From positions 5,518,001 through 5,582,000 of the forward strand of contig CM060731.1 of assembly GCA_030704615.1 (NCBI GenBank): a DNA stretch of 64,000 nucleotides, read 5' to 3'. This stretch comes from Takakia lepidozioides (Eukaryota > Plantae > Bryophyta). The notes under the pieces were generated by a model. That model saw only the letters and a program-made list of their open reading frames with translations, searched no databases and was not told the DNA's origin. The translations under genes and the position numbers were made by a program. How positions within the stretch are numbered: position 1 is the first letter of the stretch; each line of letters starts with the position of its first letter. Of this stretch, positions 1 through 64,000 are shown piece by piece.

Positions 1-3000
1 TCCCCAACATATCCCCCTGGCTATCCCCTTCTCTCGAGCAACACAGGGAGCCGCGCCACCCTCATATTCATGACCTTCATAGCTACGGCATCGCCAACAG
101 AAGCTCCGCAGGCCTGTTACCCCAACATCTATCACGGGCGCCGCCACCTCTCCTGGACAGCCAGCATCCCAACGAGCTTACGTCAAGACAGCATATGATA
201 GCCCAATGGGCGGAATACTGTCAAATTCCCAGCACTCTCTGGATCCATAGATTGCTTCAACAAATTGGGCACCTCCTCCCAGGTGCCCTCTGGCCCATTG
301 TCACGCATAAATGCGTCAACAAAGGCAACCCGTTGCAACATGCACCACTCGGGCTCTCTGTTGTCTACTCTTTTCTACAAGCCATCGAAGCCCTGACTAG
401 AACTCCCATTGCTGTGATACGACACCAGACAAAATGGGAACCCGCCTATGCAAATCATCTATCACTCCGGGGCTATGCAGTCTCACCTGATTTGGAGCAG
501 GCCTATCCCGGTACCAACACTTCTAACTCCCCTTCAACGAGATCTATTTGTTGGCTGACAACACCCGCAGTGGGGAGTAGCAACATCAGCATGAGGTGCG
601 GTCTCAGGGGCAGAGCTGCTTTGCTCGGTGGCAAAGTTCTTAGTCAGCTCTCCAAAGCTCGTTGGTATGATGTTATCCCCTCTTCAGGTGCACCAAGCCA
701 TGAACAGGTCATTGACAATATGTATTTTTCCGAGGGTGGAAGGCTTGGCACTTCTAGATGAGTATGTATGCTGGCGTGCAGGGAATGCAGCTAAGAGCAT
801 CGGGGAGGGGGATTGATTGGGTCCACATCCTATCCCAACATCCTCACATTACAACCTCCTTCTTCACCTCTAGCTGTCATCATATGGTCTATACTTCCCA
901 TGGAATCTCCCACTACCTCTCCAATTCTACAGTCTGTTGGCAGATAACCACACCACCGCCACACAGTTCTCTCAAATTCGGGCTGTTGCAGCCCGCTGCC
1001 GTATACCATTCTCCTCCCCTCACAACGTAGCTGCTCCAGCCTTTTCTTTCCTGGCATGACACACCATCACAACTGCCTTAGTCCGTCGAACTCTACCAAA
1101 CTACCCTCACATTATGCAACGTTGCTCTCTTCCTCCTCCACATGTTAAAATCAACTACTTCACAATCCTCCTCTCCACTTTTACTCGACAGTCCCATTCA
1201 ATTATCTGACTGGGCACTAATCACAATCCCAAACAGTAGCCAACTCCCCATTCATCACCACTCTCTCACACATGCTAACCCCACAGGCTTAAACATCACC
1301 CTCATCAAACTAGAGCCGTTATTCAGCACCCTTGTTAATGCAGCTCTCCGCCACATTACATCTAAACCCAAAACCAGCATGCGTAGCCCCCACCACTCCA
1401 TCAGGTGTCATTACTTCCTCAAACCAGATTTACTAGCGCTATCCATTAACCAGCCAATCCACCTCCTCGTACAACTATCGTTGCCCCTGCCAAGCTCTGC
1501 TAACGGTGCCCGTCTCCCACCCTGCACATGGCGCAAGCCTCATAATCATCTTCCACCAGGCCAATCCATTACAACCGCCGCCAGGCAGTAATCTGCTAGC
1601 AGCCATACTTACTCTCCTCCACCGCTCAAGCTGGCCCTACAACAAAAGCCACCCTCCCAACACCACTAACTATCCACAAATGCTAATCGCCTGTCTACAT
1701 GACACCCACATCAACACTCATCCTATAAAATGCAATACGGACAGTCCCAAACACCTCTCTTCTGCTTGCACCGCTGCCATCACCCACTATATAGCTATTC
1801 TTTCCCCTCCCCCCCCTCTGTGGGCGTGGTGACGCATGTCTTTGTCAAGTTCTAAGTCTAGTAGCATACAAAAAAGAGCAAGTTGCATCCGCAAACAGAG
1901 TCGATCCATAGAGAAGTCGTCGCTTAGCAAGAGGCCTGCTACCATCTCCCTCTTAGTTCAAAAACTTTCTGTCAACATGGATCACCACCAGGTTCGTGCG
2001 ATCTCGACGGCTCTCGCTGAGGAAGACGCCGACATCAATGACATGCATCTATCTGACGAGGAGTTCTTTGCGAATGACCAAGCGTACCAAATTCGCTCTA
2101 CACAGCATAAGGAATCCACCCCCAACGGTCATGCACCATCTCACCAAGGCTCGAAGCTACCTGGGCCTACAGGGCCCACCAATCCCCAGCGGACTCTCAA
2201 GCCAGCACAGCTCACATCACCAGCGGGGCTGGAGGCAGCTAGCCCGGGCCTCAAACGCCCCTCTAGTGCATCCAACAAACGCCCCTCTAGTGCATTCAAT
2301 AGTACGGCAAGGAGCTCGCACTCCGATTCCAAAAAGTCAAGGGGCCACGACTTGCACGATTCATCCCCTCAACTGGCAATCTCTAGTGCCCCAACTTCTC
2401 CACGGCTTTGGATGGGATACCTTGCACTCGAGAAGCACGCACTTGACAGTGGGCTGCCCTACGTTGAGGAGATGCGTCCAACGACAAAACTCCGTAAGCT
2501 TGGTCTTCAAGACTCAGAAATTCACGACTTAAGGTACTGCTACAAAGCATTCCCCCATGTTCCCCAGCTCTATTTTCCTACTACTAGATTGGACAGGAAG
2601 GAGGGACAACTCTACCCACTCACTCAGTTACCAAAGGGCACCCCGGTTGACCCAGATTCTGGATTATCCGCCACACCTCACCACATCATGATTCGATTTG
2701 ATAGCGACACCGATATGCCCAAGGAGCAGGCTTTGTACCGTGCAAAAAAGAGGTTCGATGACATGAACATCCCCTTGGGTAAGGTCCTCTATGCACCAAT
2801 CACTGCCTTCACCAAGCACGGTAGCAAACGGTGGTTAGGCCTACTAAAAGTGGAATTACTGAACCCTGCCATGATGGTATTGCTGGCAACCGAGCCTTTG
2901 TTATGGAAATGGCTTTTGGGATACCTATGCAAGGGAAAGTAGAGAAGGCATTTGAGCTTAACGCCTCCACCGAATACCTTTCGTTGTATCTGTCTAGTGA

Positions 3001-3733
3001 AGTCTTACAGGGCACCGTCGACCATAAACTCGCAATGCACTTCATCATGGAAACATTCCTGCATGGCGACGAGTTTGAGATTATGTACGTCCAAAAATCA
3101 AGGCCTGATACTAAGTTTTGTTTTATCTACCTGGCTTCCGCGGACTCTAAGAAAAGGATGTTGTCACAAGGAGTCAGAATCGAACACACTCTCTTAAAAC
3201 CGCAGCTCCGCTCCCGCCGTACCAATGTGACTGGCCTCACCGCAACACCGCAGGAAGTCGTAGCGGAACGTGATATACTCACATTGGTAGTCAAGAACCT
3301 TAACCAGCTGCACACTCAAGCTGCGACAGAAGATGCTCTCAGAGGTTTCTTCGGCAAAGACAACCTTGCACAAATCTACTTCAGCGGAGTAGCCCCGACA
3401 GAGAAGTTCAAGCACTTAGGCATGGCACTCCTCACTTGTAAGAACCCCAGCATCTATGCTCCGTGGTGCCACAAACCGCATATCCTCATCATCGACAAAT
3501 ACGTCAACTTCGAACCACACACTCACAACCTGAACGGTTCTACCCCCCCCAGCTAACGACATTCTGAAGCGTCTCTATGTGGCCAACATAAATCAAGCTT
3601 TGGCTGACACAATTAACTCTCTCAACATCCAGACCGACTCTGGATCGGCTGCAGGGCTTGCCTCTATGATGAGTGAAATCGACAGGAAACTGGCGTACCA
3701 TGCCATTTCAATCAAGACGGATATACGGGGTGA

Positions 3734-6561
3734 TGTAGTGTGAAAAGAAGGGGGCATATATCCCCTTCTGTCTAATTCTAATCTAGTTCTTAGTGCAAGG
3801 TCTTGTTGTTATCCTGGTTCTCTCACACAGGTTGGCTATATCCAGGCTGTTTATGATCAAGGTTCATAAAGCCCTCATCCACGCCGCAGCGGAAGAGAGG
3901 ACATGGATGGGACAAGTGAAGGTGTTTCCTGCATAGTGCAACAGGCCTGACTAGGGTTCTGTCTTGCACCAGCTTAGTCCTCATGCTGATATGGTCACTC
4001 AAACAGCTTACCAGAGGGTTAATGACATCCTATGAGTTCACCATTTGCATGTAGCATCTACATTGAACCCCCTTTGTTGTCATGCAATCACCAAAAATGC
4101 AAGGCAACATGGATCTACCATACAGAGCAGGTCTGATATTTCTATGCAACTCATGGTGTTTCCTTTATCTCTCAACTGGCCCTCCCTTCATCATTCTTTT
4201 GCTAAACGGATCTCTCTTCTTCCCAGTGTTTTCTCTCCCTTTCTGATGCAAGTGCCTATATTAGACCGGACAGCCCCTCTTCATGCAATGCAGATATACC
4301 AAGGCACACATCCAGTGGAGACCTTTCGCAAAAATCCTCCTTGGAATCATAAGTACACACCACATTCTCTCTTAGCTTTTCTCTCCTCCCAAACAGAATC
4401 TCTCCTCATTCTCATACCCTAATGCTGACAGTTACAAACCCTCTCCCTCATTTCTATCTTGTAGCAAGTGCACCGATTCCCTTGGTGAATCTCTCTATAC
4501 TGTTCATTTTGCAGATTTGTTTAACTCTAAACACTGATGCACAGTTTGCTCCAGATTCAGTGTACTGAATCATAAAATCAAAAGCAGGACAAACACTATA
4601 TATGCATTGATTGTAGATGGGTTGCATCTGCCTTCTATCACCATTCCCCAAAGACATGCATCATCTCTCATCCTCTCTACACCATTCTGGTTTGAAGCCC
4701 AAGCCACCACTCCATTCCATTTTTCAAAACGTTCTCATACTCTCTCCACTAACTCCAGAGCCTTCAATCATTTCAGCGACATCTATCTCAGTAAAAAAAA
4801 AACCCCCCATGTCTCTATTAACTTAGCTGTCTTATACTCCAGCTGAAGCGGTGGGATTACCTGTCCGAAATGGCACCTCACCATTTCTGTCAGCAACTAC
4901 CCTAACTCATCTTGTCGTTTGAATGCCACGTTGTAAAAACAAAGATCTATGCATGTCAGATCCTGTCATCGCTCTGCCACCCCACCTTTCAGATATTCGT
5001 CGATTCAAGCGTTCAGAGAGTCATAACGGCTCTGTTTCAGCCCATGGTAGTAACCCTGTCGCTTGCCAACTAACTACCCTATGGTTCTATATGTACAATT
5101 CTCTCCTAAGCATTGATATGGTCCTATAGCAAGAAGACAGAAAGCAGCTAGTTTTAATTACAGATAACCTGATTCGCCATCTGTTTTCCCTATGTCTCAT
5201 TGAATGCAGGTTCATTTCTTGGAGACCCGCTCCCTATCTGATTTTTCATGTTATCAGTTCTGGCCACAAATCATGTAGTTTCTCATCCACTTTCTGATAC
5301 TGTGCCTGCATTGTTTTGTAGGTATATCAAGAACGTTCTGATTCCTGGGAACAACCTAAGCAAGTACCCAGGCTTCATCGACTTGTGGGCTGACTCCTCC
5401 AACAGCCACACCATGTACACTGCAGCAATCCTCAGGGATTACGGTACATATCACCTCAAAGACTGCTGCTGGTATCTCGACATACCAAAATCAGATTGCC
5501 CATGGTATGAGTTGCAGACATGGAACCAGAACGACAATGCCGAGTCCTTGGCTCCTCTAACAGACAGGGAACTGCATGACAGAAACCTACGAAACCTCGC
5601 TGAGAAGGAACCTGCAGCCACACACACTCCGGCGAGAGGGAAGGGGAAGGGAAATGGCACAAAGGACAAAGGGAAGGAGAAGAGCGCCCAAGGGGATGCT
5701 GCAGTAGGTGTTGGTTCCCAAACCCCAATTGCAACCAAGGATCGCAAACGCAAGGGGAAGTTTGAGCCATACGACGCAGTGGAACACCCATCCCGAATCA
5801 ACCGAGAATGCAGATGCGAGCTTGTAAACGACTCATTCCTTGCCATGATGGAGACTAGGAAAGGTGGTTACACTGGAGATCCCTCTCCAACGTGGGTTAA
5901 GATGAGTGCTTTTCTTGAGTCGGTAAGCAAATCTCTCATCTTCACTGATGTAAAATTCCCACCTTTACTGTTGCATATTTCCCATCTTCGATGTGATTTT
6001 CAAATTTGGTAGCACTTCACCTGCCCTGGCAGCTGTTGAGCTGCTCCATCTCCTCATTACTGTGCTCATCAAGACAATGGCGGCAGCGGTGGTGCACCGC
6101 TCTCATCACATGCTGAGTCTTCAGATTTGATCATTACTTACGAAGAAGGCGGCACCGCTTCCTCTTGCACAGAATGCCAAGCAAGAGCCCTTAACGTTGC
6201 TCTTTAAAGCAAGCTGATTCCCCTTGCATAGGTGGAACTTTCTCAGACATACTGTGCTGCCAACACCACTGCAGCAGCTGCGAAAAGATGCACGCACTCT
6301 TCCCCTTCGTTTTTCACATCCCGAGTTTCTAGGGTTAAACATCATCGATGAAAATCATTCATCCTAGGGATGAAAAAAGGCGCATGTCATAACTTAGCCA
6401 TATTTTGTCCTGGCAGAGCAATAGCATAGTGTTCCCATGGAATTACCTGTAGACATGGATAACTCCTTCCCCTCATTAGCTCTAAGGCACTCCCTTCGTA
6501 GCAGTGCCGAATCTTGATGCCAAACAAAAATTTGAATATTACCCCTTGCATTCACACTACA
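3734..6561. mobile_element. Non-autonomous element with TGT...ACA imperfect TIRs and 4-bp TSD (Ginger/GingerRoot-like; solo LTR less likely)
   Basis: Left end TGTAGTGTGAAaagAAGGGG; reverse complement of right end TGTAGTGTGAAtgcAAGGGG. TSD GTGA at 3730-3733 and 6562-6565. Excision restores the host ORF frame. Confidence 0.85.
5322..5922 (+). CDS. Probable exon of an unknown protein carried inside the TGT...ACA element
   Basis: Open frame (ORF 5248-6012) bounded by a pyrimidine-rich acceptor ttgttttgtag and a donor gtaagc. Contains a K/G-rich basic stretch. No family recognised. Confidence 0.4.
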
Positions 6562-7350
6562 GTGATCTAGCAGCCATGGAAAAGCGGGTTGCTTCTACCT
6601 TGGCCGCCCAACAGGCGGAACACCATGCGTACTCGGTTTCACTGCAAGAATCAATTACCAAGAATCTAGGGGCCAACCTGGCCCACTTCTACACTCATGC
6701 CAACTTGGTCCTTGAGAAGCTCCCGCTTCCCCGAGCATGACCAATCACCCTGCCGGACAAGTTGACTCTAACAACATACCAACTCCACAAACAGGGAGAT
6801 ACAGGCCTGCAGCCCTCATCGAGCTCCAACACAACGGGCCTCCTAAATTTGACACCACAAGATTTCTTGCAGCCATGCCTACATCTGAACACACCAAACA
6901 GTAGCTGCCTGCCATCCTTCACACTGCCAATGACCAGGCCCTGGCCACCATCACCGTGATCGACAATACGACCGATGCGTAAAACACCACTGTGGCCCCC
7001 GGGCTACACAAGTGACCGTTGGGAGCTCTCTAGATTCTTCCCTCACACCCAACTGTCCTCCCCTCTGGCTATCTACCTACTTCTCTTTTCTCTTTGCAAG
7101 CTGCGGCTTGACTGCAACCACCCCTGTGTTATTGCAATATCACGATGCATCCTACGCTTCCAAGCGCCTCTCTCAGTGTTTGCATTTCTCTCACCAACAG
7201 CTAAGCTCACACCCCATGCGCCTGCACTATTCAGGCACTACTCATCTCTTTTACAAACCGTTAGCACCAGCCGCTGTCCCTCAAACCAACTGCTCATACG
7301 GCTCACCGCTGGGATACTGGCTATTTACACCATTCCCACACCTGTACCAA

Positions 7351-8270
7351 TACTAATAGACTGATTAACATACACATACATGACCCTCCCAGCCCACATT
7401 TCTCCACATACCCCTCACATATAACTAGTATAGGCTTGCAAGCCTCTGAATCCCCCTCATTATCCTGGGCTTCTCACCTTACCCACCTGCTTTACATGGG
7501 TACAATAGCACCTGTATTATTACCCACTCCACATTTCATCCCCATAGCCATGCTCATCCATAGGCAGCCCCGTGGCCACACCTTGGCCATGTCTAACCTC
7601 CGCTTCATCCCCGCACTAATGCCCACACCCACCGATACCCATCGGCGGATGCTATCCCAACTACCCCAATCTGCAGTTATTTATCTACGGTGGCCACCAC
7701 AACCACCCCAATCTACATATATTCATCCGCGCCCGCCCCCACACCCATGCACATCCAATAATCCCTCTCATACTATCAAATCACGGCCGTATATCTCTAA
7801 TAAACCTGCCGCCCGCCGACTGTGCGGAGACGTTCATCCAGTCAGCCGGACACTCACCCAGCCGGCCAGTCAGCTATCCATCCACCCTACTAACAGACTG
7901 ATCAACACACACATATATACCCCCCCCTAGCCCATATTTTTCCCCACACCCCTCATATATGACCAGTACAGGCTCGCAAGCCCTCAAATCACCATCATTA
8001 TCCTGGGCACACCTCACCCCCCTGCTCTACATGGCAACAATAACCCCTTTATTATTCCCCACTCCACATGTCATCCCCATAGACACGCTCATACCCAGGC
8101 AGCCCCGTGACCATATCCTGGCCATATCTACCCGCCACTTCATCCCCGCACTAATACCCATCCATGGCTACTATTCCAGCTACCCCAATCTACAATTATT
8201 CATCTGCGGTTGCCATCCCATCTACCCCAATCTACATATCTTCACCCACAGCTGCCATCCCTTCTACCCC
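7351..8270 (+). repeat. Diverged C-rich direct repeat, units starting 7351 and 7888 (duplicate near 53315-54235)
   Basis: tactaatagactgattaacatacaca vs tactaacagactgatcaacacacaca; collinear similarity continues for ~380 bp. Confidence 0.75.
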
Positions 8271-8297
8271 CACCTACTTCTAAAAAATGGTCTCTAT

Positions 8298-8446
8298 CAC
8301 TACAGGAAAGGGGGGCCTTTGCGACGCCCGCGCCACGCCGCAGCGTCGGGAAAACGCCCTTTTCGGGCACGTGGGAGCCGTAGAATTTGCGACGCCCGGC
8401 CGTCGCCAAAATTACGTCACAAAAAATGCGACGTATGGGGGTCGCG
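8298..8446 (+). mobile_element. CACTA (En/Spm) transposon terminus with subterminal repeats
   Basis: Begins CACTACAGGAAAG. Followed by direct and inverted TGCGACG/CGTCG motifs typical of CACTA subterminal regions. Confidence 0.7.
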
Positions 8447-11400
8447 ACACACCAGCATGGTGAATGCCCCTCTAGTAGACCCACACAACATGCACCTCAA
8501 ACTTGCAGGTACCACTGCCAGGTTTGGGTCAACCCTTCCATCAACATTTGGAAGGTGACATGGCGCGCAATTACGCACATGGTCCTTCCAAATCATGCCA
8601 TCCCAACCCTCCAAGATCAAGACTCCTGAGGGCAACACCTCTCGAACCCTCAAAATAGTACGTCCTGCAGTCACATCCAAGGTCGTATGAGCAGTCTGCT
8701 GCAGATAAACATAGTCACCAGGGTTGAATCTCCGAACCCCAGGACGATAGCCCCCACCACGTATGGTAGCATACCTCAACGTATCACGATGTTGTGCAAT
8801 GGCAAGGTTCTCGAAAGCCATGGGCATGACTTTCTTGAACAACTCTGCACGCTGCTCACATGCACGTGCCCACACGTCCGGATCGTCAAGGTTAAGAATT
8901 GTAGCAACTTCTCTGCGAATAGATGTAGGCAAATCCGGCTCTCGGCCAAAGAGAAAAAAGTATGGTGAGAAGGAGGCAAGTGATGCTTGCTTGCTGAACC
9001 TGTAGCCCATGGCTAACCAGGGTAACTGAAGGTCCCAATCTCCTAGGTGTCCCTTCTGCAAGCCATACTTGCGCAAACCCTCTTTACTGTCTGAACAACT
9101 CTCTGCGCCAAGCCATCGGCCTCAGGATGATCCCGAGAAGTGGTGCGGTGGTCTATCAAGGCCTTGTAACACAAAGCCTGAAACTCCCCCAAGAACTCTC
9201 TCCCTTGGTCCGTGAGTACCTCAGCTGGAGCACCGAATCGGCTAAGCACACAATCCAAGAATGCATACGCAGCTCCCTCACTAGCCTTATCAGGCAATGG
9301 AACCAATTCAATCAACTTGGAGAAGTGCTCCACCATCACCAACACGTACTTGTTATGGCGCATGGTCAGTGGCAACGGCCCTGCGAAGTCAAGACTCCAC
9401 CTGTAGCCCAATCCCATTATCAGAAGAGGGTGCAATTGTGGAGTAGGGGCGTTGAATGAAGCACGCACCCTGTCACACACCATGCACCTAGCCACAAATT
9501 GTTGCACCTCTGTGTGCATACCACGCCACCAATACTGCCCCTGCAGTAGACTATGAGTGCGTCGCACCCCAAAATGCCCCAACTCCTCATGGGCATGCCG
9601 CACTAACCGTGCCCGCTGTGTTGGGTGAGGCACAATCCTCACTCGACCATCCTCCCACACTCGGAGCAGGTGTGTCCCCTCCCACTTGAACCTCTTGGCT
9701 CGTTGTAGGATCCGATCCCTCTCCTTGGCAGTCACAGTGGCTGTAGTGTCTCCAGTGCGGAGGTAGTCCAACACAACTGAATCCTCATGTATATCTTTGG
9801 CGCCACCTTGCTCATTGCTGGCCTCAGGGTCCTCAGACACTTGATCTACAATCATCCCTGTTGCAGATCCAACCTGGCCTTCCGCTGCCAAGATACACCG
9901 AAATGCAGATGCATGCCATCCGGGCACCATCTTCTCGTCCGTCTCACCATGCCACCAAGTTCCAGTGTCATCCTGCTGGCTCGTGCATGGATTGCGACTC
10001 AACCCATCTACATTGCGATTGACCAAACCCGGTCGATGCACCACCTGAAAGTCATACTCTTGAAGGATGAGTGCCCACCGTGCAAGCTTCCCCGTAAGCT
10101 TGTCTGACTCCATCAACCACTTGAGTGGTTGGTGATCCGTGACAAGGGTGAAGAGATTGCCGTATAGATAGCACCTGAAGTGTGCCACGGCCCACACCGC
10201 AGCTAAGCATTCTCCCTCATATGAGCTATACTTAGACTCTGCAACGTTGTTCGAGCGGCTAGCATAAGCCACTACGAACTCTCTTCCCTCATCATCCACC
10301 TGTGTGAGCACCGCTCCAAGCCCCAGCATGCTCCAATCTGTATGCAGCTGAAAAGGACGCCCCCTGATAGGTCGTCTCAAGATGGGCGCCGAGGTCAACC
10401 TCGCCTTGAGCTCTTGAAAAACTTGTTCTTGCTCATCTTCCCACTGCCACTCCTGGTCCACCTTGGTCAGCTTGGTTAGAGCCTTTGCAATGGCACTAAA
10501 TCCCTTAACAAACCGTCTATAATAGTTTGCTAACCCCATGAAAGCTCGAACTCGGCTTACATCCGTGGGGCGTGGAACTTGTGCAATGGTCTCTACCTTA
10601 GTCTGCTATACCCCCAATCCTCCAGGATATATCATGTGACGCAGATACTCAATCTGGTTGTGGAAAAACTTGCACTTTCCCGGATGTAACTTCAATCCGT
10701 GCGCCCTCAAGCGCTCAAATACCCCCTGAAGGTGTCTCTCATGCTCTTCCACCGTAGCACTAAAGATGATGATCATCTATGTAGCACCGAGCAAACTCCA
10801 CCCCTGCTAGAATCCTGTCCATGACTCTCTGAAACTCTGCCGGAGCGTTCTTAAGCCCAAATAGTAAGAACCGCCACTGGTATAGGCAATCCTTCCCGTG
10901 CTCATTGATCCCCTAGAATGCCGTCTTTTGCTTATCCGCCTCCTTGATCGGCAACTGGTGATATCCGGATCATAAATCCAACGTACTAAAGACCTTGGCA
11001 TGCCCAATGGCATCAAAGATCTCCTCTGGTGTTGGCATGGCATACCTATCGGACTTGGTCTGACGATTTACAGGCCGGTAATCACCGCACATACGTCTCT
11101 CCGTCGAATTGCCAAAGACATCCTTCTTGGCTGACATCACTGTGGCTGAAGCATACTCTCCCCCAGATAGCTCCACCAAACCAGCCTCCCAAAGGTCGTG
11201 AGTTCTCATCTGAATCAAGGACCTCTCCATGTCACTGTATCTATAGGGTCTTCGAAAGATTGGCGTGTCAGTAGCCAATTCAATGCGAATCTCTTGACCC
11301 GTCAGTGCTCCTAAGTCATTCAAACTGAAGGCAAAGCAGTTCCTGTAAGCCCTCAAGAACCGCCGTATACGTCGTCTCTCTCCTCCGGTGACTATAGGTC

Positions 11401-13090
11401 CAACATCAGGCTCCCAATTGTCCTCCGTGACTGCAACCTTGAGTCCAGCAGGCTTAGAGGTAGAAGACGCGTCCCGTGGTTGCTATGCTGCAACCTCTTG
11501 AGCAGTGACCACTGCCTCCTCTGTCAGTGACAATGTCTCATCCTGCCCCATCATCCCATCCTTGAGGATCTCCTCAATCCGAGAAAAATCCCCAACCTGA
11601 TCCATCACTGCCGCCTTGGCTGCCAACTCCTTCTAAATCTCGAGCACCTCCCACGTGTGCCATGGATGCGGCCTGCACCTCGTGGTCCTCACCTACTCGC
11701 CCCCACTTGCTGCCTGTACCGTCTCGGTAGGCAGGGAGACCATGAAGGGAAGTGTACTCCGTACTCTGCGCTACTCAGCCATAGCCAAGCTGATAATCCA
11801 GGTCAAGCAATTGAGATCCATTGCTTGCCCCAACACCTGACGACGTGATGCCTCAGAAAGAGATGGCACCGCCGTGGTACCTGTGGTAAAACCCATCGCC
11901 CCGCTCGCGCTCGTCAGCATTGGGCTCCACTAATGCTGCTCGTGGTTGACCCACCCTGTTGACCACTGCCAAAGGCAAACGGTCATCGTGTCTCACACGT
12001 TGAGACTGCCTCCCTGTGTCCAAAATGCTATCCACTGTGAGGTGTGCTGGCCGCTGCACCCCATCAAATGCACGCTTGAGCAGTGCGGGTGGCATCAAGT
12101 TAGTCCACCATAGTTGTGGACGATGAGCCCATGACCCCACTGCAGCTGCATCCAGCAACACTGCTGACCCAAGCCATGACCGGACTTGATGCACACTGGC
12201 CATCACCCTGGCCCAAGAATCACCCATTAGTGGCACATTCTCCAAGATGTATGCTGGAGATACAGCTTGATGAAGTTGCAAGTGGCGCAAAATCCGCACC
12301 ATCTCCCAAAACAGACCCGTCCTCGAGTCTCGCAATCCATTGCTATGCCCGGCTGATGAATGCCCTTTGCAGGGCCAACCTGCCACTACCAGATCAATGG
12401 AGCCAACCTGCTCCAAATCCTGCGCCCCCAGCAACGAAATGTCTGCTGGCAAGGCTTGTTGGTATCCACGAACTGCAGACACTAGCAACAAATCAGGGTA
12501 CTGCTGTACCAACTGAGCAACATGGCGCAGTGAGACGCGTCGTGCAGTCTCATCCCTCTCCACATACAGGTAACGTCGAACTCGTACACCTGCCTGCAGT
12601 ACTGCAGCCAATCCAGTGCTGATCCCGCCAAACAAGTCCAGAAGGCATATGCCTTCATCCGGGCACTGCCACACAAGAGGTGTGGTGTCCAATGGCAACA
12701 ACTGAGGTGGTCCTGGTGCAATCACCGCACTCTCCTCTTCTCCTGACGGTACGAAGGCCTCTACCCAGGCTTGTTGTACCCGTCCATCAGCAGCCTGCTG
12801 CAAATCCTTGCTCGTACCCCATAATGGAGTGTGAGCAACCATGGCACATCCTCTGCATGGGCATTGCCTTCCAGCAACTCTCCAGGCCAACTAACTGTAG
12901 CTGTAAAGGCGGCTAGTGTTGGTATCTTGCCCCGCTGGGCAGCCGCAATACCCCCAATGAATGTCACAGGGAGCTGTGCACGACGACCATCCCCTGACTG
13001 CCATCCAGGCCTATAGGATGCTGACTCCTCCCAAAAGTCCAGGGTGAAGCCCATGGGATATAACACTGCCCCACCAACAATGATATCGTA
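8447..13090 (-). mobile_element. Ty3/gypsy-DNMT element copy A (end of protease region, DNMT, RT, RNase H, integrase, half PHD); degenerate, cut by the gap
   Basis: ORFs 11853-12890 (DNMT), 10970-11356 (RT), 9043-10539 (RNase H and integrase), 8417-9076 (integrase C-terminus). Confidence 0.95.
11795..12650 (-). pseudogene. C5 DNA methyltransferase domain, copy A (28-aa internal deletion relative to B/C)
   Basis: LDLFGGIST (motif I), GWPCKG (IV), ILENV (VI), HRPQLWWTNL (VIII). Confidence 0.9.
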
Positions 13091-13590
13091 NNNNNNNNNN
13101 NNNNNNNNNNNNNNNNNNNNNNNNNNNNNNNNNNNNNNNNNNNNNNNNNNNNNNNNNNNNNNNNNNNNNNNNNNNNNNNNNNNNNNNNNNNNNNNNNNNN
13201 NNNNNNNNNNNNNNNNNNNNNNNNNNNNNNNNNNNNNNNNNNNNNNNNNNNNNNNNNNNNNNNNNNNNNNNNNNNNNNNNNNNNNNNNNNNNNNNNNNNN
13301 NNNNNNNNNNNNNNNNNNNNNNNNNNNNNNNNNNNNNNNNNNNNNNNNNNNNNNNNNNNNNNNNNNNNNNNNNNNNNNNNNNNNNNNNNNNNNNNNNNNN
13401 NNNNNNNNNNNNNNNNNNNNNNNNNNNNNNNNNNNNNNNNNNNNNNNNNNNNNNNNNNNNNNNNNNNNNNNNNNNNNNNNNNNNNNNNNNNNNNNNNNNN
13501 NNNNNNNNNNNNNNNNNNNNNNNNNNNNNNNNNNNNNNNNNNNNNNNNNNNNNNNNNNNNNNNNNNNNNNNNNNNNNNNNNNNNNNNNNN
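13091..13590. other. Scaffold gap (500 N)
   Basis: Run of N. Confidence 1.
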
Positions 13591-14611
13591 CGCCGGGGGT
13601 AAGACCAGCTGAGGTGTTCAGGCAGGCAGCTACACTCTGTGAAAGTGGGGAGGTTACTTCATCTTCTACGGAGATAGTGGGAGGTGTAGTGCCGGAGGGA
13701 TCCTCGGATTTGAGGGTCAAGACTGCCACGGCGGCGCCATGGCAAGCTGCAGCTGTCAGGTTGATGGAGCTGCCAGCTAGGCCAGCCATTGAGCGCGCCA
13801 TGGTGACACCTGGAGTTGTCATGTTAGACAACCAGGATGACATTTTCTGTTTGAGTGGACCGGCAGGCAAGAGGTACCGGCCACTGCGGGTCTTGTTGGA
13901 CTCGGGAGCTCAGCCATTGATGCTGGGCAGAGCTGCTATTGCAGGCTTGGGCCTCACGGAGGCGGATATGGAGCCTTGTCCTTTCCAGATACAGACATCT
14001 CTGGGAGGATCGGAGCAGGCTCGGGGCATGACACGGCGTGAGTTGGCTATCAGACTACGGCCGGATCACCCTACAGATGGCTCAGTGATGCGAGCCAAGG
14101 CCATTGTGACAGACGCGGTCTCATACGATGTCCTGGTTGGTGGGGCAGTGTTGTACCCCATGGGCTTCACCCTGGATTTTTGGGAGGAGTCAGCTTCCTA
14201 TAGGCCTGCATGGCAGTCAGGGGAGGGCCGGCGTGTGCAGCTCCCTGTGACGTTCATAGGAGGAGTTGCGGTTGCCCACGAGGCAAGATGCCGACACTAG
14301 CAGCATTCACAGCGGCAGTGAGTTGGCCTAGAGAGTTGCTTGAGGGCAACGCTCATTCAGAGGATGTGCCACCTCCAGGAGAGCAGGATGACATGTATGG
14401 TATGGCGGAGTTGCCTACCATGGTTGTTCAGACTCCATTGTGGGGCACGAGCAAAGGATTTGCAGCAGGATGCTGATCGACGGGTGCAACAAGCCTGGGT
14501 GGAGGCTTTTGTACCGTCAGGAGAGGAGGAGAGTGCGGGATTGCACCAGGACCACCTCAGTTGTCTCTATTGGACACCACACCTATTGTGTGGCAGTATC
14601 CGGATGAAGGC

Positions 14612-15555
14612 ATTTGTCTTCTGGACTTGTTTGGCGGGATCAGCACCGGATTGGCTGCCGTGCTACAGGCAGGTGTACGAGTTCGGCGTTACCTGTATGT
14701 GGAGAGGGATGAGACTGCACGACGCGTCTCACTGCGCCATGTTGCTCAGTTGGTACAGCAGTACCCTGCTTTGTTGCCAGTGTCTGCAGTTTGTGGATAC
14801 CAGCAAGCCTTGCCAGCAGACATTTCGTTACTGGGGGCGCCGGATTTGGAGCAGGTTGGCTCCATTGATCTGGTAGTGGCAGGTTGGCCCTGCCAAGGGC
14901 ATTCATCAGCCGGGCATGGCAATGGATTGCGAGACTCGAGGACGGGTCTGTTTTGGGAGATGGTGCGGATTTTGCGCCACTTGCAACTTCATCAAGCTGT
15001 ATCGCCAGCATACATCTTGGAGAATGTGCCACTGATGGGCGATTCTCGGGCCAGGGTGATGGCCAGTGTGCATCAAGTCTGGTCGTGGCTTGGGTCAGCA
15101 GTGCTGCTGGATGCAGCTGCAGTGGGATCACGGGCTCATCGTCCACGGCTATGGTGGACTAACTTGATGCCACCGCACTGCTCAAGCGTGCATTTGATGG
15201 GGTGCAGCGGCCAACACACCTCATAGTGGACAACATTTTGGACACAGGGAGGCAGTCTCAACGTGTGAGACACGATGACCGTTTGCCTTTGGCAGCGGTC
15301 AATAGGGTGGGTCAACCACGAGCAGCATTACCAACACTGCTCAACTTCCCAGGATCCCATGCTTTTTGGGATGGTGGACCTGGCTTCCTATGGGATGCTC
15401 AGTTGCAGCAGTTAGTGGAGCCTATTGCTGACGAGCGTGAGCGGGCAATGGGTTTTACCACTGGTACCACGGCGGTGTCGTCTCTTTCTGAGGCATCACG
15501 TCGTCAAGTGTTGGGGCAAGCAATGGATCTCAATTGCTTGACCTGGATTATCAAC
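14612..15555 (+). pseudogene. DNMT3-like C5 cytosine methyltransferase domain, copy B (one frameshift near 15175)
   Basis: ICLLDLFGGISTGL, YLYVE, DLVVAGWPCQG, GLFWEMVRIL, YILENV, DAAAVGSRAHRPRLWWTNL, ERERAMGF, RRQVLGQAM. Confidence 0.92.
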
Positions 15556-18500
15556 TTGGCTCTGGCTGAGCAACGCAGAGTGCGGAGTACACTTCCCTCG
15601 ATGGTCTCTTTGCCTACCGAGACGGTACAGGCAGTGAGTGGGGGCGAGCATGTAAGGACCACGGGGTGCATGCATCCATGGCACACGTGGGAGGTGCTCG
15701 AGGTTAGATGGAGTTGGCAGCCAAGGCGGCTGTGATGGATGAGGTTGGGGATTCTTCCCGGGTTGAGGAGGTCCTCAAGGATGAGATGCTGGGGCAGGAT
15801 GAGGCCTTGTCATTGACTGAGCAAGCAGGGAGTACTGCTCAAGAGGTTGCAACATAGCAACCACTGGACGCGTCCTCCACCTCTAAGCCCACTGGACTTA
15901 AGGTTGCAATTACGGAGGACAATTAGGAGCCTGACATTGGACCCATTGTCACCGGAGGAGAGAGACGACATATACGGCGGTTCCTGAGGGCTTACAGGAA
16001 TTGCTTTGTCTTCAGTTTGAAGGACTTGGGAGCACTGAAGGGTCAAGAGATCCGTATTGAGTTGGCCACTGACACGCCAATCTTTTGGAGACCCTATAGA
16101 TACAGTGACATGAAGAGGTCTTTGATTCAGATGAGGACTCAAGATCTCTGGGAGGCAGGTTTGGTGGAGCTCTCTGGTGGAGAGTATGCTTCAGCCACAG
16201 TGATGTCAGCCAAGAAGGATGTCTATGGCAATTGGACGGAGAGACGTATGTGCGGTGATTACCGGCCTGTAAATCGTCAGACCAAGTCCGATAGGTATGC
16301 CATGCCGACACCAGAGGAGATCTTTGATGCCATCGGGCATGCTAAGGCCTTTAGCACTTTGGATTTATGATCCGGATATCACCAGTTGCCAATCAAGGAG
16401 GCGGACAAGCAGAAGACGGTATTCTGGGGGATCAATGTGCACGGCAAGGATGGCCTATATCAGTGGCGGTTCTTATCATTTGGGCTTAAGAATGCTCCTG
16501 CAGAGTTTCAGAGAGTCATGGATAGGATTCTAGCAGGGGTGGACTTTGCTCGGTGCTACATAGATAACATCATCATCTTTAGTGTTACGATGGAAGAGCA
16601 TGAGAGACACCTTCAGGTGGTATTGGAGCGCTTGAGAGCGCACGGATTGAAGTTGCATCCGGGGAAGTGCAAGTTTTTCCACAACCAGATTGAGTATCTG
16701 GATCACATGATATATCCTGGAGGATTGGGGGTACAGCAGACTAAGGTAGAGGCCATTGCACAAATTCCACGCCCCACGGATGTGAGCCGAGTTCGAGCTT
16801 TCATGGGGTTGGCAAACTATTATAGACGGTTTGTCAAGGGATTTAGTACCATTGCAAAGGCTCTAACCAAGCTGACCAAGGTGGACCATGAGTGGCAGTG
16901 GGAAGATGAGCAGGAACGAGCTTTTCAAGAGCTCAAGGTGAGGTTGACTTCGGCGCCTATCCTGAGACGACCTATCAGGGGGCGTCCCTTTCAGCTGCAT
17001 ACGAATTGGAGCATGCTGGGGCTTGGAGCGGTGCTCACACAGGTGGATGATTAGGGAAGAGAGTTCATAGTGGCTTATCCTAGCTGCTCGAACAACGTTG
17101 CAGAGGCTAAGTACAGCTCATATGAGGGAGAGTGCTTAGCTGCAGTGTGGGCCGTGGCACACTTCAGGTGTTATCTATACGGTAATCTTTTCACCCTTGT
17201 CACGGATCACCAACCACTCAAGTGGTTGATGGAGTCAGACAAGCTTACGGGGAAGCTTGCACGGTGGGCACTCATACTCCAGGAGTATGACTTTCAGGTT
17301 GTGCATCGACCGGGTTTGGTCAATCGGGATGCGGATGGATTGAGTCGCAATCCATGCACGAGCCAACAGGATGACACTGGAGCTCGGTGGCATGGTGAGA
17401 CGGACGAGGAGATGGTGCCGGGATGGCACGCATCTGCATTTTTGTGTATCTTGGCATGGGGAGGTCAGGTTGGACCTACAACAGGGATGACTGTAGATGG
17501 AGTGTCTGAGGACCCTGAGGCTAGTGATGAGCCAGGTGGTGCCAGAGATATACATGAGGATTCGGCTGTGTTGGACTACCTCCGCACGGGAGACACGGCA
17601 GCCACTGTGACTGCCAGGGAGAGAGATCGGATCCTGCAACGAGCCAAGAGGTTCAAATGGGAGGGGACACACCTACTTTGAGTGTGGGAGGATGGTCAGG
17701 TGAGGATTGTGCCTCACCCCACACAGCGTGCACGGTTAGTGCGGCATGCCCATGAGGAGTCGGGGCATTTTGGAGTGCGACGCACTCACAGTTTACTGCA
17801 GGGGCAGTATTGGTGGCGTGGTATGCATACAGAGGTGCAACAGTTCGTGGCTAGGTGCATGGTGTGTGACAGGGTGCGTGCTTCATTCAACGCCCCTACA
17901 CCACAGTTGCATCATTTACCAATCATGGGATTGGGCTACAGGTGGAGTCTTGACTTCGCAGGACCGTTGCCACTTACTATGCGCCACCACAGATATGTGT
18001 TGGTGATGGTGGAGCACTTCTCCAAGTGGATTGAGTTGGTTCTATTGCCTGACAAGGCTAGTGAGGGGGCTGCGTATGCATTCTTGGATCGTGTGCTTAG
18101 CCGATTTGGTGCTCCAGCTGAGGTACTCACGGATCAAGGGAGAGAGTTCTTGGGGGAGTTTCAGGCTTTGTGTGATAAAGCCTTGATAGACCACCGCACC
18201 ACTTCTCGGGATCATCCTGAGGCCGATGGCTTGGCATAGAGAGTTGTTCAGACGGTGAAGAGGGGTTTGCGCAAGTATGGCTTGCAGAAGGGACACCTAG
18301 GAGATTGAGATCTTCAGGTTCCTTGGTTAGCCATGGGCTACAGGTTCAGCAAACAAGCATCACTTGCCTCTTTCTCACCATATTTCCTTCTCTTTGGCCG
18401 AGAGCCGGATTCGCCTGCAACCATTCGTAGGGACACTGCTCAAGTCGTTAACCTTGACGATCCGGACGTGTGGGTACGTGCATGTGATCAGCGTGCAGAG

Positions 18501-18846
18501 TTGTTCAAGAAAGTCATGCCCATGGCTTTTGAGAACCTTGCCATTGCACAACACCGTGATACGTTGAGGTATGCCACTATGTGGTGGAGGATATCGTCCT
18601 GGGGTTCGGAGGTTTAGCCCTGGTGACTATGTTTATTTGCAGCAGACTGCTCCTACGACTCTAGCTGTTACTACAGGGCGTGTTATTCTGAGGGTTCGAG
18701 AGGTGTTGCCCTCAGGGGTCCTGATCTTGGAGGGTCGGGATGGCATGACTTGGAAGGACCATGTGCGTAATTGTGCGCCATGTCACATTCCCAATGTCGA
18801 TGGCAGAGTTGACCCAAACTTGGTAGTGGTACCTGCAGGTTTGAGG

Positions 18847-18990
18847 TGCATGCTCTGTGGGTCTGCCAAAGGGGCAGCCACTATGCTGGTGTGTGATCAA
18901 TGCTGAAGGGGTTGGCATATGGGATGCTTGACACCACCTCTTGAGAAGGTTCCTGACGGAGATTGGTTGTGTCCACACTGCTTGGGATAG
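18847..18990 (+). pseudogene. PHD finger at the integrase C-terminus, copy B (internal TGA)
   Basis: CMLC...MLVCDQC*RGWHMGCLTPPLEKVPDGDWLCPHC, a C4-H-C3 pattern. Confidence 0.9.
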
Positions 18991-19094
18991 TGGCAGTGGA
19001 CATGACTGGAGGCAGCTAACAAGACATGGGAGGCCAATCTCATAGGAGTCAATACATGAGATCCCAAGCTCAAGTTCACAGGTTTCAAGACGGC

Positions 19095-19446
19095 TGTCAA
19101 GTTAAATAAGCACAGTGTGAAACTAGCTAGAATAAAGCTAGTTATTTGTATTTAACACTTGGATTTAGGTCAAGTGTTAAATCAGGTGTCAAGTTTAGTT
19201 TGACACCTGACCCGTCTTATCTTCACGAGAGCGGCAGTCGCGCAGCTCATCTCTCTCGAGTTGAGCCTGCGCGACCGAGCTCCTGCATGCGTTTAGATCT
19301 GAGTGTACTCATGATGGGAGTGTAGGTTGTTGTGGGGTGGAGTCCCCATAGCTTGGGGTGCCCCTGGCTCGACTACTATTTCAAAGAGTGATGGTTTTGG
19401 TTTTCATGTTTTGTGTCAACAGTGTGTTCTTAGCTTTGTTCTATCA
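19095..19446 (+). repeat. LTR-like segment (3' LTR of B, possibly shared as the 5' LTR of C)
   Basis: Nearly identical to 30667-31020. Follows pol in both copies and ends CTATCA. Confidence 0.75.
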
Positions 19447-21393
19447 CTCGAGAGAGATGAGCTCTATCTAGTTTTCTAGTGCTAAGCTAGATATGATGTT
19501 TTTGTTTTTAAGCACTATTATAATGTAGCTTGGTCACGGGGAGCCTGCAGTTAGACTGGTTAGGTGTGCCGAGTGGAGCAAAACAGAAAGCTTGAGATGT
19601 TGCTACGATTTTTGTCAACCTGTGTATATATCTGAGAATGGGGATTAAGTGGCAGCAATAAAGAAAGAGGATATAATGAGGAAGCGGCCAATGGGGTGAC
19701 CACTGGAGCGGTGATTTCAGGGCAGGCTGTGGTAGCATTCTAGAGTTGTTCGATTAGTGATGCGGCTGCAACCAGCCACCCAGCAGCGACGCCGCATTGT
19801 TCTAGTCTTGGGGACGTAAAGAACAAATACTTCGTGGTGGATGCTCCGAAGGGCCATCTGGGAATTAGGGACTGCTATGCGGAGTTTGTGGACGAGAAGG
19901 GTATGTCTGTGCCTCTGAACAACGTGTACCTGCACCACTAGATCACGTACGAGTTCTCTGTACCGAGCAATGATGTAGACACCCATAAGGAGATGCTACT
20001 GAAATCTGTGGAGAAGAAGCACTCTTCGTCTCAATCCACCTTACACGCTGCCTCATTTGAAGGCTGCTGGCTCCGACCTGAAGCTCTCAGCTGGACAGAC
20101 GTTGATGCAGTACTTTGGTGTTGGTGCGGAGACCAGGCGCACCAAGTCAACTATCCCCGCGCCCTTTGCTGAAGAGACTGCAGCTCCTTCCCTGCTTGCT
20201 GAGGGCTACGAGCCGATATGGATTCTTAATGTCCACGGCCGTGACACACGGGGGGCCGTCAACAAACTAGGGTGCAGTGAGTGTCGGTTGCTTCTTTTCT
20301 ACTCTTCTCTGAAATCTTTTACACCTGTTTTGAGGAAGTTCTCTACAGGAAGACAATGTGTAAGGGCCTCGTCCCCACCAGTCACTAAATGCCTCACAAA
20401 TGGCTGCAGCCCACAAGGTTTACCTTAGCCCATAATCCCTATTGACCTGGCACAAAGCTATAGCGGACAACAATCCGTTGCAGGGAGCTGAGTGATAAAT
20501 TATGGGCTGACGTTGGCGTCATTTTAAAAGCATGAGATGGATTCCAGCACTGCTTCTCCAGCCCCTAGCTTATCATGTGCCGTGTTAACCCTTACAAAGG
20601 AGGGTAGAAAATAGAGAAGAAGCTAGGGGCCGGTGTACTGCCATAAGGTCGACAGTGCCTGAGCGATCCAGTTGTGTTTATTATTTTACCCGAATTAGAG
20701 GCTACAACAATTTGCAGTCAGCTACTGGATTTGGCGTGTGATCTTCACAATGTGACTGTGGACCGCAAAGGAGATCCTTTAGCAGAAAGTTACCTGGGAG
20801 GCCTTTAGTGCTGCACAGATGGGAAGCGCTGTGTTGTGAAGGAGGGCTTTGAAGGCGATGAGCTTGAGATGACCATCTACCTACAGTACACATGGGAATA
20901 TATTACCTGGGATGAGTGCGTTGAGCCCTGTCAAAGGTGGTCATCGGGTTCACCAAATATATCGAGTATATTGTCGAGGGATGTGGCAACACTGATCCCG
21001 CTTCTCCGGAATGTGTAGATACACGGGAGAGGATAATAGGTGCCCCTGTTTGAAGAGATTGGTGATTTAACCGAGGCAAATGGGAAGAAGGGAGCGGGCC
21101 TTCGGTTATGGCTGCCACCAGGAACTCCTGTTTGCAGGCATCTCTTTCACAAGCTAGTTGCCCCTTTTGAGATGATGTGATCTGCGCAGTGTTGCACTTG
21201 CATCCTTCAGCCCTGGATTGTACTATGTTTGGGGAAGATGGGCGTGTGATTTGCTACTCTCCTCCCATCTGTGGTACTGGACAGGCGGCTGACATCAGAT
21301 GTATCGCATCAGCGTACACCATTGCGTTGGTGAATCCAATTTGGTTGGTGCATTAATCGATGGGCACCTGGGAACGGTGACTATACTGTAGTG

Positions 21394-21412
21394 AAAAAAA
21401 AAAAAAAAAAAA
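21394..21412 (+). other. Poly(A) tract ending a degenerate coding-like region (~19650-21390)
   Basis: A19 run. The upstream sequence has broken, protein-like frames. Confidence 0.5.
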
Positions 21413-21639
21413 TGGGAACAGGGAACCAAAGGGAACCAATTGAAAATAGTTTTTCTTTGTATTTGTTTCTATTTAAGGTCATTTATTATAGTTACAGAGC
21501 CGCTTTGGCCATATCTTTGTCATATGAGCTCCGTTTGACACAGTTTTTGAGGGGATAGCTGCAGAAAGGGGAAATCTACCTATCTAAACCTGGTTTCTGT
21601 TTTGGGGACTCTGCTAAAAATCTATGGAATTTTTAGAGT

Positions 21640-22476
21640 GTGAGTGTGCCACGAAAGATCCACAATCCTGTTTCTAGAACTTGTGTTTGTCTATATGAGA
21701 GACAAATCTGTGGATGTACTCCTTGTATGGCTGGGGGAAATGAGGACGTAATTGAAGGGCATGTCTCTTCTCTTAGCCTGTGCGCACAAGGGGACAGGAT
21801 TTATGTTTCCCAAGGAACTCAGACTGATTTGAGTGGAGAACAGTTGGACGAGTTGATTGCATACTGGGAGTCAGGCATTAGCAGTAGACAACAGACTGCT
21901 GTAGTTGGCATTGAGGGCCTCAATATCGCCTTGGACAGTCAGAACTCTGTTGGAGCCAGCAGTTCTGCAGCTGTAGGTGAAATACCAAAGTGGGTGAAAG
22001 CTAGGCTTGGAACACAGCCAAAGACAGCCCTGGGGACCAAGGTGTTCAGCCACAAGGCCGTGGTGTACTGGAGCAGAGGAGCAGGAGCTACACAAGTTTG
22101 TGCAATCAGACATGGTTGCAGCCGGATACGCTCTGCACAGGGCAACCGCGAGCGGGGGTTCATCAGCAATGACATGTTTGTTGTGCGTGAAGGAGATGCA
22201 GTCATTCGCAATGAGGACACCCGCAACCGTCTCAAAGCTTTCGAGTTGAGAGACTATCATACCCTACCTTTGTTTTCTTTAGTATTCAGTGAGCGGGAGA
22301 TAGGGGAGTATTGCTTTGTCTCTACCTGGCAGAAAGAGGAGGAGGGTTGGTTAGAGCGAGCTACTGTAGCTTGGGACAAGGTTAGTGGCAGGTTTTTGGA
22401 CATAGATATACCTCCTACACCTTACCATCATGCAGAGCGAGGCACTTTGAGAGAAGTCTGGCAGTTGATAGCATAG
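21640..22476 (+). CDS. Unknown 278-aa ORF upstream of gag in copy C
   Basis: Uninterrupted, protein-like composition, same strand as gag. No family recognised. Confidence 0.4.
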   Translation: MSVPRKIHNPVSRTCVCLYERQICGCTPCMAGGNEDVIEGHVSSLSLCAQGDRIYVSQGTQTDLSGEQLDELIAYWESGISSRQQTAVVGIEGLNIALDSQNSVGASSSAAVGEIPKWVKARLGTQPKTALGTKVFSHKAVVYWSRGAGATQVCAIRHGCSRIRSAQGNRERGFISNDMFVVREGDAVIRNEDTRNRLKAFELRDYHTLPLFSLVFSEREIGEYCFVSTWQKEEEGWLERATVAWDKVSGRFLDIDIPPTPYHHAERGTLREVWQLIA

Positions 22477-23176
22477 ATCAGGATTAGATCTTGCTTGGTC
22501 GGGCTTCTATTCTTCCCCTCCATCTCTGTACTATTTTCATTACCTTGTACTTGTAGTTGCCAAAGCCTCTCTTGGTGGAGGCCAGTCAGTCCGGGGTTTT
22601 GGGCTGGGCTATTCTGCAGGATCAGCATTGCAGCTGGATTTTGGTGTGGGGGTGTTGATGTTTTGTTTCTTGTGTTTGGATCCCCCCCAACACCTGCATG
22701 CTTGACTGTGCGCCATGTTGGTTTTGTGTGGGCGCTTGCTTTCATAGGGATTAGGCCGGATTTGATCACCGGTCAATCCTAGAGTATGCTGTCGGTGGTG
22801 AGGCTGGAGTGATGACCAGCAAGACCACCAGTGTTTCTTCTATGGTGAGGCTGGGTTGATGACCAGCCAACCATAGGAGTTCTTGCGGTGGATGCAGGTG
22901 CAGGTGCCCTGAGCCATTGGGATATGACCCTTAAACTGCAACAGGTGCCCACCCGTGTCACTATTAGATTAGTACTAGAGCCTTATAGTGTCACGTGGAG
23001 GAGGTGCACATTGTGGGTGTCATTACGGAGTTACCCAAGGGTTTTGAGGGGAGTACGGCTACAGGCAGTAACAGTGAGAGTGGGTTCACAAGACGAGGTA
23101 TTCGGTTCAGACCACCTTCACCGCCACCCTCAATTACTGTAGAGTCAGACACAGACTGGAGGCTTCATCAACAGGT

Positions 23177-26100
23177 GTGCACTTTCATTCGCCATTGTTG
23201 TGGGACGACATGGAGGAGATGTATGGAGCTACCAAGGGGCCTCGTAGGTACTCTGGAGCTGTGGGCACAATCGAGTTGGATGACTTTATCCAGGAGTTCG
23301 ACAGCTGGTATGATTTGCAGCAGATGCGCAATCCACAGCTATTCACCCCATTCATGGCGTGGAAGGGACTGTTCCAGCATTTGGAAGGCCCGCCTATGGA
23401 CGATTACCACGAGTTCAGGCGAGGACATGAAGCAGAGATTGAGGAGTGGAGGATGTATTGGTCACCTGACTACGTCTCCATTACTCGAGGCACGACGCGA
23501 CCAGTAGCTGCATCAATACCAATAGCTCCCACTGCCAGCACTAGTAGTGGAGCAAGTAGTGCTGGTACTTCTGCAGGTGGTACCAGTTCAAAAGGTGCTA
23601 CTACTCCTCCTGCCACGACTACAACACATGTGCCTAGATTCAACCCGGTGGTGGAGTTCTTCCAGGAGTTGCGGAGGAACTACCAAGGTGTACGGACAGA
23701 GAAGCTGCGAAGTTTGCAAGACTTCCAGCGCAAACCCAGTGAGAGCCTGCGAGAGGCATACACTCGTATGAGGCGCTTGATAAGTGTGACCCAAGGGGTT
23801 ACTAAAGCTCAGACAATCCAGTTTTGGTATGGAATTCTGGACAAGGAGCTCAAGAGAAGGGTGCGAGATGCAACCTTGTTACAAGCAGCCCAACCCACAT
23901 TAGCAGATGTGTTTCTGCTGGCTGAGCGGATTGAGCTCAACATGGTGGAGGAGCGAGTTGTCACCATTGGATTTGGCAAGGACATGCCTGCACAAGGCGC
24001 AGCTGCCAATCCACAGGCACAAGGTACTGCCCAGCAGCGTGGTCAGGGGGACAAGGTTTCCCAACCCAAGTTCCATGGAGCTTACAGGGGACCTCAGGTG
24101 CAGAGGCCCGTGGCGTCTTTTGCAGGCCAACAACAACCAGGGGTGATATGTTGGACATGTGGAGGACCCCATGTCAAGAGAGATTTCCCAGAGAATGGCA
24201 AAAGGCCGGCACAAGCACAGCTTGCACAGTTGCAGTGTGGGCATTGTGGCAAGTATGGGCATGGAGATGCCCAGTGTTATGACTTGCATCCTGAGTTGCG
24301 CCTAGGCCAGTTCCAAGGGAACAATGGTGGCCGGGGGCGAGGTGGACCAGCCCAGAGAGGACGAGGTGGTCGGGCACGAGGTGCAGGCCAAGAGCAAGCT
24401 CAACATGGCCAAGGGCGCGGAGGTCAGGGTGTTGATCAAGGCATGGCCAACCGGCTTCAGCAGCTAGAGCAGAGGCTCGCTGCCATGGCTATAGCTCAGG
24501 CGGTACCGGCTCCCAGGCGGGATGGTCCACCTCCTGTTCCTGAGGGAGGAGATATGGGAGGCATGGGATTCATGTGCGGAGCAGCACTACCACTAGAGCA
24601 GGTGGAGTCTGCTGCAGCCGTGACTCGAGGAGCAGCACGAGTTCCTGAGCCACGAGGTGCAGAGGTGGAGTTGGATCCACAACGTGGGGAGGCAAGCCGT
24701 CAGGCGAGGCTGCCTCAGTCATTCACCTTGGCGGAGACAGTGTTAACGCCATCCATGGCACCTAGTTCTCGCCCGACTGTTATTGAGGCGGAGGTTTCTA
24801 TGTCATTGGGGAGAGCTACACGTGCAGCACTGACACATGCTACCAAGGCTAGTGCAGCCGGTGTGTTATTGGGGGCAGCCACCTCTGTGTGTCAAGCCCC
24901 ACTGTTCTCGGCAACCATGATTGCGACGCCGGGGGTAAGACCAGCTGCAGTGTTCAGACTAGCAGCAACACTCTGTGAGAGTGGGGAGGTCACTTCATCT
25001 TCTGCGGAGTTAGTGGAAGGTGTAGTGGCAGAGGGATCCTCGGATTTGAGGGTCAAGACTGCCACGGCTGCGCCCTGGCAAGCTGCAGCTGCCAGGTTGA
25101 CGGAGCTGCCAGCTAGGCCAGCCTTTGAGCGCGCCATGGTGACACCTGGAGTTCTCTTGTTAGACAACCAGGATGGCATTTTCTCTTTGAGTGGACCGGC
25201 AGGCAAGAAGTACCGACCACTGCGGGTCTTGTTGGACTCGGGAGCTCAGCCACTGATGTTGGGCAGAGCTGCTATTGCAGGTTTGGGCCTCATGGAGGCG
25301 GATATGGAGCCTTGTCCTTTCCAGATACAGACATCTCTGGGAGGATCAGAGCAGGCTCGGGGCATGACACGGCATCAGTTGGCCATTAGACTGCAGCCGG
25401 ATCATCCTATTGATGGCTCAGTGAATGCGAGCCAAGGCCATTGTGACAGACGCGGTCTCTTACGATGTCCTCGTTGGTGGGGCAGTGTTATACCCCATGG
25501 GCTACATCCTGGACTTTTGGGAGGAGTCAACATTCTACAGGCCTGGATGGCAGTCAGGGGATGGTCGTCATGCACAGCTCCCTGTGACATTCATTGGGGG
25601 TATTGCGGCTGCCCAACGGGGCAAGATGCCAACACTAGCCGCCTTTACAGCTGCAGTTAGTTGGCCTGGAGAGTTGCTGGAAGGCAATGCCCATGCAGAG
25701 GATGTGCCACCTCCAGCAGAGCAGGATGACATGCATGGTATGGCGGAGTTGCCTGCCATGGTTGCTCACACTCCATTGTGGGGTACGAGCAAGGATTTGC
25801 AGCAGGTTGCTGATCGACGGGTGCAACAAGCCTGGGTAAAGGCTTTTGTACCGTCAGGAGAGGAGGAGGGTGCAGGTATTACACCAGGACCACCTTAGTT
25901 GTCACCATTGGATACCACACCTATTGTGTGGCAGTATTCGGATGAAGGCATTTGCCTTCTGCACTTGTTTGGCAGGATCAGCACCGGATTGGCTGCCGTG
26001 CTACAGGCAGGTGTGCGGGTAAGGCGTTACCTGTATGTGGAGAGGGATGAGACTACACGACACGTCTCACTGCGCCATGTTGCTCAGTTGGTACAGCAGT

Positions 26101-27195
26101 ACCCTGCTTTGTTGCCAGTGTCTGCAGTTTGTGGATACCAACAAGCCTTGCCAGCAGACATTTCGTTACTGGGGGCGCCGGATTTGGAGCAGGTTGGCTC
26201 CATTGATCTGGTAGTGGCAGGTTGGCCCTGCCAAGGGCATTCATCAGCCGGGCATGGCAATGGATTGCGAGACTCGAGGACGGGTCTGTTTTGGGAGATG
26301 GTGCGGATTTTGCGCCACTTGCAACTTCATCAAGCTGTATCGCCAGCATACATCTTGGAGAATGTGCCACTGATGGGCGATTCTCGGGCCAGGGTGATGG
26401 CTAGTGTGCATCAAGTCTGGTCGTGGCTTGGGTCAGCAGTGCTGCTGGATGCAGCTGCAGTGGGATCACGGGCTCATCGTCCACGGCTATGGTGGACTAA
26501 CTTGATGCCACCCGCACTGCTCAAGCGTGCATTTGATGGGGTGCAGCGGCCAACACACCTCATAGTGGACAACATTTTGGACACAGGGAGGCAGTCTCAA
26601 CGTGTGAGACACGATGACCGTTTGCCTTTGGCAGTGGTCAATAGGGTGGGTCAACCACGAGCAGCATTACCAACACTGCTCAGCTTCCCAGGATCCCATG
26701 CTTTTCGGGATGGTGGACCTGGCCTCTTGTGGGATGCTCAGTTGCAACAGTTAGTGGAGCCTAATGCCGACGAGCGAGAGCGGGCTATGGGTTTTCACTG
26801 GGACCACGGCGGTGCCTTCTCTTTCTGAGGCATCACGTCGTCAGGTGTTGGGGCAAGCAATGGATCTCAATTGCTTGACCTGGATTATCAGCTTGGCTAT
26901 GGCTGAGCAACGTAGAGTGCGGAGTGCACTTCCCTTGACAGTCTCTCTGCCTACCGAGACGGTACAGGCAGCGAGTGGGGGCGAGCCGGTGAGGACCACG
27001 GGGTGTAGACATCCATGGCACACGTGGGAGGTGCTCGAGGTTCAGAGGGAGTTGGCAGCTAAGGCGGCTGTGATGGATGAGGTTGGGGATTCTTCCCGGG
27101 TTGAGGAGGTCCTCAAGGATGAGATGATGGGGCAGGATGAGGCCTTGTCATTGACTGAGCAAGCAGGGAGTACTGCTCAAGAGGTTGCAGCATAG
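23177..27195 (+). pseudogene. gag: Gag-protease-DNMT polyprotein ORF of copy C (frameshifts near 25423 and 26795, stop at 25896)
   Basis: Retrotransposon Gag motif FQRKPSESLREAYTRMRRL; zinc knuckles CWTCGGPHVKRD(F/C) and CGHCGKYGHGDAQC; RGG-rich tract; LLDSGA protease; DNMT 25950-26892; ends at TAG 27193-27195. Confidence 0.9.
25950..26892 (+). pseudogene. DNMT3-like methyltransferase domain, copy C (motif I altered to LHLFGRIST)
   Basis: GWPCQG, ILENV, HRPRLWWTNL, ERAMGF and RRQVLGQAM are retained. Confidence 0.9.
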
Positions 27196-30100
27196 CAACC
27201 ACGGGACGCGTCCTCTACCTCTAAGCCCACTGGACTTAAGGTTGCAGTTACGGAGGACAATTGGGAGCCTGACATTGGACCCATTGTCACCGGAGGAGAG
27301 AGACGACGTATACGGCGGTTCCTGAGGGCTTACAGGAATTGCTTTGCCTTCAGTTTGAAGGACTTGGGAGCACTGAAGGGTCAAGAGATCCGTATTGAGT
27401 TGGCCACTGACACGCCAATCTTTCGGAGACCCTATAGATACAGTGACATGGAGAGGTCTTTGATTCAGATGAGGACTCAAGATCTCTGGGAGGCAGGTTT
27501 GGTGGAGCTCTCTGGTGGAGAGTATGCTTCAGCCACAGTGATGCCAGCCAAGAAGGATGTCTATGGCAATTGGACGGAGAGACGTATGTGCGGTGATTAC
27601 CGGCCTGTAAATCGTCAGACCAAGTCCGATAGGTATGCCATGCCGACACCAGAGGAGATCTTTGATGCCATTGGGCATTCCAAGGTCTTTAGCACGTTGG
27701 ATTTACGATCCGGATATCACCAGTTGCGATCAAGGAGGCGGATAAGCAAAAGACGGCATTCTGGGGGATCAATGAGCACGGGAAGGATTGCCTATACCAG
27801 TGGCGGTTCTTACCATTTGGGCTTAAAAACGCTCCCGCTGAGTTTCAAAGAGTCATGGACAGGATTCTAGCAGGGGTGGAGTTTGCTCGGTGCTACATAG
27901 ATGACATCATCATCTTTAGTGCTACGGTGGAGGAGCATGAGAGACACCTTCAGGGGGTATTTGAGCGCTTGAGGACGCACGGATTGAAGTTACATCCGGG
28001 CAAGTGCAAGTTTTTCCACAACCAGATTGAGTATCTGGGTCACATGATATATCCTGGAGGATTGGGGGTACAGCAGACTAAGGTAGAGTCCATTGCACAG
28101 GTTCCACGCCCCACGGATGTGAGCCGAGTTCGAGCTTTCATGGGGTTAGCAAACTATTACAGACGGTTTGTTAAGGGATTTAGTGCCATTGCAAAGGCTC
28201 TAACCAAGCTGACCAAGGTGGACCAGGAGTGGCAGTGGGAAGATGAGCAAGAACAAGCTTTTCAAGAGCTCAAGGCGAGGTTGACCTCGGCGCCCATCTT
28301 GAGACGACCTATCAGGGGGCGTCCTTTTCAGCTGCATACAGATTGGAGCATGCTGGGGCTTGGAGCGGTGCTCACACAGGTGGATGATGAGGGAAGAAGT
28401 TCGTAGTGGCTTATGCTAGCCGCTCGAACAATGCTGCAGAGTCTAAGTATAGCTCATATGAGGGAGAATGCTTAGCTGCAGTGTGGGCCGTGGCACACTT
28501 CAGGTGCTATCTATACGACAATCTCTTCACCCTTGTCACGGATCACCAACCACTCAAGTGGTTGATGGAGTCAGACAAGCTTACGGGGAAGCTTGCACGG
28601 TGGGCACTCATCCTTCAAGAGTATGACTTTCAGGTGGTGCATCGACCGGGTTTGGTCAATCGCAATGCAGATGGGTTGAGTCGCAATCCATGCACGAGCC
28701 AGCAGGATGACACTGGAGCTCGGTGGCATGGTGAGACGGACGAGGAGATGGTGCCCGGATGGCATGCATCTGCATTTCTGTGTATCTTGGCAGCGGAAGG
28801 CCAGGTTGGACCTGCAACAGGGATGACTGTAGATCAAGTGTCTGAGGACCCTGAGGCCAGCAATGAGCAAAGTGGCGCCAAAGATATACATGAGGATTCA
28901 GTTGTGTTGGACTACCTCCGCACTGGAGACACTGCAGCCACTGTGACTGCCAAGGAGAGGGATCGGATCCTACAACGAGCCAAGAGGTTCAAGTGGGAGG
29001 GGACACACCTGCTCCGAGTGTGGGAGGATGGTCGAGTGAGGATTGTGCCTCACCCAACACAGTGGGCACGGTTAGTGCGGCATGCCCACGAGGAGTTGGG
29101 GCATTTTGGGGTACGCACCCATAGCCTACTGCAGGGGCAGTATTGGTGGCGTGGTATGCACACAGAGGTGCAACAATTTGTGGCTAGGTGCATGGTGCAG
29201 GGTGCGTGCTTCATTCAACGCCCCTACTCCACAATTGCACCCTCTTCCGATCATGGGATTGGGCTACAGGTGGAGTCTTGACTTCGCAGGGCCGTTGCCA
29301 CTGACCATGCGTCACAACTAGTACGTGTTGGTGATGGTGGAGCACTTCTCCAAATGGATTGAGTTGGTTCCATTGCCTGATAAGGCTAGTGAGGGAGCTG
29401 CGTATGCATTCTTGGATTGTGTGCTTAGCCGATTCGGTGCTCCAGCTGAGGTACTCACGGACCAAGGGAGAGAGTTCTTGGGGGAGTTTCAGGCTTTGTG
29501 TGACAAGGCCTTGATAGACCACCGCACCACTTCTCGGGATCATCCTGAGGCCGATGGCTTGGCAGAGAGAGTTGTTCAGACAGTAAAGAGGGGTTTGCGC
29601 AAGTATGGCTTGCAGAAGGGACACCTAGGAGATTGGGACCTTCAGTTACCCTGGTTAGCCATGGGCTATAGGTTCAGCAATCAAACATCACTTGCCTCTT
29701 TCTCACCATACTTTCTTCTCTTTGGCCGAGAGCCGGATTTGCCTACATCCATTCGCAGAGAAGCTGCTACAGTTCTTAATCTTGACGATCCGGACGTGTG
29801 GGCACGTGCATGTGAGCAGCGTGCAGAGTTGTTCAAGAAAGTCATGCCCATGGCTTTCGAGAACCTTGTCATTGCACAACACCGTGATACGTTGAGGTAT
29901 GCTACCATACGTGGTGGGGGCTATCGTCCTGGGGTTCGGAGATTCAACCCTGGTGACTATGTCTATCTGCAGCAGACTGCTCCTACGACCCTGGATGTGA
30001 CTGCAGGACGTGTTATTTTGAGGGTTCGAGAGGTCTTGCCCTCAGGCGTCTTGGTCTTGGAAGGTCGGGATGGCATAACTTGGAAGGACATGTGCGTAAT

Positions 30101-30319
30101 TGTGCGCCATGTCACCTTCCGAATGTCGATGGCAGGATTGACCCAAACCTGGCAGTGGTATCTGCAGGTTTGAGGTGCACGTTGTGTGGGTCTGCTAAAG
30201 GGGCAGCCACCATGCTGGTGTGTGATCGATGCTCTAGAGGTTGGCATATGGGATGCTTGACTCCACCTCTTGAGATGGTTCCGGATGGGGAGTGGTTATG
30301 TCCACATTGCATTGGATAG
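27196..30319 (+). pseudogene. pol: RT-RNase H-integrase-PHD ORF of copy C (several 1-2 nt frameshifts, one stop)
   Basis: RMCGDYR, YIDDII, LHTDWS/TDHQPL/ADGLSR, HEELGH, SLDFAG/TDQG/AERVV, intact PHD 30176-30316. Confidence 0.93.
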
Positions 30320-30579
30320 TGGGAGTGGATACAACCATGGAAGGCTAACAAGAAACGCAAGGCCCAGCTACTAGGAGACCTTGAACACACGAGGTCCTGA
30401 CTCAAGTTCACAGATTGCAAGACGGCGACTAACGATGGGGCTACTCTTGTACCCGGCCTCTTGGTCTATAGAGTTTGAGTGCAATATGGACAGTGATAGA
30501 GGACTTAATACGGCTGTGGCTATTACATCTTGTAGCTATCTGGAGTTAGAGGGACCTATCCACCAGCTAGGGGGGCAAT

Positions 30580-31020
30580 TGTGGCAGACTACTTTATTGT
30601 GCATGTATGTGTGGTGTGGTTTGGACAGCGATGTAGTTGTGTAGCGATACGTATGCGCACGACGGCTGTCAAGTTAAATAAACACAGTGTGAAACTAGCT
30701 AGAATAAAGCTAGTTATTTGTATTTAACACTTGGATTTAGGTCTAGTGTTAAATCAGGTGTCAAGTTTAGTTTGACACTTGACCCGTCTTATCTTCACGA
30801 GAGCGGCAGTCGCGCAGCTCATCTCTCTCGAGTTGAGCCTGCGCGACCGAGCTCCTGCATGCGTTTAGATCTGAGTGTACTCATGATGGAAGTGTAGGTT
30901 GTTGTGGGGTGGAGTCCCCATAGCTTGGGGTGCCCCTGGCTCGACTACTATTTTCAAAGAGTGATGGTTTTGGTTTTCATGTTTTGTGTCAACAGTGTGT
31001 TCTTAGCCTTGTTCTATCCA
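30580..31020 (+). repeat. 3' LTR of copy C
   Basis: Starts TG after the purine tract and ends CTATCCA. The segment 30667-31020 matches 19095-19446. Confidence 0.7.
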
Positions 31021-31021
31021 T

Positions 31022-31465
31022 TGTGGCAGACTACTTTATTGTGCATGTATGTGTGGTGTGGTTTGGACAGCGATGTAGTTGTGTAGCAATATGTATGCGC
31101 ACGACACGGCGACTAACGATGGGGAAACTCTTGCACCCGGCCTCTTGATCTATCGAGTTTGAGTGTAGTAGGGATAGTGGTGGAGGACTTAGTGAGACTA
31201 TGGTCACTATCACATCTTGTGGCTACCTGGACTTAGAGGGACCTAAGCACCAGCTAGGGGGGCGATTGTGTGGACTAGTGACTGACATAGTGGGCAGCAT
31301 AGTGGCAGCATAGTGGCAGCCTAGTGACTGACTAGTTGTAGCCTAGTGGTTGGACTAGTGGCTGGACTAGTGGTGGACTAGTGGTATACTAGTGTGTGGT
31401 GTGCACATGTGTTGTGTGGTTTTGGACAGCGATGTAGTTGTGTAGCGATATGTATGCGCATGACA
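31022..31465 (+). repeat. Rearranged tandem duplicate of LTR start, 3' UTR and PPT, with a CTAGTG-based microsatellite-like expansion
   Basis: 31022-31106 repeats 30580-30663; 31107-31266 repeats 30423-30579; 31267-31465 is a variant LTR start. Confidence 0.75.
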
Positions 31466-32759
31466 GTTATCTCAGGGAGGTATTACCTTGAGAAGCATAC
31501 CCGGAAGTATTTTCAGCAAAGGAGAGGAGGTAACGTACTATGGAACGCTCAGGGCCGAATGGTCAGAGGTGGTTTTTCTGCCCCAAACATGGAGGATTCA
31601 AGCATTCTGCCACCTACTCGTGCATTCTGCAACCTGCTAATGTAGAGCAGATTAGAGACTCCATGGCTTCAGCCTGATACTTGATAGATATTAATCTGAT
31701 ACACACTTCATACTCACACTGTGTAGAGAGATCTGAGTGAAGCTGTGGAATGAATGGATGAGTTGATGGAATCCGATAGATTACTGAAGCAAACTGATAC
31801 TTAATTACCAACAGTAAGGTAACTAGCTAACATGAATGCGGGAAGGAAAACAAACAGGAAACACCCCCATGATACACTAGCTGTAGGTCATGACTGATTG
31901 TTCTGAGCGGGCTGAGTGCTTAGAGATTTCCAACTCTTCTATCTTGGAGTTTCCGCCACGGATAGCGAAGGGATGGGTGAGTGGGCATTCTGCGACCTAC
32001 TCGAATATTCTGCCATTTAACGGAGGGGCAAAAATGGTAGAAAAACCACCTCCCTGACCATAACGCCTGGGGAAGGCACAACAGGGGCTTAGCGATTTTT
32101 GGCGCGTAACTCCTCTTTAGAATATAGAGGAGCCAACAAACTACCTTGCTTAATATATTGATTTTGGTGCGCAAGTTAGGTGTTGGAGACTACATCCATC
32201 ACCTTCTTATTATTGACTCTGTCTCTGTGTCCTCGCTGATAGTTCCCATGTTCCCGTGTAAATGTGACAGTCACTTCTTCAGCTGATATGTGAATGTATT
32301 GAACCTTGCGATCTGCAGTGAGAGTGGAGAGGGAGATGGGGCCAAGTTATTGGGAGTGGTGAAGAGGGCGTGGGTGAATTACTGTTGTGGGGTGCTGAGG
32401 TTGCTGTCCATCTTTGAGGTTTGGGAGATAAAGAGTTTTGGGACTCTTGGATGATGATTCCAATGGATGTTGTGATTACTGGTGGTGGACCTGGGGACAA
32501 ACAAGATGGTCGGACTCAACTGTGTGACCGGAAGTTGGACTTCCTCTCGGGAAAGTTGCAAGAGGGAAGAATTGTTCGAGAAAACAAAGGCGATGTCAGA
32601 AATCCCAATCAGACTGATGTAGACTACTACACCATGGTGGTCATCCAGACAGACAGTCTGCTTGACAGGTTTTCGGTTGTCCACACCGAGCCGGAGATGA
32701 AGGCTTGCCCACACAACTGAGAGCATGGCCCAAATGGCAGTCACAGCCAGAATATGTAA

Positions 32760-33640
32760 CTACAAAATTACATCTGATGCGATTCCCATTTTGATGATGT
32801 CAACATGGACTTGCTTGCCCTTTGTCAATGCTCCTACACTGGCACAGACCATGAGAATACACATGAATATGAACCTGTCCGGATTCAAACCATTCTGTTG
32901 CATTTGTTCCAATAATGCTAGGGTCTCCCACCACACCTATGCCGAGATATCCTGTGATTATTGCAGTCCATTTACCTCTCATTTACCCAGTTTGTCAATA
33001 AACACTTATGTGCATTATTTGCGCTCCACATTCAGCATTGCATGTCGACAAGACAATGCTCCAAACAACGTCTCTTGCAATTTCAACTTTGATGATGCCA
33101 GCATGTACCTGCTTGCCCTTCTCGAGGGATCCTAGACTTTCACACGAATTGAGAACACAAATGAGTGTGACGCTGTCTGGTGGCCTTTGTTCATGAAGTT
33201 TCAAAGACTCCTCAGCCATCTTTCTATGGTACATCCTGCCACCAACATACTCTCTTTGATATATCCCATTGACATGTTTTCTCAAACACCTGTCGTTCAT
33301 CTACCATGCTCCCGCATAGAGTTCAGAAGGGTGTCAACCATAAAGATGGTTGGCTTGAATTTATTTCGGATTGTGTGTGTGTTCACCTGCATTTCCTCTG
33401 CCAGGGCTTCCGTCTTGATGCACCTCTGTAAGAGACAGACGGAGATGCCTGACAACATTGTTAATCCAGAACGTGCGGCACCTCCTTCAGTCTTCCCTCA
33501 GTGATCCCCGAGATCATGAGACATAAGCTTATCACTCTGTTCGTCCCCTGTCCAAAGTGGTGGGGAACAGTGCCACCAGTCTGATGCCCAACTTGAATAA
33601 TATCACTGTTCCCCTCCAAGCTTCATCAGCACCTGAGCCT
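32760..33640 (-). pseudogene. Truncated, degenerate PLS-class PPR paralog
   Basis: [31 protein letters not shown]; CASVGALTKGKQVH; N-terminal VGHQTG shared with the neighbouring genes; stops and frameshifts. Confidence 0.85.
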
Positions 33641-33927
33641 GATATGTTTAAACTGGATTGAAAATCAGAGGTTGCAACTCATCCGCGAAACTTGTAAGAG
33701 CTTATGGTGGAAGTCCTTCATTCCCTGGAACTTCAAAACACTCAACATGCCAATCTTTGAAGAGAGATTCCTATACATGCATAGAAGTTGTGAAAATGAC
33801 AGAACATCCAACTTCAAATGACACCTTTGTGACGTAAATCTTCCGAGACAAGGTTATCCATGGTTCTGATGCCGCTGTTGGATAGTCACATTTGGCAGCT
33901 AACCAAAAGCGATGCATGCAGCTAGTT

Positions 33928-36552
33928 TCACCCACAAGAACAGACCCCATCTTCAAAGTGGTGAAAGCGGTGGGCATCCCGTACAACTATTGCTCGCCCA
34001 ACAATTTTTGAGATGAACTTGGTGGCATTGTGGCAGTCACCACACACCCTAAGGTTTTTAATGATGCGGATAGGCGATCCAGAGGGTGTGCTGATGAGCC
34101 CAAAAGCAATGGCCAGCCTCTCACTGTGGTGGCAAAGGGAAAATTCCTTTTGTTCCTCCTCCAAGTCCTCCAATGCAAAGCGCATGTCAGGCACATACCC
34201 AGCGTCCTTCATCAGCACAGACAATCTCGTCAGCTCAGCATGGATTCCCTCAATTTGTGGATGTGACTTGTCCTCTACAACAAATGCATGCATTTGGCTG
34301 TTGACCGCAATATAGCTGCACCCTGGCTTCTTTCTGACACCTCTGTCCTCCATTAACCTTCTCACCTTGGCTTTATCATCCCACCTGCCAGCTGCAGCAT
34401 AGATGTTTGATAGTAGCACATAAGCTGCAGCATCCTGTGGGTCCCACTTGAGAACATATTTTGCAGCACGTTCTGCTACCTCCACATCTCTATGAATTCT
34501 ACAGGCACCAAGCAAAGCCCCCCACACTGCACCATGTGGTTCAATTGGCATTTTCTTGATGAAGTCCTCTGCCTCATCCAATCGCCCCGCACGACCAAGA
34601 AGGTCCACCATGCAGCCAAAATGCTCTACTGTAGGCGTGAGGCCATGATCTTGACTCATGGAATCGAAGTACTCACGTCCTTCATTCACTAGGCCTACAT
34701 GGCTGCATGCAGAGATAAGCGAAATGAAGGTGATATCATCTGGCCTCAAGCCTTCCTGATGCATTTGTCCAAATAGTTGAAGGGCCTCCCTACCACACCC
34801 ATGCTGAGAATATCCTGCTATCATTGCGTTCCATGTGACCACATCTCTTCTGGGCATTTTGTCAAACACTTCATGCGCATCCTTTAGGCTCCCGCATTTT
34901 GCATACATGTCGACAAGGCTATTCTCTAGATTGATATGTGTCCCAAATCCAATTTTAATAATGTCAGCATGAGCCTGCTTGCCCTTTTCCAGGGCTCCTA
35001 TTCTGGCACAGGCATTGAGGATGCCAATGAACGTAACTCTGTTGGGTGTCACCCTTTCCCGTTGCATTTGCTCGTAGAGCTCAAGAGCCTTTTCACCATG
35101 CTGATGCTGAGCATATCCTGCAATCATTGCATTCCATGAGACCACATCTCGTTGAGCCATTTTGTCAAACACTTGACGTGCATCTCCAATGCTTCTGCAC
35201 TTGGCATACATGTCAAGAAGGGTCGTCTCCAAATTAATAGATGATGAAATTCCAGCTTTGATGATGTCAGCGTGGACCTGATTGCCTTTCTCCAGGGATC
35301 CAAGGCTGGCACATGCATTTAAAATGCAAATGAATGTGACCTTGTCAGGGGTCACCCTTTCTCTTAGCATTTGCTCATACATTTTGAAAGCCTCCTCACC
35401 ATGCCCATTCTGAGCATATCCTGCCATTATTGCACTCCATGAGACCACATCTCGTTTAGCCATTTTGTCGAACACCTGGCGTGCATCCTTTAGGCTCCCA
35501 CATTTTGCATACATGTCAACAAGGGTATTCTCCAGTTGAATGTTCAATGGAATTCCACCTTTAATAATGTCAGCATGGACTCTCTTGCCATTGTCCAGGG
35601 CTCCTACGCTGGCACATGCATTGAGAACGCAAATGAATGTGACACGGTCAGGCGTCACCCTTTCTTGTTGCATTTTCTCATAGATTAGTAGAGCCTCTTC
35701 ACCATCTCCATGCTGAGCATATCCAGCAATTATTGCATTCCATGAGACAACATCTCGGTTAGGCATGTTGTTGAACACTTGACGTGCATTTTGAATGCTC
35801 CCACATTTGGCATACATGTCCATGAGGGTATTCTCTAAATTAATATATGGTGCAATTCCAGCTTTGATGATGTCAGCATGAACCCGCTGGCCCTTTTGCA
35901 GGTCTCCTAAACTGGCACATGCATTGAGAATGCAAATAAATGTGACCCTATCAGGCATCACCCCTTCCTTTTGCATTTGCTCATAGATTTTATGAGATTC
36001 TTCCGCATGCCCATGCTTGGCATATCCAGCCATCATCGTTGTCCATGTGAATATATCTCGCTGAGACATTTCCTCAAACACATGTTGTGCATCCACCATG
36101 CTTCCACATTTGGCATACATGTTGAGAAGGTTGTTGACTACAAAGATGGTTGGCTTGAATCCAGTTTGCAGAATGTGGGCATGAACCTGCTTTCCCTCTC
36201 CCAGGGCTTTCATGTTGATGCACCCCTGCAAGAGCCAGACATACATATCAGAGTCCGCCTGAATGCCTCCTTGGTCCAAAGAATGCAGCGCCTCCTTCAG
36301 TCTTCCCTTTTCAAAAAGTGACCTCACAGTCCCAGGAGGGCTGGACATAACTTTAATTACTTCCTCTCTTGGCCCTCGTTTCAAGTTGATTGCAATAGTA
36401 GAGGTGCTAATCCAGCGGCCAGTCTGATGTCCAACAAACGTGTGTCCCTGATGCAACCCTGCCATCCTGAATAACTCTGAATTGCAAGAGACAATTTTGG
36501 GTTCAGAACATCTCAAAAGCTTGAATATCACCTCAAAGCAAGACCTCTTCAT
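33928..36552 (-). CDS. PLS-class PPR protein with E1-E2-DYW domain (organellar C-to-U editing factor) lacking the last three residues; alternative start 36465
   Basis: Intronless 883-aa frame; five MYAKC-containing PLS units; PG box KKPGCSYI; HSERLA and CGDCH deaminase motifs; ends [11 protein letters not shown]-stop. Confidence 0.95.
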
Positions 36553-37727
36553 GATGACCAGGTTGTAGTGCAGTTGCAACTGATTTCATTTCTTCTCTTG
36601 GAGCTCCATGCAGCATATCAAACTTAGGACCATCACCAGATTGTGCCAACCTTCAGTCGTAGTGACAGGCTCTGCTTTCACACAATGCGGGTTTGATCAA
36701 CTCTCCAGCCACAGAGCCTCCTTTCTACACTTATGTTGGAAGCCCGGATATATTGAGGTCTTCTGTGAAAACCACAGATGCAGCTGAGCAGCTAAAGGTT
36801 AAACCACAGCCTCGTACACATGAGGCTACAAGCACAAAAGCGCCAAAAAAGCTGTGAATGCATTATTTGAGCATGCAATTTCAACTTGGATGCAAGTGTT
36901 GATGATCATGGTGATCCAAGATAAGGAACACTACAGTAGGATTATTGCCAAAGATCATCATTGACACTATTCTAAGCAACTAAGATCACAGTTTAATCTC
37001 CGAGAAGACACCATGCTAGATTGAGTCAGAGAAACCTGAATGTCCTTTCCATCCTCTAGACCTGAAAAATAATAGGATGTAACGCAGTCAGCCTCACCTC
37101 GAACCAATTGGACCAATGTGAAGGATTTGACAGGAATTCCTCATAAAGCCGTTCTATATTCATCGCTTGGCCTGCATGCAGGTACCTCTTGAACATAAGA
37201 TGCACCATAACCAGAGCTTTATTGAGGAAGCCTTCTGCCACATTCAAGCAGAGAAAAGATGAAGGCGAGGTAATGGTAACAGTTGGCTCAAATGGACGAG
37301 ACAAGGTCATCGACGTCTTCAAGTTTGTTGAGTCTGTCCCTTGGAAGAACAGCGGACCTGTCAAACAGCCCCGGCCTTGGACGGATGAATTCATTACAGG
37401 TAGAAGTCCTCCAGAATTCAGATCATGAGATGGCAGCCAAGATTGATAGGACATGCAGAAAATGTGGCTCGAAGTCTGCACAAATCCACGCTGAGATTGT
37501 TCAGAATCTTTACTATATATAAGGGCCACCTCGTCAGGAGAAGACTGATGTCACAACTCAGTAGGCTGCCCACCTCTGTACACTGAGCTACTCCAGCTGA
37601 GGAGAGGGCGTGATGAGAATAATTTCTCATAATTCACCGTCCTTAGCTCCCACGCAGGACGCAGATGGTCAGATCACCCTCGCTAGAGTTTTCTTCCTCC
37701 ATGTCAATCTTTGGGTGACGAAGACGC

Positions 37728-37742
37728 GGGTTTAGGGTTTAG
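37728..37742 (-). promoter_or_regulatory. Telo-box-like motif (AAACCCTAAACCC) between the divergent PPR genes
   Basis: gggtttagggtttag on the + strand; AAACCCTA is a known plant promoter element. Function untested. Confidence 0.3.
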
Positions 37743-39795
37743 ACTGCCAGACGAATAGTCTTGTCAGCGTACGGTCGAACGCTCAAATCCACATGTGCAA
37801 ATTGTCATCAATCCAAGCATACTCGGATCAGAAACAATCTCCTGCTGAATTGGCTCACACTGACGGTTTCAAGTGCAGAGGAAGTCTTGTCAGAACTCTA
37901 GGCTCTCTTTGGGTAGGACACAGGGGCTGGAATATGTATACGGAGAGAGAGATAAGTAGAGTAAGAGTTGAACGATGGAAGTGTGTGTAGCATATCTGCG
38001 CTAATTGGGTAGCCCACGTTGTTGAGAGATGAGGTTCAAATCGAGAGCAAGTTTTGTGCGGTTTTTTACTTCAAATCGGGAGAAAGCGTTCTCAGACTTT
38101 TCGGTCCAAGTTGAGAAGCTGTTACAGACTTTTGGGCTTGATTTTGGGAACTGCCTCGTAAGATTTTTGGGTTAAAGTAGAGGGTGTGTCTCTGTGAATT
38201 TTCGTCCCTTGCAAGGACACTGGCATTGGTAAGACCACTATATTTGTAAAAGGACATTTGACCATATGACGTGAACAGGGTATAAGAGTCGGTAGGAGCT
38301 GGAGGCTATGATATGCAAGGTGCATAATCTCGCTCGTCTCATGTCACTCGTGCTACCAGTCTGCCAGTATGTAAATCGTTAAGTTTCTTTGTGCTGTTTC
38401 TTTTAAATTGGAAATCTGTTCGGATTCCTTGCATTGCCCACACTTTGTAGCTGAGCTGCACTATAGTATCCCTGGTATCTTGTATTTTTATTGCGTTGAT
38501 CCAGATTAAGACCAAGGGCAAAGGAGGATGTTATGTACTGAGGTCTTGGGACCTGGGCAAAGGCACAGAAGAAAGGATACTCAAAGTATGTAGAGAGGTG
38601 CAGGTGTTCCCAGCTGTAAGGGAGGGCACGAGACTAAGACACTTGAGAACATTTTGTAGAGCATTTTCAAGTGCCTGGACAACGACCCTTGGTACTCATC
38701 CTTTGTTTCTATTTTCCTTCCTCCCCCACCCTGGACTTCTTTCTTTCATTGACGTCACAAAATTCTTTCTTCGTTCTCTCTGTTGCTCTACTTACAGACA
38801 CATCTGCAGTAAGTGACATGTCCAAGCAATGGGCATGATGGTGTTGTGGTCCTTCTGGAGCAGTGGCACTGCAATCCAACTCGCAGTCACACTGGTGGAT
38901 TGAAAATGGCTAACAGACAAAGAAAGGAGGAAAGTTTTGTAGTCTCCAGAGAGAGAGGTTAAATTGGGCAAAACTACAGTAGCACTCCTCAATAAAATTT
39001 GGGCAGAAAATTGAATTGTGGCCATACATCATCCTCATTGAATTGCCAGCTATGGGAAACAAATGCGGCGCCTTGAGCATCCATTGATCACTTGGAAAAG
39101 ACTTTTCAATCATTACAATGGAGTAGAGTGACACTTATTGGGAAAGTACATTCACATGTCGAAACCATAATTCATGGAAGAAATATGGCTTGAAGTTATT
39201 TGCAAACTAGTTAAAGGTCTTACTTTTAATGTTGTACTTGCATGCAGTCAAAGCATTAAGAATAGAATGCGTTTGGCAAGAGTTCATTTCAGATCAGTGG
39301 TGGGCCAACAGTTTTAACCAGGTATAACTATCCTAAATGCTGCTATTTCGTAAATTGAATCATGATTTCAGTTGGGTAGATGTACTGGTGAAACTGGTTG
39401 TTCAATGTTGTGTGCCCGGTGTTTTGGAAGACACTTGGTAGGCTTTGGTGTCGTAACCTGGTCTGTCTGTGATGATCATTGTAGTAGAGTTCCTTGAATG
39501 GCTACGTTTGTTGTGTTCTCACAGAAGGAGACAAAATTCCCAAGCTTCAAACATAAGCGTATGAAAAAGGCATGGCAGTCAAATCCACTTTTGGTGAAGT
39601 CAGAGGTGCCCTCTATGACACAAGGTCGAGCACAATATGGCGATGATCAGATCTGGACGTGCAGCACGGACATCCAGGCAAAGAATCCAATCCACAGGTA
39701 TTGTGTTGTGGATAATGATTCAAAATTTAAATTGCTAAAGTCTTCAAAGTAGATGGCTGCAGATTCTTTTGCGACTCAGTGGAAAGTCCGTCCCC

Positions 39796-42114
39796 ATGAG
39801 AAGTTACTATCGTCAAGTGTCTAGGAGCTTTGAAGTGTTCTCCATCAACATTTGTAAAAGGAGTTTTAAGCTATGCAGGATGGCACGACTGAATCAGGCC
39901 CACTTGTGTGTTGGACGTCAGACTGGGTGTCGGGGTAGCACCACCACTACTTTGAAAAGAGGACCACAAGAGGGACCCAACAAGCCTGTGTATGCCAATC
40001 AAGGGGATGTGAGGACACTGTGTAAGGAGGGAAGACTAAAAGATGTACTGCAAATTTTGGACCATGGAGACATTCAGGCAGACTCCAAAACATATGTATG
40101 TATCTTGCAGGGGTGCATCAAGATGAAAGCCCTTGCAGAGGGAAAGCAGGTACATGCCCACATTATTCGCACTGAATTCAAACCAGACATCTTTGTAGCC
40201 AACACCCTAGTCAATATGTATGCCAAGTGCAGGAGCATGGTGGATGCACAACAAGTCTTTGAGCAAATGCCTCATCGAAACATATTCACCTGGACTGTGA
40301 TGATGGCAGGATATGCCAAGAATGGGCATGCCGAGCAGGCTATTCAAATCTATGAGCAAATGCAAGGCGAGGGGGTGTTGCCTGACAAAGTTGCCTACAC
40401 TACCATCCTCAACGCATGTGCCACCCTACGGAACCTGGAAAAGGGCAAGCAGGTCCATGCTGACATCATCAAAATTGGAGCTGCATCGGACGTTATTTTG
40501 GAGAATACTTTAGTTGACATGTATGCCAAATGCAAGAGTGTAAAGGATGCATATGAAGTGTTTGAAAAAATGGCAAAACGAGATGTGGTATCTTGGAGTG
40601 CAATGATTGCAGGTTATGCTCAGTATGGGCACGGTGAAGTCGCTCTCAAGTGTTATGAGCAAATGCAATGTGAAGGAGTGATCCCCAACAGGGTCACATT
40701 TATTTGCACCCTCAATGCCTGTGCCAGCCTTGGAGCCCTGGAAAAAGTCCAGAGGGTCCATGCAGACATCGTCAAAGCTGGAGTCCTCCCATATATTAAT
40801 TTGGAGAACAATCTTGTTGACACATATGCCAGATGTGGGAGTGTAGAGGATGCACGTCAAGTGTTTGACAAAATGGCAGAACGAGATGTGGTCTCGTGGA
40901 ATGTGATGATTGCAGGATATGCTCAGCATGGGCATGGTGAAGAGGCTTTCAAAATCTATGAACAAATGCAACGGGAAGAGGTGATGCCCGACGAGGTCAC
41001 ATTTATTTGTGCTCTGAATGCGTGTGCCAGCCTAGCAGCCCTGGAGAAGGGCAAGCAGGTTCATGCTGACATTGTAAAAGCTGGAATTGTGTCATATATT
41101 ATCTTGGAGACAAGCCTTGTTGATATGTATGCCAAATGTGGGAGTGTGGAGGATGCACGCCAAGTGTTCGACAAAATGGATACACGGGATGTGGTTTCAT
41201 GGAATGCGATGATGGCAGGGTATGCTCAGCATGGGTGTGGTACAGAGGCACTTCAACAATTTGAACTTATGCAACAGGAAGGCTTCAAGCCAGATGGTAT
41301 CACCTTCATTTCTCTTATCTCTGCATGCAGTCATGTCGGCCTAGTTGATGAGGGCTGTCACTTCTTCAATTCCATGACTCCAGTTCATGGCATCACACCT
41401 ACAATGGAGCATTTTGGCTGCATGGTGGATCTTCTTGGCCGAGCAGGACAATTGGCAGAGGCAGAGGACTTCATCAGCAAAATGGCACTTGATCCAGATG
41501 CCTCGGTGTGGGGCGCCTTGCTTGGTGCCTGCAGAACTCATGGCGATGTGAAGGCAGCCAAACGGGCTGTAAAAGGCATTCTTAAGTGCGACCCACAGAA
41601 CACTTCTGCTTATGTGCTGCTATCAAATATCTATGCTGCAGCTGGCAGATGGGACGAGAAAGCAAAGGTCAGAAAATTGATGGAGGACAGAGGTGTGAGA
41701 AAGGAGCCAGGGCACAGCTCCATCGAGGTCAACAACCAGGTACATTTGTTCATTGTTGAAGACAAATCACATCCACAGATCAGAGAAATCCATGTCAAGC
41801 TGAAGAGGTTGTCTGAACCAATGAAGGAGGCCGGGTATGTACCTGACACTCGCTTTGTATTGCATGATGTCGAAGAGGAGCAAAGGGAATTTTCTCTTGG
41901 CCACCACAGTGAGAAACTGGCCATTGCCTTTGGGCTCATAAGCACACCCCCTGGGACACGTATTTGCGTCATCAAGAACCTTAGAGTCTGTGGTGATTGC
42001 CACACCGCAACCAAGTTTATCTCAAAGATTTTTGGGCGAGCAATAGTCATACGGGATGCCAACCGCTTTCACCACTTTCGAGATGGGTTTTGTTCTTGTG
42101 GGGATTATTGGTGA
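39796..42114 (+). CDS. PLS-class PPR-DYW protein (organellar C-to-U editing factor), intact; alternative start 39880
   Basis: Intronless 781-aa frame; four PLS units; [21 protein letters not shown]; ends CSCGDYW. Confidence 0.97.
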
Positions 42115-42849
42115 AACATGGATGCTAGGGTGTTGCTGCTCATCTAGTTATTGTTCATTCAAATTACCTTTTCCCCACAAATTACCCGAAAAGCCCAATT
42201 GGTAGATGCGTGTAATAGAGTAAGTGTGACTCATGGACAAGTTGGAATCTCAGAAGCTCACTTCATGAGCGAAATGGACCTGTAGAAGTCTAATGCATGG
42301 ATCCAAACTGAGTTTAGTTGTAATCATGTTCTGATGCCAGAAAATAACAGACTGTCCATAGGTGCACCTCACAATTTTAGGGACATTCTTTGTTGGCTCT
42401 GCCCTGTAAGGGTGGGACCACACCATGTAGCAAAAGAGAGTTTGGTCCTACACCTGAAGGAGGGGCCTCAAAGCTTTTTACTCTGTTCCCAGGTGTTCCT
42501 GGTTTGTTGTAATGTCTTGAATGATTTTCCTGATGCTTATCCAACCTCAATTGCAGGATCATTTTTCTTAGTGAGAGAGATCCGTTTTTCTATCAGTAAG
42601 TGTGAATACTGTTTTAAATAATTTTTCAGAGTACTGATTACTGGAATACTACCGGTTTTTGGTCGTTTGGAAAAGGGAACAGAGATCCAGTTTGCCTTGC
42701 TGAATGTTCCACCTTCATTCTGTGATGTATCAATCCATGTAAAGTACTCCATTTCTCTGCTCATTGTATCATTTTATGGTTTTATGAGGGCTTGACACTT
42801 TTGATCATTTATAGATGTGGTTTGGGAGGGATGGCGTGATGAAACCCTG

Positions 42850-43590
42850 TAAGACTTTATTTACAACATGTACAATGGGTGAACGTGCATAGGATGAGAA
42901 GTTCCCAAAAAAGTGGGGGGGGAGGAACAAGAAACAAGAGAAGAAAACAAAAAGCTATAGTAAGCTACTCAGCTAGAGAAGAAAACAAAAGCTATAGTAA
43001 GCTACTCAACCAGCGACGAAAACAGAAGCTATAGTAAGCTACTCAAGCAGAGCGACCCTCCTAGCCAACAACCTGGAGGAGATCAGGCAAAGAGATAGGC
43101 AAAGTGTCAGGCATAGGCGGAAGATGAGATGACGCGGAGCTAGCTACATCAGCCCGATGCAAAATAGATATGGCTTGTGCTCTCTGCGAAGCAACTGAAA
43201 CACGCTGTCGATAGTAGGCGACAAGGACGGAGGCATGTGGGATGTCAGTGGACCCGCTCTTGGCTGCATGATGTGCACATGTCCGCAGGAAATTGTTGAA
43301 GTGCCGGTGCAATGAGCCAAATATCTCGACCGCCAGCGAAATCTGTCGGTGGGGTGACGATCGCTGTAGTCGCGCTCCTTGGCCTGAGCTGCTACAGTGG
43401 CTGCCGTGCCTGAGATAGCAGATCCGCTCGAGTGCGGTCGGCAAAAACGACATCCGCTAGAGTATGCAAACCATCTCTAGATAAGACGATCTCAACACGG
43501 CGGCGTGTAGAGTGGAACATGAGCGTGGGTCGTAGATGTGGTTGCTCACGCAGTACATGATACCCTGCCTCCCGAGCAATAGATGCCACC
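42850..43590 (-). mobile_element. 3' end of a non-LTR retrotransposon with a restriction-like endonuclease (CRE-like), cut by the gap
   Basis: RRVEIVL...LADVVFAD, LAVEIFGSL...FL and RQRVSVASQRAQA resemble the RLE C-terminus. Followed by a 3' UTR with repeats and AATAAA on the minus strand near 42856-42861. Confidence 0.65.
42937..43045. repeat. Three-unit tandem repeat with core AAGCTATAGTAAGCTACTCA
   Basis: Three copies with ~37-bp period. Confidence 0.9.
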
Positions 43591-44090
43591 NNNNNNNNNN
43601 NNNNNNNNNNNNNNNNNNNNNNNNNNNNNNNNNNNNNNNNNNNNNNNNNNNNNNNNNNNNNNNNNNNNNNNNNNNNNNNNNNNNNNNNNNNNNNNNNNNN
43701 NNNNNNNNNNNNNNNNNNNNNNNNNNNNNNNNNNNNNNNNNNNNNNNNNNNNNNNNNNNNNNNNNNNNNNNNNNNNNNNNNNNNNNNNNNNNNNNNNNNN
43801 NNNNNNNNNNNNNNNNNNNNNNNNNNNNNNNNNNNNNNNNNNNNNNNNNNNNNNNNNNNNNNNNNNNNNNNNNNNNNNNNNNNNNNNNNNNNNNNNNNNN
43901 NNNNNNNNNNNNNNNNNNNNNNNNNNNNNNNNNNNNNNNNNNNNNNNNNNNNNNNNNNNNNNNNNNNNNNNNNNNNNNNNNNNNNNNNNNNNNNNNNNNN
44001 NNNNNNNNNNNNNNNNNNNNNNNNNNNNNNNNNNNNNNNNNNNNNNNNNNNNNNNNNNNNNNNNNNNNNNNNNNNNNNNNNNNNNNNNNN
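43591..44090. other. Scaffold gap (500 N)
   Basis: Run of N. Confidence 1.
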
Positions 44091-44546
44091 ATCGATTGAG
44101 CCTGAAGTACAGCCTTCAAGCTCTGGGAGAATATTCACGACTTGTTCCAGACATGGAACAAGTGCAGGACACGCTGAAAGATATTGTGTCGAGAGAGCTA
44201 TCGATATCGGGATTTTGTCATTACCTTGTTGAATGTGCTTTGTCTTGGTTGTGGAGCAATGAGCACAAGTTTCCAACAATTGGTATGTTAGCTAGACAAA
44301 TTCTTGGCATTCCAGGAGTCAAATCGAGACGGAAAGAATATTTTTCATTGCAGGTTTGTGATTGCCCTTCGTAGATGTCGACTACAAACATATCACTTGG
44401 ACCAAATGATCTTTATTGGCAAGAATTGGCCAAGCGACCCTCGTTCTGGATGTGAGAAGCCAAGTGACGTTGCAAGTATGTGCGAGGCTGAAGTAGATTT
44501 GACCGAGGAGCTTGACGCTGAATTCAGGAATGAAGTTGAACGTTAA
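44091..44546 (+). pseudogene. hAT transposase C-terminal dimerisation domain fragment
   Basis: WLWSNEHKFPTIGMLARQILGIPG / QIETERIFS / LRRCRLQTYHLDQMIFIGKNW across frameshifts. Confidence 0.85.
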
Positions 44547-47500
44547 GAGTACCTTGATGTCTTGACAACTTCTTTTAATTGACATTGCTCATTGGTAATT
44601 TTTTTAATCATTCTTATAAATATGAATAGGAAGTTAATTATTTCTATGACAAGCATGAACAGAGCAGGAATTTGAAATCAGCACCGGTCAAGTTTGAGCT
44701 CATATATAATGTGTATGTTTTTTGCAGGACCTTTGTCACAAGTCAAAAGCATGTGTTTTGCTGCTCAAGATGCATCTTTTACTACTTGATGTCAATATCG
44801 ACTTAATTTGTGGTGGTTTTCAGCAGTTGATAGGAAGAACATGAAGGTGGCTGCTCTAAGTATATGCTTACATATTGTCGCATTCCAAAAAATCCGCGCT
44901 CTCGCTGTTGGGCGGTGCTCCACCCCTCTTGCCATATCTATGAGTGTCCTAGTTATGATTTTAGTTATGGCTATCCTGTTAGGTTCCGCCAATATTTTAG
45001 CTTTCCGGACTCTTCTTCCTCCGAGCTTAGCGGTGCCGCTATTCTTCCCAGGGCTAACTCACCGGCGGCGAGTCCTCACACCAATTGTGTCACCCGGCTG
45101 CTTTCTCCCACTGTGGTGCTTCTTATCTTCCTCCAGTGTACCCCGGCTCATCGCACAACAATCTACTGTGACAAGGCGCTTCTTTCAAACTCTACCTGGC
45201 AATTTTTGAGTGTTTCGCACCCCTTCCTGGCTACATCGACCTTGACCGCTTGCACATCTACATGTTATTGGAAGGCTCCTCCATGCCCCCTTCTTTATTC
45301 ACAAGCTCACAACAGCACGATACATCGCGACGAAGCATGTCTACAGCACCATTCAAGGAGTTTTCGGCTCAACTCATGTTCTTTTTTTCTATTCTAGACT
45401 ACGGCCTTATACACACCATCGGGCTACAAGGCGCAGCCGCTCAAGGTGCTGGCACTCATACGGCTGCTTTCTTCTACTTGGACAACAACAAGCCCACATA
45501 TCTGCCAGTCCCCACCCGCCACGCCAATCCGGCCGAGACTGCAACATCCTGAATGTTCATGGGGCATGGAAGCACATCTGCTGCACAAAGGGCGAGGTGT
45601 GGCTCCTTCAAAACCAGTCATGGCAGTCCCACAACACTCATGCTGCTCACGACCATGGCACCTCCCTGATACCCCTGGTAACACCCCCCTCTCCACCCCC
45701 ACTACTGTCTCAATTCATAAGGAGGAATCTGCTGATCAAAAATGCGATGTAGAGATTCTTGCCAGTCATGTTTACATTGAGACTAGTTCCTCAAATTCTC
45801 CAAAGAGGACCTTCGGGGTCATGGACTCCCATCCTGCCCCTCAACGGACCATTCTTTTGAGATACGTCGACATGTTGCCCAGCGTACGGGACATCGAGCC
45901 CTGGCCAAAGAATGTGCAGTCTAACCATAGTGCTGCTGAGAGCTACGTTATCCCTCAGGATACTATCCCCAACATATCCCCCTGGCTATCCCCTTCTCTC
46001 GAGCAACACAGGGAGCCGCGCCACCCTCATATTCATGACCTTCATAGCTACGGCATCGCAACAGAAGCTCCGCAGGCCTGTTACCCCAACATCTATCACG
46101 GGCGCCGCCACCTCTCCTGGACAGCCAGCATCCCAACGAGCTTACGTCAAGAAGCATATGATAGCCCAATGGGCGGAATACTGTCAAATTCCCAGCACTC
46201 TCTGGATCCATAGATTGCTTCAACAAATTGGGCACCTCCTCCCAGGTGCCCTCTGGCCCATTGTCACGCATAAATGCGTCAACAAAGGCAACCCGTTGCA
46301 ACATGCACCACTCGGGCTCTCTGTTGTCTACTCTTTTCTACAAGCCATCGAAGCCCTGACTAGAACTCCCATTGCTGTGATACGACACCAGACAAAATGG
46401 GAACCCGCCTATGCAAATCATCTATCACTCCGGGGCTATGCAGTCTCACCTGATTTGGAGCAGGCCTATCCCGGTACCAACACTTCTAACTCCCCTTCAA
46501 CGAGATCTATTTGTTGGCTGACAACACCCGCAGTGGGGAGTAGTAGCAACATCAGCATGAGGTGCGGTCTCAGGGGCAGAGCTGCTTTGCTCGGTGGCAA
46601 AGTTCTTAGTCAGCTCTCCAAAGCTCGTTGGTATGATGTTATCCCCTCTTCAGGTGCACCAAGCCATGAACAGGTCATTGACAATATGTATTTTTCCGAG
46701 GGTGGAAGGCTTGGCACTTCTAGATGAGTATGTATGCTGGCGTGCAGGGAATGCAGCTAAGAGCATCGGGGAGGGGGATTGATTGGGTCCACATCCTATC
46801 CCAACATCCTCACATTACAACCTCCTTCTTCACCTCTAGCTGTCATCATATGGTCTATACTTCCCATGGAATCCCCACTACCTCTCCAATTCTACAGTCT
46901 GTTGGCAGATAACCACACCACCGCCACACAGTTCTCTCAAATTCGGGCTGTTGCAGCCCGCTGCCGTATACCATTCTCCTCCCCTCACAACGTAGCTGCT
47001 CCAGCCTTTTCTTTCCTGGCATGACACACCATCACAACTGCCTTAGTCCGTCGAACTCTACCAAACTACCCTCACATTATGCAACGTTGCTCTCTTCCTC
47101 CTCCACATGTTAAAATCAACTACTTCACAATCCTCCTCTCCACTTTTACTCGACAGTCCCATTCAATTATCTGACTGGGCACTAATCACAATCCCAAACA
47201 GTAGCCAACTCCCCATTCATCACCACTCTCTCACACATGCTAACCCCACAGGCTTAAACATCACCCTCATCAAACTAGAGCCGTTATTCAGCACCCTTGT
47301 TAATGCAGCTCTCCGCCACATTACATCTAAACCCAAAACCAGCATGCGTAGCCCCCACCACTCCATCAGGTGTCATTACTTCCTCAAACCAGATTTACTA
47401 GCGCTATCCATTAACCAGCCAATCCACCTCCTCGTACAACTATCGTTGCCCCTGCCAAGCTCTGCTAACGGTGCCCGTCTCCCACCCTGCACATGGCGCA

Positions 47501-47941
47501 AGCCTCATAATCATCTTCCACCAGGCCAATCCATTACAACCGCCGCCAGGCAGTAATCTGCTAGCAGCCATACTTACTCTCCTCCACCGCTCAAGCTGGC
47601 CCTACAACAAAAGCCACCCTCCCAACACCACTAACTATCCACAAATGCTAATCGCCTGTCTACATGACACCCACATCAACACTCATCCTATAAAATGCAA
47701 TACGGACAGTCCCAAACACCTCTCTTCTGCTTGCACCGCTGCCATCACCCACTATATAGCTATTCTTTCCCCTCCCCCCCCTCTGTGGGCGTGGTGACGC
47801 ATGTCTTTGTCAAGTTCTAAGTCTAGTAGCATACAAAAAAGAGCAAGTTGCATCCGCAAACAGAGTCGATCCATAGAGAAGTCGTCGCTTAGCAAGAGGC
47901 CTGCTACCATCTCCCTCTTAGTTCAAAAACTTTCTGTCAAC

Positions 47942-50900
47942 ATGGATCACCACCAGGTTCGTGCGATCTCGACGGCTCTCGCTGAGGAAGACGCCGACAT
48001 CAATGACATGCATCTATCTGACGAGGAGTTCTTTGCGAATGACCAAGCGTACCAAATTCGCTCTACACAGCATAAGGAATCCACCCCCAACGGTCATGCA
48101 CCATCTCACCAAGGCTCGAAGCTACCTGGGCCTACAGGGCCCACCAATCCCCAGCGGACTCTCAAGCCAGCACAGCTCACATCACCAGCGGGGCTGGAGG
48201 CAGCTAGCCCGGGCCTCAAACGCCCCTCTAGTGCATCCAACAAACGCCCCTCTAGTGCATTCAATAGTACGGCAAGGAGCTCGCACTCCGATTCCAAAAA
48301 GTCAAGGGGCCACGACTTGCACGATTCATCCCCTCAACTGGCAATCTCTAGTGCCCCAACTTCTCCACGGCTTTGGATGGGATACCTTGCACTCGAGAAG
48401 CACGCACTTGACAGTGGGCTGCCCTACGTTGAGGAGATGCGTCCAACGACAAAACTCCGTAAGCTTGGTCTTCAAGACTCAGAAATTCACGACTTAAGGT
48501 ACTGCTACAAAGCATTCCCCCATGTTCCCCAGCTCTATTTTCCTACTACTAGATTGGACAGGAAGGAGGGACAACTCTACCCACTCACTCAGTTACCAAA
48601 GGGCACCCCGGTTGACCCAGATTCTGGATTATCCGCCACACCTCACCACATCATGATTCGATTTGATAGCGACACCGATATGCCCAAGGAGCAGGCTTTG
48701 TACCGTGCAAAAAAGAGGTTCGATGACATGAACATCCCTTGGGTAAGGTCCTCTATGCACCAATCACTGCCTTCACCAAGCACGGTAGCAAACGGTGGTT
48801 AGGCCTACTAAAAGTGGAATTACTGAACCCTGCCATGATGGTATTGCTGGCAACCGAGCCTTTGTTATGGAAATGGCTTTTGGGATACCTATGCAAGGGA
48901 AAGTAGAGAAGGCATTTGAGCTTAACGCCTCCACCGAATACCTTTCGTTGTATCTGTCTAGTGAAGTCTTACAGGGCACCGTCGACCATAAACTCGCAAT
49001 GCACTTCATCATGGAAACATTCCTGCATGGCGACGAGTTTGAGATTATGTACGTCCAAAAATCAAGGCCTGATACTAAGTTTTGTTTTATCTACCTGGCT
49101 TCCGCGGACTCTAAGAAAAGGATGTTGTCACAAGGAGTCAGAATCGAACACACTCTCTTAAAACCGCAGCTCCGCTCCCGCCGTACCAATGTGACTGGCC
49201 TCACCGCAACACCGCAGGAAGTCGTAGCGGAACGTGATATACTCACATTGGTAGTCAAGAACCTTAACCAGCTGCACACTCAAGCTGCGACAGAAGATGC
49301 TCTCAGAGGTTTCTTCGGCAAAGACAACCTTGCACAAATCTACTTCAGCGGAGTAGCCCCGACAGAGAAGTTCAAGCACTTAGGCATGGCACTCCTCACT
49401 TGTAAGAACCCCAGCATCTATGCTCCGTGGTGCCACAAACCGCATATCCTCATCATCGACAAATACGTCAACTTCGAACCACACACTCACAACCTGAACG
49501 GTTCTACCCCCCCCAGCTAACGACATTCTGAAGCGTCTCTATGTGGCCAACATAAATCAAGCTTTGGCTGACACAATTAACTCTCTCAACATCCAGACCG
49601 ACTCTGGATCGGCTGCAGGGCTTGCCTCTATGATGAGTGAAATCGACAGGAAACTGGCGTACCATGCCATTTCAATCAAGACGGATATACGGGGTGATGT
49701 AGTGTGAAAAGAAGGGGGCATATATCCCCTTCTGTCTAATTCTAATCTAGTTCTTAGTGCAAGGTCTTGTTGTTATCCTGGTTCTCTCACACAGGTTGGC
49801 TATATCCAGGCTGTTTATGATCAAGGTTCATAAAGCCCTCATCCACGCCGCAGCGGAAGAGAGGACATGGATGGGACAAGTGAAGGTGTTTCCTGCATAG
49901 TGCAACAGGCCTGACTAGGGTTCTGTCTTGCACCAGCTTAGTCCTCATGCTGATATGGTCACTCAAACAGCTTACCAGAGGGTTAATGACATCCTATGAG
50001 TTCACCATTTGCATGTAGCATCTACATTGAACCCCCTTTGTTGTCATGCAATCACCAAAAATGCAAGGCAACATGGATCTACCATACAGAGCAGGTCTGA
50101 TATTTCTATGCAACTCATGGTGTTTCCTTTATCTCTCAACTGGCCCTCCCTTCATCATTCTTTTGCTAAACGGATCTCTCTTCTTCCCAGTGTTTTCTCT
50201 CCCTTTCTGATGCAAGTGCCTATATTAGACCGGACAGCCCCTCTTCATGCAATGCAGATATACCAAGGCACACATCCAGTGGAGACCTTTCGCAAAAATC
50301 CTCCTTGGAATCATAAGTACACACCACATTCTCTCTTAGCTTTTCTCTCCTCCCAAACAGAATCTCTCCTCATTCTCATACCCTAATGCTGACAGTTACA
50401 AACCCTCTCCCTCATTTCTATCTTGTAGCAAGTGCACCGATTCCCTTGGTGAATCTCTCTATACTGTTCATTTTGCAGATTTGTTTAACTCTAAACACTG
50501 ATGCACAGTTTGCTCCAGATTCAGTGTACTGAATCATAAAATCAAAAGCAGGACAAACACTATATATGCATTGATTGTAGATGGGTTGCATCTGCCTTCT
50601 ATCACCATTCCCCAAAGACATGCATCATCTCTCATCCTCTCTACACCATTCTGGTTTGAAGCCCAAGCCACCACTCCATTCCATTTTTCAAAACGTTCTC
50701 ATACTCTCTCCACTAACTCCAGAGCCTTCAATCATTTCAGCGACATCTATCTCAGTAAAAAAAAAACCCCCCATGTCTCTATTAACTTAGCTGTCTTATA
50801 CTCCAGCTGAAGCGGTGGGATTACCTGTCCGAAATGGCACCTCACCATTTCTGTCAGCAACTACCCTAACTCATCTTGTCGTTTGAATGCCACGTTGTAA

Positions 50901-52704
50901 AAACAAAGATCTATGCATGTCAGATCCTGTCATCGCTCTGCCACCCCACCTTTCAGATATTCGTCGATTCAAGCGTTCAGAGAGTCATAACGGCTCTGTT
51001 TCAGCCCATGGTAGTAACCCTGTCGCTTGCCAACTAACTACCCTATGGTTCTATATGTACAATTCTCTCCTAAGCATTGATATGGTCCTATAGCAAGAAG
51101 ACAGAAAGCAGCTAGTTTTAATTACAGATAACCTGATTCGCCATCTGTTTTCCCTATGTCTCATTGAATGCAGGTTCATTTCTTGGAGACCCGCTCCCTA
51201 TCTGATTTTTCATGTTATCAGTTCTGGCCACAAATCATGTAGTTTCTCATCCACTTTCTGATACTGTGCCTGCATTGTTTTGTAGGTATATCAAGAACGT
51301 TCTGATTCCTGGGAACAACCTAAGCAAGTACCCAGGCTTCATCGACTTGTGGGCTGACTCCTCCAACAGCCACACCATGTACACTGCAGCAATCCTCAGG
51401 GATTACGGTACATATCACCTCAAAGACTGCTGCTGGTATCTCGACATACCAAAATCAGATTGCCCATGGTATGAGTTGCAGACATGGAACCAGAACGACA
51501 ATGCCGAGTCCTTGGCTCCTCTAACAGACAGGGAACTGCATGACAGAAACCTACGAAACCTCGCTGAGAAGGAACCTGCAGCCACACACACTCCGGCGAG
51601 AGGGAAGGGGAAGGGAAATGGCACAAAGGACAAAGGGAAGGAGAAGAGCGCCCAAGGGGATGCTGCAGTAGGTGTTGGTTCCCAAACCCCAATTGCAACC
51701 AAGGATCGCAAACGCAAGGGGAAGTTTGAGCCATACGACGCAGTGGAACACCCATCCCGAATCAACCGAGAATGCAGATGCGAGCTTGTAAACGACTCAT
51801 TCCTTGCCATGATGGAGACTAGGAAAGGTGGTTACACTGGAGATCCCTCTCCAACGTGGGTTAAGATGAGTGCTTTTCTTGAGTCGGTAAGCAAATCTCT
51901 CATCTTCACTGATGTAAAATTCCCACCTTTACTGTTGCATATTTCCCATCTTCGATGTGATTTTCAAATTTGGTAGCACTTCACCTGCCCTGGCAGCTGT
52001 TGAGCTGCTCCATCTCCTCATTACTGTGCTCATCAAGACAATGGCGGCAGCGGTGGTGCACCGCTCTCATCACATGCTGAGTCTTCAGATTTGATCATTA
52101 CTTACGAAGAAGGCGGCACCGCTTCCTCTTGCACAGAATGCCAAGCAAGAGCCCTTAACGTTGCTCTTTAAAGCAAGCTGATTCCCCTTGCATAGGTGGA
52201 ACTTTCTCAGACATACTGTGCTGCCAACACCACTGCAGCAGCTGCGAAAAGATGCACGCACTCTTCCCCTTCGTTTTTCACATCCCGAGTTTCTAGGGTT
52301 AAACATCATCGATGAAAATCATTCATCCTAGGGATGAAAAAAGGCGCATGTCATAACTTAGCCATATTTTGTCCTGGCAGAGCAATAGCATAGTGTTCCC
52401 ATGGAATTACCTGTAGACATGGATAACTCCTTCCCCTCATTAGCTCTAAGGCACTCCCTTCGTAGCAGTGCCGAATCTTGATGCCAAACAAAAATTTGAA
52501 TATTACCCCTTGCATTCACACTACAGTGATCTAGCAGCCATGGAAAAGCGGGTTGCTTCTACCTTGGCCGCCCAACAGGCGGAACACCATGCGTACTCGG
52601 TTTCACTGCAAGAATCAATTACCAAGAATCTAGGGGCCAACCTGGCCCACTTCTACACTCATGCCAACTTGGTCCTTGAGAAGCTCCCGCTTCCCCGAGC
52701 ATGA
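47942..52704 (+). pseudogene. Duplicate of the RRM-like disrupted ORF
   Basis: Same sequence as 1977-6740 with one additional 1-nt deletion near 48737. Confidence 0.55.
49698..52525. mobile_element. Duplicate of the TGT...ACA element
   Basis: Same TIRs, GTGA TSD (49694-49697, 52526-52529) and 2828-bp length. Confidence 0.85.
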
Positions 52705-54261
52705 CCAATCACCCTGCCGGACAAGTTGACTCTAACAACATACCAACTCCACAAACAGGGAGATACAGGCCTGCAGCCCTCATCGAGCTCCAACACAACG
52801 GGCCTCCTAAATTTGACACCACAAGATTTCTTGCAGCCATGCCTACATCTGAACACACCAAACAGTAGCTGCCTGCCATCCTTCACACTGCCAATGACCA
52901 GGCCCTGGCCACCATCACCGTGATCGACAATACGACCGATGCGTAAAACACCACTGTGGCCCCCGGGCTACACAAGTGACCGTTGGGAGCTCTCTAGATT
53001 CTTCCCTCACACCCAACTGTCCTCCCCTCTGGCTATCTACCTACTTCTCTTTTCTCTTTGCAAGCTGCGGCTTGACTGCAACCACCCCTGTGTTATTGCA
53101 ATATCACGATGCATCCTACGCTTCCAAGCGCCTCTCTCAGTGTTTGCATTTCTCTCACCAACAGCTAAGCTCACACCCCATGCGCCTGCACTATTCAGGC
53201 ACTACTCATCTCTTTTACAAACCGTTAGCACCAGCCGCTGTCCCTCAAACCAACTGCTCATACGGCTCACCGCTGGGATACTGGCTATTTACACCATTCC
53301 CACACCTGTACCAATACTAATAGACTGATTAACATACACATACATGACCCTCCCAGCCCACATTTCTCCACATACCCCTCACATATAACTAGTATAGGCT
53401 TGCAAGCCTCTGAATCCCCCTCATTATCCTGGGCTTCTCACCTTACCCACCTGCTTTACATGGGTACAATAGCACCTGTATTATTACCCACTCCACATTT
53501 CATCCCCATAGCCATGCTCATCCATAGGCAGCCCCGTGGCCACACCTTGGCCATGTCTAACCTCCGCTTCATCCCCGCACTAATGCCCACACCCACCGAT
53601 ACCCATCGGCGGATGCTATCCCAACTACCCCAATCTGCAGTTATTTATCTACGGTGGCCACCACAACCACCCCAATCTACATATATTCATCCGCGCCCGC
53701 CCCCACACCCATGCACATCCAATAATCCCTCTCATACTATCAAATCACGGCCGTATATCTCTAATAAACCTGCCGCCCGCCGACTGTGCGGAGACGTTCA
53801 TCCAGTCAGCCGGACACTCACCCAGCCGGCCAGTCAGCTATCCATCCACCCTACTAACAGACTGATCAACACACACATATATACCCCCCCCTAGCCCATA
53901 TTTTTCCCCACACCCCTCATATATGACCAGTACAGGCTCGCAAGCCCTCAAATCACCATCATTATCCTGGGCACACCTCACCCCCCTGCTCTACATGGCA
54001 ACAATAACCCCTTTATTATTCCCCACTCCACATGTCATCCCCATAGACACGCTCATACCCAGGCAGCCCCGTGACCATATCCTGGCCATATCTACCCGCC
54101 ACTTCATCCCCGCACTAATACCCATCCATGGCTACTATTCCAGCTACCCCAATCTACAATTATTCATCTGCGGTTGCCATCCCATCTACCCCAATCTACA
54201 TATCTTCACCCACAGCTGCCATCCCTTCTACCCCCACCTACTTCTAAAAAATGGTCTCTAT

Positions 54262-54409
54262 CACTACAGGAAAGGGGGGCCTTTGCGACGCCCGCGCCAC
54301 GCCGCAGCGTCGGGAAAACGCCCTTTTCGGGCACGTGGGAGCCGTAGAATTTGCGACGCCCGGCCGTCGCCAAAATTACGTCACAAAAATGCGACGTATG
54401 GGGGTCGCG
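54262..54409 (+). mobile_element. Duplicate CACTA terminus
   Basis: Same as 8298-8446. Confidence 0.7.
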
Positions 54410-57400
54410 ACACACCAGCATGGTGAATGCCCCTCTAGTAGACCCACACAACATGCACCTCAAACTTGCAGGTACCACTGCCAGGTTTGGGTCAACCCTT
54501 CCATCAACATTTGGAAGGTGACATGGCGCGCAATTACGCACATGGTCCTTCCAAATCATGCCATCCCAACCCTCCAAGATCAAGACTCCTGAGGGCAACA
54601 CCTCTCGAACCCTCAAAATAGTACGTCCTGCAGTCACATCCAAGGTCGTATGAGCAGTCTGCTGCAGATAAACATAGTCACCAGGGTTGAATCTCCGAAC
54701 CCCAGGACGATAGCCCCCACCACGTATGGTAGCATACCTCAACGTATCACGATGTTGTGCAATGGCAAGGTTCTCGAAAGCCATGGGCATGACTTTCTTG
54801 AACAACTCTGCACGCTGCTCACATGCACGTGCCCACACGTCCGGATCGTCAAGGTTAAGAATTGTAGCAACTTCTCTGCGAATAGATGTAGGCAAATCCG
54901 GCTCTCGGCCAAAGAGAAAAAAGTATGGTGAGAAGGAGGCAAGTGATGCTTGCTTGCTGAACCTGTAGCCCATGGCTAACCAGGGTAACTGAAGGTCCCA
55001 ATCTCCTAGGTGTCCCTTCTGCAAGCCATACTTGCGCAAACCCTCTTTACTGTCTGAACAACTCTCTGCGCCAAGCCATCGGCCTCAGGATGATCCCGAG
55101 AAGTGGTGCGGTGGTCTATCAAGGCCTTGTAACACAAAGCCTGAAACTCCCCCAAGAACTCTCTCCCTTGGTCCGTGAGTACCTCAGCTGGAGCACCGAA
55201 TCGGCTAAGCACACAATCCAAGAATGCATACGCAGCTCCCTCACTAGCCTTATCAGGCAATGGAACCAATTCAATCAACTTGGAGAAGTGCTCCACCATC
55301 ACCAACACGTACTTGTTATGGCGCATGGTCAGTGGCAACGGCCCTGCGAAGTCAAGACTCCACCTGTAGCCCAATCCCATTATCAGAAGAGGGTGCAATT
55401 GTGGAGTAGGGGCGTTGAATGAAGCACGCACCCTGTCACACACCATGCACCTAGCCACAAATTGTTGCACCTCTGTGTGCATACCACGCCACCAATACTG
55501 CCCCTGCAGTAGACTATGAGTGCGTCGCACCCCAAAATGCCCCAACTCCTCATGGGCATGCCGCACTAACCGTGCCCGCTGTGTTGGGTGAGGCACAATC
55601 CTCACTCGACCATCCTCCCACACTCGGAGCAGGTGTGTCCCCTCCCACTTGAACCTCTTGGCTCGTTGTAGGATCCGATCCCTCTCCTTGGCAGTCACAG
55701 TGGCTGTAGTGTCTCCAGTGCGGAGGTAGTCCAACACAACTGAATCCTCATGTATATCTTTGGCGCCACCTTGCTCATTGCTGGCCTCAGGGTCCTCAGA
55801 CACTTGATCTACAATCATCCCTGTTGCAGATCCAACCTGGCCTTCCGCTGCCAAGATACACCGAAATGCAGATGCATGCCATCCGGGCACCATCTTCTCG
55901 TCCGTCTCACCATGCCACCAAGTTCCAGTGTCATCCTGCTGGCTCGTGCATGGATTGCGACTCAACCCATCTACATTGCGATTGACCAAACCCGGTCGAT
56001 GCACCACCTGAAAGTCATACTCTTGAAGGATGAGTGCCCACCGTGCAAGCTTCCCCGTAAGCTTGTCTGACTCCATCAACCACTTGAGTGGTTGGTGATC
56101 CGTGACAAGGGTGAAGAGATTGCCGTATAGATAGCACCTGAAGTGTGCCACGGCCCACACCGCAGCTAAGCATTCTCCCTCATATGAGCTATACTTAGAC
56201 TCTGCAACGTTGTTCGAGCGGCTAGCATAAGCCACTACGAACTCTCTTCCCTCATCATCCACCTGTGTGAGCACCGCTCCAAGCCCCAGCATGCTCCAAT
56301 CTGTATGCAGCTGAAAAGGACGCCCCCTGATAGGTCGTCTCAAGATGGGCGCCGAGGTCAACCTCGCCTTGAGCTCTTGAAAAACTTGTTCTTGCTCATC
56401 TTCCCACTGCCACTCCTGGTCCACCTTGGTCAGCTTGGTTAGAGCCTTTGCAATGGCACTAAATCCCTTAACAAACCGTCTATAATAGTTTGCTAACCCC
56501 ATGAAAGCTCGAACTCGGCTTACATCCGTGGGGCGTGGAACTTGTGCAATGGTCTCTACCTTAGTCTGCTATACCCCCAATCCTCCAGGATATATCATGT
56601 GACGCAGATACTCAATCTGGTTGTGGAAAAACTTGCACTTTCCCGGATGTAACTTCAATCCGTGCGCCCTCAAGCGCTCAAATACCCCTGAAGGTGTCTC
56701 TCATGCTCTTCCACCGTAGCACTAAAGATGATGATCATCTATGTAGCACCGAGCAACTCCACCCCTGCTAGAATCCTGTCCATGACTCTCTGAAACTCTG
56801 CCGGAGCGTTCTTAAGCCCAAATAGTAAGAACCGCCACTGGTATAGGCAATCCTTCCCGTGCTCATTGATCCCCTAGAATGCCGTCTTTTGCTTATCCGC
56901 CTCCTTGATCGGCAACTGGTGATATCCGGATCATAAATCCAACGTACTAAAGACCTTGGCATGCCCAATGGCATCAAAGATCTCCTCTGGTGTTGGCATG
57001 GCATACCTATCGGACTTGGTCTGACGATTTACAGGCCGGTAATCACCGCACATACGTCTCTCCGTCGAATTGCCAAAGACATCCTTCTTGGCTGACATCA
57101 CTGTGGCTGAAGCATACTCTCCCCCAGATAGCTCCACCAAACCAGCCTCCCAAAGGTCGTGAGTTCTCATCTGAATCAAGGACCTCTCCATGTCACTGTA
57201 TCTATAGGGTCTTCGAAAGATTGGCGTGTCAGTAGCCAATTCAATGCGAATCTCTTGACCCGTCAGTGCTCCTAAGTCATTCAAACTGAAGGCAAAGCAG
57301 TTCCTGTAAGCCCTCAAGAACCGCCGTATACGTCGTCTCTCTCCTCCGGTGACTATAGGTCCAACATCAGGCTCCCAATTGTCCTCCGTGACTGCAACCT

Positions 57401-60400
57401 TGAGTCCAGCAGGCTTAGAGGTAGAAGACGCGTCCCGTGGTTGCTATGCTGCAACCTCTTGAGCAGTGACCACTGCCTCCTCTGTCAGTGACAATGTCTC
57501 ATCCTGCCCCATCATCCCATCCTTGAGGATCTCCTCAATCCGAGAAAAATCCCCAACCTGATCCATCACCTGCCGCCTTGGCTGCCAACTCCTTCTAAAT
57601 CTCGAGCACCTCCCACGTGTGCCATGGATGCGGCCTGCACCTCGTGGTCCTCACCTACTCGCCCCCACTTGCTGCCTGTACCGTCTCGGTAGGCAGGGAG
57701 ACCATGAAGGGAAGTGTACTCCGTACTCTGCGCTACTCAGCCATAGCCAAGCTGATAATCCAGGTCAAGCAATTGAGATCCATTGCTTGCCCCAACACCT
57801 GACGACGTGATGCCTCAGAAAGAGATGGCACCGCCGTGGTACCTGTGGTAAAACCCATCGCCCGCTCGCGCTCGTCAGCATTGGGCTCCACTAATGCTGC
57901 TCGTGGTTGACCCACCCTGTTGACCACTGCCAAAGGCAAACGGTCATCGTGTCTCACACGTTGAGACTGCCTCCCTGTGTCCAAAATGCTATCCACTGTG
58001 AGGTGTGCTGGCCGCTGCACCCCATCAAATGCACGCTTGAGCAGTGCGGGTGGCATCAAGTTAGTCCACCATAGTTGTGGACGATGAGCCCATGACCCCA
58101 CTGCAGCTGCATCCAGCAACACTGCTGACCCAAGCCATGACCGGACTTGATGCACACTGGCCATCACCCTGGCCCAAGAATCACCCATTAGTGGCACATT
58201 CTCCAAGATGTATGCTGGAGATACAGCTTGATGAAGTTGCAAGTGGCGCAAAATCCGCACCATCTCCCAAAACAGACCCGTCCTCGAGTCTCGCAATCCA
58301 TTGCTATGCCCGGCTGATGAATGCCCTTTGCAGGGCCAACCTGCCACTACCAGATCAATGGAGCCAACCTGCTCCAAATCCTGCGCCCCCAGCAACGAAA
58401 TGTCTGCTGGCAAGGCTTGTTGGTATCCACGAACTGCAGACACTAGCAACAAATCAGGGTACTGCTGTACCAACTGAGCAACATGGCGCAGTGAGACGCG
58501 TCGTGCAGTCTCATCCCTCTCCACATACAGGTAACGTCGAACTCGTACACCTGCCTGCAGTACTGCAGCCAATCCAGTGCTGATCCCGCCAAACAAGTCC
58601 AGAAGGCATATGCCTTCATCCGGGCACTGCCACACAAGAGGTGTGGTGTCCAATGGCAACAACTGAGGTGGTCCTGGTGCAATCACCGCACTCTCCTCTT
58701 CTCCTGACGGTACGAAGGCCTCTACCCAGGCTTGTTGTACCCGTCCATCAGCAGCCTGCTGCAAATCCTTGCTCGTACCCCATAATGGAGTGTGAGCAAC
58801 CATGGCACATCCTCTGCATGGGCATTGCCTTCCAGCAACTCTCCAGGCCAACTAACTGTAGCTGTAAAGGCGGCTAGTGTTGGTATCTTGCCCCGCTGGG
58901 CAGCCGCAATACCCCCAATGAATGTCACAGGGAGCTGTGCACGACGACCATCCCCTGACTGCCATCCAGGCCTATAGGATGCTGACTCCTCCCAAAAGTC
59001 CAGGGTGAAGCCCATGGGATATAACACTGCCCCACCAACAATGATATCGTAAGAGACTGCGTCTGTCACAATGGCCTTGGCTCGCATCACTGAGCCATCT
59101 ACAGGATGATCTGGTTGTAGTCCAATGGCCAACTCACGCCGTGTCATGCCCCGAGCCTTGCTTTGATCCTCCCAGAGATGTCTGTATTTGGAAAGGACAA
59201 GGCTCCATATCCGCCTCCATGAGGCCCAAACCTGCAATAGCAGCTCTGCCCAACATCAGTGGCTGAGCTCCTGAGTCCAACAAGACCCGCAGTGGCCGGT
59301 ACTTCTTGCCTGCCGGTCCACTCAAAGTGAAAATGCCTCCCTGGTTGTCTAACAAGACAACTCCAGGTGTCACCATGGCGCGCTCAAAGGCTGGCCTAGC
59401 TGGCAGCTCCGTCAACCTGGCAGCTGCAGCTTGCCATGGCGCAGCCGTGGCAGTCTTGACCCTCAAATCCGAGGATCCCTCTGCCACTACACCTTCTAGT
59501 AACTCCGTAGAAGATGAAGTGACCTCCCCACTCTCGCAGAGTGTTGCTGCTAGTCTGAACACTGCAGCTGGTCTTACCCCTCATGGTTGCCGAGAATAAT
59601 GGGGCTTGACACACAGAGGTGGCTGCCCCAATAACACACCGGCTGCACTAGCCTTGGTAGCAGATGTCAGTGCTGCACGTGTAGCTCTCCCTAATGGCAT
59701 AGTAACCTCCGCCTCGGTAACAGTCGGGCGAGAACTAGGTGCCATGGATGGCGTCGACACTGTCTCCGCCAATGTGAATGACTGAGGAAGCCTTGCCTGA
59801 CGGCTTGCCTCCCCACGCTGTGGATCCAATTCCACCTCTGCACCTCGTGGCTCAGGAACTCGTGCTGCTCCTCGAGTCACGGCTGCAACAGACTCCACCT
59901 GCACTAGTGGTAGTGCCGCTCCGCACATGAATCCCATGCCTCCGATATCTCCTCCCTCAGGAGCAGGAGGTGGACCATCCCGCCCGGGAGCCGGTACCAC
60001 CTGAGCTGTAGCCATGGCAGCGAGCCTCTGCTCTAGCTGCTGAAGCCGGTTGGCCATGTCTTGGTCAATACCCTGACCTCCGCGTCCTTGGCCATGTTGA
60101 GCTTGCCCTTGGCCTGCATCTCGTGCCCGACCACCTCGTCCTATCTGGGCTGGTCCACCTTACTCCCGGCCACCATTGTTCCCTTGGAACTGGCCTGGGC
60201 GCAACTCAGGGTGCAAGTCATAACACTGGGCATCTCCATGCCCATACTTGCCACAATGCCCACACTGCAACTGTGCAGGCTGTGCTTGTGCCGGCCTTCT
60301 GCCACTCTCTGGGCAATCTCTCTTGACATGGGGTCCTCCACATGTCCAACATATCACCCCTGGTTGCTGTTGGCCTGCAAAAGATGCCACGGGCCTCTGC

Positions 60401-61985
60401 ACCTGAGGTCCCCTGTAAGCTCCATGGAACTTGGGTTGGGCAACCTTGCCCCCTGACCACGCTGTTGGGCAGTCCCTTGCACCTGTTGGCTGGCAGCTGC
60501 ACCTCGTGCAGGCATGTCCTTGCCAAATCCAATGGTAACAACTCGCTCCTCCACCATGTTGAGCTCAATCCGCTCAGCCAGCAGAAACACATCCGCTAAT
60601 GTGGGTTGGGCCACTTGTAACAGGGTTGCATCCCGCACCCTTCTCTTGAGCTCCTTGTCCAAAATTCCATACCAGAACTAGACTGCCTGAGCTTCAGTAA
60701 CCCCTTGGGTCACCCTTATCAAGCGCCTCATACGAGTGTAGGCCTCTCGCAAGCTCTCACTGGATTTGCGCTGGAAGTCTTGCAAACTTCGCAGCTTCTC
60801 TGTCCGTACACCTTGGTAGTTCCTCCGCAACTCCTGGAAGAACTCCACCACCAGGTTGAATCTAGGCACATGTGTTGTAATTGTGGTAGGAGGAGTAGTA
60901 GTACCTTTTGAACTGGTACCACCTGCAGAAGTGCCGACACTACTTGTTCCACTACTAGTGCTTGTAGCTGCTGGTGTCACCGCTGCCCTTGTGCCTCTAG
61001 TGATTGAGACATAGTTAGGTGACCAATACTCTCGCCACTCCTCAATCTCCACTGCATGTCCCCGCCTAAATTCATGGTAATCATCCATGGGCGGCCCCTC
61101 AAGGTGCTGGAATAGCCCCTTCCACGCCATAAAAGGCGTAAACAGTTGTGGATTGCGCATTTGCTGCAAAACACACCAACTGTCAAACTCTTGTATAAAG
61201 TCATCAAGCTCAATGGTGCCCACAGCTCCAGAGTACCTACGTGGCCCCTTGGTAGCTCCATACATCTCCCCCATCGTGTCCCACAACAATGGCACGGAAA
61301 TGACTTGCACCCTCGGCGAGAATCCTCCAAACTCCGAGTCTGAACCTTCCTCAGAAGACACTGAAGGTGAAAGTGACCTAAACCGCACACCTTGTCTTGT
61401 GTACCCACTAGTATCGCTGGTGCTTGTACCGGCACTCCCCTCAGCAGCTGGTGGCACCTTCGTGATGAAAACTCACAACCCGACCGGTTGTCAACCTGTC
61501 TCTAATCCCCACTTTCTACAAGGTAACCGGGTAAAGAACCTGTTGCGGCTACTGGTTCAAGCAGGAATAATAGGTTTCTAACATAGACCTGTACCTGCAC
61601 CTGCATCCACCGCAAGCACTCCTATGGTCTGCTGGTCATCAACCCAGCCTCACCATAGAAGAAACACTGGTGGTCTTGCTGGTCATCACTCCAGCCTCAC
61701 CACCGACAACATACTCTAGGATTGGCCGGTGATCAAATCCGGACCAACCTCCTATGAAAACAAGCGCCCACACAGCGCACAGTCAAGCATGCGGTGTGGA
61801 GGGGATCCAAACACAAGAAAATCAAGACAGCAACTCCCCCACACCAAAAACACTCCACAGTGTCGCTCCTGCAAGGACACCCCAGCCCAAACCCGGACTA
61901 ACTCTTGCCTCCACCTACGGAAAGGTTTTGGCCTACAGAGAGGGTGAAAGACTATGGAGAAGAGAAACTAAAGCAATTCCTAACC
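54410..61985 (-). mobile_element. Ty3/gypsy-DNMT element copy D (leader, gag, PR, DNMT, RT, RH, INT, half PHD); degenerate; continuation of copy A's sequence
   Basis: gag ORFs 60678-61457 and 60160-60402 (two CCHC knuckles); protease 59134-59562; DNMT 57733-58851; RT 56931-57317; RH/INT 55006-56502. Confidence 0.95.
57755..58611 (-). pseudogene. DNMT3-like domain of copy D, in one open frame but with a 28-aa deletion
   Basis: ORF 57733-58851 has motifs I, IV, VI, VIII, IX and X in order. Confidence 0.9.
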
Positions 61986-62261
61986 CCAGAATGCTCTCAT
62001 CCCACCACTCCCCCTCCTGTCTCTATCCACTCGCTTGTATGGCCGTGGCAAGTATCCTTCAATATCCCTCAATCAATCCTTCAAGAGCTCTTCAACATTG
62101 TCTACCAAAGCTCCTCGAAGGGTCCTCCAAGGACCCCAAAGATCCTCAAAACACTCCTCCAAGGACCCCAAAGATCATCCAAATACTCCTCCAAGGGCCC
62201 TCAAATATCTTCCAAACAATCCTCCAAAGGCCCTTAAATTTCAGTAAGTCCTTTCACTGTT

Positions 62262-62656
62262 GATACCTTAATAGAGGTATAGTCTGAGGTTGCTAGGGTC
62301 CCTTATGTTGATGATACCTTTACAGAGGTATAGTCCGAAAATGAGGGTTCTGTTTGGTATACTAATAGAGGTATAGTCTGAGCTGATTAGGGTCCACATA
62401 TGGTGATACCTCAATAGAGGTATAGTAACAGGGACAAGCTCCTGTTTGGTATACTAACAGAGGTATAGTCTGAGCTGATTAGGGTTCACATATGGTGATA
62501 CCTCAATAGAGGTATAGTAAAATGGACAAGCTCCTGTTTGGTATACTAACAGAGGTATAGTCTCACATTAGGGTTCACATAAGGTGATACCTCAACAGAG
62601 GTATAGTCAAAGGGACAAGCTCTTGTTTGGTATACTAACAGAGGTATAGTCTGAGC
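62262..62656. repeat. Tandem array of nine AGAGGTATAGT units with ~92-bp dimeric period; alternate units form ATACCTC-N4-GAGGTAT hairpins
   Basis: Core at 62273, 62324, 62367, 62416, 62459, 62508, 62551, 62597, 62640. Confidence 0.9.
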
Positions 62657-64000
62657 ATACACTACTAGGGTTTGTAATGAAGAGCTAGAATGCAAGTCCT
62701 TAACTTCTATGCTTCTACTCAAGCAAAAATATGGTCTCTAGGTGGTCATAAGAGGCATCTTGTTGCTCCCTTCTACCCCAATGTGCAACCAAGAGTGGTC
62801 CAACTCAACTTGCAAGTCATTGTCCACCAAATCAATCCCCCTTCTAGTCCTTGGGATTTGATTGCAAACTACCATATCTCCATTGCCGATCAATCATGCA
62901 TTTGTCTCATCATCACTTGACAATTGCTCCAAATCAACACAAATTATCTCAATGTGTAGGAGCAATGCTTGTCACTTACAATAATGCTCCCAAGCAATCC
63001 GCCTTGGATCCCACTCTCACGCCATATGCCTCATTTGGGGTCTTGCACCAATCCATCATCCATGTGCTCCCCGTGGTCATTTGAATGCATGTTTCATGAC
63101 CTCTTGGCCTATGTGTTGCTCTCCTTCATCATAACATGAATCAACACCTCTCCACTTCACACACAAATGGATCTCAAAGGCCTTCACCTCTTGCTAGTTC
63201 AAGAGCTCCCCTTCTCAAACTTGAACTTACAAACTCAAGCGAGCATGCTCCACACATGCACCACTTGCTTGGTCAACTATTCACCACAAAGCTCGCACTA
63301 CCAAGAGCATGAATAGCCAAGTATTGCCTCCCCCTCTTGTCACATTACATAGTTAGGGTGAAGCTATGCATACATTGAATGATGATTTCCCTTCAAGGAT
63401 TTCCCACCACATGTTCTCCAAGCCCTTCCAATGGCACCCTAAGCTTGGCTCCACACCACCATGATTGGAAGATTTCTTCACATGCTCCCTTTCAAAACCT
63501 CTTGAGCTTCTTAGTGCTCTCCAAGTGCTTGCCCTTGTTGTCTTCAAGCCCAAGCATATATAGCTCCTTGGCTTCTCTTCCACAACATCCACACTTTGAA
63601 CTTGCTTAACCCTAGCTTGATAGTGAAATGAGCACTAACAAGCCTTTAGTCACTCTCCACAAGCCATGGCGCACACCATCGACTCCATAATGCATACAAA
63701 GGATTCTCAAACCCTAGAATCCATGCTTCCACACACACAAGACTTCCTCCTTACAATCTTTGCAAAATCTTGTGACTCAAGAGCTTTCTTCTCAAGCTCT
63801 CCAACTCCTTGGTGCATGCAATACTCGAGCACCTTTCCTTGCAACCCCTTGCAAGCCTTGTGATACAAGAGCTAAATTCTTCTAGCTCTCAACCTCTTTA
63901 AAATACAAGTGCAAAACTAATCCTTACACTCCGCACTCACAAGCATAAGGTGATCTTCTTGTAGTAATAATGGAAGTGAACACACAATGGAAACACTCCA

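Follow-up and report, generated by a model that had tools for sequence, protein, structure and literature searches.

A decayed Ty3/Gypsy retrotransposon in Takakia lepidozioides carries a DNMT3-like methyltransferase upstream of a conserved stop codon

The window, a 64,000-nucleotide stretch of the Takakia lepidozioides genome (contig CM060731.1), contains a decayed Ty3/Gypsy retrotransposon copy (copy A) encoding a DNMT3-like cytosine-5 methyltransferase (MTase). Read from the sequence, the MTase is part of ORF1 (Gag-PR-MTase) and not of a continuous Pol. Land plants silence retrotransposons by cytosine methylation, and a land-plant retrotransposon that keeps a de novo MTase under selection bears on how such elements cope with this silencing. 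With moderate confidence, we propose a layout of Gag-PR-MTase, leaky stop and RT-RH-IN-PHD, in which the MTase would be packaged at the level of Gag and would methylate the element's own new cDNA. Such elements have been described earlier in algae; here the host is a land plant, and the element has a conserved stop and an internal palindrome.

The order Gag-PR-RT-RH-IN identifies the window element as a Ty3/Gypsy LTR retrotransposon. The first-pass annotation had placed it at 23177..30319, a range that does hold the coding part from Gag to the PHD finger, while the whole element spans 19095-31106. The copies and the features of copy A are as follows.

8447..13090 (-): copy C, 3'-truncated in the PHD finger, 5' part lost in an N gap
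13591..19094 (+): copy B, protease to PHD finger, host of the nested copy A and 92.5% identical to it
19091..19094 (+): left target-site duplication CGGC, in the 3' UTR of copy B
19095..31106 (+): copy A, whole element, delimited by repeats, ends and target duplication
19095..19446 (+): repeat A1 (TGTC...ATCA), with which copy A begins, sharing 98% identity with A2
19244..19261 (+): part of A1 that can pair with the primer site (18-nt perfect complement), where the predicted transcript 5' end would be the self-primer
19447..19463 (+): primer-binding site adjoining A1, self-priming type
19464..23209 (+): long leader
20003-20428: captured SURNod19 host-gene fragment in the leader (PF07712, E 3.4e-21)
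about 21393-21412 (+): poly(A) run in the leader, seen in the sequence
23210..24300 (+): opening part of ORF1, Gag with zinc knuckles, which aligns to Marchantia P0122 from its first residue
25139..25600 (+): aspartic protease with DSG near 25236 and a frame break near 25422
25950..26880 (+): DNMT3-like C5 methyltransferase, motif I degenerate, frame break near 26795
26229-26231 (+): MTase catalytic Cys
26358-26366 (+): MTase ENV
26848-26862 (+): MTase motif X
27193..27201 (+): in-frame stop TAG followed by CAA CCA, end of ORF1 (UAG-CAR-YYA readthrough motif)
27196..30319 (+): ORF2 with RT, RNase H, integrase (zinc finger and core) and C-terminal PHD finger (Pfam)
30569..30579 (+): polypurine tract (PPT) and 2 nt (AT) before B1
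30580..30666 (+): repeat B1 and 2-nt spacer of the B/A junction
30667..31019 (+): repeat A2
31020..31106 (+): AT and repeat B2 (TGTGG...GACA), with which copy A ends
31107..31110 (+): right target-site duplication CGGC
31111..31464 (+): remainder of copy B (3' UTR, PPT, one B repeat with GACA at its end)
33928..36585 (-): host PPR-E-E+-DYW gene, on the gap-free contig 13591-43590
39739..42114 (+): host PPR-E-E+-DYW gene, named best matches all land plants
54410..61937 (-): copy D, without terminal repeats, a duplicate of C over the parts that both retain

All four window copies (A-D) carry the C5-methyltransferase domain after the protease. The Pfam search proposed as a check on the domain places PF00145 above cut-off in each of them (copy A, E 1.9e-13, 25899-26825+; copy B, E 1.1e-13, 14477-15223+; copy C, E 3e-12, 11856-12890-; copy D, E 3.4e-12, 57736-58851-). 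Copies C and D belong to one 13-kb duplicate, aligned without a mismatch and with 12 gap columns, so three of the four are independent, as had been counted. They are also decayed, as was thought, with frame breaks in A and with B, C and D broken or incomplete. The 5' part of copy B is lost in an N gap, and in copy A Gag is weak (PF03732, E 0.007) and the protease faint (PF13650, E 0.012), both under cut-off, the latter reaching E 2e-4 in the related locus L050. ORF2 of copy A has several frame breaks, and loci L050 and L054 have it as a single open frame of 1047 aa. The empty site of the copy A insertion matches copy A's own 3' UTR near 30420.

The motif set originally ascribed to every copy survives in part. 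GWPC and ENV are retained in 4/4 copies and the motif order is unpermuted, but motif I reads DLFGGIST in B, C and D and is degenerate (LHLFGRIST) in A only. Motifs VIII, IX and X are less uniform than described: motif VIII is HRPQLWW in C and D, which also lack 28 residues before motif IX, the MTase of B is broken after motif VIII, and motif X of A and C lies in a different frame from the domain core.

The affinity to DNMT3 proposed at the outset is borne out. Of 53 PDB sequence matches, the best 29 belong to DNMT3A/B/C (E 3e-21 to 2e-16), with DRM (1e-8) and HhaI ranking below them, and every Foldseek match among those listed for the predicted MTase model is a DNMT3 entry, the model having a mean pLDDT of 66, being weak past residue 210 and ending without motif X. 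Among solved structures, DNMT3A matches best by profile and, as judged from this model, by fold, at about 20-26% identity between the MTase and DNMT3. The element domain resembles host DNMT3 (animal DNMT3A/B, moss DNMT3) in its predicted fold and unpermuted motif order, yet has no PWWP, ADD or introns; plant DRM is permuted and scores far lower than DNMT3 against it. A search of IMG/VR gave six weak partial MTase matches (34-39%), and the clusters obtained from the ESM Atlas are generic PF00145 ones, including a streptophyte cluster.

The catalytic motifs of the domain are conserved in relatives. Among 54 aligned proteins with the MTase before RT, the catalytic Cys is present in 52/54 and ENV in 50/54, and at least 44/54 have the motif VIII pattern AHRxR. 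Between diverged relatives, the MTase dN/dS is 0.12 (L049/L050), 0.14 (L050/L054) and 0.16 (L002/L009), not near 1, where the protease of the same pairs gives 0.16, 0.18 and 0.41; close, decayed copies give 0.5-0.64. Purifying selection on the MTase thus holds in the family, as measured from these substitution ratios. Co-inheritance of MTase and RT is shown at the level of trees built from element domains only, where the MTase tree reproduces 16/18 of the RT splits with good support (73 elements). A domain kept for structure or nucleic-acid binding in the particle, or for RNA rather than DNA methylation, would fit the expected Gag-level abundance, the inactivity of a Klebsormidium counterpart in yeast, and a motif X of GQAM instead of GRSW. 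We consider this role distinctly improbable, since the catalytic Cys, ENV and motif VIII arginines are kept across both domain orders and the dN/dS of 0.12-0.16 is low. In the second order, which has one named member from Scenedesmus, the MTase lies between RNase H and integrase.

The MTase was correctly placed between the DSG protease and RT by domain order, but it is not in one frame with RT, as the stop at 27193-27195 intervenes. In 4/4 window copies, an in-frame TAG-CAA-CCA separates ORF1 from RT-RH-IN-PHD. A stop followed by CARY occurs at 53/54 distinct related loci, compared with 12/759 premature (decay) stops. The full UAG-CAR-YYA motif is found in 4/4 window copies and in 5/54 distinct loci, and is identical in the window, L002, L049, L050 and L054; 46/54 loci read CAA-CCC, short of the full CARYYA, and the stop codon is TAA in 18. 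These counts come from a set of 80 loci, mostly near-relatives from one moss-like host, so that independent contrasts amount to about four lineages. No substitution is listed at positions 27193..27201 in the host sequencing runs. L050 shows the intact layout (1369 aa, TAG CAG TTA and 1047 aa in one frame), and relatives of the same domain order that have no stop (P0161, P0192, P0214) branch deeper. SIRE1 reportedly has a readthrough-type stop before env. The UAG-CAR-YYA motif of the window is that of the type I (tobamovirus) readthrough signal (PMC3542737), here placed between Gag-PR-MTase and RT-IN.

The stop is therefore likely to be leaky and read through at a low rate, as its sequence context suggests, and because the MTase precedes this putative readthrough stop it would be made at the level of Gag, a layout that predicts a high dose of enzyme per particle. 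Production of Pol from a spliced RNA or by reinitiation, with no readthrough, seems to us highly unlikely. The moss-like family does have an in-frame ATG 6 nt past the stop from which reinitiation is possible, and the Marchantia models P0127, P0129 and P0132 fuse the MTase to RT. But no such ATG lies just past the stop in the window, L002, L049, L050 or L054 (the window's first Met comes about 85 residues past the stop, inside RT), ORF1 and ORF2 are in phase at 42/57 loci, and the residues left at the Marchantia joins number 75, 1 and 36, as guessed introns would give. Marchantia gene models end 75-77 aa past motif X.

In addition to the stop, the family is marked by its repeats, which do not form two full LTRs at the ends but are permuted as A1...B1-A2-B2 in copy A. 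Given this split layout, the 3' repeats are not an ordinary LTR accompanied by a stray piece. The unit delimited by the primer site and the PPT is B+A, whereas inserted copies begin at A and end at B. The arrangement A...B-A-B is found in the window, L057, L067 and L075, the 3' B-A-B also in L012 and L074, and L025 has B only. The ends are TG...CA (TGTC...GACA) with a 4-bp target duplication in the window; exact 4-bp duplications occur at 6/7 scorable loci besides the window, the seventh matching at 3 of 4, in a count that leaves aside L009 and L036 (both stop at contig ends). The B/A junction reads GACG-GC-TGTC in copy A and GACA-GC-TGTC in L009, L012, L054 and L057. Self-primer complementarity is 14/14 compared with a control maximum of 11, the primer site is better than all controls in 10/19 ends, and primer site and A1 partner co-vary between the window family and the L057 family. 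The A2/B2 joint reads as what would be the end-to-end joint of linear cDNA, and because the element appears to be cut within its LTR at a palindrome, the sequence suggests a circular intermediate. Mirror-image copies (A-B-A...B), which a plain two-LTR-circle model predicts, number 0/20 among distinct 5' ends. The permuted repeats point to an integration route unusual among integrase elements, and may account for LTR finders overlooking the family.

We propose that readthrough of the UAG-CAR-YYA stop would yield RT, RNase H, integrase and the PHD finger at a low rate, that self-primed reverse transcription would give a linear cDNA bounded by an LTR of B+A, and that, once the cDNA ends are joined, integrase would cut the internal palindrome GACA-NN-TGTC and so produce the permuted repeats. 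The protease would free the MTase, which would methylate the cDNA de novo, probably at CG (the two least supported steps), and a new copy would arrive pre-marked like host repeat DNA. A broader reading, offered only tentatively, is that of an old unclassified Gypsy lineage, carried by mosses, liverworts and this host, combining capsid-level MTase loading through stop-codon readthrough, a cDNA circle, a DDE cut at the LTR palindrome and self-methylation before insertion. An active enzyme might instead have chromosomal DNA as its main target, whether in integrated copies, at target sites or in host genes, with Gag-level free enzyme in the nucleus and a PHD-integrase steering to unmodified-H3K4 chromatin. 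ORF1 placement implies a large excess of MTase over RT and integrase, and the copy number of the family is high, with about 31,000-32,000 contigs from each run falling on a 3-kb stretch. The element PHD is closest to the fingers of CHD4, PHF12, ATXR5, KDM5B and BHC80, which we take to read unmodified H3 tails. We nevertheless regard a chromosomal target as unlikely: the ORF1 domain search found no nuclear-targeting or chromatin-reading module fused to the MTase, and K. nitens has an ordinary methylome. CpG content favours neither side, with observed/expected ratios of 0.50-0.55 in the element and 0.32-0.55 in its surroundings and no element-specific depletion. In 2/3 comparisons of copies, changes at CG and CHG exceed those at CHH, an excess that host methylation explains.

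The host is a land plant, as copies A and B are contiguous with two land-plant PPR-DYW genes; the best identities for placing the host are 52-61%, to Diphasiastrum, Ginkgo, Cryptomeria and mosses. With two N gaps and a 13-kb near-exact duplicate, the window assembly is imperfect, and this is what could be said for contamination by an alga, or for a fusion that arose by chance in a single decayed lineage. Such an origin is exceedingly improbable given that A and B share a gap-free contig with those genes and that chromosome-scale assemblies of liverworts and mosses contain relatives at 65-74% identity. With the PF00145, dN/dS and contamination checks passed, the MTase claim is not refuted by the tests run. 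Relatives are found in Marchantia, Calypogeia, Riccia and Sphagnum; this kind of element is widespread in bryophytes (mosses, liverworts) and not peculiar to the Takakia genome. Since it is widespread there and shares its repeat layout with KnitGypsy-Dnmt3, the element more probably belongs to an old, inherited family of the green lineage than stems from a new capture.

The MTase-bearing retroelements that the first-pass annotation mentioned from dinoflagellates and charophytes are those of Symbiodinium and Klebsormidium nitens (PMC5890265). The closest known system is KnitGypsy-Dnmt3 of K. nitens (de Mendoza et al. 2018). In the available parts of that paper, it shares with our element the Gypsy domain set, an unpermuted Dnmt3-like domain under purifying selection (Ka/Ks < 0.2) and DIRS/Ngaro-type A...B-A-B repeats (Fig. 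4 legend), and its domain gave no methylation in yeast, a result its authors call inconclusive. It differs in host and, according to the peer-review file, in having DNMT, RT and RNase H in one ORF, where here a stop splits MTase from RT; the PHD finger, self-priming, 4-bp duplications and internal palindrome seen here are unmentioned for it in the available text. None of the named matches in our searches for relatives is from Klebsormidium. SymbioDIRS-Dnmt3 and SymbioLINE-Dnmt likewise carry a C5 MTase, the former Dnmt3-type, and yeast with cloned SymbioDIRS-Dnmt3 domains gained de novo CG methylation (section 10 of PMC5890265, as far as available). Their backbones use a tyrosine recombinase or are LINEs, unlike the DDE integrase and target duplications here; Pfam finds an rve integrase and no tyrosine recombinase match, which also separates the element from DIRS/Ngaro. 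Tf1/Sushi and plant Tcn1 share the Gypsy order and self-priming primer site but have ordinary twin LTRs, not split repeats (Neumann et al. 2019, PMC6317226, available text). The extra domains that paper names there are chromodomains and aRH, and its main text has 0 occurrences of 'methyltransferase' and 0 of 'PHD'. REXdb likely misses the family because its finder, as described in the available text, requires two full LTRs.

As the first-pass annotation supposed, our literature search, with most subscription papers outside its reach, found no land-plant description of such elements, nor a report of the conserved stop or of the Marchantia gene ids. PMC12344493, in its available part, places such elements in 'streptophytes', and its figures could include land plants. 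The hosts of the retroelement MTases described in 2018 have been poor genetic models for finding the role of these enzymes. Marchantia is a good one, making self-methylation and circle integration testable in a land plant. Its Gag-PR-MTase genes encode 1278-1281 aa, and three of the four checked keep all motifs. These unbroken ORF1 copies are annotated as hypothetical genes, and such element genes inflate DNMT counts in bryophyte annotations.

The methyltransferase-bearing element in the window is a real feature, and the copy under study (copy A) spans 19095-31106 rather than the narrower 23177-30319 assigned to it in the first-pass annotation.

Copies of the element in the window
19095-31106, plus strand: copy A, the element under study
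13591-19094, plus strand: copy B, hosting the nested copy A in its 3' UTR
8447-13090, minus strand: copy C
54410-61937, minus strand: copy D

All four copies have a PF00145 match above the cut-off between the DSG protease (PR) and the reverse transcriptase (RT), where the C5 methyltransferase domain (MTase) had been placed by eye. The motifs read there hold in part: GWPC and ENV are intact in every copy, but motif I is degenerate in copy A (LHLFGRIST), and 28 residues are missing ahead of motif IX in copies C and D. The first-pass annotation correctly counted three independent copies, since C and D lie inside a 13-kb duplicate, and correctly described them as decayed: none is whole, and copy A has frame breaks in the integrase (IN) as well as near 25422, 26795, 27726 and 28397. 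The duplicate (1-13090 against 45966-59051; no mismatches, 12 gap columns, an N gap beside each copy) is probably an assembly duplication. Diverged repeats adjoining the truncated ends of C and D (7351-8247 and 62269-62656; ~535-bp spacing, ~93-bp tandem unit) are probably other mobile elements. The leader of copy A contains a SURNod19 (PF07712) host-gene fragment at 20003-20428 and, ~1 kb downstream, a poly(A) run (~21393-21412), possibly a captured processed transcript.

Contamination had been raised as a concern, but copies A and B share the gap-free contig 13591-43590 with two PPR-E-DYW genes whose named best matches are all land plants, at ~52-61% identity.

PPR genes beside the element
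33928-36585 and 39739-42114, in divergent orientation: PPR-DYW genes, 78% alike
32700-33500: further PPR fragment

Copy number in the host is high, with ~31,000-32,000 contigs per sequencing run matching a 3-kb stretch. A wide search returned 202 cluster representatives (E 1e-30 or better). The named relatives include a group at 65-74% identity, in Marchantia polymorpha, M. paleacea, Calypogeia fissa, Riccia sorocarpa and Sphagnum species, and a more distant one, in Closterium, Chromochloris and Scenedesmus. Full-length Gag-PR-MTase gene models are present on the V sex chromosome of Marchantia (P0516 and P0517; Mp_Vg00370 and Mp_Vg00540).

The proposed likeness of the domain to DNMT3 is borne out. 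A profile built from 23 relatives matched 53 PDB sequences, of which the first 29 are DNMT3A/B/C, followed by DRM and bacterial enzymes; a predicted structure covering the first 300 residues (mean pLDDT 66, low past residue 210) has a DNMT3 entry for every match listed. Among 54 proteins with the PR-MTase-RT order, GWPC is found in 41, GWEC in 9, ENV in 50 and ERAMGF in 38. Between diverged elements the MTase dN/dS is 0.12-0.16, not near 1, which indicates purifying selection; for loci L050 and L054, RT (0.06) and integrase (0.02) are lower still, and among closely related, decayed copies the ratio is 0.5-0.64. The trees cover 73 elements and contain element domains only; in them the MTase recovers 16 of the 18 RT splits supported at 0.95 or more, so the domain and the rest of the element have a long shared history. 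A second order, RH-MTase-IN (RH, RNase H), forms a separate clade in the MTase tree, often with GWEC and EPFGG motifs, which argues that the domain either moved once or was captured twice. The PR-MTase-RT order is a single clade in the RT tree (0.98), while RT-RH-MTase-IN-PHD (PHD, C-terminal PHD finger) is complete in 49 proteins (P0167-P0199, P0220 and others), P0220 being from Scenedesmus.

Copy A runs A1-leader-coding-PPT-B1-A2-B2, where A1, A2, B1 and B2 are split terminal repeats and PPT is the polypurine tract; it starts TGTC, ends GACA and is flanked on both sides by CGGC. Three other loci (L057, L067 and L075) share this layout, and exact 4-bp duplications occur at six of seven scorable loci. 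With the PPT placed before B1 and a self-complementary primer site after A1, reverse transcription should yield an LTR of B+A. The primer-site complement is 18 nt in the window and 17 nt, of another sequence, in L057; the site lies above all controls at 10 of 19 ends. At the A2|B2 joint the end of A is followed by two bases (GT or AT, matching those behind the PPT) and then by the start of B, an arrangement that joining of cDNA ends would give. The B|A joint is a palindrome, GACA-GC-TGTC, both middle bases of which are lost upon insertion. Together these joints point to integration from a circle cut within the LTR, much as IS3/IS30 use circles. However, no mirror-image copies occur among 20 distinct 5' ends, so a plain circle model fails one test, whereas the 17 scorable 3' ends (loci L012-L080) are B-A-B in 5 and B-only in 12, an asymmetry between the two ends. 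Target duplications are kept in the 12 distinct single-B insertions, whose form is compatible with one-LTR circles, with double cutting or with B1/B2 recombination. Copy A with its flanking duplications (19091-31110) sits at a site in copy B, GACGGC, that is similar to the B|A junction of the element itself, by chance or through sequence preference.

MTase and RT are separated by a conserved stop. All four copies carry TAG CAA CCA at the position equivalent to 27193, and no substitutions at 1% depth or more were listed for 27193-27201 (564 and 583 contigs; two host runs, one sample). The MTase-to-RT span is present in 57 of 80 related loci; the frames are in phase in 42, with that single stop as the sole separation in 27. 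In 53 of 54 distinct loci the homologous position bears TAG or TAA with CARY directly after it, a context found at 12 of 759 premature stops that lie within domains. The layout is undamaged in L050 (1369 aa, TAG CAG TTA, 1047 aa). UAG-CAR-YYA is described as the tobamovirus readthrough motif, functional with UAA too, in PMC3542737. Against readthrough are a C at +6 in 46 of the 54 loci, an ATG after the stop in their family, and the origin of most of the loci in one moss-like host; on balance, the conserved context makes it very probable that the stop is read through, which would set MTase at the Gag level and RT and integrase far lower.

MTase capture is itself already known from algae. The closest described case, KnitGypsy-Dnmt3 of Klebsormidium nitens, combines DIRS-like repeats with a Dnmt3 domain in Pol, and its authors treat it as an acquisition in that lineage (PMC5890265, de Mendoza et al. 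2018). Compared by description, the two elements appear to work similarly and share a rare repeat layout, but in the window element the MTase is not in the same ORF as RT. Our literature search found no land-plant element of this kind in the accessible portions of its sources, including PMC12344493, PMC6317226, PMC10952607, PMC8616336 and PMC3542737; the first speaks of 'streptophytes' for such elements. Our analysis adds the range across bryophytes and the Takakia host, a layout with a probable readthrough stop, and a resolved structure of the ends, which make function testable in Marchantia.

Most likely, translation of the RNA would yield mostly Gag-PR-MTase and, by occasional readthrough, RT-RH-IN-PHD. 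Within the particle the protease would then free the MTase, which would methylate new cDNA, probably at CG by analogy with SymbioDIRS-Dnmt3, a Symbiodinium retroelement with a Dnmt3-type enzyme that methylates CG in yeast (PMC5890265). The analysis shows the domain order, the stop, the end structure and selection, whereas readthrough, the circle, proteolytic release and the enzyme's target are inferences, to which CpG content lends no independent support. The PHD finger may steer integration; it resembles those of CHD4, KDM5B, BHC80 and ATXR5, which are readers of unmodified H3 tails.

Follow-up and report, generated by a model that had tools for sequence, protein, structure and literature searches.

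Does the in-frame TAG that divides the coding sequence of a methyltransferase-bearing Ty3/gypsy retrotransposon in the moss Takakia lepidozioides act as a programmed readthrough signal, or is it a defect inherited by dead copies? The question arose from an initial annotation of the window (the whole 64,000-nt stretch analysed, contig CM060731.1, positions 5,518,001 to 5,582,000), which placed TAG-CAA-CCA directly after the methyltransferase in four element copies, A to D. Exact matching located this 9-mer, TAGCAACCA, at all four positions (27193 and 15855 on the + strand; 11485-11477 and 57446-57438 on the - strand), four occurrences against 0.72 expected from shuffles. The features concerned are:

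23207..27192, + strand: ORF1 remnant of copy C (Gag, protease, DNMT3-like methyltransferase), marked by CCHC at ~24236, LLDSGAQ at ~25235 and DNMT at 25899-26825 with motifs IV (PC) and VI (ENV)
near 25420-25434 and 26776-26795, + strand: frame changes in copy C ORF1
27193..27195, + strand: stop codon of copy C (in-frame TAG) separating the DNMT and RT sides; the intact relatives carry its homologue
27196..27201, + strand: CAACCA hexamer of copy C, a CAR-YYA type I leaky-stop context (consensus from PMC3542737)
27196..30316, + strand: ORF2 remnant of copy C (linker, RT, RNaseH, integrase with H2C2 and rve, PHD finger)
27206..27222, + strand: candidate 5' arm of a stem-loop in copy C, pyrimidine-rich, in Ser/Thr codons
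27292..27309, + strand: candidate 3' arm in copy C, covering conserved codons for T-G-G-E-R-R in the N-terminal region of RT
15855..15863, + strand: junction of copy B (element remnant ~13591-19445)
11477..11485, - strand: junction of copy A (element remnant ~8447-13090)
57438..57446, - strand: junction of copy D (element remnant ~54410-61932)

Pfam matches and motifs along copy C (CCHC, protease DSG, DNMT, RT, RNaseH, INT and PHD) confirmed the coding order that had been proposed, Gag(CCHC)-protease-DNMT3-like methyltransferase, stop, RT-RNaseH-integrase-PHD, and Pfam matches on pieces of the window and on intact relatives gave the Ty3/gypsy order PR-RT-RH-INT with Gag upstream. The methyltransferase domain matched PF00145, with DNMT3A and DNMT3B as its closest solved relatives, and the window copies carry the DNMT catalytic motifs I, IV (PC) and VI (ENV). 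Protein relatives of the window element were bryophyte (Marchantia, Sphagnum and Calypogeia, ~50% identity), against an origin in Klebsormidium, the host of KnitGypsy-Dnmt3, and no K. nitens protein was recognised among the matches; the closest element to the window copies is a Calypogeia copy (66% in the RT N-terminus). Some relative proteins have RT before DNMT.

In copy C the TAG lies in a single frame with 146 open codons on its 5' side (26755-27192) and 224 on its 3' side (27196-27867). Past the TAG this frame reads QPRDASS...FLRAYRNCFAFSL, and its earliest Met (...YSDMERS) is already inside RT-like sequence, in keeping with the original claim that RT resumes in the same frame without an ATG; the window copies run for ~85 codons after the stop without Met, and RT-like sequence is reached by then. 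The further claim that TAG closes the Gag-PR-DNMT frame of each copy holds conceptually, but all four copies are pseudogenes with frameshifts: copy C has two frame changes in ORF1 and four in ORF2, copy B, also 5'-truncated, has a shift between DNMT and TAG, copy A is 5'-truncated, and copy D has a 1-nt indel ~120 nt upstream of TAG. Moreover, copies A (1-13090) and D (45966-59051) are a single 13-kb duplication (99.9% identity), so that the four shared motif sites, although real, count as three independent copies rather than four; B and C are arranged in tandem.

The window copies are 91-95% identical to one another, and ~87% of the columns in their 310-nt junction alignment are invariant, so nine invariant bases are expected from descent and the invariance of the 9-mer among these copies, originally offered as evidence, is weightless. 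The window holds three independent dead copies and one duplicate of a bryophyte Ty3/gypsy family; because the copies are pseudogenes, nothing functions at the window coordinates today, and on their own they give no proof of a signal as against an inherited defect. Their close identity, the A/D duplication, the B/C tandem and the decay of every copy would all suit an account in which the TAG is a functionless nonsense mutation, spread by a crippled master copy or by segmental duplication, as descent alone explains the identical 9-mer.

Relatives outside the window tell against that account. Five fully intact elements were found, one in Marchantia polymorpha and four on NCBI or metagenome contigs, each consisting of Gag-PR-DNMT3, one TAG and RT-RNaseH-INT-PHD, all in the same frame. 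In the Marchantia element (L001, AP019869.1) ORF1 occupies 5749-9834 and, after the TAG, ORF2 occupies 9838-12972; L008, L011 and L012 are likewise intact with exactly one in-frame stop, and L040 has 1369 open codons upstream of the stop and 1047 downstream. The stop-bearing relatives, from Marchantia, Sphagnum, Calypogeia and several metagenome lineages, share only ~45-75% protein identity, and the Sphagnum, Calypogeia and moss-metagenome copies retain the stop with TAG and TAA interchanging. The Sphagnum-type copies were mostly decayed, and a fully intact one was not recovered among them.

Across 40 loci, all outside the window, a stop stands at the homologous codon in 37 (30 TAG, 7 TAA), and the codon after it is CAA or CAG in 40 of 40. 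A sense codon in intact copies, which the initial annotation had named as evidence against its proposal, was found in none of them; the three loci with one (L025 and L046, TAC; L052, GAG) are decayed copies with other nearby stops. The second codon after the stop is CCA, TCA or TTA in most lineages (Pro, Ser or Leu), the bases YYA being mostly held and the amino acid not, and most deep lineages read CAACCA, CAATCA or CAGTTA. The full CAR-YYA is not universal in the family: CAACCC stands in Sphagnum-type copies (CAACCT in one), CAACAA in Marchantia L001 and CAATCC in L009, and L038 has two TAGs in succession and no CAA. In Marchantia 86% of Gln codons are CAG, yet all of its copies read CAA at the junction, and only 3-6 of 8 flanking linker positions are conserved across deep lineages, the linker being otherwise hypervariable. 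UAG-CARYYA is, as had been stated, the leaky context of tobacco mosaic virus (TMV; type I), active with UAA and UGA too (PMC3542737), and in TMV CARYYA is sufficient alone, acts on any of the three stop codons and can be moved between hosts (PMC3542737; PMC2194720).

A homologous stop in elements this divergent, both ORFs fully open in five of them, switching between TAG and TAA that always leaves a stop, and an invariant CAR beside a hypervariable linker are at odds with a functionless nonsense mutation, which the comparative data already contradict and which we regard as extremely unlikely. The same comparison supports the core of the original proposal, and the stop in functional members is likely to be a programmed TMV-type readthrough signal. 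This reading draws on conservation of the stop and its context, the common frame of the two ORFs, the five intact elements and the lack of fused proteins in the clade.

In functional members, one genomic mRNA would be translated, with most ribosomes terminating at the stop, a UAG or, in some Sphagnum-type copies, a UAA, and releasing Gag-PR-DNMT; in a small fraction a near-cognate tRNA would decode the stop, and translation would proceed in the same frame to give Gag-PR-DNMT-RT-RH-INT-PHD. The stimulator would be the 3' hexamer CAR-YYA, as at the TMV replicase stop, and a long stem-loop may add to its effect. We infer readthrough as the bypass mechanism, and its efficiency, from sequence comparison; because readthrough would be the bypass, protease and methyltransferase would be made at Gag level, and RT and INT would be scarce. 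Tca2 has an in-frame stop and predicted structure, yet such features need not be followed by reporter readthrough (PMC2194720).

The frame relation bears on a second account, in which the stop is spliced out as a short intron, as in Ogre elements, and a subset of transcripts encodes the full polyprotein. Plant Ty3/gypsy Ogre elements provide a precedent (PMC6317226), and public Marchantia and Sphagnum gene models (P0003, P0004, P0018) put an intron over the stop; however, these three models excise different segments and therefore resemble predictor work-arounds. Every lineage has exactly one stop and an ORF2 in frame 0, the stop-to-TG(G/A)E distance being 26, 28, 32, 33 or 34 codons, and an intron would impose neither a single stop nor a frame preserved despite linker indels; the chance of a shared frame is ~(1/3)^7 for about eight deep lineages. 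The conserved pattern is stop-CAR-YYA, not splice sites, and whereas Ogre spacers average 274 bp with several stops (PMC6317226), no such multi-stop spacer was met in any lineage here. Removal of the stop by splicing is accordingly rated as very unlikely.

Alternatively, the stop may be a true terminator and ORF2 translated on its own, by internal initiation, reinitiation or from a subgenomic transcript. A junction promoter confounded reporter work on Tca2 (PMC2194720), and there are Marchantia and Sphagnum copies with an in-frame ATG 3-13 codons past the stop. No start codon is conserved, however: clade 2 elements are without ATG in the first 20-30 codons, as are the window copies for their ~85 codons, and independent translation would leave the invariant CAR-YYA beside the stop unexplained. 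Fusion to Gag is the usual route of RT and INT into retroelement particles, and RT and INT without this fusion would presumably miss it. We consider separate translation of ORF2 very unlikely.

Programmed readthrough could be assisted by the candidate stem-loop, whose 5' arm starts ~11-16 nt past the stop and whose 3' arm covers the codons for T-G-(G/A)-E-(R/A)-R. The 120-nt fold of copy C had z = -2.56, and cognate arm duplexes ranged from -15 to -32 kcal/mol, with mean arm-pair energies of -20 to -21.5 within clades as opposed to -11.5 to -13.6 across clades. Stability was higher in all 15 representatives than in shuffles of the 5' arm (z -1.6 to -4.5) or in resamples with synonymous codons (z -1.1 to -4.0, mean -2.2). 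In clade 1, 86.5% of cells pair, compared with 49-66% when the register is slid, and compensatory changes occur at two pairs. The arms of clade 1 consist of polypyrimidine and polypurine tracts, pairable in many registers, and those of clade 2, which vary little within the clade, are near-palindromes, each of which might fold on itself instead. Both arms change between the two clades and the pairing register differs by ~4 nt, so that alignment columns do not correspond for a covariation comparison across both, and support for the stem-loop comes from some two or three independent clades. For the 120 nt that follow the stop, RNAalifold on a plain MAFFT alignment found no consensus structure, a misleading null, as the alignment had misplaced the variable loop; once the arms were anchored separately, their complementarity emerged. 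The junction surroundings had no match in Rfam, and a pseudoknot of the murine leukaemia virus (MLV) type ~8 nt 3' of the stop was not found, the candidate there being an extended hairpin. We infer from these folding models that the stem-loop may be functional.

Protein clusters at least 48% identical to P0193 were ORF1-only in 15 of 15 cases (1228-1451 aa), ending at the stop, and none of these 15 was fused in a search that admitted lengths up to 2508 aa; fused proteins of 2188-2374 aa occurred only at 47% identity to P0193 or below. The Closterium relatives are fused in one continuous ORF, and in a tree that was midpoint-rooted only, stop-bearing elements cluster apart from fused ones. Because fused DNMT-bearing relatives lie outside the stop clade in this tree, the stop appears to have arisen after DNMT capture, from a single-ORF ancestor. 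Extended to the whole group, this would describe an ancient, bryophyte-wide Gypsy-DNMT3 lineage, descended from a single-ORF ancestor, with a two-part signal (UAG-CARYYA plus an extended 3' stem-loop) after the protease and methyltransferase, keeping DNMT3 at Gag-like levels and RT and integrase in trace amounts; we put this forward tentatively, with slightly less than an even chance of being correct in full.

Compared with known systems, the junction most closely recalls the TMV replicase stop in its in-frame UAG with CAR-YYA directly behind it, its same-frame polymerase ORF and its plant host, and the tolerance of the TMV motif for UAA (PMC3542737) matches the TAA variants of Sphagnum-type copies. 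It differs in lying on an LTR retrotransposon mRNA rather than an RNA virus genome, in the deviation of several lineages at hexamer position 5 or 6, and in the candidate long 3' stem-loop, of which TMV has no need. With MLV gag-UAG-pol it shares one in-frame UAG that sets the ratio of structural to enzymatic products (here as proposed), and the RNA structure downstream of the MLV stop resembles the candidate hairpin; MLV, unlike the bryophyte element, has a purine-rich spacer and a pseudoknot, and its stop comes directly after Gag with PR downstream, whereas here the stop follows PR and DNMT in a CARYYA context with a candidate extended hairpin and no pseudoknot found. SIRE1 of soybean (Ty1/copia; PMC2194720) is likewise a plant LTR retrotransposon in which a single in-frame stop is suppressed for a downstream region, but that stop lies between pol and an env-like ORF rather than inside Gag-Pol, and the superfamily is another. 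Ogre elements also have their boundary between abundant and rare products after protease and not after Gag (PMC6317226), although by splicing of a ~270 bp spacer with several stops in place of a single in-frame stop in a leaky context. The statement that recoding normally sits at the gag/pol border was too strong, as plant LTR groups with a GAG-PROT ORF ahead of an RT-RH-INT ORF are known (PMC6317226).

LTR retrotransposons rarely use readthrough of an in-frame stop, and the majority of plant elements have a single ORF (PMC6317226 among the sources); the limited literature collection searched contained no account of this stop or of bryophyte DNMT-bearing gypsy elements. If true, the readthrough proposed here would give the polyprotein of an LTR retrotransposon its first documented leaky stop of TMV type. 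From where the stop lies, the transposon DNMT3 is predicted to be made far in excess of RT, which would constrain models of why retrotransposons carry methyltransferases: the enzyme would be needed stoichiometrically (e.g. in particles, on new cDNA) and not catalytically. The signal is short and portable, and the family offers a natural comparison between stop-less relatives (Closterium and metagenome lineages) and a moss and liverwort clade that keeps the stop. As for annotation, public Marchantia and Sphagnum gene models appear to invent introns to skip it.

By its domains, the family resembles KnitGypsy-Dnmt3 (de Mendoza et al. 2018, PMC5890265), whose Ty3/gypsy polyprotein includes a C5-methyltransferase of DNMT3 type, and the likeness extends to DIRS-like A-coding-B-A-B repeats, here in Marchantia L001, and to the catalytic motifs, which are kept here; the elements described here differ in being bryophyte and in their C-terminal PHD finger, the comparison being one of architecture and not of sequence. 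In L001 the split direct repeats are 2826-3122 = 13248-13545 and 13134-13246 = 13545-13657. Copy C has short, permuted repeats only (30422-30663 and 31020-31270), with no upstream partner found. Other ORFs of the window (1836-2939, 5248-6009, 21640-22473, 43395-44279 and others) had no Pfam matches. PPR-DYW genes are also present in the window.

TAGCAACCA, which the initial annotation placed after the methyltransferase (DNMT) in four copies of a Ty3/gypsy retrotransposon family and read as a programmed readthrough signal of TMV type, was matched exactly at all four positions (4 observed in the window against 0.72 expected from shuffles):

27193, plus strand, TAGCAACCA junction of copy C
15855, plus strand, TAGCAACCA junction of copy B
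11485, minus strand, TAGCAACCA junction of copy A
57446, minus strand, TAGCAACCA junction of copy D

These junctions are non-independent evidence. Self-comparison of the window revealed a 13-kb direct duplication (1-13090 and 45966-59051, 46 kb apart, 99.9% identity), which makes copies A and D one insertion and stems from a recent segmental duplication or from the assembly. Identity among the three independent copies is 91-95%, with a mean column identity of 94% and ~87% invariant columns over the 310-nt junction alignment of the copies; since shared descent yields an invariant 9-mer at such identity, the agreement is unremarkable, and the annotated sharing of the signal stands as sequence identity that descent suffices to explain. 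Copies B and C are direct-orientation neighbours spaced ~11.3 kb apart, while copies A (minus) and B (plus) abut head to head at ~13090-13591, each truncated in its 5' half, which suggests a rearrangement or a nested/palindromic junction.

Alignment of an intact Marchantia relative, as reference, onto the window showed that all window copies are dead relics; it is in the family as a whole that the feature is real. Copy C carries two frame changes in ORF1 (the Gag-PR-DNMT side) and four in ORF2 (the RT-RNaseH-INT-PHD side), copies A and B are 5'-truncated, B has a frame shift between DNMT and TAG, and D a 1-nt indel ~120 nt upstream of TAG. The ORF1 frame said to end at TAG in every copy is locally open in copy C (146 open codons upstream and 224 downstream in the same frame); RT does follow in the same frame in copy C, the first Met occurring only after RT-like sequence starts. 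Pfam and motif searches gave the order Gag CCHC, protease, C5-methyltransferase, stop, RT, RNaseH, integrase and PHD finger, the motif search locating in copy C:

~24236, Gag CCHC
~25235, protease DSG

The methyltransferase is DNMT3-like (closest solved structures DNMT3A and DNMT3B; motifs I, IV [PC] and VI [ENV] present), and the relatives of the element are bryophyte proteins of ~45-52% identity (Marchantia polymorpha, Sphagnum fallax, Calypogeia fissa).

Several Marchantia ORF1 proteins terminate at the homologous residue, and related loci (L numbers) outside the window carry the following junctions:

L001, Marchantia AP019869.1: TAG CAACAA; ORF1 5749-9834 and ORF2 9838-12972, both open
L002, L004, L007, Marchantia: TAG CAACCA; incompletely intact
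L005, Sphagnum fallax: TAA CAACCC; one frame across both sides
L006, Calypogeia fissa: TAG CAATCA; additional premature stop upstream
L008, ENA contig: TAG CAATCA; intact
L009, JGI contig: TAG CAATCC; ORF2 extends past contig end
L010, ENA contig: TAG CAATCA; ORF2 extends past contig end
L011, ENA contig: TAG CAGTTA; intact
L012, NCBI GCA_017884025.1: TAG CAACCA; intact
L013, JGI contig: TAG CAATCA; ORF2 extends past contig end
L040, JGI metagenome scan: TAG CAGTTA; intact, the fifth fully intact element

The JGI metagenome scan, made with a DNMT C-terminal profile, yielded 47 further loci, mostly in Sphagnum-type DNA; the junction was locatable in 28, as TAG (19), TAA (6) or a sense codon (3). 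Invariance of TAGCARYYA across copies was thus found in part: of the 40 outside loci, 37 keep a stop at the homologous site, which is followed by a CAA or CAG codon in every locus, but TAA occurs in some, as do CAACAA, CAACCC and CAATCC. All five intact elements have TAG, and sense codons were confined to decayed copies (TAC in L025 and L046, GAG in L052), each broken by other stops within 50-165 codons. Intact relatives with the same stop exclude the reading of TAG as an inherited defect, to which we give almost no credence. The three sense-codon copies are decayed Sphagnum-type sequences whose Tyr or Glu codons each lie one base from TAG; Tyr is the residue inserted by plant tRNA-Tyr at leaky UAG. 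L038, a divergent relative, has TAG TAG (~1789-1794) then CCAAGG instead of stop-CAA, and is either decayed or arranged differently. In the N-terminal protein region of RT, L001 is 82-83% identical to L005 (and L014-L058), high for hosts as anciently diverged as Marchantia and Sphagnum; horizontal transfer or strong constraint may be the cause.

Comparison across lineages argues that the stop and its context are kept by selection, not mere descent. The surrounding linker is hypervariable (AQEVAA-stop-QPRDASS, PPLEQVS-stop-QQVTVSP, GNGISSSN-stop-QSKVVPT), and among eight deep lineages the stop and CAA are conserved in 7-8, flanking linker positions in only 3-6. The second codon after the stop varies in amino acid (Pro, Ser, Leu) with bases mostly Y-Y-A; Marchantia Gln codons are 86% CAG, yet CAA is used at the junction; the stop switches between TAG and TAA but stays a stop; and ORF2 is always in frame 0, its T-G-(G/A)-E motif 26, 28, 32, 33 or 34 codons from the stop. 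In a protein search that allowed lengths of up to 2508 aa, all 15 clusters at >=48% identity were ORF1-only (1228-1451 aa), and fused CCHC-PR-DNMT-RT-RH-INT proteins (2188-2374 aa) appeared only at <=47%; Closterium relatives are fused too. Stop-bearing elements cluster apart from fused ones in the RT tree, where the window copy adjoins the Calypogeia copy. Because fused outgroups already carry DNMT, the stop was probably gained after it, the tree having a midpoint root only.

As annotated, UAG-CAR-YYA is the leaky-stop context of TMV, classed as type I (PMC3542737); it suffices alone, also works with UAA and UGA, and can be transferred between hosts (PMC3542737; PMC2194720). The family's stop-CAR-YYA junction resembles it, and programmed readthrough is the simplest and a likely reading, supported by the comparison of relatives. 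Protease and DNMT3 would then be produced along with Gag, and RT, RNaseH, integrase and PHD only upon readthrough. The annotation held that recoding normally sits at the gag/pol border; however, because GAG-PROT ORFs are known in plants (PMC6317226), a boundary after the protease has precedent there. A methyltransferase on the abundant side would be new, and overall this would be a new form of already known recoding. A convincing junction may nonetheless fail in a reporter, as with Tca2 (PMC2194720).

Removal of the stop by splicing of an Ogre-type intron has precedent (PMC6317226), and public annotators placed introns across it; yet the gene models at L004, L005 and the P0004 locus (proteins P0003, P0018 and P0004; Marchantia, Sphagnum) join DNMT to RT by three different, mutually inconsistent introns, which are probably annotation artefacts, and splicing would not preserve a single stop and frame 0 across all lineages, so that we consider it unlikely. 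Initiation of ORF2 independently of ORF1 is slightly less credible still, the start codon not being conserved among lineages.

Besides the readthrough context, the follow-up brought out a candidate extended stem-loop, absent from the initial annotation: its 5' arm spans +14 to +30 after the stop, and the partner arm, 60-100 nt downstream, overlies the T-G-(G/A)-E-(R/A)-R codons. The arms are UCCUCU-type and GGAGGAGAGAG-type in clade 1 of the stop-bearing elements (window included) and GUGCCGGCAC and GGUGCCGAGGCAC in clade 2, so both arms altered together between clades. Mean arm-pair energy is -20 to -21.5 kcal/mol within and -11.5 to -13.6 across clades. All 15 representatives were more stable than 5'-arm shuffles (z -1.6 to -4.5) and than versions with synonymous codons resampled in both arms (z -1.1 to -4.0), although these tests cover few independent clades, with differing pairing registers and arms that are low-complexity in clade 1 and near-palindromic in clade 2. 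Of 10 elements, 5 had a whole-segment fold z below -2.4 (window copy C, -2.56). The proportion of paired cells in clade 1 is 86.5%, falling to 49-66% when the register is slid, and both sides have changed at two of the pairs. RNAalifold on the plain junction alignment gave no structure and Rfam no match at the junction; the stem-loop is possible rather than established.

DNMT3-bearing Gypsy elements were reported in Klebsormidium nitens, in a paper that makes no mention of an internal stop (PMC5890265). Like that element, L001 has DIRS-like split direct repeats (A-coding-B-A-B; 2826-3122 matches 13248-13545, and 13134-13246 matches 13545-13657); copy C has short permuted repeats only (30422-30663 and 31020-31270), downstream of the PHD finger. 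Many metagenome polyproteins, among them P0196, P0206, P0233, P0116 and P0069, have DNMT after RT, not before, with INT and PHD again present, and form a second architecture among DNMT-carrying gypsy elements.

The window also holds two intronless genes in inverted orientation, ~77-79% identical, whose PLS triplets account for its 303-nt periodic repeats:

33931-36579, minus strand, PPR-DYW gene (PPR repeats, E motif, DYW deaminase)
39769-42111, plus strand, PPR-DYW gene (PPR repeats, E motif, DYW deaminase)

PLS/DYW PPR editing factors mark land plants with organellar RNA editing, and the pair points to a host of that kind; marchantiid liverworts are not known to have either editing or DYW genes, which would speak against Marchantia as the host. 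The 8.4 kb adjoining the 3' end of copy A/D (1-8447, equivalent to 45966-54410) have strongly negative GC skew (to -0.35), no long minus-strand ORFs, and plus-strand ORFs without a Pfam match. The segment 62350-62656 is made up of 3.4 tandem copies of a 92-nt unit, with 93% matches.

Follow-up and report, generated by a model that had tools for sequence, protein, structure and literature searches.

The Ty3/gypsy elements in the window (the whole 64,000-nucleotide stretch of Takakia lepidozioides DNA analysed here) belong to a DNMT3-bearing family whose integrase gene ends in a PHD finger, and we hold with moderate confidence that this finger likely anchors the integration complex on nucleosomes via the unmodified N-terminus of histone H3 (A1-R2-T3). 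Fusion of integrase and PHD is the usual state across a large family of green plants, ranging from green algae to liverworts, and judged from the sequences a role in integration is the likeliest reading of the finger.

The finger of copy C and the element that carries it

The finger of copy C follows the pattern CTLC-x11-CDRC-x4-H-x2-C-x14-CPHC, with LTPPLEMVPDGEW, at positions 30176-30310, and agrees letter for letter with the spacing and linker that an earlier note on this DNA had described. The Pfam search proposed there recovers the PHD family PF00628 at E 5.5e-12 (46 bits, cut-off 24), and the finger has the C4-H-C3 zinc ligands together with the late tryptophan of that profile. At E ≤ 0.001 it matches 81 PDB sequences, and the best among the 60 of them listed are the fingers of CHD4, PHF12, ATXR5, KDM5 PHD1, PHF21A, DPF3, BAZ2 and UHRF1. 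Between the integrase barrel and the PHD lies an A-P-C-H-L motif (30101-30115) whose cysteine and histidine vary no more than the zinc ligands do, being present in 104 of 104 relatives, and possibly form an extra metal site.

The earlier description of the finger as intact in copy C holds for the motif and fails for the frame that joins it to the integrase. Because one base is missing at ~30088, the PHD is out of frame with the integrase, and the integrase frame 29322-30173 stops ahead of it. The integrase is also broken near 29197 and by a stop within its core, at 29319-29321, and further frame breaks lie at ~27726 and ~28397; copy C is dead. Contigs of the same species carry the extra base at ~30088 in four runs (23, 23, 10 and 1 contigs, three of the runs being one sample), and the break in copy C is therefore not the state of the family; one run, possibly of RNA, includes a 1,205-base contig spanning the integrase end and the PHD, which is not taken as a sign of expression.

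None of the window copies A-D has an unbroken integrase-PHD frame, and each is broken at a different place. Copy C is inserted in the 3′ end of copy B, 100 bases behind the PHD of B, with a 4-base target duplication. In copy B the integrase C-terminal domain and the PHD are joined in frame, but the frame is broken near 18583, and the single stop reported earlier for its finger (18847-18990) is found at 18904-18906. Copy A has its frame break near 9082 and copy D near 55045, and their fingers are truncated as described, both ending after '..MLVC', at 8447 and 54410. Over 13,094 columns A and D differ by 0 mismatches and 12 gap bases, and A breaks off at an N gap. The two probably represent a single locus that was assembled twice and are therefore not independent copies, and since they differ by gaps only, some of the one-base breaks may be assembly indel errors. 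The corresponding stretches of the window, 1-13090 and 45966-59051, form a 13-kb near-perfect duplicate. The sequence that cuts the PHD of A and D (1-8446 and 45966-54409) is strongly C-skewed and high in repeats, holds several frames of 150-370 residues without a Pfam match, and is perhaps another element. Elsewhere in the window lie two intronless PPR-E-DYW frames in opposite orientation, at 33928-36585 (-) and 39739-42114 (+), and near 32760-33500 the remains of another PPR sequence. The DYW region of one neighbouring PPR gene matches proteins of ginkgo, conifers, lycophytes, mosses and liverworts to a similar degree (mostly 62-71%), a pattern that points to no group narrower than land plants. 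In the Takakia host the element family is highly repetitive; 42,152 contigs of one run align to a 4.1-kb stretch, a figure that is not a copy number.

Table 1. Copies in the window and parts of the element, in positions of the whole stretch
Feature	Position	Strand	Remarks
Copy A	8447-13090	-	Cut mid-PHD by unrelated sequence
Copy B, 5′ part	13591-19094	+	Starts at N gap; PHD 18847-18981, stop 18904-18906; 3′ remainder 31107-31465
Whole copy C	19095-31106	+	12,012 bases; inserted in copy B; flanking 4-base duplication CGGC (19091-19094, 31107-31110)
5′ repeat A1	19095-19445	+	Starts TGTCA; 98.3% identity with A2
Candidate self-priming site	19446-19463	+	18 bases, exact complement of 19244-19261 within A1
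Gag and aspartic protease (DSGA motif) frame	23078-25660	+	Weak Pfam gag match, E 0.0072; translation; ORF1 of relative L001
DNMT3-like cytosine methyltransferase domain	25899-26828	+	Between protease and RT; PF00145, E 1.9e-13; PC, ENV and RxR motifs
Reverse transcriptase and RNase H, copy C	27196-28624	+	Frame breaks ~27726, ~28397
Integrase, copy C	29048-30088	+	H2C2 finger, DDE core, long helix, beta-barrel C-terminal domain; fold from relative P0001
Linker with A-P-C-H-L motif, copy C	30089-30175	+	End of SH3-like barrel; possible extra metal site
PHD finger C4-H-C3, copy C	30176-30310	+	Stop 30317-30319; integrase in another frame; Pfam and PDB matches
G6 end of polypurine tract	30570-30575	+	Directly before repeat B1
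3′ repeats	30578-31106	+	B1 30578-30664, 2-base spacer, A2 30667-31019, B2 31020-31106 (ends GACA)
Copy D	54410-61937	-	Probably the locus of A (13 kb with 0 mismatches), same cut

The Ty3/gypsy element comprises, in this order, gag, protease, cytosine methyltransferase, reverse transcriptase (RT), RNase H, integrase and PHD. Its repeats are split and direct, with A1 at the 5′ end and, behind the polypurine tract, B1, two bases, A2 and B2, and the same layout accompanies Gypsy domains in six full-length loci (L013, L037, L045, L055, L060, L074). Target duplications in these six, judged by eye, are exact over four bases in three, have one mismatch in two and are missing in one. The B1/A2 joint reads GACA-NN-TGTCA or a transition variant in 21 of the 22 joints inspected, with GC as the spacer in eight, some of the loci being the same insertion. 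A complement to A1 directly follows A1 over 18 bases in copy C and 8-17 bases in the six loci, counted without a shuffle control, and suggests self-priming of the Tf1 type, as reported in the text of the REXdb survey for Tcn1 (PMC6317226) and probable in this family too. Within copy C, the 3.1 kb at 19464-22552 are absent from copy D, include a poly-A run near 21400 and could be an insertion; a 279-residue frame in it (21637-22473) is without a match in Pfam and has only weak ones in the atlas.

Standard reverse transcription would place B-A at each end, and a two-LTR circle cut at the internal palindrome would give the integrated A...B-A-B form. As a tentative picture of the whole, which we regard as possible, this would be an unclassified green-plant Gypsy whose DDE integrase cuts the two-LTR circle at the LTR palindrome TGACA-GC-TGTCA, leaving A...B-A-B ends with ordinary 4-base duplications, and which combines a PHD histone tether of K4 sensitivity retuned in land plants with a DNMT3 of its own that marks the circle. 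The duplications CGGC, AAGG, ATGT and ATAA share no sequence preference and are uninformative on chromatin. An assignment to DIRS/Ngaro was rejected, as a tyrosine recombinase would be expected there and the family has an rve DDE integrase, a Ty3-like fold and 4-base duplications. Phygy of REXdb is described in the survey supplement with an NCGN target duplication, a tRNA-Trp primer site and no extra domain (PMC6317226), and was rejected on the strength of the four duplications above, the self-complementary primer site and the two extra domains, a comparison made by description, the trees including no Phygy sequence.

Integrase and finger in the relatives

The integrase tail of copy A served as the query of a first search, of which the best 120 of 131 matches were examined. 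In 94 of the 95 relatives with room for a finger, that is an integrase core plus at least 195 residues behind the core, the PHD stands behind the integrase, at a distance of 132-162 residues from the core with a single exception. Because this query held half a PHD, a PHD-free RT-RH-IN query was also used; of its best 150 matches, two lack an integrase match and 81 family-like representatives score at least 200 on the family profile, a cut-off of our own choosing. Among these 81, the PHD follows the integrase in 61 of the 65 with room, whereas it does so in 0 of the 67 lower-scoring rows. The earlier note had allowed that the finger might prove to be out of frame with the integrase in intact copies, and in both sets of relatives it is in frame. 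Of the four exceptions, two have a PHD before the integrase, one has two integrase stretches and a later PHD, and the fourth has a cluster-mate that carries a weak PHD. The finger is also present in 64 of 66 metagenome loci with room among the best 80 of 546 confirmed loci, which belong mostly to two subfamilies and so are not independent. Named members come from Marchantia, Calypogeia, Coleochaete, Klebsormidium, Pleodorina, Hariotina and Cymbomonas, and no relatives of the element were found among viral contigs.

Each of the eight zinc ligands is kept in 102-104 of 104 relatives, and the catalytic D, D and E of the integrase in 94 of 94. Over the PHD, copies C and B give a dN/dS of 0.11, and comparison with 11 related loci gives 0.22-0.31, so that the finger is under purifying selection; the integrase core gives 0.06-0.09, near saturation, the PHD being the faster-evolving of the two. 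The AlphaFold model of relative P0001 comprises the integrase core, a long helix, a beta-barrel (473-523) and a PHD of pLDDT ~90, and its best fold matches are the foamy virus and Ty3 intasomes.

Three side observations concern individual relatives. The Marchantia protein Mp_7g09570 (P0002), labelled 'PHD-type domain-containing protein', is a deleted family member, an example of how members can be mistaken for host genes. P0137 is filed under an uncultured cyanobacterium and is likely plant DNA in the bin. The long tails behind the PHD in P0065, P0117, P0114 and P0169 weakly match Tudor (PF21743) and a D12-type adenine methylase, below the cut-off.

The earlier note had placed the PHD where chromoviral integrases have a chromodomain and spoke of one instead of the other. 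This stands for the position behind the integrase and falls for a replacement within the chromoviruses. In three RT-RH-IN trees, rooted on one fish element, with references recognised by a Pfam chromodomain rather than by clade name and with the rows lacking a complete RT-RH-IN set (2, 1 and 14) left out, chromodomain-bearing elements of plants, algae and a fungus fall on a separate side (support 98; 100/97; 100/98), and the family forms a clade of its own (100; 80/93; 100/99). No chromodomain is matched in P0001-P0187 by a profile that detects 68 of 120 control proteins, none appears in 24 full Pfam scans, and none occurs in the 81 family-like representatives among the best 150 matches of the PHD-free query. 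A chromodomain swap within the sampled chromoviruses was rejected on these grounds, and since the family stands outside the chromodomain side of the trees, its PHD likely arose separately. Chromoviruses (Tcn1, Chlamyvir, Galadriel, Tekay, Reina, CRM) resemble the family in carrying a domain of the histone-reader type behind the integrase C-terminal barrel, as the text of the survey describes them (PMC6317226); they differ in the reader fold and the side of the tree, and the split repeats and the DNMT are features of the family.

In the closest sister group, joined to the family with 98/98 support, the PHD is placed between RNase H and integrase, and the sister-lineage proteins scanned contain no cytosine DNMT. 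The PHD of the sister lineage thus immediately precedes the integrase, and the finger keeps to the integrase whichever side it occupies. Proteins of the sister type with the PHD before the integrase are P0432, P0442, P0435, P0448, P0431, P0443, P0428 and P0430; P0432 and P0442 also have a Dam-type adenine methylase ahead of the RT, and P0430 a deoxynucleoside kinase after RNase H. REM1 of Chlamydomonas reportedly has its PHD in a separate antisense frame, along with a chromodomain.

Putative histone-binding surface and proposed role of the finger

The tryptophan of the methyl-K4 cage lies two residues before the histidine of a PHD. At this position glycine stands in 97 and tryptophan in 0 of 104 relatives, with glycine also in copy C, and the family is therefore without a methyl-K4 cage; the reading of methylated K4, which the earlier note had named as frequent among PHD fingers, is thus not supported here. 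An aromatic cage is described for methyl-K4-reading PHDs (10.1101/715474; PMC5415848), its tryptophan being conserved in those that read H3K4me3 (PMC5415848). In KDM5A PHD1, A1 of H3 is held by L309, P331, G333 and W335, and R2 by D312 (10.1101/715474), which correspond to L43, P65, G67, W69 and D46 of the window segment. Among the 104 relatives, L43 is kept in 65 (with I, V or M in 37 more), P65 in 102, G67 in 85, W69 in 86 (with F in the other 18) and D46 in 98. Copy C accordingly has the features of PHDs for unmodified H3, namely the A1 pocket (L, P-x-G-x-W) and the R2-type aspartate after the third cysteine. Known readers of unmodified H3 (KDM5A/B PHD1, BAZ2A/B, PHF21A, UHRF1, ATXR5, CHD4) share the A1 pocket, the R2 aspartate and the absence of the cage tryptophan, and are among the best PDB matches.

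The contact for K4 itself varies within the family. The acidic wall facing K4 is E1689 in BAZ2A (PMC5415848) and E305/D306 in KDM5A, and unlike KDM5A and BAZ2 the finger of copy C is without an acidic K4 pocket, having Ala-Ala at this position in an approximate loop alignment. In the same approximate alignment, the position is Ala or Gly in 18 of 23 short-tailed relatives and Glu or Asp in 56 of 81 long-tailed ones, and the mean net charge of the finger is +0.9 in the short-tailed (n=23) against -4.3 in the long-tailed relatives (n=81). Judged by these residues, histone binding may be weak or gone in the short-tailed branch. A predicted complex of the window PHD with a 30-residue H3 tail, run without an alignment, scored 0.30, the mark being 0.34, and counts neither for nor against binding. 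On the side of histones, 46 contigs of a viral collection (L081-L126) match the H3 N-terminal motif; in several the encoded H3 has a tail that is altered or lengthened, and L099, L114 and L117 carry the H3 tail alone, fused to other sequence.

For the finger as histone tether, we propose that the PHD would stay on the mature integrase, where it would bind H3 and bias the landing sites of new copies. In the land-plant/streptophyte branch, which includes copy C, the grip on H3 would be weaker and mostly insensitive to K4 methylation, since the K4-reading acidic patch is lost, and algal members, which keep the patch, would favour K4 without methylation. The DNMT would have a task of its own, probably on the cDNA of the element itself, as has been proposed for such elements.

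Some PHDs have non-histone targets, and the finger could instead be a structural or non-histone module of the integrase that contacts DNA, a host protein or another subunit of the multimer, perhaps sharing a metal with the linker Cys-His, its histone binding being vestigial at least in land plants. The loss of the acidic patch and the neutral charge in the short-tailed branch fit such a module, as does the linker C-H pair, invariant in 104 of 104, and the unusual ends of the family might need an extra integrase function; yet the A1 pocket and the R2 aspartate, surface positions known for H3 binding, are kept in both branches, and we consider this reading unlikely, if deserving of weight. A role after or apart from integration, in which the PHD recruits or blocks chromatin factors so that copies stay transcribed or harm to the host is limited, has been proposed for transposon PHDs in general (PMC9940879; PMC8557442). 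That the PHD stays joined to the integrase in two sister lineages fits integration better, however, and in the short-tailed branch the protein has no effector domain after the finger, which makes such a role very unlikely here. That the finger is a captured piece of a host gene or a chance motif without function for the element is hardly credible: all window copies are broken, as this would allow, but its position and ligands are conserved from green algae to land plants and its dN/dS is well below 1.

The methyltransferase, published precedents and significance

The methyltransferase of the family is by sequence DNMT3-like. In copy B its catalytic motifs are present and DNMT3A/B rank first among the PDB matches, DNMT3A being the first of all at E 1.7e-9. 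In the best preserved relative, L001, ORF1 encodes gag, protease and DNMT in 1,369 residues and ends with the DNMT, and the PHD ends ORF2, ~1,000 residues past the DNMT. The DNMT has two slots among the 81 family-like representatives, standing before the RT in 8 and between RNase H and integrase in 49 (57 in total). It is upstream of the RT in 33 of 34 metagenome loci with room, among the best 80 of 546, and in many long-tailed members it directly precedes the integrase in one chain.

In the ADD module of DNMT3, a PHD-like fold whose ligands are all cysteines is combined with a GATA-like finger, and the module adjoins the methyltransferase within one chain. The analogy with this module was rejected, as the finger of the family is of the C4-H-C3 type, with histidine as zinc ligand 5 in 104 of 104 relatives, and the DNMT and PHD of L001 lie in separate frames; no ADD entries occur among the 60 of 81 PDB matches listed. 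The earlier statement that the element carries both a chromatin reader and a DNA-methylation writer is right in that both domains are encoded, and goes too far where it implies a coupling like that of ADD, given the separate frames and the moving DNMT. A working pair, in which the PHD directs the DNMT towards chromatin unmethylated at H3K4 or links methylation with the site of insertion, would agree with the co-occurrence of the domains in the representatives and metagenome loci counted above, and an uncleaved DNMT-integrase-PHD product, and with it coupling, is possible where the DNMT directly precedes the integrase. We nevertheless regard the pair as quite unlikely, because the DNMT is in the other frame or in a moving slot while the PHD position is fixed, and because the sister lineage has the PHD without a cytosine DNMT in the proteins scanned, two of its members having a Dam adenine methylase. 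Three further proteins, P0075, P0100 and P0106, have the PHD and 460-620 residues ahead of the RT without a DNMT match, and a Klebsormidium DNMT was inactive in yeast, a result that its authors call inconclusive (PMC5890265). By its placement, the finger tracks the integrase and not the methyltransferase.

Gypsy elements with a DNMT3, Gypsy PHDs and the targeting idea are already published. KnitGypsy-Dnmt3 is reported for the Klebsormidium nitens lineage (PMC5890265), with Gypsy domains and DIRS-like repeats according to a figure legend (PMC5890265, Fig. 4c), and shares with the window element a Ty3/gypsy Pol with a DNMT3-like domain and DIRS-like or split direct repeats. The words 'PHD' and 'chromodomain' have 0 occurrences in the text of that paper and in three supplementary text files, and a figure may show one. 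The K. nitens protein P0091, with its DNMT before the RT, falls inside the family in all three trees (a 100/99 clade in the third) and is taken from its species and domains to be KnitGypsy-Dnmt3; both K. nitens proteins that were found stop or change frame ahead of the place of the PHD. Compared with KnitGypsy-Dnmt3, the window family extends to land plants and chlorophytes and has a second DNMT position.

Retrotransposon PHDs are described as widespread and likened to chromodomains (PMC6673714), and a targeting role for those of Gypsy elements has been proposed (PMC9940879; PMC6673714). In Chlamydomonas, Gypsy-7a_cRei has a PHD in its polyprotein, for which targeted insertion was suggested; its intergenic insertions are in 2.6-fold excess, for which the authors also name selection as possible (PMC9940879). 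The legend gives its order as RT, RH, PHD and INT and lists no DNMT (PMC9940879), so that its PHD lies before the integrase, unlike that of the window family, which lies behind; the order matches the sister lineage, which, going by this legend, may be of the Gypsy-7a_cRei type. CopiaMBD of arthropods likewise carries a chromatin reader thought to bias integration, with methyl-CpG binding shown (PMC6673714), and differs from the window element as a Copia with a methyl-CpG reader. The text of the REXdb survey is without a PHD (PMC6317226). The literature covered, which excludes figures and most subscription papers, holds no account of an integrase-terminal PHD in a DNMT-bearing Gypsy of land plants.

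Whether such readers steer insertion has been raised, and not settled, in print. The family offers a natural series for testing this, with acidic algal and neutral land-plant fingers, PHDs before or behind the integrase, and members with or without a DNMT. If the proposed role is true, a second Gypsy lineage has gained a histone reader on its integrase independently of the chromoviruses, and this reader is predicted to recognise the bare tip of H3 rather than a methyl mark.
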